Shown here: positions 1-64,000 of the stretch, piece by piece
Layout of the letters: each line of letters opens with the position of its first letter
Position numbering within the stretch: the first letter of the stretch is position 1
DNA from: Ruditapes philippinarum
Lineage: Eukaryota
Length of the DNA: 64,000 bases
Assembly: GCF_026571515.1 (NCBI RefSeq)
Contig: NW_026855145.1
Span: forward strand, 1 to 64,000
Direction of reading: 5' to 3'
The notes under the pieces: generated by a model
Database searches by the model: none
Told to the model about the DNA's origin: nothing
Seen by the model: only the letters and a program-made list of their open reading frames with translations
Position numbers and translations under genes: made by a program

Positions 1-500
1 TTAAAAACTACTGGGATATTTAATTTAAACTTATTACACCTTTTTTGGATCATAATTGGTGATTATAATATTATCCAAGGCTCATAACTCTAGCATGGGT
101 TTTGTCAGAGTTATAGCCCTTTTTGAACTAAAAATACATGGTTTACGTTTTGCATGCTACATCAATCTTCCAACCTCCTGCAGGTATTCACTTTAAACTA
201 TATATGCAGGATTAAAATTGGAGATCACCATCCAAGGCCCAAAACTCTAGTATGGATTTTTGCAGAATTAGCCCGGATTTTAGAAAGATTTTATACATGC
301 AGTTCAAAACACTGCCAAATATAGACACATAACATTATTATCATATTGTCTGTTCAAGGTTATAAAACGAACGTTCATGGTAAGACACTTAACCAATCAT
401 ACTAATATCCTCTGTTAATAACATTTTTAATATCATGTTAAAGGTGTGGTGAATTGTCACATGTGTGGTGCGAAATTTCATTTGAAGTGGGGTTTGTTGT
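1..500 (+). mobile_element. 3' part of a Helentron-type non-autonomous element (HINE/DTC84/pearl-like) with degenerate internal repeats
   Basis: Repeat atccaaggc.ca.aactctag.atgg.ttttg.cagaNtta at ~73 and ~230; HINE-like end ggtgcgaaatttcatttgaag...ttgtt near 470-500. Confidence 0.5.
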
Positions 501-981
501 TATGGAGTCAATAATAACAATTTCCCGTCTGTATCGACAGCCGGTGTTTGATTCTTTTTCTTGCATACAGCATATAAATTAGTTTCAGAACAGAAATTAC
601 GAAAACTGATATTTTCATTACTGAAAGTTTTAGCTCACCTGTCACAAAGTGACATGGTGCGGTTTTGTGATCGCTTTTCCTCCGGCGTCCGTAAACGTTT
701 ACTTTAAACAACATCTCATCATAAACCGCTAAGCCATTTTCATCCAAACTTCACAGGAATGTTCCTTTAGTAATCAACTTTAACATTTGTTCAAAGAATT
801 TTTTTTTTTTGCAGAACTCTGGTTGCCATGGCAACCGAAAGAAAAAACTCTTCGTATAGAAACCAAAGAGCAAGAGCTTAAATATTTGGCATGTAACAAC
901 GTCTAGTCAGTGTCTACCAAGTTTGTTTAAATAAATGCCCTGGAGGTCAATATTGGCCCCGCCCCGGGGGTCATTCATTTT

Positions 982-2468
982 TTTTATTGTGCCCCCACTT
1001 TAGTGGCGGGCATTTAGATTTACCCTTGTCCGTCCGTCCTTCTGTCCGTCCGTCCGTTCTTTTTTGTGTCGCACGTAACTCAAAAAGTATTTGACCTAGA
1101 GTCATGAAACTTAAGAGGAATGTTGATCAGCATGTGCAGTTGTGCACCTTGGTATTTTCGTCTGGATTTATTCAGTATTTTTAGAGTTATTGCCCTTGAC
1201 TTAGTAAAATTTTGCAATTTTTAACTTGTGTAGCATGTACCTCAAAAAGGATTTGACATGGAGTCATGAAACTTAACAGGAATGTTGATCAGCATACCTG
1301 GGTATTTTCGTGTGGATTTATTTTGTACTTTTAGAGTTATTGCCCTTGACTTAGAATTTTTTTGCAATTTTCAACTTGTGTCGCATGTAACTGATAAAGT
1401 ATTTAACCTAGAGTCATTAAACCTTACAGTAAGGTTTCTCAGCATATGTAGTTGTGCACCTTGGGTTTCGCTTGTGGATTTATTCAGTATTTTTAGAGTA
1501 ATTGCCCTTGACTTAGTAAAATTTTGCAATTTTCAATTTGTGTCGCATGTACCTCAAAAAGGATTTGACATGGAGTCATGAAACTTTACAGGAATGTTGA
1601 TCAGCATACCTGGGTATTTTCGTGTGGATTTATTTTGTACTTTTAGAGTTATTGCCCTTGACTTAGAATTTTTTTGCAATTTTCAACTTGTGTCGCATGT
1701 AACTGATAAAGTATTTGACCTAGAGTCATTAAACCTTACAGGAAAGTTTCTCAGCATATGTAGTTGTGCACCTTTGGTTTCGCTTGTGGATTATTTCAGT
1801 ATTTGTAGAGTTATCTCCCTTGACTTAGTAAAAACCGTTTCATTAGGTTGTGTTATTTGTTCCTTGAGTGCTTGAGTAAGAATCAACCAACTTTACAGGA
1901 ATAATGATCAACATCACTAAATTACAGGAAAAATGATCAACATCACTGTGAAGCTATGCACCTTGGACGTTGCATGTGGATTTTTTTCAGTTTTGTTAGA
2001 GTTATTGCCCTTGACTTACAGTAGTATAAATTTGCAATTTTTAACTTGTTTATGCATAGCTCCAAAAAGTATTTGTTTGTTTGTTTGTTTGTTTTGGGTT
2101 TTACGTCACATCGACACAGTATAGGTCATATCGCGACGTTCCAGCTTTACTGGTGGAGGAAGACCTCGGGTGCCCTTCCGTGCATTATTTCAGGCACGAA
2201 CGGGTACCTGAGTAGAACCACCGACGAAGTATTTGACTTGTAGGCTTGTAGTTTACAAGAATGTTGGTCAGCATGTGTACTTATGCACCCTCGGGTTTGC
2301 TTGTGGATTTATTCAATATTTGTAAAGTTCTTGCCTTTTATTTAGTAAGAGGTTTTTAGTTTTCAACTTGTGGCACATGTAGTCCAAAAACTATTTGACC
2401 TAGAGTCATAAAATTGACAGAACAGTGGCGTGTGGGGGCACCCGTGTCCTATGGACACATTTCTAGTT
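982..2468 (+). mobile_element. Helentron-associated MITE nested in the previous one
   Basis: ttattgtgccccca ... tgggggcac subterminal IR, (gtcc)n microsatellite 1027-1056, 150/162-bp tandem units, 3' hairpin gtgtcctatggacac then ctagtt. Confidence 0.85.
2076..2226 (-). mobile_element. 5'-truncated RUDI-like SINE
   Basis: Reverse complement matches the 3' half of the SINE at 25153-25425; (aaac)n tail; 9-bp TSD aagtatttg (2067-2075 / 2227-2235). Confidence 0.85.
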
Positions 2469-2979
2469 TGTATATAGTAAAAACTTAGAAAATCTTCTTT
2501 TAAAAAAACCCAAAGAGCTAGAACTTAGATATGAAACATCGTCTAGTGTGTGTCTACCAAGTTTGTACAAATAAAAGCCCTGGGGTAAAAGTTCGCCCCG
2601 TCCTAGGGTTCATTGATATTCCTTGTACGTGTATAGTAAACACTTAAAAAATCTTCTTTTAAAAAACCCACAGAGCTAGGGTTTAGATACTAAGCATGAA
2701 ATATCTTCTAGTGAGAGTTTACCAAGTTTGTTAAAATAAAAGCCATTGGGTCAAAATTGGCCCCGCCCATGGGGGCCATTGTTTTCCCCTGTATGTGTAT
2801 AGTAAAAACTTCTTATAAAAACCCCAAAGAGATACAGCTTATATATTTATCATGAAACATCTACTAATGGGTGTTTACCAATATTGTTTTAATAAAAGCC
2901 CTAGGGTTAAAATTTATCCCGCCCCGGGGGCCTATAAACAGGTGAGCGATTTCTGGGCTATCATGGCCCTCTTGTTCTT

Positions 2980-3168
2980 ATTATAGCGTATGAACTTATT
3001 CCTTCATTCATAACGGTAAAATGATGTCATCTTAATAACGCAATTTATTCATAAAAGGCGCGCGGCAATGACGTCATTTAAAGCACGCGACTTATCTTAC
3101 ATGTAGGGTGTAAGACATGTTTTTCTAGCACGGGGGAAACGGTAGATAATCCTGTCTGATTTGCAAGA
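2980..3168. mobile_element. Fragment of a probable Crypton-type non-autonomous element
   Basis: tgacgtca/cgcgcg core and a ctagcacggggg...cctgtctgatttgcaagaa end resembling bivalve Crypton-type MITEs; incomplete. Confidence 0.35.
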
Positions 3169-3229
3169 AAAAAACTTCCAATACTTACAAATCTATTTCA
3201 TCGAAACTTTATATGTGGATGAACATTGA

Positions 3230-3340
3230 TGAATTCAACCTGCACCCCTCATTTTCAGGTCAAAAGGGCAAAGTCACTGGGACTTGCGGTTGCGTTCATT
3301 GAACGCCGCCTTTCCTTGTTGATCTTGTTTATCATATTTT
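3230..3340 (+). repeat. Fixed-end insert, family 2
   Basis: gcgttcattgaacgccgcctttccttgttgatcttgtttatcatatttt, also at 4404-4449 and inverted at 37014-37062. Confidence 0.7.
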
Positions 3341-3444
3341 GTGATAACCAAACATAAAACTAGCCATTTAATCAGCATTTACTGAGGATTATAAGATTTT
3401 TAAGGTTAAGAACGCAGTTAGAAATGTGGGCACAGCCTGTTTAG

Positions 3445-4330
3445 TCAAATGTCAAGGTCGATGTGACTTTTATTCAAATTATCTATTTTTGTTGAAAATA
3501 TGTAGTTTACTATCCAGATAAGCACTGAGAAAACTGGAATGCACTGCTTCTCTGACAGCTCGATCATCTTACTTGTCTGGTTGCCATCCTTTAACCATTC
3601 ATAAAATTGTTTAGAATTTATGAGCATTTGAATGAGATTTTCTGTATAAATTAGAACAGAGTCAAAACTGCAGCACTGGAGATATAAGCTTGCATATCTC
3701 TTAATCTTCTTAACTAATACGTCGGCAGCTTTCAGTATGCACAAAAGCTCAAAAGCATGAAATGTTATTAACTTGCCTTCTTGTTGTATTATTTTAAAAG
3801 AAATGTTATGGCAACATTTCAATGAAAAATAATGAAATCTTAGCCAACTGTCTGTACTTGGTTAAACTTTCCATGCATTAATAAGTTCTACCTTTACCAT
3901 GGGCTTCATACACTCATTTGTACAAATGTAAGTCCATGATCTTTGCAAGTCACTTCACTGAGGCCTCTTCTGCAATTCCCCGTCCATTATTTAATTTTTT
4001 ATCCTTTAAGATTCAAATGATGTAATGGCTAGCCTATCCCCTCAAGTTCAATCAACTTACATGTGCTTTTGGTTTTTGCCAATACATAGACCATGACCTT
4101 AACAAGTGACATAAATGGAGTATCAATTTACCCCAAGTTGTTTCCCTTTTTAGGTTATAAAACTTAATATAGGTTTCTTAGATATAGATTTTCATTTTAT
4201 AATTCATGTTACCATCCCTTCCACATAATCTACATCTTTTAGTTTCATATGGTACTTTGACATGTTTTCAGCTGGATTTGACAGCGTATAAACACCCAGT
4301 TCTAATTTTAGACATGGAAGAGCAACCGAC
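3445..4330 (-). pseudogene. Decayed unidentified ORF remnant
   Basis: 125-aa ORF plus upstream interrupted protein-like frames (LGVYTLSNPAENMSKYHMKLKDVDYVEGMV; TPFMSLVKVMVYVLAKTKSTCKLIELEG). No family recognised. Confidence 0.35.
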
Positions 4331-4564
4331 TTGATATTTTTTTAAGTGAAATATTTACTGCTTAAGATATTTCTGAAACTTAAGAAAAATCTTGGCTAAG
4401 TTTTATTGAACGCCGCATTTCCTTGTTGATCTTGTTTATCATATTTTTACTTAAGGCAGTTTCTGAATACGACTTTAGCTTAGATATTTTTAGCTAAGAT
4501 TTTTTTTTCAACTTATGTTTTTACTGAAGAAATAACTTAAGATCAGTTGTAAATACGGCCCCAG
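4330..4564. mobile_element. Truncated cttaag-rich MITE carrying a 45-bp family-2 insert
   Basis: Many ttaag/ctaag motifs; terminus aatacggccccag; insert at 4404-4449. Confidence 0.45.
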
Positions 4565-4989
4565 AGCATTAGTTACAATAAAGGTGACAAAAATGTATCT
4601 AATTAGACCGTTACTGAATAGGCAATCATTCTGTACAATAGAGTGTAACAGCCCGTGGTCATACAATGATTAACTGATAATATACTTGCTCGTAATATGA
4701 TAAAAGAGTCAATAGGTCACTTATGTATTTATATGTATTTGTTCATTAAGGAAATAAAAGGTCTATATAACTTTGTAATTTTTTGCAAGCTCATTTAAGA
4801 CTGGCATTGTTATTAACGGTGTTAACCCCCATTTACGCTAGCACCGGGTTAAACTGTTCCCAAACATCTAGTGACACACTTCCCTGACTGGCCCGAGAGA
4901 AATTTATCAACACAATATGACAATAATATAACTTACTGATGAAATAAGTCTGTTTATAGCATTCTTGTCATACATGAATTGATAGTTGT

Positions 4990-6010
4990 TTTTCCGGACA
5001 AAGCATGTTGTTCAAGGGTCCTTGGATGCGTGAGAGATGTTTCCAGAACCATTCATTTGCATATTTAATCAAAAAGAGATTGCAATTCTCTCTATCAAAC
5101 TTTATTTTTATTGTTCTTCATCCAATTATCATCTCCGCCTTTTCTCCGTTTCTTTTTTAATCTGTTCATTTACGACAATAAACGTGCGACATTTTTCCAA
5201 TCCTCTAGCACTGGTTCAATCTTTAATACCAACAAAATGAATTCGATGAACCAGAAAACACTGAAAACACTGAGAACAAATTATGTTTTATCTCATGTTG
5301 TAGCTCTTGTTATTTCTTTCCGACAAACACAAAGACAAGACAAATTCACGCCAGAGCAAATAATAACTATTGGGGATCACAAAATAGAATAAGAAAATAA
5401 TAATATATTTTATTTGATGAGGGATATTGGAACCATGTGATAAATAACAACAAACCGAAATGAGCTCAAATTCAACTAACACTACAATTATGTCATTCTG
5501 AATGATCTTCAAAAATAAGAAGCATAACATATCCTTTTACGGACTCAACACGGCACAAACACCGCTGATGTGACAATAAATCAGATAAATTAAAACCTAA
5601 AGTAACGTCCGACATGGAAAATGTGTAAATAATTCAAACTGGCTTTGATTGAGTATAAAAAATATATACAGAAGTGTATTTGTTCAAATGATCGATTGTT
5701 ACTGTATTTATCAACAAAACGCTTTGTTTTAGGAATTTATTTTATGAAACCAAAATGCATAGTTGAAGAAGAAACATGTGGTTAGCAACTTACTTGTATA
5801 AATCCCAAATGTGTATGTATTACTTTTACATTATATTGAACGATATTCAGCCCAGACATGATTCTTTATCAGTTTGACATATTTGCTTACAAACATTGCG
5901 TTCTACAGAAACCAATATTGATTGTTCACATTGGATTTACAAAAAGAAACAAAAAGTTTATTGACGTGAACAGTCAGAGTTGAACCAAAGCCACTTCATC
6001 TTTAATTGAA
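4990..6010 (-). pseudogene. Decayed unidentified ORF remnant (paralogues 16915-18300, 49170-49700, 54755-56105)
   Basis: Minus-strand frame conserved between copies: WFIEFILLVLKIEPVLE.WKNVAR...KYANEWFWKHLSRIQ and VNNQYWFL.NAMFVSK.VKL.K.HVW.EYRSI; many stops and frameshifts. Confidence 0.4.
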
Positions 6011-8815
6011 TTCATTTGATCGCAATACAGATAATCTTATCTATAAGTTCAAGTCATTTACGTTTGCAAAGAAGTATTTTGCAACAGTATTTTTTTTTTC
6101 TGTTATCATTTAGACCTCGCTTCTTTCATGAATTAGTATCAGAATGTGATAAGTACCATACACTTGTGAGTGTAAATGTTGTGGTTTTGTTTGTACTGTG
6201 TTTTTGTTGATATCAGGTTTGACATGTGATTGATATGTATTAGGATTTATGACATTATGATTGGTTTAGTTTTAATGTATTTTGGCCTCTAGCGTTTGAG
6301 GAATCATACTATGATGATCTTGTTAAAATGTTGCTTAATATGTAATATGTATTTGTAATTCATTATTTTAATTATATAGTAATTGGTTCATGAAATGTAT
6401 TTTTCAGGTCACTTGTTGTGACTGCAAGTCTGTTCAGGTGTCAACAATCATTTGTAATTATTTGTGAAAGATGATGTAAATAAAGATGAGAACCTGAGAA
6501 GAGAACCCAACATCTCAGTTTTTATTTAATAGTGTTTTACATGAAAGCCAAAGAGTAACACTTAAAATAACTTTTTTGGCAAAAGTAGGTATAAAAATTG
6601 AATATCTAACGTTTCCTTGAAAGAAAAACATCAACTTGTTCATTTCCTTGTATCCCTAAGTGGCTTGATATCCAACATGATTTGACTATGTAAAATCTAC
6701 AATAATATGTCTCGATTCATCAGGCTATAAATAGCTCTTTGGGAGCTGTTTTGAAGAGGGCTTACATTGATATGATACACTTTCCCTGAGTAATATTAGT
6801 TTTAAACAACAAATATTAATCAATAAAAAACTGTACATACCTAAAATATCAAATTCATTCAGTGCAAATGAAATGCCTTAATTGGATTTGATATACCAGT
6901 TTTGGTTACTGTTTATACAATCATTATCATATCATAATATGTAAAGGAATTTTATGTAGCAAGGTTTTACATAGTACCTTATTTTGTATATTTTTATCTT
7001 TAAAGGGCAAACATCTAAATGTCACCGTAGTTACATTAGTATTTTGATATTTCAAAATGTAAATAAAAAATCTTTCAGAAGATTAAATGGCTTCCACTTA
7101 TGGAAAAAATAAGTGCACTACAGAAATCCTGCTTTCAAAACGATCAATTGCCTCCATAGACAAGATCAATTTGATTTAATTTGGCACTGACTCAAGATTG
7201 TATGTCTTATAGCGATCGAGTTATTTATTGTTCATATCAGGGTTAGCTTCAGTTTGATGTATCCATTGAACTGGAAATCGTCATGTAAATCATAGCGAGG
7301 GAAATATTTCATCACATCGAAGCAATTCTAGAAGTGTTTATAAAATATATTGTTGTTTTGGTGACTCATTTTTATATTAATATTTTTAAACGAATGCATT
7401 GTACATTTCAGGCTTAGAAAAATGAAATTGCAATTGATGATAATACTATATGCCTTATATAAATAGCATTAGCTTTCGGAATACGAGTAACAAAATAACT
7501 ATATATGGTAAGTACAGAATAATGCAATGTTAACATGATATGTTTGTAAAACATGTAACCCCATTGGCCAGATCATTGTATCTGGCTATAGACATATGTA
7601 TCTGGCTATTGACATATGGACAAAACAATCAATAGGCGTTTTTACTGGTCATGACAAATTACTAGGTTATTTTGACCCAAAGGTTATGTGCGTCGATTAA
7701 ACACGCATTTGTCGATAGCGAGATGAACTGAGGGGCTTACATGTGCAAAGTAACCCCTTTGTTGCATTATGTTTGTAACACCCGAAAGATAGCTAAAATT
7801 ATATTTCCTACTCCGGTGTCATATAACCCTAATTATGCTGGTGCGCCGGAAAACCTAATTGAACCAAACAAAGATAAATGAAACACATTGCATGACTGTT
7901 AAGCAAGTCTATTTACGGTGTACAGCGTAGATATTTGTTTGATTTAACGTATTTTAACCTCAAACGCTATATGATGATAAAAAAGCAGCATTTCATTGCC
8001 TAAAACAAATAATAATAATAATAGAAATATAAAATAATACTGATAAAAACACCAACAAACAACATCGACTCTTAGGAAATAACGATTTAAACCTATATGA
8101 TATATTTTGTTCCCTAATGTTACCTACTGTTTCTTGTTGTTGTCAGTATGCCTAAGTATAGGATAGATCATGAGTACCAGTTGGATGTGAGATTTTAGCG
8201 AGTTGATAAATCTCACATCCAACTGGTACGAGCGATCTATCTGACTTAGACCACAGGTAGTTTTCTTTGTTTAAGGTGATAATTAAACATGCGTAAACGG
8301 TTTTTTTTTCGACTATTACGTAGGTATATCCAAATATTTTTTATTATTCAATCTATTTGGCCTTATTGTAGGCCGAAATTGCACGAGAAAATGGCATTAT
8401 TCATGCTTTTTCATAAGTTACTGAATACACAATCTTCGAATGATAGATTTCACATTCTTTTATACATTCCTATCACAATGGAGCAGTCAGACGAAAATTG
8501 GGAAGAATTTAATATATCTGAGTGTGATAACATTACAATTTCCCAACTTGAGGTATATCAACCCAGGATTTTGTTGTTATTCCTATTGACTCCACATCTA
8601 AACGGTTTGATGACGTAACACCGTACACAGCGCTTGAGTTAGAAGCCGCTTACCGAAAAAAAAACACTCTGAGACAGAACTCATGGGCGATGGCTGCTTA
8701 TCAAGAGTGGGCTCGTTGAAGAAACGGGCAGGTAATTTTCATTAAACATTTTCCTTATTTCTTGAGCAACTCTAAGGGACAGGGTATTTGTTGGTTGCCC
8801 GGCTGAATTTGATTT

Positions 8816-9021
8816 GAGCCGTGTCACGACAAAACTAACATAAAGGGTTTGCATCCGCGCAGTCTGATCAGGATCCATGCTGTTCGCTTACCAACCCTAT
8901 TATAAATAGAGAAACTGATAGCGAACAGCATGGATCCTGATCAGACTGCGCGAATGCGCAGGCTGGTCTGGATCCATGCTTGTCGCAAACCCATTATGTT
9001 GGTTTTGTCATGACACGGCTC
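8816..9021. mobile_element. Palindromic MITE in Crypton intron 1
   Basis: TIR tgagccgtgtca / tgacacggctca; inner IR cgcagtctgatcaggatccatgctgttcgct. Confidence 0.85.
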
Positions 9022-9886
9022 ATTTTATTTTTACTTGACTTGACGTACTTCGTTAGTTTAGGGTATGCTTTATATACATCATGCATTGACTTTTTTACCT
9101 CATTCATGAACTGAAAAAGATAACAAACGATATCATCCCTTCAATAAAATGATATAGGTTTTATTTCATTTTGTCCTAAATATTATTTTTCCACCAGCTT
9201 AACACCATATTAAAGATAATTATAGTAACACCATACAAGTATAATGTACTTTTTTGTTCAGGCGGAGACATTGCTAGAGGGGAATGGTTGCGTTCCTGTT
9301 GATCTCTCAAAAGAATCAAAAGAAAGCATTGGTTTTTGGATGTCTAGTAAGAATCGTTATAGAATGTGATTTTGCTTAAAAGTATTCAAGTATTTCAAAA
9401 TTGAAATGTCGTAATTTAAATGTTTAAGTCACATCTGGCGAAATTATTTAGGTCATTGTCAAAACATGTTCCGCGTTATAAATGAGGTTGAGATATAAAC
9501 AAGAATTTGAATAAATTGTCTATTGTGGTTGATTTCATTCAATATGGTTTCTTATACATTTTATCTTAAACCATTTTTTATTTCACATGTAAACATAAAT
9601 AGTTTGACGATTTAAACCCATAGTAATTTGATAATTTTGGATTTTAGGTTTGTAGTGGAGTGTCGCCGAAAGGACGGAACACCATATCCTCCGAACAGTC
9701 TTTATAACTTGGTTACGGGCATTCAGAGGTCATTAAGGGAGGAACAAAGCCGAAATGATATCATGTTATTGGACAGTAGCGACATTACTTTCGCTGAGTT
9801 TCGCAAGCAGCTAGATGCAAGAATGAAATAATTGACATCCGAAGGTAAATATCAAGAATACTTTAACACACCATCTTGAAGCTTAA

Positions 9887-10224
9887 AGGAACTCCACTGA
9901 GGTCAAAAAAGTATAAAAATATATAATTTTGAATTTCGTTCATAGATCAGCTGGGACTCTTTAAAAAAGAAAGATAGGCAAAAGATGATTAAAAAATACG
10001 CAGAATTAATTTGTACTGCAGATTTTTGTGCAATTCTGACCCGCTAAGAGCGAAAATTTTCTGTCATTTTTTTCAATAGGAGTAATTATTCTGGAAAACT
10101 GAGTTAGCTAATGATCTGAAATTTAACACAAAAGATATTGGTTTAGACCTACAACAAATTTGGTATTAATCTTGAAAAAAATATGTCCAGTCCTTTCATG
10201 TCAAAAAACCTCGATGGAGTCCCT
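9887..10224. mobile_element. Kolobok-like MITE in Crypton intron 3
   Basis: TTAA on both sides (9883-9886, 10225-10228); TIR aggaactcca.tgagg / cctcgatggagtccct. Confidence 0.8.
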
Positions 10225-13200
10225 TTAATATTAATATACAAAACATAAACTGTACTTCCCTATTCAAACTTTGATATTTCAAAGCACAAATATTTCGTAT
10301 TTCTACTTTTAGTTAATAATTTTCGTAAAAAGTATGATTTATTTTAACTTTTTTTTGTCAGGTCACGGTATACATCGACAGCGCGCCGATCCTATCACGG
10401 ACAGTGATGAGAAGCAACTGTGGGACTCTGGTGTTATAGGAACATGCAGTGCTAAGGCTCTCAGAAATGGCGTTTTCTTTTATAATTGCAAAGTATTTGG
10501 GTTCCGTAGAGGTGATGAGCACAGAAATTTACAAACTTCACAGTTTAAGATTACCACGGAAAACAATGAAAAAGTCTTGACTTTCTACGGCAGATCATCA
10601 AAAAACGTGCAAGGAGGTATTCGTCAACGACGTGTAGAGCCTAAGGTCGTAAAGCAGTTTGCGGAAACTGGGACTGATCGTTGTATCGTCAATCTTTTTG
10701 AAATTTATCTTGTTCATATTCCTTCAGGGGATTTCTATATGCGACCATTACCTGGAAAACCTGGTCGCCCAATTTTATTTTCATTACAAAAGGTTGGGAT
10801 AAACTATCTAAGTAAGTATATGAAAACCATGATTATAGATGCTGGCATTAATACTGAAAATCGAATCATCCGAAATCACTCTGGCAAAGTTACATTATGC
10901 ACAAAACTGTATGAAAAGCAATTTGATGAACAGTCCATAATGTCACGATATGGTCATCGGAGCACAGTTGTGAGAGATTACAAACGACCCTCTGAAGCCT
11001 TAAAACATAGCATTTCCTCAGCATTGCAACCGCAGCCCAGTAACCGCTCGGAAACTCCACCTCCTCCCCCACCAGTGGAATCCCCTCCTCCCAAACCAGA
11101 AAATGAATGTTCATCCACTCTGTGTGCTGTTAAGAGTGAGCCAGGCATTCAGGATGCGATTATTGAAACAACAGTGCCTGAACATATTAACACCATCGTC
11201 GTAAACAAAAGCGGCCGTAAAATTTCTATTACATTATAGATTGATATACGCATTTCGTTTCATTATTGCTTATTTTTTATTAATATTCAAATAAAGTAAC
11301 TATTCTTGTTCAATGATGAAATGAAATAAAATGGTCAAAAGACTAGTGTTTTCTGTTATTGTTTTTAAGACGTAGAAAATAAAACTATTTACTTCACTAT
11401 ATGTATTACATAGAAATTTACTCGTTTTTCCTTTCAGCTCAATACAAACATGATAGTTATATCAAACACTTTACTGTGATGTGTGGGATATATCAAACAC
11501 TTTTAAGCCTCTCTGATTGGCCGAGAGAAAACAGCTGTGGGCTAACGTCTGACTTCACTTTTTATAAAAGTTACTGAATTAATTTGATTGCACTGAAGAT
11601 AGTATGTATATATATATTGTTGATGTTAAATATAAGCACACAAGTTAAGATATTTGCATCGCAATTAAACAATCATGCTTGCCGGGAAATTAGTCGTATA
11701 GAAAACAAATAATTGTTTAAAATATTTTCTTTCAAAAGTGAACGGAACTTTTAGTGGCGAAAATCACTATAAGGTGAAGTTCAATACAGTTTAACGTGTA
11801 AAACTCCTAAATACCTACCCTACATGTATAAGTGTAGTAATTTTCATATGCATGAAGTCAAGCATATTCAGTGTGCCACACGATTTTTTGTAATATGACA
11901 GAAAATATAGCTGTGCATAAACCACTCGATTCAAATCTTTAAAGTCAGGTTAGTTTTTTTCCTTAATTAAATATAACTAAATAAGGCTTAAATAAGTATA
12001 TGTAAATTCACTTTTGATATAAGTATGACAGCTTTTCCCGTTAAACGAAATTATTAGTACCGGGAGAAACATAATTTGCCTATTTTAGGACATAACCCGA
12101 CCAAAAATCTTAACATTTGTACATGATATTACGTAGACAAACTATATGTTTGAACAATGTATTCAACATCAGAAACTGTGAATTAAATCACATGGAAAGA
12201 TGGAAGGAAGGAAGGGAAAAGTTTGTACTTATCCATAAATGCCTGATTGCTGCCATAAAATTTGAGATTTCTGGCAATAAATGTGTCACGGTGTATCATA
12301 TTCACTCTTTGGTGATTAATAGGATGATTGTATTTTGTCATTTAAAGAGTTCAAATACTCCACCAAATACAAGTATGAGATATATATACGGAAGTATTCT
12401 GAAACATTTCTTTTTATTTTGTATAATGATAATTTGTAAATGACAAGGACGCTTTGTTGCAATAACGTTAGCATTGACTCGTACATATCATTTTACCTTG
12501 ATCATATTAATATATACTGCCACAATAAGCTGTCTTATTCAAAATATCTAAAATTGACTCACATGCATAGTGGTTATGAATGGCGATTATAATGAATTTG
12601 TTAAAGAGCAACTTCAATAACGTCAATATATAAAACGTATGTTCAAACTCATTGAATTCTTCGATTTTGGACCAAAATGTTTTCTTCACTCTAATTTAAG
12701 AACCCCTTACTCATATATTATTCAACAACATAATTAACAAATGGTTAATAATTACATTATACTTCGGCATTAATCTAGTAAACAATGATCAACACACATG
12801 AAATCGATAATAACATACTTGTGTATGCGTTCACTTGTCGAAGAACATGTCAAGCTATTGTTTTTACCAACACAAAGGCCATCGCTTTCGTTATTGATTT
12901 GATTGAAGTAACGTTTAGGACAAAAACTGAAATAATAACAACACTTTCAGATTATATGCTGATGCACTTTGGTATGTTCATAAAGAAAATGTGGTATGTT
13001 CATCAAGAAAAGGCAGCATTCAATGAAAAAATCAGAATTCATTTAATATTTAAAGGTGTCTTAAAGGCAATAAATCTATATCTTATCAAATATTTTTTAT
13101 AAAATATATCAACAGTAAAATTACAATGGTTCCATTACTATATTGTTGATTCCCGAAAAAGTTGTAACATATAATGTCTCTGTTATTTAACACACATGAA

Positions 13201-14764
13201 AATTTTATGTTAACAGAATAAAATGTTCCGGAACAAAATATTATTTGCTATTTTAAGTAGGGGTTTAATCGTTTAGCAATAATGTTGTGCATGCGTCAAT
13301 CGCTTTTAAGTATTTATTTCTTACAAGTATTTTGGAATTATTCTTTTGGAAATTTCAAACAATATTTTTGCAGCAGATATATAGCTTTATACACTTTAAA
13401 TATGAAAGAAAAAAAAAATACGATTACTTGTCTCTGGTATAATTTACAACTCATTATTATTAGAAATTTATGTTATTTCATTTTGAGAATTTTGTTAACT
13501 AAACATGCAATAGCACACTGTATATTGAAGTAGAATCAATGATTTCTAGATATCCTTCAATTCATGTTTTCTGATAGAACTTTAATTGCCCCTCATTTAA
13601 TATACATTATCGAAAATGCTGGAATGGAATTCTCATAAAAACAAATTAAAAAGATCTTTAAGCAGATAACTTCAGCAAATTGAACCATTATAAATGACCT
13701 GTGATTAATTAATTATATTTGAAGTTTATTCAACATAAATACAAGAACACTGAAGTGAAGTACGGGGAAACTTTATACAGCTGCCACACAGCACTTTACA
13801 ACTGCTGTTGTGAAGTTTAAAAATCTGGACCAAGTGTGATCCCTCGGAATTTGTTTATGGTTTTAAATTAAAGATATGATGTTCAAATTAAGATTTATCA
13901 ATATTGTAGGTTCCAAAAAGCATTATCTATAAAGTTATTACCGAATATAACATTTTATGTAAATAAAGGGAGGTAATAAAAATTGATTTTCTTTAAAGTT
14001 TAAGTTAAATTTTACAATAAGAAATAAATGCATATATTTTAATGATTACATATAATATGCACACATATTTGCAGAACATATTTTACAAATTCTTCGATGT
14101 TTGAAAATTGTTTTATTTGCATAATTATGCACATATAATTTCACTTAGTGTGGTTTACCTCTTTGTTCACAACATACAGGATCTTTAATATTTTAACAAT
14201 ACTTTACAATTTAATAGATGAAACGTTGAATTTACAGAGAAGGCAAATTATGTATCATTCTCGAACCTTTTGCATTGTGACAAAAATTCTAGTTGAAAGA
14301 AGAACATTTGTTGTAATGAATTGACTTTATCTTGTCCAGATTAACATAGTAAAGTGCGTCCTATTTTCATGTGAGATGGTTTATACCGCCCCGGGCCTGT
14401 CTTCATTGAAACGATTTAACAATTTAAGAAGTGATAGTTTATCTTTGTCCGCTCTAACTGTTTTAATCCAAGCATTTCTTCAATCCAATAATTGAGTCTC
14501 ATTTTATTGAAAACTTTTGAGATTGTGTTAAACGGATATATATATAACAGATGTTTTTTCTATGAAAACTGCGTAAAATGTACATACATGTACACTTTGC
14601 AAAATTATTTAAAAGTGTGAGCAAACTTAAGATATATCTAGAGTAGAAACATTTAGACTATTTTGCATATGGTCATGTCAGAAAATGCGCGGTATGGATC
14701 CTTTAAATTAGCAGAATTTTATGAAAAAAGGAAGTAAGGCGATATTACCTTCAGAACAATACAA

Positions 14765-15046
14765 CATTACAATAATTTTCCCGGGAATAGAGTAAATAAA
14801 TGTCGGGGGATTAGGTCAGCAGAAAAAATATCATACAATGGAAAAAACTGACGTGAAGAACACTTAAGTATTAAAAACAACTAAATCCAATAGAACACTT
14901 AGTCACATTACAATAATTTTCCCGGGAATAGAGTAAATAAATGTTGGGGGATTAGGTCAGCAGAAAAAATATCATACAATGGAAAAAACTGACGTGAAGA
15001 ACACTTAAGTATTAAAAACAACTAAATCCAATAGAACACTTAGTCA
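14765..15046 (+). repeat. 141-bp tandem duplication specific to copy A
   Basis: cattacaataattttcccggg...cacttagtca occurs twice here and once at ~52696-52835. Confidence 0.9.
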
Positions 15047-16770
15047 CCCTGGTGAAAACCCTACGTTGTAATTTCAAAATGTTAGAGGCTATATCAAGAA
15101 CATAATGGTGACTTTTTGGATTTTTGGAATTTGTACCACGACACACGCTTATTTAATGTACGGTTTTCTATGTAAAATTATCACGCTTTATTGAAAAACG
15201 TAAACAGAAACAATAAAAGATTTGCATGTGATGTCTTCAAATGTGTACACAAACAAAAATGTCACAGGTTCATTTAGAATTAGATACTAATGTGTACTGT
15301 AATGAGCTCTACATCATAAATGGTGATCAGATCGTAAACCCTATTGTCCTATAAAACTAGACTGACATACAATTTTGATAAAGAAACTGAAGCAATAAGA
15401 GCGAGAATCTTCGAATTGATTAGAAATATGACGCCCCAGTGCGTTAGAAGAGATCGTCTTTCCGCAACATTGTTTTATATAATATTTTACGTTGATAACT
15501 TTAATACAATAAATTATAAGTACGGCCACAATTAGCTGTCTCAGTCGAACTATAAATCTAAAATAGATTCACACGCGTTGTTTCCATGAATGAAGACTAT
15601 TATTATTTAAAAAGTGCAAAATCATTAATATCATATTATAAACGTGTGTTCTAAAGCCTTACAATTTTTTTCCACAAGTTCCTGCTCTGATCATGTTCAC
15701 ATCTTTGTCATTCATTCGTTTTTCTCGCTTTTGAAATAAAATCCTTAATTGAAAATTCATTATTTTAATGAAGGTTCGATGCGTTTATTTAACATAATGT
15801 TATTTACAAAACTCAACACAGTTTTTTTCCAGATATTTTAGTTTCTTTTACACAATCATTATGTAATTAAATTATATCGATCCTCAATAATAATGCTATG
15901 TTAAGAATAGAGAATTCAAATTCTGGATTTCGACCATAAACGCAAAATATATGTCGAACAAAAAGAACAAATAACAAGTCCAGTTACAAGTATTCCAAAT
16001 ACCCCGTTTACCTTTTGATTCTTGTGAAATACAAAACGTTTCTATATTATTTTGCAAGGTTATGACATTGGAATCTTTACAACAAATTTGGATGCCAATT
16101 TATGTTTTACGTATTTGACATTTGTGTAATGTTATCAAACTATATTTCGTAATAATGACAGACCAAAGTCAAAATACAGCAATCTATGGTGATGAAGTTA
16201 CAATTTTTTACATTTGTTAAAGAAGTTAGATAACACCATAATAAGTGTCAAACTATTTTTAAAACTACACATTAATATCAGTACCCTTTATACATTTATA
16301 ATTCGAAACCGTAATTATTCAACACCATAATTAACAAATGGTTATTAATTACATTAAATATACTGTAACATTTAACTGTCATTAATCTTGTAAACATACT
16401 ATGTTCAACCCACATGATGCCGATGATTGCATATTTGTATATGGATACACATTTCGAAGAAAAGTGTGAAGCTATTGTTTTGACCAACTCAAAGACCGTC
16501 GCCTTGGTTATTGATTTGATTGAAGTTTCGTTTACGGCCATCCAGTGAAATACTAACAGAATTCAGTTCTGTGCTGTTCTTTTGAGATTCTGTGTTTCAT
16601 TATTAAAGTTGAAAAATAGAAACATATGGTGATATATATGGAGTTCTGTACAACAAAATAATAAAAGGAATATGAAATACGATAATTCTGGAAAAAGAGT
16701 GAAAAACCTCCTGGAAAAAAGGGAAAAGCTCGAAAGATCTTGCTTAGTTAAATGATTGAGCGCAGTGTCT

Positions 16771-16860
16771 CATGAACAGACTCAATCAAACCGAGCCTGC
16801 ACTTTTCATTTTTAAACTGTATTTTCATTGCCTTTGAGATATTTTAATCTTTCCTTACTT
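16771..16860 (+). repeat. Fixed-end insert, family 1 (diverged)
   Basis: catgaacagactcaatcaaaccgagcctgca hairpin; second copy at ~54604. Confidence 0.65.
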
Positions 16861-17185
16861 TTAAATAAACGCTTATTTCTTTTTGGTGTTGTCAATATTA
16901 TTGTGACCTTCTGAGGACCTTGGATGCGTGAGAGATGTTTCCACAACCATTCATTAGCATATCAAATCAAACAGAGATTGCAATTATCCCTATCAAACTT
17001 CATTTCATTTCTATTGCTCTTCAGCCAATTTCTGTCTCAACCTTTATCTCCGTTACTTTTTTAATATGTTCATTTACGACAATAAAACGTGCGACACTTT
17101 ACCAATCCTATAGCACTGGTTCAATCTTTATTACCAATAAATTGAATTCGATGAACCAGAAAACACTGAAAACACTGATAATATA

Positions 17186-17524
17186 TTATATAAATAACAC
17201 GTGTTTTGGATAACAGTAAAAATAACCCCAAGGAAAAAAACTGTTACCCGAGGCGCTAGCGAGGGATGATAGTTTTACTGCTTTTCACAAATCCATGTGT
17301 TATTTATTTTATTACCCCGAACAATAACTGTGATGATTTGTATGATGATTTTATTTTATTTTCTTTAGAAAATAGACCATGCGACCAGATGTTATACTGT
17401 TAAAAATACTGTTACCCTGTAACAGTACACAATCTTAGTCATATGGTACTCTTGCATTTACAGTATAAATAACTTCCAGTGGCCTATGGGAAATTAACAT
17501 TACACAAACAGTGAGGGGTAATAA
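17186..17524 (+). mobile_element. Crypton-type non-autonomous element (hairpin + internal complementary repeat); copy at ~55015-55341
   Basis: Left ataaataacac pairs with internal gtgttatttat; adjacent ttattacccc pairs with right end ggggtaataa; absent from the paralogue at ~5275. Confidence 0.7.
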
Positions 17525-20500
17525 TATGTATTATCATGTTGTTGATCTTGTTTTTTCGTTACAACAAATACGAAGACAAGACAAAAATACGCCCGAACAA
17601 ATGATAATTATTGGGAGAACATAAAATAGAGAAACTGTTGGGAAAAGGCGTAAAATGAAACAAACAAACAAACAATGAAATAGAGAATAAAAAATATCAT
17701 TTAATGAGGAATATTGAAACCATGTGATAATAACAACATATAGACACGAGCTCATTTTCAACTAACACAACAATCACGTCATTCTGAACGATCTTCAACA
17801 ATGGGAAAACATAACGTCTCCCTTTACGGCCTCAACACGTCACAAACACCACTGATGTCACAATAATACAGACAAATTAAAAACCTAAAATTACATCCGA
17901 AATGAACAATTTGTACATAATTAAAACTTGCTTTGACTGAGCATAAAGATATATACAAAAGTGTATTTGATTAAAGGGTCGATTGTTACTGTATTTATTA
18001 ACAAGACGCTTTGTCTTTGGAATTTATTTTAGGATACCAAAATGCATAATTGAAGACGAAACTGGGGTTAACAAATTTCTTGTATAAATTCCAAATGTGT
18101 ATGTATTACTGTTACATTGTATTGAACGATATTCAGATCAGACATGATCCTTCATCAGTTTGACATCTTTGCTTACAAACATCGCGTTGTACAGAAATCA
18201 ATATTGATTGTTCACATCGGATTTACAGACAGACACAAATGGTTTACGAACGTGAACAATGACAGTTGAATCAAAACCACTTCATCTTATTTATATACTA
18301 AATTGAATTCATTTGATCGCAATACAGATAATCTTATATATTTGTTCAAGTCATTTGATGTCGAAAAAATGTATTTTGTAACAGTGATTTGTTTTTCTGT
18401 TATTAAGACGGGATATCATGTAAACCTAGTGCTTCATTCTGGAAATAAAAAAACACAAGAACAACCGACACTTAAGAAGAAGAAATTATAATTTATATTA
18501 TAGAACATTGACATTTTCTTTCTGTTTCGTTAAGATTGGGTTTTAGCATAATTAAGTGGATTCGTTTTACAACAAGTATAATTGTCAGTATTAGATGAAA
18601 CATGCATGACTTGTTGAAGTTGCCCTGCTAGTGTGAATTGATTGTGTTGGGCGCTGCATTCTGTGAACTCTTGATCTTTACTTTCTAGAGTGAAAAGGTC
18701 CATAATGGATGATATCTAATGCCTTGAATCATAATAGAATGATTGAGTATCATACGTGGCAACAAAACACAATGTAATTATATGTACATAATCTGATATT
18801 ACATATCTTTATATAGCAGATGATAATTGTTCTAGAACAAAATAGTATTTTTCATTTAACGTTTATATTCAATCGCTAAGAATTTGTTGAAGAAATATCT
18901 TCAAAGAATATCCAAATGGTACACTTCTATTGTTAATATCAATATTTGAAATACCTTCCTTAATGGGGATCCATATTTTCTCTATTTTGTCTATCATGAT
19001 GAAAAATATTAATTTGGTATTTTAAATCGTATTGTTGTGTTGCTAAATCATTGGTATGATAAAAACCGTTATAGATACTTTGTAACAAAGTTTGAGTTAA
19101 ATATTTTCACTCCCAAGGTTATAATATATGTATACACACATGTTTCTCAATTTCACTACTTTAATGTTTAATATTGAATTCTGCATAAGGTAAAATATAG
19201 CATTTTGACTACATTTTCCAAACCCCTCTGAAATTTGCTTTAATCACAATTCTGCAAATTCAGCACAATCAGGGTCTGTATATTTTTGACTAGCCGACAC
19301 TCACTATTAATTATCTATCCATCGTTCAATAAAACAGAAATAACTTAGATTGGTAATAATAACAAGCTTACATGATCAATCCTGATAGAGCTTATTATGT
19401 TATGAGACTTTACTAATTAAATATTGAATGATTTCACATCAATAGATAATAAAACGAGCTAAAATACACTATGTAATAATATTCTGGACATACTGGCTGC
19501 ATGCCTAGACAATATTCTTTCCCTTCAAACACCATATTTTCGAAATAATTCAAACAAATTAAATAAATTAATAAACTTGTAATTTGTATGTAGCACTTGG
19601 ACAACCGGCTGAACCGGTACAATATATTCACATTAACATAGTTCATAATTAATGAATACATTTTTAAATTTGACTATAAGATTAATATACCGTATATGAG
19701 ACATGATCTTATATCAAAATCCACTGAATACTCTTATGAAATACAATAAAATATTACCCTAAAAAGATACGTTTGTGTTTAGCCGGCTGCCCAAAGCTGA
19801 ATGAGCGAAATACACTTACTTATTCAAGGACGTAAACTTCGTGCATCATAATACTGGCGACACCTATCGGACATATATATCGGACAAGGGGAAATTAATT
19901 TTCTACTAATTCATTACATTCAAACTTAGAAAACTACAAATCTCCGCAGATATATATGGTGTTTATATTTTTGAGACATTCAATTCATATAAATATAAAA
20001 CTGCGACGTTAAGGGAAATAAAGCAAATACTGATCTGGTGAAAGTCATTTTCAAAATTAAATGTATACTTTTTGTGAGAATGAACGGGCATATTCGTTTA
20101 AAATATGTAACAATCCGAAAAAACATAAATAGGAGGAATATCGCTTTTAAACTTTAGTTTAAAAATCTAAATAAATTGTGACCCATTGGAAGCATTAATT
20201 ACATCAATTGTACATACAAATGGCTCGATTTTATCGAGTCTGTGCATTAGGGATACTGAAAATGAGTCCCTAGAAATTGACATGGTCAAAGGAGACTTAA
20301 TTACTTAAACAAAGAAATTACCATGTACAAAGATATACAGTAACAGCCCCATTATTATATCATAATATTTCATCGTTTTTAAACACGTTCTCTTCATCTT
20401 TGCTTTAAAATAAAAAAAATCCATTCATATGTCAATGCTTAGTATGCTACATTAACAATTTTTTTATGAGCCGTATGAAATTAATTTCTTTATCCGCAGA

Positions 20501-21199
20501 TTCGAAGGCAACATTATATTCCATCAAACGCATTTTACTGGCGTGAAACACTTTTTTAACTGTTTATAATCAATTATATTTAATTATTATTTGAAGAAAA
20601 ATAATCGTTAATATTAGTATATTTAGTCTTAGACCATTAACAACATTTAATTTCATTGATCATTATAACTGACCTATAGCTACACTACAAGTTACGTTCA
20701 AAAAGGCAAAATCTTTAAGTGGATTCTTTAACATGGGATCATATACGCTTTACACGGAATGGTATGAATGTATTGGACAGTCTTTAGGGATTCTATTTAT
20801 CTCTATTTTAAGTTCTTTTTTAAAATGGATTGCATTGATTTTAGAAGACGTATTAATAAGCTTCATATAAACATTAATTTTGTTTTCAAGAAGAAAACAA
20901 GTTTTCCCTAAGGGAATATATTATCAAGTCGAGTAATGAGCCAAATTGATCAAAATACTTCCCCAGACATTTCATTTTATACGGTCAACACATGTTTACG
21001 TGTATAAACTACAAACTATAAAAACAACCGTCTTTTAACAATAATGTAATCAGTAACTGTTCCATATATCAATGCTTTCATGCTTTATATATGTTGATTG
21101 ATACTCATTAAACGGAATAATCTTAGGTCAACTATATTACAAATAAATATAAAATATAATATCCGCGTTTCTCTGTCGGCAGTGTAAGGTCTATTTAAA

Positions 21200-21750
21200 C
21201 ACACTTAGGATATACAATGGTGATATATATAGTGTATTTTTTATTACTAGAATAACAGACTGTATGTACAATGATAGGGTATCGTGATAGACATAAAAAA
21301 GCACGGTTATAGGGCGTCGTCTAGTACAACAATAATGTACTTTATTTGCGGTTATACGGTATCCTCATACACTAGAACGATTATACTATATACACGGTGA
21401 AAGAGTATCGTTTTGCACTCAAATGACAGACTATTTTCGTTGTTATAATAGTATCGTATAATACTAGGATGACATATATTAAATATACAAGGTTATAGTG
21501 TATTCTTTAAGTTACCCTAGATTTTGGTGTGGCGCCTCTAGGTGCCCTACTATGATAACTGGGGTAGGTCGGGGTCTCCATCCTAAGAACGTTGCATTTG
21601 GCTTGTTGTCCTTTATTCTCCTTTTTTATACTATATACACGGTGAAGTGTCGTCTTACACTGTAATGATAAACAGCGTATCGTCTAACACTAGAATAGGG
21701 TAGCCTTCATAAAAAGTTGAAAGAATATCATATAACTATAAAATAATATA
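21200..21750. repeat. Degenerate ~45-bp tandem repeat
   Basis: gtatcgt-like anchors at 21314, 21359, 21405, 21451 and ~21500, with recurrent acacggtga/actagaa motifs. Confidence 0.55.
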
Positions 21751-23786
21751 CCTTTTAAGTAGGCCTTAATACTGTTTTAAGTAATATTGAACTACTTCCT
21801 TTCTAAAACAGTTCCATGTTTAATGATAAATGTTTCATTCATAAACTTATAACATGAATGTTGTTGCAATTTCAAGCGGCACGCGACAACATTTCTGCTT
21901 ATTGTCATGATTTCTGTGGATACAATTTACAGGCACGAACCTTTCTTACCGTCTCTGAAACAATAGTCATCATCTACAAACATTACATGTTCATTTATAA
22001 CACATATTTATAAAACTATTAATGTCGTAAGTATTGCATATATTTTTGTATATTTATGCAACTTAATCTAGTTTCAAGGTAGTGAAGTATTTTATTACTG
22101 GAGTTATAGGTTGGTTTCCTCTCTTATTTTGAAATTGTCCTTGAGTTACGACAATGCTTGTTTATAAAATCGTTTTTCATTGATAAAGAGGAGAATAAAA
22201 TTGATCACAGGAGAATTTTCTGAATAGGCATTGGTTAAAATGCTGTATATAATATTATATATTTAAAGCTGTGTGCTTTTTGAAAATGTGTATGTCTTCA
22301 AAATGCATTACATAAATATTGGTATAGTATAATATATATACAGTGCAAAATATTCAAGTAGTGTCGGCGTGAAATGTTTCCGTCAAGGGTGCATCACATA
22401 AAATACTTATACAGCAAAACTATTTTTTCGAGGCTAGTGTGTTAGTATAAAAGATAAACTGAAAATCAGTTACTAGAAAGGTGACAAAAATGTATCAATT
22501 TTGACAGTTATTGAATTGGCAATTATATTCTTAACAATACAGTGTAACAGCCCGTGGTCATACAATGATTAAATATAAAGTCAATAAGTCACTAATGTCT
22601 TTATTTATACAGTAAATAAAAGTTCATATAAATTTGTTACATTTTGTAAGGTTATTCATGACTACTATTAACCACTATGTACGCCACCACCGGGTAAAAA
22701 ACTCTTCCCTAACATCTAGTAACTCAACATAATATTAGAATAGTACAACTTACAAATGAAATAAGTCTGTTTCATAGAATTGTCCTTTTGATCTACATAA
22801 ACTGATAAGTTTAATGGTTTTTACGGGCAAAGCAAACCGGCAGCGGCAATAATTAATTTCTCAATATGAAAAAATAAAATTTGGTAAGCTAGTTTGTTTG
22901 ATGAAATCATTCCCTCTCTGATATTGATTCCTGCTGGTTCAAGTGTAATAATTTCGCAGAAGTCGGTATATTTCCATGATTAACGTGATTTTTGAAATGT
23001 TTCCATGAATAAGAGTAAAGCATGAGATAGAGAAAAACAAACCCAAACGGATGGCAAAATGACAGATCGAAAATTATTGAAGCTCGGTTTGATTGAAACT
23101 GTTCATTATCCAAGCTACCGCTCGCATCCAATTGCACCGGTGTATGTACAATTCAATATTTAAACAGTAAAAAGGTGAAATTTTAAATTACAAAAAAACG
23201 CAGATGTTATCATACAGTGGTTTTCATGGAACTTTCAAATGACTCAGCAATGCTGTTTGTGCCGTATGAAGGCCGTAGAATATTTTTAAGATATTTTTCT
23301 GATTGAATATTTTTGAAAGAATACTGTATAATAACCAACAGGATATGTTATTGTTTCGTATTGCATTCGTGTTTTCGCTTTGTAGAACTAGAAGACGCCC
23401 TATAACCTTGTTTATGAAATAAATATAGTCTTATATGTACACATTGAAGCCATATAATGATAATCATAGATTTTTTTTTCAAGGAACCGTAATTTATTTT
23501 AAAACTTAACTATACCAGCTAAGTATTAATATATCGACTTTTTGATCTTTTTCATTACAAAGACTCCATAATGGACTTTAAATATAGTAGTAAGATTTCA
23601 TTCTAGTTCAGCAGAAGACATGTTAATTCTATATATGACAGAAACAAAAATATAAGTTGTATTGTCTTTCTTATAATCAAAAACTAATCTGTAGCAAGCA
23701 CCTAATGTTACCACTTTCAATTATTTAAAAAAATAACAGACAGAAAATGCATTGCAAATCTCGTGATCAATTTGGTTTTACTTAAG

Positions 23787-23868
23787 ATAAAGAAAAACAG
23801 AATCCCTAAAGAAAGTCCAACACAACAAAATTGAAAATGTTGCAGGCTCGGTTTGATTGAGCCTGTTC
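23787..23868 (-). repeat. Fixed-end insert, family 1, 82 bp, copy A only
   Basis: acagaatccctaaag...caggctcggtttgattgagcctgttc; empty site taag|acacacaatttt at ~63452. Confidence 0.85.
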
Positions 23869-25152
23869 ACACACAATTTTATATTTTATTTAGATATTAC
23901 TTAAACAACAATACTTCATCTTAAGTTACTGGAAAATGCACGCTCTATTCATGTAATAAAATATATTTATTGCTAAAAAGGCATTCATTAGGAATATGCA
24001 TCACGCAAAAGAAATAGAGATGAATGTTTTCTTAAATTGAAGGCAAGTGTTTTATGTTAATTTCCGTATAAACAAATCATGAATACTCGTGTGTACGAGT
24101 ATAAGTCAAATCAATAGTATCTACCATTTACCTTTTTTATGTTATTTGATAAGACTAATAAGCTTTTTTTTACAAAAAGGCCACTTTCAAAAATTGTGCC
24201 TTAAATGATAACATTGAACATTTGGATTTTAAACTTCCGGTATGTATACGTATACGCTGCTACATTTTTGGTGTAAAAATTCGTCTTCACGTATTACCAT
24301 GTATTTATGTAATAAAATCGTGTTTTAATTCAATAATCATAATTAAAGATAAACAGTGCGGGTGTGTGAACTCTCTTAGTAAAACAGTATGATCATTTAT
24401 AAAGTTCCGGAGTAATCAATTAATGATTAAAATATCTTCCTTCTTTAAATAAAATGATTGAAGCAAAGATATTTAATCGGTCTGAAAATGACATCTGTTC
24501 AAACAAACAGGAACGCTTTTTAAAAAGGTAAATTAAAAAAAATAGGTAAGTTGTGATAAATTGGTTAATAATAATTTTAATAAATTTTAAACGCTTGACA
24601 CCAGAGAAAAACGATAATATGTATCTGACGCGCTAGTAAATGCAGGAATTGGTTCTTAGATAATCATTATTATTAGTTTAGATTCAGGTAGATTACCTCA
24701 TTTAAGATCAATGTTATGAATTGGAATATTACATGAATTTGCTATTCTGATGATTTGTATCGCTCAAGTTGTACACTGATGAGCCTGTACATTTTTGCTA
24801 AGATAATTCTCACCCTGCTTTGGTGGATGTCCAAAATATCAAATGTAATACATGAAACTATGAGAAAATGGTTTTATATCTATGATAAATAGTTACTAAC
24901 GCATGTAAAGAGTTTAGTGGTATGTTTACCTATTTATGCACCAATGTAGCAAAATGTGTTCCTTCAGCTTTTGGTGTTTTTTTTTAAACCTAGATCTGGT
25001 ATCACTATGCGTTTCTCTTTTTACACAGTATTTCGCTACAATCTACGCTTAGAAACTAAACATGTAAACAAATAGAAATTTAAATTTAGGAGTTGAAGAC
25101 TAAATTAAATCCATATATCGGGTAAAAGACCGCCTTAATTAATTCGATTTAC

Positions 25153-25425
25153 GGGGCGTCCCTGGGCGAGTAGTTAAGGTCGTTAACTTCAAACCACTTT
25201 CCCCTCACCGCTGCTTATAAGTATCCCGACAGGGAATTGTATTTTTTATGTCAGGAAGCTATCCAGCTAGATAACGGAACGTAGGTGGTTATACTCCGGT
25301 GTTCGTTCTTTCCTGAAATAATGCACGGAAGGGCACCTGAGGTCTTCCTCCACCAGTAAAGCTTGAACGTCGTCATATGACCTATACTGTGTCGGTGTGA
25401 CGTAAAACCAAATCAAACAAACAAA
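25153..25425 (+). mobile_element. Full-length tRNA-derived RUDI-like SINE
   Basis: Degenerate A box (tgggcgagtagttaagg); core ggaagctatccagct...gaggtcttcctccacca; I/Nimb-like tail catatgacctatactgtgtcggtgtgacgtaaaac(aaac)n. Confidence 0.85.
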
Positions 25426-26599
25426 TTAAGTAAATTTACACAGTACATTTATATTCTTATTATTATAATTGTAGAAACCGAAAGTATAAAATGTCTACCT
25501 GATGCTATTTATTCGGATTTGTTTATATTTGTACACAAGTGAGTATTTCTGAATCGATAATGTTCTATCATAATTATACCGAAATACACTTTATTGTCCT
25601 TTGGATGTCAAATAAACATTCTTTATATATTATCAGAGATAACACTGTCTGTTTTTGTTTAAATGTAAAACCAGTGATAGAACTACTTATACTGATAATG
25701 ATAGGGTTATATTGATAATGGCCGAGATTTTCCGATCGGTTTATGTATGCCGGTCTGCAATAAACGGAACAATTGAAGTCTTTTCTCTATTTGTTATAAT
25801 ATTTGACGGCAGTATGAAGAGGGAAATCTTATCTGTTATCATTATGTCCCATTCACAAAAAGCATTCATATCAATTGTTTATATTAGTGTTGACATTTCT
25901 ATTCTTAATATTTTTACTAATAACTATTGAACGCTATTTTGAAAACCAAAAGACTAGTAGTGATTTAATGAATGATTCCAGAAACCTCCGAGTTCAAAAC
26001 TCCCTTTGTGACCGAGGGTTGCCTTCACGGATAGGCTTAGGGATTGCCTTTAATGGTTGATACAGATGGTTTGTCTTAAAGGGATTTGGCATAACAATGG
26101 CAGCCACCGTTTATCCCTGTGTGACCGCTAAATGTGTTCAAATTATTGGTTTTTGTTTAATATGTTGATATTTGACTAATTAGGGAAATGCCTTCCTTCA
26201 ATACCACACAAATAAATCATTTCACGGTTTAATTTATACAAACAAATATATTTGATTTTTTTTTTCAAATTTACACTTTAATATATCAAATTTAGTTTTA
26301 AATTATTGTGTTCGTCTAAAATTGTTCTCACGCAATCAGTAGAATATAAAGTGATAAGTCAGTCCTGTTACATGTATTATGTTAAAATTAGTAATGTACT
26401 CATACAGTTATGTTTCATCCCTCAACTGCATCATCTTTGTGGCTTTTCTTTCTATATTAAAACCAGTAAATTTTATGATTTAAAATATCATGACAATTAC
26501 TTAATAACATTTATTTTTTATGCAGTAGCACGATATAAGTACAAAACATCGCTGTTGTACTTTATGAGAATTGCATACATTTATAAAAAGGTAAAGGTC

Positions 26600-26875
26600 T
26601 TGTTTATTATAGTGTCAACCCTACTGAAAGTGCCAGCCATTTCTGACTTATGAGACACCTTTTGCTTGCATACCATGTACCTCCCAACTTCTACCACTAT
26701 GCCAGGCGTCAGGCGGATAGAAATCGGTAACCATTCATTTTAACTACCTCGCGGCTCACGAAGCGGCCATTTCGGAATGAGTCCCACGAGAAACATTCAT
26801 CCTGCTATTGACGCTCCCCGTTTGGCTCGAACCTTCGACCTCCCGATCCGAAGGCGGACGCCTTAACCACTAGTC
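26600..26875 (-). mobile_element. tRNA-derived SINE (possibly CORE-type)
   Basis: Reverse strand ctagtggttaaggcgtccgcc...aggttcgagcc (A and B boxes), then cgcctgacgcctggcatag and an aataaac tail. Confidence 0.7.
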
Positions 26876-28249
26876 ACTCTTTAGAGATTTTGAGTTTTGA
26901 GTACAAAAATATATATTTTTTCTTCAAATTAAATTAGACACAGATCAGCATCAACTGATTAATATTTTTATGAACATTTTGTCTATGTGAACAATGACAC
27001 CTGTTTAATTTATAAACTTTAATAGCAGATGGGACAAAAACACAAATATGTATAAAGTGAAGAATTGATCATAACTATACTGCTATGACGCACTCGCTCT
27101 ATTTAAATAGTGGAAAACGAAATCCCTAAAAAAACGTCAACAACGTCAAAATTAGAGAAAATGTTGCAGGCTCGGTTTGATTTATTAATTCTATGTACAA
27201 TTGCCGATCATATTAATTTCAATCGATGCCATTTTGTATACATTTCATCGTTTAGTTTTAAAACAGAAATATGTATTCATATTAACATTTATCTGGTACA
27301 ACTGACAACAAATTAAGTTTATTTTTAGTAATGGAAAATAATATCACCATTTCAGATTTATGTAACATCTAAAGTTTTAGGAAGCTATTTAAGTCCTGGA
27401 ATAAAAGAAACATAACAGCAAAAAAAAAAGAAAGAAAGGAAAAGAAACAACATATAAATTAAAAAGAAATAATAAAGGGCTAATAAACTTTTATCAAAGT
27501 AAAAAATAAAAAGTCCTAGCATACTTAGTCAATTATCTTTGCATTGTTTATGCTATGAATTTTTGAAGGAAAAAAGTCTTTGTTTTGCCAATGTTTTTTT
27601 CAACTGACTTCTGATCGGCATTTTTTTATAAAATCGCCAATAAAATATTTAAACACAATATGAAAAACAAATAGTGTATAAGTGTTATGCGTGTTTTTTG
27701 TGTATGAAATAGGTCTTCGTCACTCGCTATATCATCTGCAATGAAAAGGCAATTCCAAAAAAGCCAGTATTTTTATTAAATGATTTTAGAATAAAGAACG
27801 TCTCACATTTTATCATCAAAACAATTATAAAGATACTTTAAAGTATTATTTTACATACCAAATATTTCAACACAGATCTTTCATTTAGTCTCGTATTATC
27901 AAATCTTCTAAAGGCATAACGAATGCCCTTCTTCCTGCTGTTACTTACGAGGCATTGTGAAAATCTTGTATCAAAACGTTTCATAATTGTCAGCTGTAAG
28001 TATAAAACATTGTCTTCTTTGTCTGGAACGCAATCAATATATAAGGCCCGACTTATGTATATCTATAATTGTCTGTAGTGAAAAAAAAGTAATAGCATGA
28101 TGCGAGACTCTAATGTTCAAATACCATGACCTATGGATACATAGATTGTCCGTCTCTACAAAAAATATGATCGAGGAATTGAAATGCGCTTGGGTAGCTG
28201 CTTTAAGGTGATTCAACCGGTGTTTACTACTGCCGTCCATGAATATAAG

Positions 28250-28528
28250 TTCCCCGCACTCCAGAGCATGCCCATTGATTGGTTCATTTTAGCTGGGGTT
28301 TACTTATTGTGACGACAGAGAAGGGGAAAGCGAGAAAAATATCATATTAAGATGCTCATTCAATGGTAACTGTTTTCTGGAGTTTCATATTGTGACAACA
28401 GGGAACGTGTTTTTGTTTTTGACTTAAGAGAAAGAACATCAAAACACTCGGTAATCCGATTAATGCTCGGGGTCTACGCTCCCTCGTACAAATCAGCCTC
28501 GTGTTTCGATGATCTTTCTATTACTTAA
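28250..28528 (-). mobile_element. Crypton-type non-autonomous element end
   Basis: Imperfect terminal hairpin ttaagagaaagaacatcaaaacac ... gtgtttcgatgatctttctattacttaa with a ggggtctacgctccc loop; other boundary uncertain. Confidence 0.5.
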
Positions 28529-30834
28529 CGGTATATTGTATTGAAATATTATTACTCTTAAACGAGTTTTCACAGCAAATCTCGTTCGCTTATCTAAACT
28601 CAGTGTTTTGATAGATAACAATGTTTTTATTTATATATTTTTATATCCGTGAATTGTAATTATTTTTTGGCCGACAATATGATTCAATACATTTTATCGA
28701 AATAAAATACGTACTGTAAATACGGACCAAGTAAAAAAGTATTTTTAGGTACTGAAATATTTTATAAATATGTATCTTTTAAAATTGCAAAGCTGTTCAA
28801 CTTTTCAATATTTAAGCTGTCGATTTATCGATCTGAAATATCTATTTCGTGAGGGAGTTCTTAAGTTCATTTGCGACAGTTTGCATTGATTTTACGATAT
28901 CGATTACAAGCTTCGTATGAACATTAACTACTTTTGAAGAAAGAAACAAGTTTTCCCTAAGGAAATGTATTATCTTGTCGGCTGATAAGCCGGATTAATC
29001 AAATACTTCCCCAGACGTTCCCTTAACATTATCTTTTATATAAACGTGAAATATAATCAACATTTAACATTTCTGAGATGTTTTGTATTTTCATATTTGT
29101 TATATTGGATTTTTTTACAGTGATTTGGTCTAAAATGGATGGTCAGTAATACAATAAATAATTACGTTGATAGATTTTAGTATCAGACATAACCGCAAAC
29201 CATGGCACAATTATATATAAATGTTATTGGTAAATGTAAACCAATTTACTTTCTGTGATTTATTATTTTTGTTTCTACTATGTTTCAATATTTATCTGGG
29301 TTAAAGAGCAAGTTCTTGAAATTAAAGTTTAATAAAGAAATGCAAATAAATAAGGAGTATTATTTGAGTTTCCGACTAAAACACATTTTAAATTTGTATA
29401 TATTTAGACATTTATTTTTTCTTCATTTGAACATATTCGTGATACTGTTTTAAACCGGTATGCCTGCGAATATAGTCTCATAAAGCACTTGAAATTTTAC
29501 AACTCTTACAAATAAGCTGTTCACAGTTATAGAGCAATATACATATTCGAACAATAGATATACATACTAATCTATCTGATAACCCAGTCATACATTATAT
29601 GATAGCACATACTCATGACTTGTCAATTAATGATTCTACAAAATATCATTACCAACACTGAGAAAGGAAGTTATTTCTATCATTATCATTAAGTTAGAAC
29701 AGAACATAGTAAATAACTTGAAGTCAGCCCCATTTGAGTATGTTATCAGAACAGATGCTAATTACTAGTATACACATAAGAACGTATCATTACTTTTTTC
29801 TTAAAAAATAATCTTAATGTTTCAATAGTTTGAACATAAGGTTGATTAAAATCTCAAATATTAAAGGACAAGGCATGTTACTTCCGGATTATCAAAATTT
29901 GAGCTAGAAAGTGTTGCTGCCATGATGTGTGTTTTTTTGAAGAATCTTATATCTGATTGAATGTCCGAATTTGAGTAATAACATTCTGAATATATCATGG
30001 CAATACTTACGTAAATATATAACATTTACAAAGTTAATATCAGTATTTTATCATAGTCTGTCATTTGGTGCATGTTAAAAATAAACGTTTACAAACCTCG
30101 TGCACATCAACCATTCAATGAACAATATCACGTTAGAATAACATAATTTTCTTTTAATAAAGTATATTCGGTATGTACATTTGCAAGATCTTCGCCGACA
30201 GTAGACAGTTTCGGAATGCTATCAATATCAACTATGTAATTAAGGAATTAATATCTGTATAACGACAGCTCTGGCACTTGGCTGACAATGGTCACAATAG
30301 TCCAATCTTACATCGCTGAATAAGATATCATGAATAATTCATATTTTACCTCCTTAACTATGATTAAATGTACTGTAATGGATCCAGCAACTGATGCAAG
30401 AAATATAATATGAATGTAAATGGTCCTCCGGTAACTATTGAATAATATTATCTAGTGCTTTCAATTGTCTTTATGTATAACATTCACATATATGGTCCAA
30501 GAGTGTAACGATACCTATTTATATTTGATGAAAGATTAAAGTAAACTGGTCAATAATGGAAGGTCTCTAATACCATAAATAATTATATTGATTGAGTTGA
30601 GCATCATAAGTAGGAACATATCACATAATAATTCTAATTGCACTAATTCATTATCTCTCATTTACAGATTCAATCAAACCGAGTCTGCAATTTCTTATGT
30701 AATTTTGTTGTGAATAATGCTTCCGAGGGATCATTTTGTTTCCAGAATTTTAAACAAACAAATATACATATATTAGCAATACTTTTGTTTGGTTTTACGG
30801 CGCATTAACACAGTACGGCGAAACAGGACATGGT

Positions 30835-31310
30835 TTTTGTTGGTTTGTTTGGATTTTTACGGCACGTCAACACATAACTGGCCATATCGTGCCAAATGCT
30901 ATAATAGGCTTAAAATGTTATGTAAAACTTTGTAAATGACAATAGAAATGAGCCAATTAGATCCTAGAATACACGTTTATCTCTTTCAAATAATCAATTA
31001 TGGTTTTTGATGGAATTGTATTAAAGAGTTCTTTGAGTGAATTTACAGAATAAAATCTATTACGGATCTGTGAAAAATCATGACATTCAAGAAGAAAATG
31101 CTTGACTGTAAAATTTTCATTACAACCTACACAGAAAAGGGCATTGTCATTTGTGAGGAGATAAGAGTGGGTAATTTTAGTGTGTCCAATTCGGCATCGA
31201 AGAACTGTTTGATCACGGCGGTTTGACAGATATAGAGATGGTGACACATCAAGAGATGGGTTTATATCGTGAAGTTTATTAAAAACGGCATTGTCCCAAT
31301 TGGTTTTGCC
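30835..31310 (-). mobile_element. 5'-truncated I/Nimb-clade LINE 3' end
   Basis: RDQTVLRCRIGHTKITHSYLL...C..C....TVKHFLLEC C-terminal CCHC region; 3' end ggcacgatatggcc...gtgccgtaaaaatcc(aaac)n. Confidence 0.9.
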
Positions 31311-31966
31311 GTTTGTTTTGGCTTAACGGCGACACTGAATACAGCGCCGCTCACTATAATGAGTAGGCATGTAGCTAGAGGGTTGGTACAAGTGATTTAA
31401 TTAAAAAATAATACAAGTTAATTTGCTTTAAGTGACAATCTGATATGTTGGTGGGCTTGAAAAATGCGAATGGCATTAACGTTGGCTCCGGTGATTTTCG
31501 GACTAGATCCTTGTTTTATCAGGCCTTTTGGTGTAACTTTTGTCGCGTTTTATTACTTTATTGTGACGTTGTCACGATTATTTTAGGCAGGCTGTAATGG
31601 AATTCTATTACGTCATACAACTTCCGTGCTCAAATGAGATGTGCATAGACCGTATCGATATTCCTCAGTGCGTTTTTGCTACTCGTAGAGTGCAGTCGTA
31701 TTTCTACAGTAGCTGACCGTTTTCCGTGACGGATTCGTTCGTTCACGATTTAGACAATTGTTGTTCTAGTCAGTCTTACAAATTATTGCTATTCGTAGCA
31801 ATACTTTTATTATTTTATTGTTATTAGTAACAATTTGATACAATTTTATAATATTTGTTTGCAAATATTGTTTATTTGCCTTTGTTGTATTTTTTACGAC
31901 AAGACATTTTACGACATACCCACGTGCGTTAGTAGAGTTGCTTTACGAAGTCGCGTGGTAAGCAAA

Positions 31967-34579
31967 ATGGCAGATAAAGAAGTCCAGTTAAAAAACACGG
32001 GGAAAAAGACCATAAAAGTCTCCCAACAAAATGAAACAACCCCAGTAACCACATCTAGTTCGTCTAGTCATTCGTCCATGTTAATTTCAAGTGACAAGGC
32101 TGCTACTAGCAGCAGTAGCGGTAAACAACCTACGAAACAGTTGCCCACCAAGGAGGGTGGGGTAACGAAAAAAGTGTTACTGATATTAAAGGAAATGAAT
32201 GCAAATCTCAATGCACAAGCCACACGCTTGGAAAAACAAGAACAAAAATTACAGTCCTTCACTGAACAGTTGACTGATCAAGATTACAGTGAATATAATG
32301 AGTACAATGACTATGAATGCCAAGAACAATATGATGATGATGATGCTTGTGTCGACGTAGCCCAGTCGGTATTACAGGTGGGGTAATAGACAGACACAAC
32401 AAATGCAAATCTGAAATATCCAAGATATTTATTAAACAATATATATAAACACAATATAACTATATAACACAACTATAATATGTAATGGTCAGATATGAAG
32501 TGCCATTAACAAATATAAGATAAGGTTGAATGAGTGATACAGGTATGTAATAACTACATGTACAATTTCAGGTAAGTATTGTAAATATTCCAGGTAAGTA
32601 TTGTGAATATATCTCTCTGTTATCTATCAAAAACCTCTATATATTAACCAATAATGACATTCTGTAATAATCTAATAATTTAAGTAATAAGTCAGAGATT
32701 ACTAACCTGAAATATCCAAGATATTTATTAAACAATATATAAACACAATATAAATATATAACACAACTATAATATGTAATGGTCAGATATGAAGTGCAAT
32801 GGAGCATCACACAACATACCCGAACATAGCATATCAAGTTTACGGGTGACAGGTTAGTAACAATGACAGATAAGAATAATAGAAATATAGAGAGATATAA
32901 CGGTATAGGATCAGGGGTCAAATAATATATAACACATTAAGATACAGTTAATATATTTTATTTGAAATGTATAACAAAACATAAGGCAATGTACATTTTA
33001 TATAAATTTCTATCCTGCGACATACTCCTCCAGGTTCGTTTAAAAGGCTCCTGACTTTTCTGTACGTCTCCCTTCAATTAAAAAAAACATATATACATAT
33101 TATATACAAAGTTATATAACACATTTGCTAAATATAAGTAATTGATAGCAAAACATAAGTTGCACACGCTGGCTGGGCTACAACTCAATATTTCTGTGTA
33201 CAATACCTGAGGTAATTATAATTGAGCAAGAATTAATGAATTCAACATCAAACTCGAAGCTTGATGATGCAATTGATAGATATCCGTTAGCTCCTATAGA
33301 CACGAGACGTGGAACCATAGACAGAGCTACATACAATTGTAACATGACAAGAAGGTGTGCCAGGTAAGTATGTTGCATATTGAGTATATCGAGGTAAGTA
33401 TTGTGAATATATCTCTCTGTTATCTATCAAAAACCTCTTTATATTAACCAATAATGACATTCTGTAATAATCTAATAATTCAAGTAATAAGTCAGAGATT
33501 ACTAACCTGAAATATCCAAGATATTTATTAAACAATATATATAAACACAATATAACTATATAACACAACTATAATATGTAATGGTCAGATATGAAGTGCA
33601 ACGGAGCATCACACAACATACCCGAACATAGCATATCAAGTTTACGGGTGACAGGTTAGTAACAATGACAGATAAGAATAATAGAAATATAGAGAGAGAT
33701 ATAACGGTATAGGATCAGGGGTCAAATAATATATAACACATTAAGATACAGTTAATATACTTTATTTGACATGTATAACAAAACATAAGGCAATGTACAT
33801 TTTATATAAATTTCTATCCTGCGACACTTGTATATCTGAACAAGCATCCATTCCTTCAAGTGCTAAGAAAAATTCTGGGGGAGGTATATTTAGTTCATTA
33901 GTGAACAAATTCCAGCAAGAAGACGCTGTTGATAGTGAAGTCAATGATGACCTAGCACATTTTGTCAACATGTCGTTTAGAAGTGGTTTGACGGAAGATA
34001 AACTGTCAGATATAGTGAAGGACATACACAGGCCACAGAATTGTGAGGCGTTGGTTTAAACCAGAGTCAACCAGGGAATCTGGAGACTACTGAAAAATGC
34101 ATACACAGGCCGACGACAAAACCGAATGCAGATAATTCAGATTTAATCGTCAAAGCCCACATCCAACATTGTCAAGCTTATTGACAAAAAATGCTAACTC
34201 TTTAGACCCTTGTGATATGGACTGGGAGTTCAAACTCTATTGCGTTGCTCGGACAGGCTAAATAAAATTTGATAAATATTCGTCGGAAAGTACTCCATAA
34301 GTCGGATCTTGATCCGAAGTACCAATTATTGGCTTCAGCATCTCTTCCATTCACTGATAACTTATATGGTGACGATACAGACGTCAACAAGAATGTGAAG
34401 GAGATCAATGACCTGAACAAGATTGGTCGTAGTCTTGGTTCGGGATTCCCTCGGGGCAACTATCGTGGCTATGTTCAGCAACGCCCTCATCCTTTTACAG
34501 CGAGGGTTCCGTGGTGAAAGGTTGGGTCGGCCGGACATATAGGCAGCTTCAAAAATCCAGGATGGCGCCCAAGAAGTAG
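31967..34579 (+). pseudogene. DIRS gag-like ORF, split by an LTR element
   Basis: MADKEV...DDDDAC joins ISEQASIP in frame once 32350-33826 and one TSD copy are removed; IHRPQNCEAL..RVN..IW and LYGDD motifs; later frameshifts. Confidence 0.8.
32350..33826 (-). mobile_element. Non-autonomous LTR element (4-bp TSD, Gypsy-like)
   Basis: TSD cttg (32346-32349 / 33827-33830); minus-strand ends tgtcgc...tcgaca; direct repeat 32590-33021 vs 33392-33826; PPT-like cctggaggagta before the downstream LTR. Confidence 0.8.
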
Positions 34580-34875
34580 AGCGGTTAAGTTACTTTTTAA
34601 AGCCTGGTAGAATTTGAAGTGATTTTATTGAAAATTGGAGAAAAAAAACCAGTGATGATTCAGTGTTGGACATTGTCAACCCATTTACATTTAATTTTAA
34701 AGAGGTTTTGTAACATTTTAATTTTTCCGTTTGTTGGGCCCTTTCTTTGGGGATTCTTGTTTTATCTATTTTTTTAATCCCATTTAAAAAATGTTTTTCT
34801 CATTAAAACCATTTACACCCGAAGAAGGATAAACTTTGATAGGTAAAGAAAATTTAGAAAAATTATTAAAAATGG

Positions 34876-36481
34876 GTGTTATTAACAGAAGTTGAAATAC
34901 ATCCTGAGGAATATATTTCTCCAATTTTCATACGTCCTAAAAAGAATGGTGAATATAGAATGATTTTAAATTTGAAAGAATTAAATGAATTTATTGAATA
35001 TCATCATTTTAAAATGGACACATTTGAATCTGTATTAAAATTAGTCAAACCTGGCTGTTATTTTTGCATCAATTGATTTGCGTCATGCCTTACTATTCTG
35101 TTCCAATTGCAACAGAACACAAAATTTAAGCTAAGATTTCAGAAGTCAGGTAAAATCTACCAGTAACGAAGCTCTTCCAAATGGTATTTCTTGTGCGCCA
35201 AAACAGTTTACTAGGCTCATGAAGCCAGTTTATGCATCTCTACGCATGCTTGGACATAAGAATTCTGGGTACATAGATGACTCATTGTTAATGGCAGACA
35301 CAATCTCAGAATGTCGAGAAAATGTGTCCGACACTGTCATTTAATGACTGATGTTGGCTTTATGATACATGAAAAAAAATCAGTACTTGAACCCATTCAA
35401 AAAATTACCTTTCTCGTAACGATATTGATTCAAAAGAAATGATTGTAACTTTGCCGTTAGAAAAAGTAAATGGAATTGTCCAAGCATGTGTAGATCTGCA
35501 AAAACCGTAATCATGCAAAGATTAGGGAAGTTGCTAGAGTTTTGGGTCTCCTGGTTTCCACTTTCTCTGCAGTTGAGTTTGCTCCTTTGTATTATCGTGA
35601 TACAGAGAGGGAAAAAATCATTGCTTTAAAAGAAAATAGAGGAGATTATGAGTCCACCATGATGGTAACTAAATCAATTAAAGTTGAATTACAATGGTGG
35701 ATTGATAATCTTTCTCAACAAAAGCGGAGAATTTCTCATGGAAACCCAAGCATTGTTATCACTTGCGATGCCTCGATCCAAGGCTGGGGATCAGTGTGTG
35801 AAAAATTAGAAAATGGTGTGTCGATGGAGTGACCAGGAGGCCCAAAACCATATCAATTTCCTGGAACTGCTTGCTGTAAGCTATGCATTAAAATCCTTTT
35901 GCAAAACCACAACTAATAGCCATGTTCAGATAAGATCAGACAATACATGTGCAATCTCCTATATTAAGAACATGGGAGGAAAAATACAGAATTTAAACAG
36001 TCTTGCTAGACAAATCTGGTTGTGGTGTTGTGAAAGAAATATATGGCTTTCAGCAACGCATGTTCCTGGAATAGACAATGAGGCTGATGCTAGTTCGAGA
36101 AAATTCAATGACAATACTGAATGGATGCTAAATGATGGGTTGTTTTCAAAATTGGCAGACATATTTGGGCAGCCGGAAGTAGATTTATTTGCTTCCAGGT
36201 TAAACAAACAGTTGCCAAGATATGTCTCTTGGAAACCAGACCCGGAAGCAGAAGCTGTAGATGCTTTTTCATTAAACTGGAAAGGAAAATTTATTTATGC
36301 TTTTCCTCCTTTCAGTCTGATTGGTCGTCTGGTGCAGAAGGTACTGCTAGACGAAGCAGAGATGGTCCTGGTGGCGCCTGTTTGGGTAACTCAGAACTGG
36401 TACACAGCAGTTTTGGAAATGTTAATAGACATCCCACTAATCATCAAAGTAAGTCGCAACACACTACGAATTCCGGCTTGA
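34876..36481 (+). pseudogene. DIRS pol: reverse transcriptase, RNase H and methyltransferase-like domain
   Basis: ISPIFIRPKKNGEYRMILNLK, LPNGISCAP, GYIDD (~35268); ITCDASIQGWG, HINFLELLAV, RSDNTCA, HVPGIDNEAD; DLFASRLN and YAFPPF. Frameshifted. Confidence 0.9.
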
Positions 36482-37013
36482 ACAAAATTCACCCTCTTGT
36501 AAACAAACTCCATTTGATGGCATGTCATATATCAGGAAATCATTCGAAAGCAGAGAACTTTCGGAAAAGTCTGTCGAAATCATCATGGCGTCATGGAGAC
36601 GCTCCACTAAGAAGCAATATTCATGTTACATCAACAAATGGGTTCTTTTTCTGTCGTAAAAGGCAAAGTAATATATTTCAAACCTCTATAGACTTTGTGA
36701 TAGAATTTCTTACAGAACTTTTTAATAAGGGTTATAGTTATGAAACTTTGAATTCAGCAAGGAGTGCATTGTCAATGCTTTGTGAATCACATGAAGGGTA
36801 TAATGTTGGCTCACACCCGTTAGTTGTGAGATACATGACTGGTGTGTATAACTTAAGACCTACAAGATCAAAGTATACAGAAACGTGGGATGTTTCAAAA
36901 CTTCTGAGTCACCTGAAGACGCTGCCACCAGTGAATAATTTGACATTGAAAATGTTAAGCTATAAGTTAGCAACACTTATTGTTTTGACTCAGGCAAGTC
37001 GTTCTCACTCTGT

Positions 37014-37135
37014 AAAATATGATAAACAAGATCGACAAGGAAAGGCGGCATTCAATGAACGCAGCCCCCATCCGACCCAGCAACAAGCGTCAGCGGCAAG
37101 GAGCCCAGGAGGACTCCAAAGAAAAACAGGACAGG
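37014..37135 (-). repeat. Fixed-end insert, family 2, inside the YR gene
   Basis: aaaatatgataaacaagatcgacaaggaaaggcggcattcaatgaacgc interrupts RSHSV..LTLEGM. Confidence 0.8.
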
Positions 37136-37368
37136 GCACAATTAACTTTAGAAGGTATGAAGAAGGATGAGAATTCCTTTATTTTGTATTATTGTGGGCT
37201 TTTGAAACAATGTCGTAAGGGTAAACGTAACCCTGTTGTAAATTGCAAGAAGTATACTCCAGATAGGAGGTTGTGTGTATATAGTACATTAGAAGAATAC
37301 ATATCGCGTACTAAACATTTGCGTGGAGAAGAAAAAAGGTTATTCATAAGTTACATTAAACCATACAA

Positions 37369-37731
37369 TAGATAAAATACAGAATCCCTAAAGAAAGCCC
37401 AACACGGCAAAATTGAAAATGTTGCAGGCTCGGTTTGATTGAGCCTGTTCATGGACGGTAATGGAAATTGCAAGTTACCGTCCACGCCCCCTAGCACCGG
37501 CTTAAGCAGAATTCAACATTTAAACACTATAATGGTGAAATTTGAATTTAGAAACATCCGCAGATGTGTTCATACGGCGGTTATCATGGAACCTTCAATG
37601 TGACACAGTAGTGTCATTCCATGAAAAGCGGCGTATGGTCCCCAAGTAAAAGAATGCGTGTGCCCTAAACGAGAAAACAATGGGCGGAACTAAATAAAAT
37701 GGAATTTTGAAAGGGGATCTGAGGTTATGAA
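37369..37731 (-). repeat. Fixed-end insert, family 1 (longest copy), inside the YR gene
   Basis: Interrupts KPY|KFVVS; matches 38081-38207 and the inverted copy 39009-39230. Confidence 0.9.
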
Positions 37732-38080
37732 GTTTGTTGTCTCGACAACTATCAGTAGGTGGATAAAATGTGTAATGAGAGATGCAGGTATTGACGTTGA
37801 TAAATATAAAACACATAGTGCCAGGGGAGCAGTAACCTCCAAGGCAAAGCAGAGTGGAGTTCCGCTGAATGAGATCATGAAAGTTGCTGGATGGGCAACA
37901 GAGAGGACATTTGCTCAGTTTTATGAGAAGCCACTGGAAACAGAGGTATCCTTCCAGTCCGCAGTATTACAGTAACATGTCAGATACAGGTAAAAAATAT
38001 ACATACATTACTGTTGAAATATTTACATGTGTTATAGTAAGTGACTCGTAGCCCATAAAAGTTATGTCCTCTTGTGTTGA

Positions 38081-38207
38081 ATAAAATAGATAAATACAGA
38101 ATCCCTAAAGAAAGCCCAACAAGGCAAAATTGAAAATGTTGCAGGCTCGGTTTGATTGAGCCTGTTCATGGACGGTACTGGAAAGTGCAAGTTACCGTCC
38201 ACGCCCC
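38081..38207 (-). repeat. Fixed-end insert, family 1, abutting the DIRS ICR
   Basis: Near-identical to 37371-37490. Confidence 0.9.
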
Positions 38208-38325
38208 ATTTGAGCACGGAAGTTGTATGACGTAATAGAATTCCCCCAAACAAACTAGACTTACCTGTAAGTTGACGTTGGGTTGGAATTCTATGTAGTC
38301 ATATAACAACTGGAGGGATCAAATG
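38207..38325. repeat. DIRS internal complementary repeat
   Basis: First part is the reverse complement of 31601-31636, second part of 38496-38562 with a further match into the right ITR; halves join at gaatt. Confidence 0.95.
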
Positions 38326-38675
38326 CCCTCCCACTCCACCCAGAAAACCATTTAATGTTACAGTTAAAAATATTAATACCTAAGGAAAGTAATATTTTTT
38401 GATCCCGTTCTGGGACATAACTTTTCTGTTATCGCTTTGAAGACTGAGGAATATCGATACGGTCTATGCACATCTCATTTGATCCCTCCAGTTGTTATAT
38501 GACTACATAGAATTCCAACCCAACGTCAACTTACAGGTAAGTCTAGTTTGTTTGGGGGAATTATATGACGTTAGTTATAAAACACTTTTATAGATAAAAC
38601 GTTGAATGTACACAGAAGACAAACTCTGGACCATTCTCGAACTTTTGCATTGTGATAAAAAATTCTAGTTAAAAG

Positions 38676-39862
38676 TTTTGTTTGTTTAGATTTTTACGGC
38701 ACGTCAACAGATAACTAGCCATATCGTGCCGATTGCTATAATAGGCTTAAAATATTATGTAAAACTTTGTAAATAACAATAGAAATGAGCCAATTTGATC
38801 CTTGAATACAAGTTTATCTCTTTCATATAATCAATTATGTTTTTGATGGAATTGTATTAAAGAGTTCTTTGAGTGAAAGGGGCATTGTCATTTGTAAGGA
38901 GATAAGAATGTGTAATTTTAGTGTGTCCAATTCGGCATCGAAGAAGAACTGTTTGATCACGGCGGTTTGACAGACATAGAGACGGTGACACATCAAGAGA
39001 TGGGTTTATGATAACCGCCGTATGAACACATCTGCGGATGTTTCTAAATTCAAAATTTTACTATTTCATGTTTAAATGTTGAATTCTGCTTATGCCGGTG
39101 CTAGGGGGCGTGGATTGTACCTTGCACGTTCCAGTACCGTCCATGAACAAGCTCAATCAAACCGAGCCTGCAATATTTTCAATTTTGCCGTGTTGGGCTT
39201 TCTTTAGGGATTCTGTATTTATCTATATTATATCGTAAAGTTTATTAAAAACGGCATTGTCCCAATTTGCTTTCCATTCAGATGATACGAGTTTATTTAT
39301 AGCCGGTCTAAAACCACAAGCAGGTAACAAAAAGTCAGTTTTTTGAAAAACAGAAAGCGAGTCAGAAAATATCACAAATGTATCGTGGGGTATGCTGTGC
39401 TATGTATGACAATGCTAAATCGATAGCTTTTGTTTCAGCAGAAAAAAATTGATGCATTATCTGGTAACCTCATACTAGATGTACACAGTCGCACCTACTT
39501 TGCAACCTTCTTTTGAACCGTCCGTATAAATATGTATAAAATCTTCATGTTCTTCCTTAATTGCTAGAAACTTCTCTTTGAAATATTCAGGTGAATTTGA
39601 TGACTTTTTTATATTTGAAAGGTTTATATTTATTTTCGGGGAACTATAAGTCCAAGGTGGAACATCCTCATTGTCATTTTGAAGGATACTGTCTGGATTA
39701 ATTTTAAGTTTATCTAAATCATCTTTTAAACGAAGGCCTAACGGTTTAATTTCCTTTGGTTTGTTAACAAATTTTTCAGTATAACTTGGCTTGAAAATAA
39801 TATTTTTAGCTGGATTTTTGCTATTAGATGAAATTCTAGTTGCATATTGAAGTGATAGCTTT
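38676..39862 (-). mobile_element. I/Nimb-clade LINE 3' fragment with RNase H and internal deletions
   Basis: IHIYTDGSK, FSAETKAIDLAL, IFSDS; same 3' end as 30835-31310; interrupts an old paralogue of ~14290. Confidence 0.9.
39009..39230 (+). repeat. Fixed-end insert, family 1, inside the LINE
   Basis: Inverted copy of 37371-37588; uninterrupted site gggtttatatcg at ~31258. Confidence 0.9.
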
Positions 39863-39889
39863 TAAGAACAACACGTATTGTTCAAGGTA

Positions 39890-42150
39890 TAGTTTTTATA
39901 TTATCCAGATTAACAATAATGTGTGTCCCATTTTTTGTGTGAAGACTTATACCGCCCCGGGCTCATCATTATTAAACGATTTGGCAATGTCAGTAGTGAT
40001 AATGTAACTTTGTTTGCTCTTACAATTGTAATCCGAACATTTCTTAAGTCTAATAATTGATTGTCTGGTGAGTTTGTGTTCAACGGATATATTTTACCGT
40101 TGATTTTTTTATGAAAAATGAGTTAAACGTACAAGCATGTTTACTTTGTATGAGCAAACTTAAGATATATCTAGCTAAAAACATTTTAAAGTATTTTGCA
40201 TATGGTCATGTAACAGAAGGCACAGAATGGTTTCTTTAAAACAGCATAATTTTATATAAAATATTAAGGTAATATATCCTAAGAACAGTATAATATACAC
40301 GGATAACGTATATAAATGTTTGGGATGTGGTCAGCAGTAAAAATATTATAATGAAAAATATGGACGCGAACAACACTTAAATATTGAAAAAGTACTTTTA
40401 GTCACTCTGTTGTAAATAGTACGTTGTTATTTCCAAATGTTAGAGGGCTAAATTTAGAACATGATTGGTGGCTTTTTGTATTTTAGGAACATGTACCACG
40501 ACACAAAATTATTTACTTTTAAAAAGTACGGTTTTCTTCTTGAATGTCATGATTTTTCACAGGCCCGTAATAGATTTTATTCTGTAAATTCACTCAAAGA
40601 ACTTTTTAATACAATTCCATCAAAAAACATAATTGATTATTTGAAAGAGATAAACCTGTATTCAAGGATCTAATTGGTTCATTTCTATTGTCATTTACAA
40701 AGTTTTACATAACATTTTAAGCCTATTATAGCATTCGGCACGATATGGCCAGTGATGTGTTGACGTGCCGTAAAAATCCAAACAAACAAACTATTTAACA
40801 ATATCCCACACTATTGAGAAAACGTAAAAAAATGAAACAAAAACATTTGCATGGGATGTCTTCTAACGTGTAACACAAAGAGAATTGTTACAAGTGATTT
40901 AAGAATAAATATTAATGTGTACTGTAATGAGCTGTATATCATATAAATAAATCGTAAACAGAACGTAAACCCAAATGCCCTATAAAATCATCTATACTGG
41001 CAAAGCAATATGATAAACAAAATAAAGCAATTAGAACGAGAGCTTAGTTTATGCTTCTTGATTGTCTCATAGCTACTTCAAATTGATTATACGCAATTAC
41101 ATGGTTGACACGACGATGACCTTATATGACTGGCAATTCATCTCTTCATTAGAAATATTACGTATCAGTTCGTTAGTAGCTCACCTTCCCGAATAATTGT
41201 TTTACATATTAACCTTATACGATGATCATATTAATATAAGAAATTATAAATACAGCCACAATTAGCTGTCTCAGCCAAACTATAAATCTAAAATAGATCC
41301 ATGTGCGTATTTTTCATGATTTACGAAAGAGCAAAATCAATAATATCAATATTCTAAACGTGCGTTCAAAAACCTTCAGTTCTGTATCTTTCAATTATTT
41401 TTCTCGGAGTTTGTTGTGAAAAGTCCTGCTTAGACCATGTTTATATCTTTGCCATTTATTTGTTATTCCCGATTTAGAAATAAAGTCATTAATTTTAACT
41501 CTTTAAAAAATTCAATGCTGTGCCATTTAACTGCCATTAATCTTGTAAACATACAATGTTCAACAGATATGAAACCGATGATGGCATACTGGTATATGGG
41601 TCAACTTTTCGGAGAAAATGTGGAGCTATTGTCTTGACTAATTCATAGACCGCCGCTTTGGTTATTGATTTTGTTGAAGTTTTGTTTACGTCTATCCACT
41701 GAAATACTAAAAACACTTTCAGATTGAAACTTAATATGTGGATGCACCCTAGTATGTTCATCAAGGAAGGGCAGCATTCAATGAAGCAATCAGAATTCAT
41801 TGAAGTTTGTAAGAATAAAAGTTGATTAAAATTTCAAAGAAAAATATCAAACACGATTAGTTGTCTCACTTATAATCAACAACTAATAATTAGGAACAAG
41901 CAATTTACGTTCCCTTTTTCTGGTAAGTAGACATACATGTAAAAACATTATATATGGTAAAGTCAAATCAATGGTATCTAGATATCCTTCGTTTCATGTT
42001 CTGTGATAAAAGTTAAATACCTCTGATTTAATATACATTACCGAACGCGCAGGAATGGAATTCTCATTGAAACAAATTAGAAAGATCTTTAATCAGATTA
42101 CTTCAGCAAAGTAGACCATTATAAATGACCTGTGATTTATTAATTACATT
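39890..42150. repeat. Old paralogue of blocks 14325-15650, 12770-13045/16375-16560 and 13530-13720
   Basis: Shared anchors ataccgccccggg, gagcaaacttaagatatatctag, gccacaattagctgtctcag, ataaatgacctgtgatt. Confidence 0.8.
40533..40790 (+). mobile_element. 5'-truncated I/Nimb LINE 3' end
   Basis: FLLECHDF...KEINLYSRI* plus the same 3' UTR and (aaac)n tail; absent from the paralogue at ~15165. Confidence 0.9.
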
Positions 42151-42265
42151 TTAAGATAGTTCAAAAGGTATTGTTAAGAAACAATAAATACATATATTGC
42201 AGTAATTGACACGGCACAATTAATAACGTGCTTTGAGGCAGTTGTAACAGGTTACCTTATACGTG

Positions 42266-43502
42266 TTATTATGTCTCCCCCACCTCGGGGGGAGACATAT
42301 TGTTTTTGCCCTGTCCGTCCGTCAGTCCGTCCGTCCGTCAGTCCGTCCGTCCATTCTTCGTTTCCGGACGATAACTAGAGTTCCTTTTGACCTACAGCTC
42401 TCAAACTTCATAGGATGAATGGTCTTATTGAGCAGATGATCCCTATTGTTTTTGGGGTCAGTAGTTCAAAGGTCAAGGTCACAGTGACCGTTGGTCAATT
42501 TCTCGTTTCCGGATGATAACTAGAGTTCCTTTTGACCTACAGCCCTCAAACTTCATAGGATGATTGGTCTTATAGAGCTGATGATCCCTATTGTTTTTTG
42601 GGGTCAGTAGGTCAAAGGTCAAGGTCACACTGACCGTTGGTCAATTTCTCGTTTCCGGATGATAACTAGAGTTCCTTTAGACCTACAGACCTCAAACTTC
42701 ATAGGATGATTGGTCTTATTGAGCAGATGATCCCTATTGTTTTTGGGGTCAGTAGTTCAAAGGTCAAGGTCACAGTGACCGTTGGTCAATTTCTTGTTTC
42801 CGGATGATAACTAGAGTTCCTTTTGACCTACAGCCCTCAAACTTCATAGGATGATTGGTCTTATAGAGCAGATGATCCCTATTGTTTTTGGGGTCAGTAG
42901 GTCAAAGGTCAAGGTCACAGTGACCGTTGGTCAATTTCTCATTTCCGGATGATAACTAGAGTTCCTTTTGACCTACAACCCTCAAACTGGGGGGAGACAT
43001 ATTGTTTTTGCCCTGTCCGTCCGTCAGTCCGTCCGTCAGTCCGTCCGTCCATTCTTCGTTTCCGGACGATAACTAGAGTTCCTTTTGACCTACAGCTCTC
43101 AAACTTCATAGGATGAATGGTCTTATTGAGCAGATGATCCCTATTGTTTTTGGGGTCAGTAGTTCAAAGGTCAAGGTCACAGTGACCGTTGGTCAATTTC
43201 TCGTTTCATTTGTGAAACTATATATGATATGACCATCAAGTGCAATTTCGTTTGACGCCCGCCTGCCATACGCTGATTGAATAACCAGGATTTTCAAAAT
43301 TGAATACCTGGTTAAAAACAAACAGTTTAGGAAGCATCTTCTCATACAACCTTAACAATAGAAACCATCCATAGACAGCCTTCATTGAAGTGACTACCGG
43401 GTATTTACATTATCTTATCTCCATTTCCATTCCTGTTTCCATTCACAGTTATTCTCAGCAGTGGGGGAGACATGCGCTTTTTTACAAAAGCATCCTCTAG
43501 TT
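42266..43502 (+). mobile_element. Helentron-associated MITE with 146-bp tandem repeats
   Basis: atgtctccccca / tgggggagacat IR, (gtcc)n, units with ggtcaaggtcac, 3' hairpin gctttt..aaaagc then ctagtt. Confidence 0.9.
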
Positions 43503-45859
43503 TTAGTTATTTCTTTGGGATCCTTGTTTCAAATGCCTTCAGTGTTGGAGATAAAAATATTGCCTCAGCCGATCAAGAAAAGGAGAAAAACATGCTTTGT
43601 TTTTGGCACTTTATAAAATTACAAAATTAATAATCCAAAAACATTACAATTTCATTTACGAGTATAACACATATTTTTACAACTATTTATGTCGTAAGTA
43701 TTGCAGATATTTTGCAATTTAATCCAGTTTCAAGGTAGTGAAGTAATTAACTATTGGAGGTAAAGGTTAGTTTTCTCTATTATTTTAAAATTGTCCTTTA
43801 GTTTCGACAATGATTGTTTATACAAAAACAATCTAACACAAGGAATATAAATCCTTTCTTCCATTGAGGCTAATTTTGACGACATCAAATCCTCTATTCT
43901 ATCCATTAATTGACTGGTCGTCTGTAGCCATTATCGATCTTGGAAATTTTTAAAGCACGTGTTTATTAGCCGTGGTGCACGCTAGAAACTGATACCTGTA
44001 ACTCTACCTATCTCTACTATGATATATGAATTATTTAAAATGTTACATATATATTTACCTTCATTGTATGGAAAAATAGTACTTGAAAAAAAAAACAATG
44101 TAAAGAAAAGTTTTTAAAGAAAACATGATTAATGTTGTATTGTATTGTTTTGTAATTTGCAGGTCTTATTACATTTTCACAAAGAATGAACATACATATT
44201 TAAAAAAAATAATATTACCGATGATGTTCGGCCATTTATATTATGACAAGATATCGGATAGATCTATCAGAAATAAATTCACCTTTAATTGAAGAATTTT
44301 TTTTAGCCAATGGAAATTCTGTACATGCTATTTACAAGTTTGAATTATTAAAAATATTTTGTCATGATCTAAGTACCGCTGGATATTGACCCATAGACTT
44401 TAATGTCAATTATACAGTCGCGTTATTGTGCAGTCGCGAAAAACAGGTGCGTTTCATCTTGTGATGGTGAGCAAACAACCAGCTTGTCATTTTCAATGCC
44501 CGCTAACAGTGTTCGAGATAAAACTTTATTACATATGTATTACAAGAAAAGCATTGATGCAAAGCATCAAAGGGCGTCCAAACAGCAGGTGCAGATGAAC
44601 TAGTAGATATATGATGACAAGATATTCTTATAAACTTTTCAATGGTTCATTGGGTTTTACCAGAATTGTATATCACTTTTGAATGAACGGACGAAAGACA
44701 TTGTTCATTATTTATAACTTTGATCGGCATGCTAGAAATTAGAATATTACTTGTTATTTCTTTATGATCGCGGTTATTAATAGCAACGGATATACATGTA
44801 TACAATCATTTATAATCCATATGTGTAACGCATGATCAACACCATACTTGTGTAATTGTCCCTTATTATGTTATTGCTATTAACGAGGACCCCCTCTTAC
44901 GGTATCTGTTCACACTAAGTAACAATATGACACTTGTTATATTACCATGTTGATCATGTTGAGCATAATTGTTTATTATACAATAAATGTAATTTCTATT
45001 TTAATAAAAAATACAGATTTTATGAATATTGTTTTCTTTTCTTTTTTTGTGTGTGTTTTATGCGCTATTTTAATACTGAGTTTTTACGTTTACTACTATT
45101 TTAAGAATTCAATTGTCATAATGATCGACGATTATAAGTCAAAACTTAACTGGAAAAAGTCAGTAAATCATGGTTAATCTTTCAATTTATAATATTGTTT
45201 ATTCTTAAACCATATACATGTACATTTGTATTTTTCTTAATCATTTTTTAAATTATCAATCAATTGAATAATTCATAAAATCTGATTTGTAACTTTGAAT
45301 AATTCCTCGGAATCTTTACTAAACACGAATAACAAATTATATAAAATGTTTTAAAGTTGATAGTGTCATATTAATGCCATAAAAATGTACATTTTTTCTC
45401 AATTATTGTACATATTTATTGTTTTTATCTCATATAGATAAAATAAAACATGCGATTTGTGTTGTTGGTTTTTTTTTTTCGAATTGTATGTTTATGTATA
45501 ATAATAATCAATCAATTCGAGAGTTGATCTGTGTTTATTAATTATTGTAACCAAACTAAGTGACAAACATTCATTTTGAAAAAAAGCTTATTTATCTGTA
45601 AAATATTTGTTCTGTTCTGTAACGATATCTACTCCAAAACCGGGAGAGACCGGACAGTAAACGTGTGGTACTATTCGCCGGTCATTAGTAAATCCCGGGA
45701 GAGACCGGGAATTACCTAGGAGTACATCCCTCTATAAATAGATTTTCGGTATATTAAGGTCATCAACTCATCATTCTATTAACAGCTTTCGGAATAACAT
45801 ACCATAATAACCCACTGTGTACTACAAAATGATGAGCAAAAATACCCCGAAGAGCGCGA

Positions 45860-46115
45860 TTTATTGACGGAAAAGGTTATTTCATTTGAAAATGTTTGCA
45901 TTGCGAAATTCTCCAGTTCGCCATTCATTGTACATATCGCGACTAATTAACAATCAAGCACCCTCATACCGATCGGAATGATCGGCTTTTATTATTGGCA
46001 ACTATAAAAGGCTCGAGAAGTTGCTGTCGCCCTTTCACAAAATCTCATTTCATTCCAATAGGCGCCGCGCTTCGGCGCGGACGCCAATAAATATGTTCCA
46101 TACAAATGATATAAT
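45860..46115 (-). mobile_element. Probable Crypton-type non-autonomous element end
   Basis: GC hairpin ccgcgcttcggcgcgg (46065-46080); ttatttcatttg (~45878) inverted with caaatgatataa (~46103). Confidence 0.4.
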
Positions 46116-49100
46116 ATTGTTTCAGTTTATTTCTCTTAATTTTTTCACTCAGATTTTAGTTATAAAAGTCCTTGATTTTCAGAAGAAAAAAACGTCCCTT
46201 CATCAAGGCTAAAAATGAATATTACCCTCAGTAATTGATAAAACTTTCACGATATTCAATAAAATCTTTTAGAAACACAAAATTGCATATTCATTATTGT
46301 TTTACTTTCAGGTTATTTATTTTAATACATGTCATACGGCTAGCCTCAGCAGTGCATAAAGGCTGGTCGTACGTGACTCACATACGGCAAGAACTTTTGG
46401 CTAGCGGTACGGGTCCATACGTCTTATCTATTTAACTCTATGAACAGAAATTGATCATTTTGATTGTTAGGTTATCAAAATTAAAATTGATATTATTTGC
46501 ATTTGCTGAAAAAGATCAGTTTTTCCAGTTGGTGGTATGTAAATGTATCTTAATACTGCATCTTTTTAGTTTTAGGCCTTCAATTACTTAATACGTGAAA
46601 CTATAAAATTTTAGTCTAAGAAAACACCAATATATTTATGTTAGCTTAAAATGACTAGAAAATTTTCAACCAAGTATAACAATATGCTTTAAGTTACAAA
46701 TAATTATGTGTAAATTAAACAATTATTACTTATGAAATCAAAACAATGCATAGGAATGGTTTATTTTTTCAACCCATCTTTTACTACAAGGTTCTTGTTG
46801 CTTAAATACATATAGTCAGCAGGTTGACAATCATAAAACAAAAAAATCAAAACAAAGGCGGCCCAATCTAATACAAGGAATTCAAAGAAAAGTAGATTTT
46901 TGATGGAATGAAAAAGCTCAATGAGTACTTCTATGTTGGTCAAATCTCAATAGTATATTTAAGAAAGGTTTAAAAAAATGCAGACATTGTAATCTTACTG
47001 ACACTGGGGTATCAGCCTAACAGTTTGGTAAAAGTTTTTCATGCAGATACAGCTTATATATTTATCATGAAACATCTACTAATGGATGTTTACCAATATT
47101 GTTTAAATAAAAGCCCTAGGGTTAAAATTTATCCCGCCCCGAGGGCCTATATACAGGTGAGCGATTTCTGGGCCATCATGGCCCTTTTGTTCTTATTATA
47201 GCGTATGAACTTATTCCTTCAATCATAACGGTAAAATGATGTCATCTTAATAACGCAATTCATTCATAAAAGGCGCGCGGCAATGACGTCATTTAAAGCA
47301 CGCGACTTATCTTACATGTAGGGTATAAGTCATGTTTTTCTAGCACGGGGGAAACGGTAGATAATCTTGTCTGATAGCCAAGAAATAAACTTCCAATACT
47401 TACAAATCTATTTCATCGAAACTTTATATGTGGATGAATATTGATGAATTCAACCTGCACCCCTCATTTTCAGGTCAAAAGGGCAAAGTCACTGGGACTT
47501 GCGGTTGCGTTCATTGAACGCCGTCTTTCCTTGTTGATCTTGTTTATCATATTTTGTGATAACCAAACATAAAACTAGCCATTAAATCAGCATTTACTGA
47601 GGATTATAAGATTTTTAAGGTTAAGAACGCAGTTAGAAATGTGGGCAGAGCCTGTTGAGTGAAATGTCAAGGTCGATGTGACTTTTATTCAAATGATCTA
47701 TTTTTGTAGAAAATATGTAGTTTACTATCCAGATATGCACTGAGAAAACTGGAGTGCACTGCTTCTCTGACAGCTCGATCTTACTTGTCTGGTTGCCATC
47801 CTTTAACCATTCATAAAATTGCTTAGAATATGTGAGCATTTGAATGAAATTTTCTGTTAGAATAGAGTCAAAACTGCAGGACTGGAGATATAAGCTTGCA
47901 TATCTCTTAATCTTCTAAACTACTACGTCGGCAGCTTTCAGTATGCACAAAAGCTGAAAAGCATGAAATGTTATTAAATTGCCTTCTTTTTGTATTATTT
48001 TAAAAGAAATGTTATTGCAACATTTCAATGAAAAATAATGAAATCTTAGCCAACTGTCTGTACTTGGTTAAACTTTCCATGCATTAATAAGTTCTACCTT
48101 TACCATGGGCTTCATACACTTCTTTGTACAAATTTAAGTCCATGATCTTTGCAAGTCACTTCACTGAGGCCTCTTCTGCAATCCCCGGTCCATTATTTAA
48201 TTTTTTATCCTTTAAGATTCAAATGATGTAATGGCTAGCCTATCCCCTCAAGTTCAATCAACTTACATGTGCTATTGGTTTTTGCCAATACATAGACCAT
48301 GACCTTAACAAGTGACATAAATGGAGTATCAATTTACCCCAAGTTGTTTCCCTTTTTAGGTTATAAAACTTAATATAGGTTTCTTAGATATAGATTTTCA
48401 TTTTATAATTCATGTTGCCATCCCTTCCACATAATCTACATCTTTTAGTTTTATATGGTACTTTGACATGTTTTCAGCTGGATTTGACAGTTCTAATTTT
48501 AGACATGGAAGAGCAACCGACTTGAGATTTTTTTAAGTGAAATATTTACTGCTTAAGATATTTCTGAAACTTAAGAAAAATCTTGGCTAAGTTTTATTGA
48601 ACGCCGCATTTCCTTGTTGATCTTGTTTATCATATTTTTACTTAAGGCAGTTTCTGAATATGACTTAAGCTTAGATTTTTTAGCTAAGATTTTTTTTTCA
48701 ACTTATGGTTTTACTGAAGAAATAACTAAAGACCAGTTGTGAATACGGCCCCAGAGTATTAGTTACCATAAAGGTGACAAAAATGTATCTAATTAGACCG
48801 TTACTGAATAGGCAATCATTCTGTACAATAGAGTGTAACAGCCCGTGGTCATACAATGATTAACTGAAAATATACTTGCTCGTTATATGATAAAAGAGTC
48901 AATAAGTCACTTATGTATTTATATGTATTTGTTCATTAAGGAAATAAAAGGTCTATATAACATTGTAATTTTTTGCAAGCTCATTTAAGACTGGCATTGT
49001 TATTAACGGTGTTAACCCCCATGTACGCTAGCACCGGGTTAAACTGTTCCCTAACATCTAGTGACACACTTCCCTGACTGGCCCAAGAGGAATTTATCAA

Positions 49101-52100
49101 CACAATATGACAATAATATAACTTACTGATGAAATAAGTCTGTTTTATAGAATTCTTCTCATACATGAATTGATAGTTGTTTTTTCCGGACAAAGCATGG
49201 TGTTCAAGGGTCCTTGGATGCGTGAGAGATGTTTCCAGAACCATTCATTTGCATATTTAATCAAAATGAGATTGCAATTCTCACTATCAAACTCTATTTT
49301 TACTGTTCTTCATCCAATTATCATCTCCGCCTTTATCTCCGTTTCTTTTTTAATCTGTTCATTTACGATAATAATACGTGCGACATTTTTCCAATTCTCT
49401 AGCACTGGTTCAATCTTTAATACCAACAAAATGAATTCGATGAACCAGAAAACACTAAACACTCTGAGAACAAATTATGTTTTATCTCATGTTGTAGCCC
49501 TTGTTATATCTTTCCGACAAACACAAAGGCAAGACAAATTCACGCCAGAGCATATGATAATTATTGGGAGAACACAAAATAGAGAAAATAATAATATATT
49601 TTATTTAATGAGGGATATTGGAACAATGTGATAAATAGCAACAAACAGAAATGAGCTCAAATTCAACTAACTCTACAATTATGTCATTCTGAATGATCTT
49701 CAACAAAGGGAACAGTTTAACGTGTTAAACTTCTAAATACCTACCCTACATGTATAAGTTTAGTAATTTTCATATGCATGAAGTCAAGCATATTCAGTGT
49801 GCCACACGATTTTTTGTAATATGACAGAAAATATAGCTGTGCATAAACCACTCGATTCAAATCTTTTAAAGTCAGGTTAGTTTTTTTCCTTAATTAAATA
49901 TAACTAAATAAGGCTTAAATAAGTATATGTAAATTCACTTTTGATATAAGTATGACAGCTTTGCCCGTTAAACGAAATTATTAGTACCGGGAGAAACATA
50001 ATTTGCCCATTTTAGGACATAACCCGACCAAAATCTTAACATTTGTACATGATATTACGTAGACAAACTATATGTTTGAACAATGTATTTAACATCAGAA
50101 ACTGTGAATTAAATCACATGGAAAGATGGAAGGAAGGAAGGAAGGAAGGGGACAGTTTGAACTAATCCATAAATGCCTGATTGCTGCTATAAAATTTGAG
50201 ATTTCTGGCAATAAATATGTCACGGTGTATCATATTCACTCTTTGGTGATTAATAGGATGATTGTATTTTGTCATTTAACATGTTTAAAGAGTTCAAATA
50301 CTCCACCAAATTCAAGTATGAGATATATATATATGGAAGTATTTCTTTTTATTTTGTAAAATGATAATTTGTAAATGACAAGGACGCTTTGTTGCAACAA
50401 CGTTATCATTGACTCGTACATATCATTTTACCTTGATCATATTAATATATACTGCCACAATAAGCTGTCTTATTCAAAATATATAAAATTGACTCACATG
50501 CATAGTGGTTATGAATGGCGATTATAATGAATTTGATAAAGAGCAACTTCAATAACGTCAATATATAAAACGTATGTTCAAACTAATTGAATTCTTCGAT
50601 CTTGGACCAAAATGTTTTCTTCACTCTAATTTAAGAACCCCTTGCTCATATATTATTCAACAACATAATTAACAAATGGTTAATAATTACATTATACTTC
50701 GGCATTAATTTAGTAAACAATGATCAACACACATGAAACCGATAATAACATACTTGTGTATGGGTTCACTTGTCGAAGAACATGTCAAGCTATTGTTTTT
50801 ACCAACTCAAAGGCCATCGCTTTCGTTATTGATTTGATTGAAGTTACGTTTTAGGACATAAACTGAAATAATAACAACACTTTCAGATTATATGCTGATG
50901 CACTTTGGTATGTTCATAAAGAAAATGTGGTATGTTCATCAAGAAAAGGCAGCATTCAATGAAAAAATCAGAATTCATTTAATAATTAAAGGTGTCTTAA
51001 AGGCAATAAATCTATATCTTATCAAATATTTTTATAAAATATATCAACAGTAAAATTACAATGGTTCCATTACTATATTGTTGATTCCCGAAAAAGTTGT
51101 AACATATAATGTCTCTGTTATTTAACACACATGAATATTGTATGTTAACAGAATAAAATGTTCCGGAACAAAATATTATTTGCTATTTTAAGTAGGGGTT
51201 TAATCGTTTAGCAATAATGTTGTGCATGCGTCAATCGCTTTTAAATATTTATTTCTTACAAGTGTTTTGGAATTATTCTTTTGGAAATTTCAAACAATAT
51301 TTTTGCAGCAGATATATAGCTTTATACACTTTAAATATGAAAGAAAAAATAAATAAATACGATTACTTGTCTCTGGTATAATTTACAACTCATTTTTATT
51401 AGAAATTTATGTTATTTCATTTTGAGAATTTTGTTAACTAAACATGCAATAGCACACTGTATATTGAAGTAGAATCAATGATTTCTAGATATCCTTCAAT
51501 TAAAACTTTAATTGCCCCTCATTTAATATACATTACCGAAAATGCTGGAATGGAATTCTCATAAAAACAAATTAAAAAGATCTTTAAGCAGATAACTTCA
51601 GCAAATTGAACCATAATAAATGACCTGTGATTAATTAATTATATTTGAAGTTCATTCAATATAAATATAAGAACACTGAAGTGAAGTACGGGGCAACTTT
51701 TTACAGCTGCCACACAGCACTTTACAACTGCTGTTGTGAAGTTTAAAAATCTGGACCAAGTGTGATCCCTCGTAATTTGTTTATGGTTTTAAATTAAAGA
51801 TATGATGTTCAAATTAAGATTTATCAATATTGTAGGTTCCAAAAAGCATTATTTATAAAGTTATTACCGAATATAACATTTTATGTAAATAAAGGGAGGT
51901 AATAAAAATTGATTTTCTTTAAAGTTTAAGTTAAATTTTACAATAAGAAATAAATGCATATATTTTAATGATTACATATAATATGCACACATATTTGCAG
52001 AACATATTTTACATATTCTTCGATGTTTGAAAATTGTTTTATTTGCATAATTATGCACATATAATTTCACTTAGTGTGGTTTATCTCTTTGATCACAACA

Positions 52101-55100
52101 TACAGGATCTTTAATATTTTAACAATACTTTACAATTTAATAGATGAAACGTTGAATTTACAGAGAAGGCAAATTATGTATCATTCTCGAACCTTTTGCA
52201 TTGTGACAAAAATTCTAGTTGAAAGAAGTACATTTTTTGTAATGAATTGACTTTATCTTGTCCAGATTAACATAGTAAAGTGCGTCCTATTTTCATGTGA
52301 GATGGTTTATACCGCCCCGGGCATGTCTTCATTTAAACGATTAAACAATTTAAGAAGTGATAGTATATCTTTGTCCGCTCTAACTGTTTTAATCCAAGCA
52401 TTTCTTCAATCCAATAATTGAGTCTCATTTTATTGAAAACTTTTGAGATTGTGTTCAACGGATATATATATAACAGATGTTTTTTCTATGAAAACTGCGT
52501 AAAATGTACATAGTTACATGTACACTTTGCAAAATTATTTAAAAGTGTGAGCAAACTTAAGATATATCTAGAGTAGAAACATTTAGACTATTTTGCATAT
52601 GGTCATGTCAGAAAATGCGCGGTATGGATCCTTTAAATTAGCAGAATTTTATGAAAAAATGAAGTAAGGCGATATTACCTTCAGAACAATACAACATTAC
52701 AATAATTTTCCCGGGAATAGAGTAAATAAATGTCGGGGGATGAGGTCAGCAGAAAAAATATCATACAATGGAAAAGACTGACGTGAAGAACAATTAAGTA
52801 TTAAAAACAACTAAATCCAATAGAACACTTAGTCACTCTGGTGAAAACCCTACGTTGTAATTTCAAAATGTTAGAGGCTATATCAAGAACAGAATGGTGA
52901 CTTTTTGGATTTTTGGAATTTGTACCACGACACACGCTTATTTAATGTACGGTTGTCTATGTAAAATTATCACGCTTTATTGAAAAACGTAAACAGAAAC
53001 AATAAAAGATTTGCATGTGATGTCTTCAAATGTGTACACAAACAGAAATGTCACAGGTTTATTTAGAATTAGATACTAATGTGTACTGTAATGAGCTCTA
53101 CATCATAAATGGTGATCAGATCGTAAACCCTATTATAAAACTAGACTGGCATACAATTTTGATAAAGAAACTGAAGCAATAAGAGCGAGAACTTAGTTTA
53201 TGCTCCTTGATTTTCTCGTCTTCGAATTGATTAGAAATATGACGTACCAGTTCGTTAGAAGAGATCACCTTTCCGCAAAATTGTTTTATATAATATTTTA
53301 CGTTGATAACTTTAATACAATACATTGTAAGTACGGCCACAATTAGCTGTCCCAGTCAAACTATAAATCTAAAATAGATTCACACGCGTTGTTTCCATGA
53401 ATGACGACTATTATTATTTAAAAAGTGCAAAATCATTAATATCATATTATAAACGTGTGTTCTAAAGCCTTACAATTTTTTTCCACAAGTTCCTGCTCTG
53501 ATCATGTTCACATCTTTGTCATTCATATTCGTTTTTCTCGCTTTTGAAATAAAATCCTTAATTGAAAATTCATTATTTTAATGAAGGTTCGATGCGTTTA
53601 TTTAACATAATGTTATTTACAAAACTCAACACAGTTTTTTTCCAGATATTTTAGTTTCTTTTACACAATCATTATGTAATTAAATTATATCGATCCTCAA
53701 TAATAATGCTATGTTAAGAATAGAGAATTCAAATTCAGGATTTCGACCATAAACACAAAATATATGTCGAACAAAAAGAACAAATAACAAGTCCAGTTAC
53801 AAGTATTCCAAATACCCCGTTAAAATTTTGATTCTTATAATATTAGTTTATCAGATTTTGTGAAATACAAAACGTTTCTATATTATTTTGCAAGGTTATG
53901 ACATTGGCATCTTTACAACAAATTTGGATGCTAATTTATGTTTTACGTATTTGACATTTGTCTAATGTTATCAAACTATATTTCGTAATAATGACAGACC
54001 AAAGTCAAAATACAGCAATCTATGCTGATGAAGTTACAATTTTTGACATTTGTTAAAGAAGTTAGATAACACCATAATAAGTGTCAAACTATTTTTAAAA
54101 CTACACATTAATATCAGTACCCTTTATACATTTATAATTCGAAACCGTAATTATTCAACACCATAATTAACAAATGGTTATTAATTACATTAAATATACT
54201 GTAACATTTAACTGTCATTAATTTTGTAAACATACTATGTTCAACCCACATGATGCCGATGATTGCATATTTGTATATGGATACACATTTCGAAGAAAGT
54301 GTGAAGCTATTGTTTTGACCAACTCAAAGACCGTCGCCTTGGTTATTGATTTGATTGAAGTTTCGTTTACGGCCATCCAGTGAAATACTAACAGAATTCA
54401 GTTCTGTGCTGTCTTTAAAGATTCTGTGTTTCATTATTAAAGTTGAAAAATAGAAACATATGGTGATATATATGGAGTTCTGTACAACAAAATAATGAAA
54501 GGAATATGAAATACGATAATTCTGGAAAAAGAGTGAAAAACCTCCTGGAAAAAAGGGAAAAGCTCGAAAGATCTTGCTTAGTTAAATGATTGAGCGCAGT
54601 GTCTCATGAACAGACTCAATCAAACCGAGCCTGCACTTTTCATTTTTAAACTGTATTTTCATTGCCTTTGAGATATTTTAATCTTTCCTTACTTTTAAAT
54701 AAACCCTTATTTCTTTTTGGTGTTGTCAATATTATTCTGACCTTCTGAGGACATTGGATGCGTGAGAGATGTTTCCACAACCATTCATTAGCATATCAAA
54801 TCAAACAGAGATTGCAATTATCCCTATCAAACTTCATTTCTATTGCTCTTCAGCCAATTTCTGTCTCAACCTTTATCTCCGTTACTTTTTTAATATGTTC
54901 ATTTACGACAATAAAACGTGCAACACTTTACCAATCCTCTAGCACTGGTTCAATCTTTATTACCAATAAATTTAATTCGATGAACCAGAAAACACTGAAA
55001 ACACTGAGAATATATTATATAAATAACACATGTGTTTTGGATAACAGTAAAAATAACCCCAAGGAAAAAACTGTTACCCGAGGCGCTAGCGAGGGATGAT

Positions 55101-57560
55101 TTCACAAATCCATGTGTTATTTATTTTATTACCCCGAACAATAACTGAGATGATTTGTATGATGATTTGATTTTATTTTCTTTAGAATATAGACCATGCG
55201 ACCAGATGTTATACTGTTAAAAATACTGTTACCCTGTAACAGTACACAATCTTAGTCATATGGTACTCTTGCATTAACAGTATAAATAATATCCAGTGGC
55301 CTATGGGAAATTAACATTACACAAACAGTGAGGGGTAATAATATGTATTATCATGTTGTTGCTCTTGTTATTTCTTTACAACAAATACGAAGACAAGACA
55401 AAAATACGCCCGAACAAATGATAATTATTGGGAGAACATAAAATAGAGAAACTGTTGGGAAAAGGCGTAAAATGAAACAAACAAACAAACAATGAAATAG
55501 AGAATAAAAAATATTATTTAATGAGGAATATTGAAACCATGTGATAATAACAACATATAGACACGAGCTCATTTTTCAACTAACACAACAATCACGTCAT
55601 TCTGAACGATCTTCAACAATGGGAAACATAACGTCTCCTTTACGGCCTCAACACGTCACAAACACCACTGATGTCACAATAATACAGACAAATTAAAAAC
55701 CTAAAATTACATCCGAAATGAACAATTTGTAAATAATTAAAACTTGCTTTGACTGAGCATAAAGATATATACAAAAGTGTATTTGATTAAAGGGTCGATT
55801 GTTACTGTATTTATTAACAAGACGCTTTGTCTTTGGAATTTATTTTATGATACCAAAATGCATAATTGAAGACGAAACTGGGGTTAACAAATTTCTTGTA
55901 TAAATTCCAAATGTGTATGTATTACTTTTACATTGTATTGAACGATATTCAGCGCAGGCGTGATCCTTCATCATTTTGACATCTTTGCTTACAAACATCG
56001 CGTTCTACAGAAACCAATATTGATTGTTCACATTGGATTTACAGAGAGAAACAAATTGTTTACTGACGTAAACAATGACAGTTGAACCAAAGCCACTTCA
56101 TCTTATTTATATACTTAATTGAATTAATTTGATCGCAATACAGATAATCTTATCTATTAGTTCAAGTCATTTGATGTCGAAAAAATGTATTTTGTAACAG
56201 TGATTTGTTTTTCTGTTATTAAGACGGGATATCATGTAAACCTAGTGCTTCATTCTGGAAATAAAAAAACACAAGAACAACCGACACTTAAGAAGAAGAA
56301 ATTATAATTTATATTATAGAACATTGACATTTCTTTCTGTTTCGTTAAGATTGGGTTTTAGCATAATTAAGTGGATTCGTTTTACAACAAGTATAATTGT
56401 CAGTATTAGATGAAACATGCATGACTTGTTTAAGGTGCCCTGCTACTGTGAATTGGTTGTGTTGGGCGCTGCATTCTGTGAACTCTTGATCTTTACTTTC
56501 TAGAGTGAAAAGGTCCATAATGGATGATATCTAATGCCTTGAATCATAATAGAATGATTGAGTATCATACGTGGCAACAAAACACAATGTAATTATATGT
56601 ACATAATCTGATATTACATATCTTTATATAGCAGATGATAATTGTTCTAGAACAAAATAGCATTTTTCATTTAACGTTTATATTCAGTCGCTTAGAATTT
56701 GGTGAAGAAATATGTTTTAAGAATATCCAAATGTTACATTTCTATTGTTAAATATCTTCCTTAATGGGGATCCATATTTTCTCTATTTTGCTTATCATAA
56801 TAAGAATATTTATTTGGTATTTTAAATCGTACTATCGTGTTGCTATTCAAGATTATCTTCTGTTTAAAGCATTGGTATGATAAAAACGGTAATAGATATT
56901 TTGTAACGAAGTTTGAGTTAAATATCTTCACTCCCAAGAACATAATATATGTATACACACATGTTTCTCAATTTCACTACTTTAATGTTTAATATTGAAT
57001 TCTGCATAAGGTAAAATATAGCATTTTGACTACATTTTCCAAACCCCTCTGAAATTTGCTTTAATCACAATTCTGCAAATTCAGCACAATCAGGGTCTGT
57101 ATATTTTTATAGCCGACACTCACTATTAATTATCTATTTATCGTTCAATAAAACAGAAATAACTTAGATTGGTAATAATAACAAGCTTACATGATCAATC
57201 CTGATAGAGATTTTGTCATAAGACTTTACTTATTAAATATTGAATGATTTCACATCAATAGGCAATAAAACGAGCTAAAATACACTATGTAATAATATTC
57301 TGGACATACTGGCTGCATGCCTAGACAATATTCTTTCCCTTCAAACACCATATTTTCGAAACAATTCAAACAAATTAAATAAATTACTAAACTTGTAATT
57401 TGTATGTAGCACTTGGACAACCGGCTGAACCGGTACAATATATTCACATTAACATAATTCATAATTAATGAATACATTATTAAATTTGACTATAAGATTA
57501 ATATACCGTATATGAGACATGATCTTATATCAAAATCCACTGAATACTCTTATGAAATAC

Positions 57561-57950
57561 ATAGAAGATATTCAAGTTTTTTCTATAAATACATGATTTA
57601 TTTTCATCGAGTGGTATGAAAATAAATATTTCATGAGTGGCGGTAGCCACGAGTGAAATATGGTAATTTTCATGCCACAAGATGAAAATAAATCATGTAT
57701 TTATAGAAAAAACTTGAATTTTCTGTTTATTATATACATTTTTCTCTTTCTGGACATTAAAATTTGAAAAACATTCCCATAAATATTGAGACTGGCAGAA
57801 TTTAAAAGAAAGTGGTCCGGCAAGAAGCTAGTGAAAATACGGAAAATTTGCAGTGAAAAATAAATTTTTACAGTGAAAATACGGCAAAATGAAAATATGC
57901 ATTTTATTTCATCAATAATTCTCAATATTTCATTTATAAGTATATAATAA
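57561..57950 (+). mobile_element. Crypton-type non-autonomous element, 390 bp, no TSD
   Basis: Empty site gaaatac|aataaaatatt at ~19745; terminal hairpin 57561-57727 around gtggcggtagccac; internal tttattatatac complementary to right end gtatataataaa. Confidence 0.85.
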
Positions 57951-59476
57951 AATAAAATATTACCCTAAAAAGATACGTTTGTGTTTAGCCGGCTGCCCAA
58001 AGCTGAATGAGCGAAATACACTTACTTATTCAAGGACGTAAACTTCGTGCATCATAATACTGGCGACACCTATCGGACATATATATCGGACAAGGGGAAA
58101 TTAATTTTCTACTAATTCATTACATTCAAACTTAGAAAACTACAAATCTCCGCAGATATATATGGTGTTTATATTTTGAGACATTCAATTCATATAAATA
58201 TAAACTGCGACGTTAAGGAAATAAAGCAAATACTGATCTGGTGAAAGTCATTTTCAAAATTAAATGATATACTTTTGTTGAGAATGAACGGGCATATTCG
58301 TTTAAAATATGTAACAATCCGAAAAACATACATAGGAGGAATATCGCTTTTAAACTTTAGTTTAAAAATCTAAATAAATTGTGACCCATTGGAAGCATTA
58401 ATTACATCAATTGTACATACAAATGGCTCGATTTTATCGAGTCTGTGCATTAGGGATACTGAAAATGAGTCCCTAGAAATTGACATGGTCAAAGGAGACC
58501 TAATTACTAAAACAAAGAAATTACCATGTACAAAGATATACAGTAACAGCCCCATTATTATATCATAATATTTCATCGTTTTTAAACACGTTCTCTTCAT
58601 CTTTGCTTTAAAATAAAAAAAATCCATTCATATGTCAATGCTTAGTATGCTACATTAACAATTTTTTTATGAGCCGTATGAAATTAATTTCTTTATCCGC
58701 AGATTCGAAGGCAACATTATATTCCATCAAACGCATTTTACTGGCGTGAAACACTTTTTAACTGTTTATAATCAATTATATTTAATTATTATTATGAAGA
58801 AAAATAATCGTTAATATTAGTATATTTAGTCTAAGACCATTAACAACATAATTTCATTGATCATTATAACTGACCTATAGCTACACTACAAGTTACGTTC
58901 AAAAAGGCAAAATCTTTAAGTGGATTCTTTAACATGGGGATCATATACGCTTTACACGGAATGGTATGAATGTATTGGACAGTCTTTAGGGATTCTATTT
59001 ATCTCTATTTTAAGTTCTTTTTAAAATGGATTGCATTGATTTTAGAAGACGTATTATAAGCTTCATATAAACATTAATTTTGTTTCAAGAAGAAAACAAG
59101 TTTTCCCTAAGGGAATATATTATCAAGTCGAGTAATGAGCCAAATTGATCAAATACTTCCCCAGACATTTCATTTATACGGTCAACCACATGTTTACATG
59201 TATAAACTACACACTATAAAAACAATCGTCTTTTAACAATAATGTAATCAGTAACTGTTCCATATATCAATGCTTTCATGCTTTATATATGTTGATTGAT
59301 ACTCATTAAACGGAATAATCTAAGGTCAACTATATTACAAATAAATATAAAATATATATCCGCGTTTCTCTGTCGGCAGTGTAAGGTCTATTTAAACACA
59401 CTTAGGATATACAATGGTGATATATATAGTGTATTTTTATTACTAGAATAACAGACTGTATGTACAATGATAGGGT

Positions 59477-60077
59477 CCGGGGAAATCCCCTTTAATTCTT
59501 ATGTTTACAAAATAAAACCAATATTTACTCACCCTTCCCGTCACATTCGTAAATTTTGCAGCCTTACATCGCTAGAAATCAGTAACCAGATAATAATTAA
59601 TCCAAGATCAACAGAGATTTATTTCTTCTCTTTTACTTTTTGCAGGTTAATTAAGTCCATTTTTTGCCACACAAACGAAATCAGCACAGCACTATATTTA
59701 TATTGAAACTATACCGCGTGCAGACACAATACACCTACTGACCCAATGACATATTTTTGTGTAAATTACAGAAGTTTATTTAACGGCACAGTAGAAAGCG
59801 CGTGCCAACAGGTGACCAATCACAATACAATATAATTCAGGTTAAGAAAAGGTTAAAGTTGACAGATGATATTTGGAAACAATTTAGTCTAGACATTTTG
59901 ATTCAGTACTGTCTTTTTTAAATATACAAAAGAAATTTAGTTTCGATTCATAATTCATATTTTTGAATGAATGTTGTCCTCTGTAGACATGGTTATATAT
60001 ATATATATTTAGGATTCTTTTTCTCGTGTTTATGTATTTGTATGCATACTGAGATAATCAAATAAACTTGGAAACTT
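59477..60077 (+). mobile_element. Retroposed insertion with a CR1-Zenon-like tail
   Basis: TSD gggt; ends aataaacttggaaactt; empty site atagggtatc at ~21275. Confidence 0.7.
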
Positions 60078-62367
60078 GGGTATCATGATAGACATAAAAA
60101 AGCACGGTTATAGGGCGTCGTCTAGTACAACAATAATGTACTTTATTTGCGGTTATACGGTATCCTCATACACTAGAACGATTATACTATATACACGGTG
60201 AAAGAGTATCGTTTTGCACTCAAATGACAGACTATTTTCGTTGTTATAATAGTATCGTATAATACTAGGATGACATATATTAAATATACAAGGTTATAGT
60301 GTATTCTTTAAGTTACCCTAGATTTTGGTGTGGCGCCTCTAGGTGCCCTACTATGATAACTGGGGTAGGTCGGGGGTCTCCATCCTATGAACGTTGCATT
60401 TGGCTTGTTGTCCTTTATTCTCCTTTTTTATACTATATACGCGGTGAAGTGTCGTCTAACACTGTAATGATAAACAGCGTCGTCTAACACTAGAATAGGG
60501 TAGCCTTCATAAAAAGTTGAAAGAATATCATATAACTATAAAATAAAATACCTTTTAAGTAGGCCTTAATACTGATTTAAGTAATATTGAATTACTTGCT
60601 TTCTAAAACAGTTCCATTTTTAATGATAAATGTTTCATTCATAAACTTATAACATGAATGTTGTTGCAATTTCAAGCGGCACGCGACAACATTTCTGCTT
60701 ATTGTCATGATTTCTGTGGATACAATTTATAGGCATGAACCTTTCTAACCAACTCTCATACAATATTCATCATCTACAAACATTACATGTTCATTTATAA
60801 CACATATTTATACAACTATTCATGTCGTAAGTATTGCATATATTTTTGTATATTTATGCAACTTAATCCAGTTTCAAGGTAGTAAAGTATTTTATTACTG
60901 GAGCTATAGGTTGGTTTCCTCTCTTATTTTGAAATTGTCCTTGAGTTACGACAATGCTTGTTTATAAAATCGTTTTTCATTGATAAAGAGGATAATAAAA
61001 TTGATCACAGGAAAATTTTCTGAATAGACATTGGTTAAAATGCTGTATATAATATTATATATTTAAAGCTGTGTGCTTTTTGAAAATGTGTATGTCTTCA
61101 AAATGCATTACATAAATATTGGTATAGTATAATATATATACAGTGCAAAATATTCAAGTAGTGTCGGCGTGAAATGTTTCCGTCAAGGGTGCATCACATA
61201 AAATACTTATACAGCAAAACTATTTTTTTCGAGGCTAGTGTGTTAGTATAAAAGATAAACTGAAAATCAGTTACTAGAAAGGTGACAAAAATGTATCAAT
61301 TTTGACAGTTATTGAATTGGCAATTATATTCTTAACATTACAGTGTAACAGCCCGTGGTCATACAATGATTAAATATAAAGTCAATAAGTCACTAATGTC
61401 TTTATTTATACAGTAAATAAAAGTTCATATAAATTTTTTACATTTTGTAAGGTTATTCATGACTACTATTAACCACTATGTACGCCACCACCGGGTAAAA
61501 AAACTCTTCCCTAACATCTAGTAACTCAACATAATATTAAAATAGTACAACTTACAAATGAAATAAAGCTGTTTGATAGAATTATCCTTTTGATCTACAT
61601 GAACAGATAAGTTTAATGGTTTTTACGAGCAAAGCAACCCGGCAGCGGCAATAATTAATATCTAAATATGAAAATGATAACATTTGGTAAATAAGTTTGT
61701 TTGATGAAATCAATTTTTCCCTTTAAATGATTCCTGCCGGTTCAAGTGTGTTAATTTCGGAGAAGTCGGTATATTTCCATGATTTACGTGATTTTTGAAA
61801 TGTTTCCATGAAATAGAAATAGAGTAAAACATGAGATAGAGAAAAACAAACCAAAACGGATGGCAAAATGACAGATCGAAAATTATTCAAGCTCGGTGTG
61901 ATTGAATATGTTCATTATGCAAGTTACCACTTGCATCCAATTGCACCGGTAAATGTACAATTCAATATTCAAACAGAAAAAAAGGTGAAATTTAAAATTA
62001 CAAAAATGTCGCAGATGTTATCCATGGACATTTCAAATGACTCAGCAATGTTGCTTGTGCCGTATGATGGCCGTAGAATATCTTTAGGACTTTTTTCTCT
62101 TTGAATATTTTTGAAAGAATACTGTATAATCACCAACAGGATATTTTTTTTTTCGCATTGCATTCGTGTTTTCGCTTTGTAGATCAAGAAGACGCCCTAT
62201 AAAATAAATATAATCTTTTATGTACACATTGAAGCCATATAATGATATTCATAGAAAATATGTTTAAATGAATCATAATTTCTTTTAAAACTTAACTATA
62301 CCCGCTAGGTATAAATATATTGACGTTTTGATCTTTACATTAAAAAGACTCCATAATGGACTTTAAA

Positions 62368-63260
62368 CGAATACGAATATACGAATACGAATACGAAAAG
62401 TTTATTTGTATAAAGCATAGTACAATGCTTATAACAAGTATAAATTGTAATATATACAATGTTTGGAGATCAAAACATGGATTTTTTCCAGCAAACATAA
62501 GATGATTCATGGAATATTATGTTCAATATTCAATATGATATTTAACATGTTTAATATATATGTATGTTGCGCTTGCATGCATAAGTTTCAAACAAACAGA
62601 CGCCAACCTACAATATCCTGAATAGTCTGCACTTAACTTATTCTATCATTTTCTAAAATATAAAGACATGAAGAACACTAAAGTCCTTTAGACTAAAAGT
62701 AATATTCACTGTTGCAAGTCAGTTCTTTTGAAAGATATACTTGCAAACGCAAACATCTTAAACAATAAGTTATGGTTCGAATATATTTCATTTTTCAAAT
62801 ATTACCAGAAGAGATATTATGAAATACGTTGTCTATTTGCTAAGTAAATAAATTTAGACAAAGCACAATATAGTTTTCATAGAATTAGAAGACATTAGGC
62901 TACCGAATTTTATAACAAGTATTAATTGTAATATATATAATGTATGGAGACCAAACATAGATTTTCCAGTAAACATAGGATGATTCATAGAATATTATGT
63001 TTAATATTCAATATTTAACATGTTTAATATATATGTTGCACTTGCATGCATAAGTTTCAAATAAACAGACGCCAACCTACAATATCCTGAATAGTTTGCA
63101 CTTAACTTATTCTGTCATTTTCTAAAATATAAAGACATGAAGAACACTAATGTCCTACAGACGAAACGTAATATTCACTGTTGCAAGTCAGTTCCTTTGA
63201 AAGATATACATGCAAATGCAAACATCTTAAACAATAAATTATGGTTCGAATATATTTCAT
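62368..63260 (-). mobile_element. CR1-Zenon-like LINE 3' end with a duplicated 3' UTR
   Basis: (tattcg)n tail after aataaac; C-terminus KFGSLMSSNS...LSKFIYLANRQRIS*; absent from copy A at ~23582. Confidence 0.8.
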
Positions 63261-64000
63261 TAAACATAGTAATTCAGAAGAACACAAGTTAATTCTATAT
63301 ACGAAAGAAACAAAAAATATTAGTTGTATTGTCTGTCTTATAATCGAAAACTTATCAATAGCAAGCAACTAATGTTATCACTTTTAATTATCGAAAAAAA
63401 AACATCCAGAAAATGCATTGTAAATCTCGTGATCAATTTGGTTTAACGTAAGACACACAATTTTATAATTCATTAAGATATTACTTAAACAAGAACACTC
63501 CATCTTAAGTTAGTGGAAAATGCACGTTCTTTTCATCTAACAAAATATATTGATTGCTTAAAAGGCATTCAGTACGAGTGAGTTTCACGCAAAAGAAATA
63601 GAGATGAATGATTTCTATAAATTAAAGGCAAGTGTTCTTTGTTAATTTCCAGGCAAAGAAGACAATGTTCTGTACTTACAGCTGACAATTTCCGTGTAAA
63701 CAAAGCGTGTACTCGTGTTTATGAGTATAAGTCAAATCAATAGTATCTACCATTTACCTTTTTATGTTATTTAATAAGACTAATAAGCTTTTATTACAAA
63801 ACCTCCACTTTCAAAAATTGTACCTTAAATGATAACATTGAACATTTGGATTTTAAAGCTTCCGGTATGTATCATATACGCTGCTACATTTTTGGTGTAA
63901 AAATTGTTCTTTACATATAAACATTTATTTTAACAAATCAACTGATTGATCTTAAGTTATGTAATAGAATCATGTCTTAATTAAAGCATAAAAGATAAAC

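Follow-up and report, generated by a model that had tools for sequence, protein, structure and literature searches.

Organization of the window and copies of the family

The window, by which we mean the whole 64-kb stretch of DNA analysed, is AT-rich (28–40% GC) and packed with transposon debris, and about 20 kb is present twice at 93–98% identity. At 37369–37731 lies a truncated copy of a repeat, comprising the 3′ 363 nt of a unit of ~625 nt. This copy splits the tyrosine-recombinase gene of a DIRS element: the flanks, translated separately, read on as recombinase, and the right flank gives a weak Phage_integrase match (E 3e-4). The DIRS element itself (31599–38571) is decayed, with remains of RT/RNase H, Dam-like and recombinase sequences and with terminal and internal complementary repeats at 31599–31669, 38207–38325 and 38443–38571; three copies of the ~625-nt family and one of a second family are inserted in it. 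Elsewhere the window holds a Crypton-like, 308-codon DUF3504/tyrosine-recombinase frame at 10313–11239 (Pfam E 4e-22), and GTCC-microsatellite repeats with internal tandems of 145–160 nt at 1027–1965 and 42313–43207, which we take to resemble Helentron-associated elements.

A preliminary description of this DNA listed ten copies of the family plus copy-B duplicates, all of which were recovered by BLAST and by profile, in both orientations (Table 1). The profile, built from eight copies, returned 17 matches in the window at E < 1 and none in the reversed window; the copies at 20779 and 34712 are short and score weakly in it (E 0.03 and 0.08). A common terminus had also been described, and indeed eight of the ten listed copies reach the shared end or stop no more than 4 nt from it; the copy at 16771 stops past the hairpin, and that at 30664 is too decayed for its end to be judged. 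We confirmed that the window copies lack poly(A), a microsatellite tail and TIRs. The old end piece at 5579–5653 scores 56, a value reached by 0 of 1000 shuffles, and its paralogs score less well, the one at 17867–17940 being equalled by 23 and the one at 55683–55760 by 7 of 1000 shuffles.

Table 1. Copies and parts of the ~625-nt family located in the window.
Feature	Position	Strand	Remarks
5′ start and first part of unit	5420–5578	−	Older subfamily with deletion; paralogs from 17866 and 55682; part at 49706
Old 75-nt 3′ end piece	5579–5653	−	Abuts the unit's start, giving a pseudo-LTR-like partial tandem
Hairpin-only remnant	16771–16813	+	Duplicate 54605–54647
40-nt terminal stub, weak	20771–20810	+	Duplicate 58972–59012
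Old 5′-truncated copy	23023–23250	−	Duplicate near 61878–62069
Old copy of the unit's 5′ start	23243–23363	+	Head-to-head with the 23023 copy; duplicate near 62040–62146; tblastn E 0.001, 4e-6
82-nt copy	23787–23868	−	1-bp duplication; stops 3–4 nt short of the fixed end; no counterpart in copy B (63453)
5′-truncated copy	27104–27182	−	BLAST and profile
Decayed copy with compensated hairpin pair	30664–30712	+	Pattern and profile
Terminal stub	34709–34775	+	Within the DIRS element that holds the 37369 copy; BLAST and profile
Young 5′-truncated copy	37369–37731	−	In DIRS tyrosine-recombinase gene; 2-bp duplication (AA on +)
Hairpin 1	37425–37447	−	7-bp stem, AC-rich loop, ~55 nt from fixed end
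Hairpin 2	37450–37486	−	11–12 bp stem; three pairs changed on both sides
5′-truncated copy	38083–38208	−	Beside DIRS internal complementary region; BLAST and profile
5′-truncated copy	39010–39227	+	TTAT duplication 39006–39009, 39228–39231; empty paralogous site 31160–31330

The fixed end and insertion sites

The shared end of the family is T-rich and tail-less, and fuzzy by up to 4 nt. Three pairs of filled and empty sites bear out the earlier report of 1–4 bp junction overlaps, with duplications of 1–4 bp and overlaps of 1–3 nt. The empty 37369 site occurs in X1 and X5 contigs and in three X22 reads, which skip the 363 nt with a 2-letter overlap; at the far junction of this copy there is a 3-nt overlap, as judged with the run-on consensus of public reads and contigs. 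The pair formed by the 39009 copy and its empty paralogous site is new, and combines a 4-bp duplication with a 2-nt overlap at the far end, and the third pair is the 23787 copy and its empty counterpart in copy B (Table 1). The duplications lie at T-rich sites, none of the three being (TA)n or a microsatellite and one being TT. Overlaps at the fixed end are 2–3 nt, and could indicate pairing-assisted priming, which the anole enzyme discussed below does not need. The claim that the family was recently active is supported in part, by these empty sites and by near-identical copies.

Prematurely terminated rolling-circle products had been offered as one origin of such copies, and a non-autonomous element of the Helitron or HLE2 kind would fit with one fixed end beside hairpins, a T-run terminus, one TT target, the tandems and the better folding of the plus strand. 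Passages of PMC11417382, however, describe Helitrons as making no duplication, HLE1 as bearing TC...CTRR and HLE2 as having short terminal inverted repeats and inserting at T|T, whereas here the duplications are of 1, 2 and 4 bp, the fixed end varies, TC/CTRR termini are lacking, TT is found at one of three sites, and the end-to-end match of the window copy is not kept in L007. We regard this origin as extremely improbable.

A second fixed end, at 37719, was considered and rejected. Although 21,658 X22 reads break there, they do so at GATC, with loose letters that begin GATC; GATCGATC is also found at the other end, and 37719 lies outside the top six loose ends of X1 and X5. X22 is recorded as RNA-seq yet behaves like a DNA Hi-C library made with a GATC cutter, and it is for this reason that the 37719 end was discarded. 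Its GATC junctions presumably reflect the DpnII/MboI Hi-C pattern, despite the RNA record.

Extent of the unit

Behind 37732, 3,424 X22 reads and 339 (X1) and 283 (X5) contigs share one run-on sequence. An L007 alignment that stops at 37731 had suggested a full length of 363 nt, a reading we rejected as reads, contigs, L007 and L008 all run on. Young copies could be followed further in translation. A two-sequence profile of one open frame matched 114 proteins in JGI/ENA protein sets; the ten of these that were checked are singletons on contigs of 1–4 kb, and since the sequence shows neither codon bias nor a Pfam match (see below), the 114 proteins are translated copies of a non-coding repeat. 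Reading them in three frames lengthens the unit by ~88 codons (~264 nt), to an estimated total of ~625 nt, the upstream 264 nt of young copies being known from translations alone. The extension stops at one point, the fixed start of the unit. Thus the variable far side of the preliminary description holds in so far as truncations are scattered, but it is not open-ended, and a fixed start lies ~264 nt beyond 37731.

A search with the near-end frame gave 183 matches, 120 of them listed, of which 112 new copies were analysed. Among these listed matches, 96 of the 112 have the end visible with at least 12 residues behind it, placed within a few codons. Behind the end, 82 of these 96 listed copies have no family match, and 14 have family sequence. 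The 44 visible 5′ breaks among the listed matches fall between unit positions −192 and +257, i.e. they are spread over 450 nt (pile-ups at 0–4 and 242–245 were ignored as they are located on reference edges). The ~625-nt family has subfamilies. P0120 is an internally deleted tandem form of the unit, and read and contig data contain an internal duplication variant at 37605–37483.

The start is found in several contexts. It is directly preceded by the unit's own fixed end in P0007, P0026, P0040 and P0079 (the first two of which also served as references), and by unrelated sequence in P0067. Where copies were chosen by the end alone, the end runs straight into the start in ten of the 96 among the matches listed, a share biased by ORF calling. 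A junction query returned seven more copies, four joined to the end (P0115, P0116, P0120 and P0121), two with the start past unrelated flank and one broken inside the start; the query contained part of the end, so that this set is biased. In P0144, P0152, P0178 and P0197 a short start piece is all that is visible, stop codons hiding its end. The window DNA shows the same join in old copies, with the 75-nt end piece meeting the start at 5578 (5653–5420); window copies have no 30–40 bp tail. Inverted pieces outside the internal palindrome occur in five of the 114 proteins, of which P0008 and P0087 abut the start side head-to-head, and the window has a comparable head-to-head pair, a plus-strand start at ~23243 against the minus-strand copy 23023–23250. 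The other 25 of the 30 inverted peptide matches were dropped because they are located on the internal palindrome.

The window copies had previously been taken for the ends of an unidentified mobile element, with the suggestion that its longest copies be examined for an ORF. The family is indeed mobile, but the pieces belong to a unit that is short and non-coding throughout, and not to the ends of a long element. Where the longest copies of a LINE 3′ UTR would lead into an APE/RLE-RT ORF, the extension stops at a start, with either the unit's own end or unrelated flank in front of it. A related explanation takes them for the 3′ end, or pseudo-LTR, of an autonomous Penelope-like element with its long copies unseen. 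It has to contend with P0007, P0026, P0067, P0079 and P0119, in each of which the start is followed by the body of the short unit and no ORF intervenes (body sequence served to find the first four, which are hence biased for this test). P0120 is a shorter, deleted version of the ~625-nt unit, and no RT fragment adjoins any end in a Pfam scan of 119 peptides. In favour of this explanation, the extent was drawn from reads, contigs and translations rather than from an assembly; we judge it quite unlikely.

Hairpins, strand and coding capacity

We confirmed both of the hairpins described earlier, as well as the compensated pair at 30665. The hairpin word has seven matches, against none in 100 shuffles, and hairpin 1 falls within the best-conserved 30-nt block in a comparison with L007a, a copy not found through the hairpin pattern (27 of 30 identical; 16–25 elsewhere). 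Across 13 copies, 88.7% of cells pair as opposed to 23–32% for slid partners, and in four pairs, of which three belong to hairpin 2, both partners have changed. Pairing is kept, but covariation, which had been proposed as a check, is marginal, 25–53 of 500 shuffles (5–10%) scoring as high; four non-window rows of the alignment were found by a pattern containing hairpin 1. The idea that the hairpin is the recognition signal of the enzyme is plausible.

The RNA strand would be the one with the fixed end 3′ (the minus strand of the window at 37369). This polarity is drawn from the anatomy of the junctions and from the orientation of the Naiad match described below; folds do not settle the strand, the plus strand folding better (z −4.0 vs −2.8) and G–U versus A–C changes splitting 3:2. 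The sequencing libraries used are unstranded. We found no coding frame on either strand, with mismatches distributed 5/7/7 by codon position and no codon bias, and none of the 119 later-scanned peptides matches Pfam. There is no hammerhead core in four copies, on both strands (the upstream 264 nt being represented by an old copy), and no match to an Rfam ribozyme. HDV-like, hammerhead, twister and SECIS identities were rejected, as no topology is conserved between copies and Rfam gives no match; nor was SECIS-like pairing seen in the hairpin.

These features also bear on whether the family could be a head-less SINE-like element moved by an ordinary LINE of the CR1, L2, RTE or I type, the hairpins then being the LINE 3′ stem-loop. 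LINEs likewise give 5′ truncation, short duplications and 5′ microhomology (passages of PMC2912911), and bivalve SINEs use several LINE partners (parts of PMC11481361). The family, however, has no tail and no exact Pol III A or B box in the 363 nt, and internal T4+ runs are present on the proposed RNA strand. Such runs argue against Pol III transcription of that strand. By eye, part 1 of the two-part PMC10294476 SINE file contains no bivalve SINE resembling the family; moreover, joins of end to start at an exact point and inverted copies that overlap are features of Penelope-like elements, and the start resembles that of a Naiad. A SINE-like origin is thus very unlikely.

Probable relationship to Naiad and other Penelope-like elements

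We consider it probable that this non-coding, ~625-nt family is a non-autonomous Penelope-like element, copied in trans by an RT/GIY-YIG endonuclease of the Naiad type. It combines one fixed end, scattered breaks opposite, head-to-tail partial tandems and the lack of a hammerhead (363 nt tested). The preliminary description had proposed 5′-truncated TPRT products of a tail-less Penelope-like element, and here that proposal is supported and narrowed to the Naiad type.

The link to Naiad lies in the start. Window positions 5578–5536 match nt 2–44 of the Naiad_Scon (razor clam) consensus at 32 of 43 nt, ungapped and aligned by eye, for which the binomial tail is 4e-10 before correction for the ~12 starts compared. 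Peptides of young copies, compared by eye with hand translations of this stretch in two frames, agree at 12 of 19 (P0007) and 10 of 19 (P0026) residues. A lone 55-nt piece of the start motif at 51685–51738 (−), with a duplicate near 13790, likewise comes close to the Naiad_Scon start; unrelated sequence flanks it on either side, and it is possibly a tail or another dependant family. The 3′ end of the unit has no match to the listed bivalve Naiad ends beyond loose motif likeness. Its order of purine run, hairpin, CAGGYTCAATC and GCCTG recalls a mussel Naiad 3′ motif, which is a lead only, and the mussel motif is absent from the window, so that Mytilus galloprovincialis is probably not the host. 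The loop of the mussel and clam Naiad 3′ UTR motif may resemble that of twister ribozymes. Mussel and clam Naiad 3′ UTRs share this conserved structured motif in the supplement of PMC8557442 (S5), in parts of which the motif can be seen; passages of the paper do not mention it.

A second tail-less insert family, located at 37012–37150 (−) in the DIRS gene and also at 3290–3340, 4406–4450, 47505–47555 and 48597–48641, resembles the Naiad_Mmer 3′ end by eye, and because of this likeness we suggest that Naiad-type elements have probably been active in the present host. The second family is also found within or beside copies of the ~625-nt family in P0003, P0022 and P0060. As for an autonomous partner, no long protein carrying the unit's start was found, in what is a weak test.

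According to passages of Craig et al. (2021; PMC8557442), Naiad insertions are 5′-truncated, form partial tandems, often have an inverted truncated copy 5′ and lack hammerheads, and bivalve genomes are dominated by Naiads, the consensus sequences of which, in parts of the supplement, end T-rich and tail-less. In so far as these excerpts describe them, Naiad_Scon and Naiad_Mmer resemble the present family in truncation, tandems, inverted neighbour, T-rich tail-less end, absence of a hammerhead and very high copy number. The clam Naiads differ in having an EN-RT ORF and a length of 3.3–4.4 kb, whereas the present unit is ~0.6 kb without an ORF and has another 3′ region. The hallmark of autonomous Naiads, an ORF with N-terminal GIY-YIG and C-terminal RT, is missing from the unit, in which the start leads into the body.

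Non-autonomous Penelope-like elements are already known, and the family would be a variant of these, not a new element class. The closest in kind are the MRC1-type elements of Chlamys, non-coding, pseudo-LTR-forming, head-to-tail Penelope-like dependants (passages of PMC8557442). The Chlamys elements described there share 3′ ends with their autonomous partners; the present family has an animal host, its apparent link to an autonomous family is at the 5′ start and not the 3′ end, and none of its three sites is a microsatellite target. Animal non-LTR retrozymes are likewise structured and non-coding units of small size, for which the use of Penelope-like enzymes has been proposed (parts of PMC7229834; bioRxiv 10.64898/2026.07.22.740005). 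As portrayed in those parts, they carry a type I hammerhead in 150–450 bp units arranged in multimer arrays, whereas the present unit is longer, hammerhead-less and found mostly as dispersed truncated copies; retrozymes are further characterized by a monomeric circular RNA. The Poseidon element PAc of the green anole, as excerpts of PMC11167929 present it, is similar in its AT-rich targets, its AC-rich stem-loop near the end, and an end explainable as an internal RT start. PAc, however, is an autonomous element with a hammerhead, and its start lies within the AC-rich loop, while the present end is ~55 nt downstream of the loop. Searches of the full-text literature turned up neither a non-autonomous Naiad nor this family, which may sit in Dfam or Repbase as an unknown or Penelope-labelled repeat. 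An exact-word search of published libraries (a weak test, covering ~354,000 of 2.5 million and 377,000 of 4.1 million characters in two bivalve files) gave no match.

A possible mode of copying

How hammerhead-less Penelope-like elements define their ends and form partial tandems is posed as an open question in passages of PMC8557442, and, as far as excerpts of PMC11167929 go, a single such enzyme has been examined in vitro. In those excerpts the purified anole protein introduces nicks in AT-rich DNA and initiates reverse transcription at set positions within its RNA, whatever lies 3′, and hammerhead mutants of the element still insert. By analogy, tandem or read-through copies of the present family would give RNA longer than one unit, which a Naiad-type partner protein may bind, probably via the two hairpins (55–120 nt upstream of the end). 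The protein would then nick AT-rich DNA and begin reverse transcription at a set internal point, the end/start junction. Most runs would abort, their products being joined through overlaps of 1–3 nt, and runs continuing beyond the start into the preceding copy would produce the partial tandems by which the family persists. Because reverse transcription would start internally, as for the anole element in vitro, neither a ribozyme cut nor a tail would be needed; such a start would account for the truncations and partial tandems, and for an end that is sharp and tail-less although the RNA is not cleaved.

A different route, which we think unlikely, is replication via self-processed linear or circular RNA, with the hairpins and start forming an undescribed self-cleaving or RT-positioning motif that replaces the hammerhead. 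Were it true, the hairpins would meet the start only across a tandem or circle junction, the family would be a retrozyme-like replicon with a new ribozyme class, and the motifs of loose likeness in the 3′ UTRs of mussel and clam Naiads would be further instances of this device. No discrete RNA ends appear in two runs recorded as RNA, one of them DNA-like, as probed with a stretch that lacks the start.

If the family is instead a passenger of a Naiad-type enzyme, a 0.6-kb non-coding sequence that out-replicates most host repeats must carry all of the cis signals, making it a minimal template, and the unit offers a small test substrate for how copying starts without a hammerhead ribozyme.

Abundance in public sequence data

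The 37369–37731 stretch is matched by 82,200 contigs in X1 and 60,073 in X5, which are not copy numbers, and by 110,819 of 12.9 million X22 reads (0.86%), from which a rough hand estimate gives 10^4 to 10^5 copies. In X24, 1,273 of 7.4 million reads match, 88% of which continue into dissimilar sequence, and the reads share no start or end points. Public runs that match the stretch come mostly from one organism, plus mollusc, fish and echinoderm metagenomes, so that the host is probably a mollusc; the Naiad-type ends suggest a clam. Related copies with 74–87% identity occur in four metagenome contigs. Longer DNA copies were sought in viral contigs, GTDB and phages, which yielded nothing or the seed word alone. 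The family gives a name to a large class of 'unknown' repeats, and accounts for at least 230 spurious metagenome 'hypothetical proteins' that are translations of the ~625-nt repeat; one, P0231, is labelled a YbaN-family membrane protein.

Several minor observations concern these public copies. L007 holds two copies tail-to-tail (506–890 and 1403–1618), ~510 bp apart, as does L008, and L007 is without ~50 nt that L008 carries beside the far end of the longer copy. At variant places, read on the window plus strand, G>A exceeds C>T by 28:11 in X1, 12:5 in X5 and 30:15 in X22, in an insert with 83 G and 68 C.
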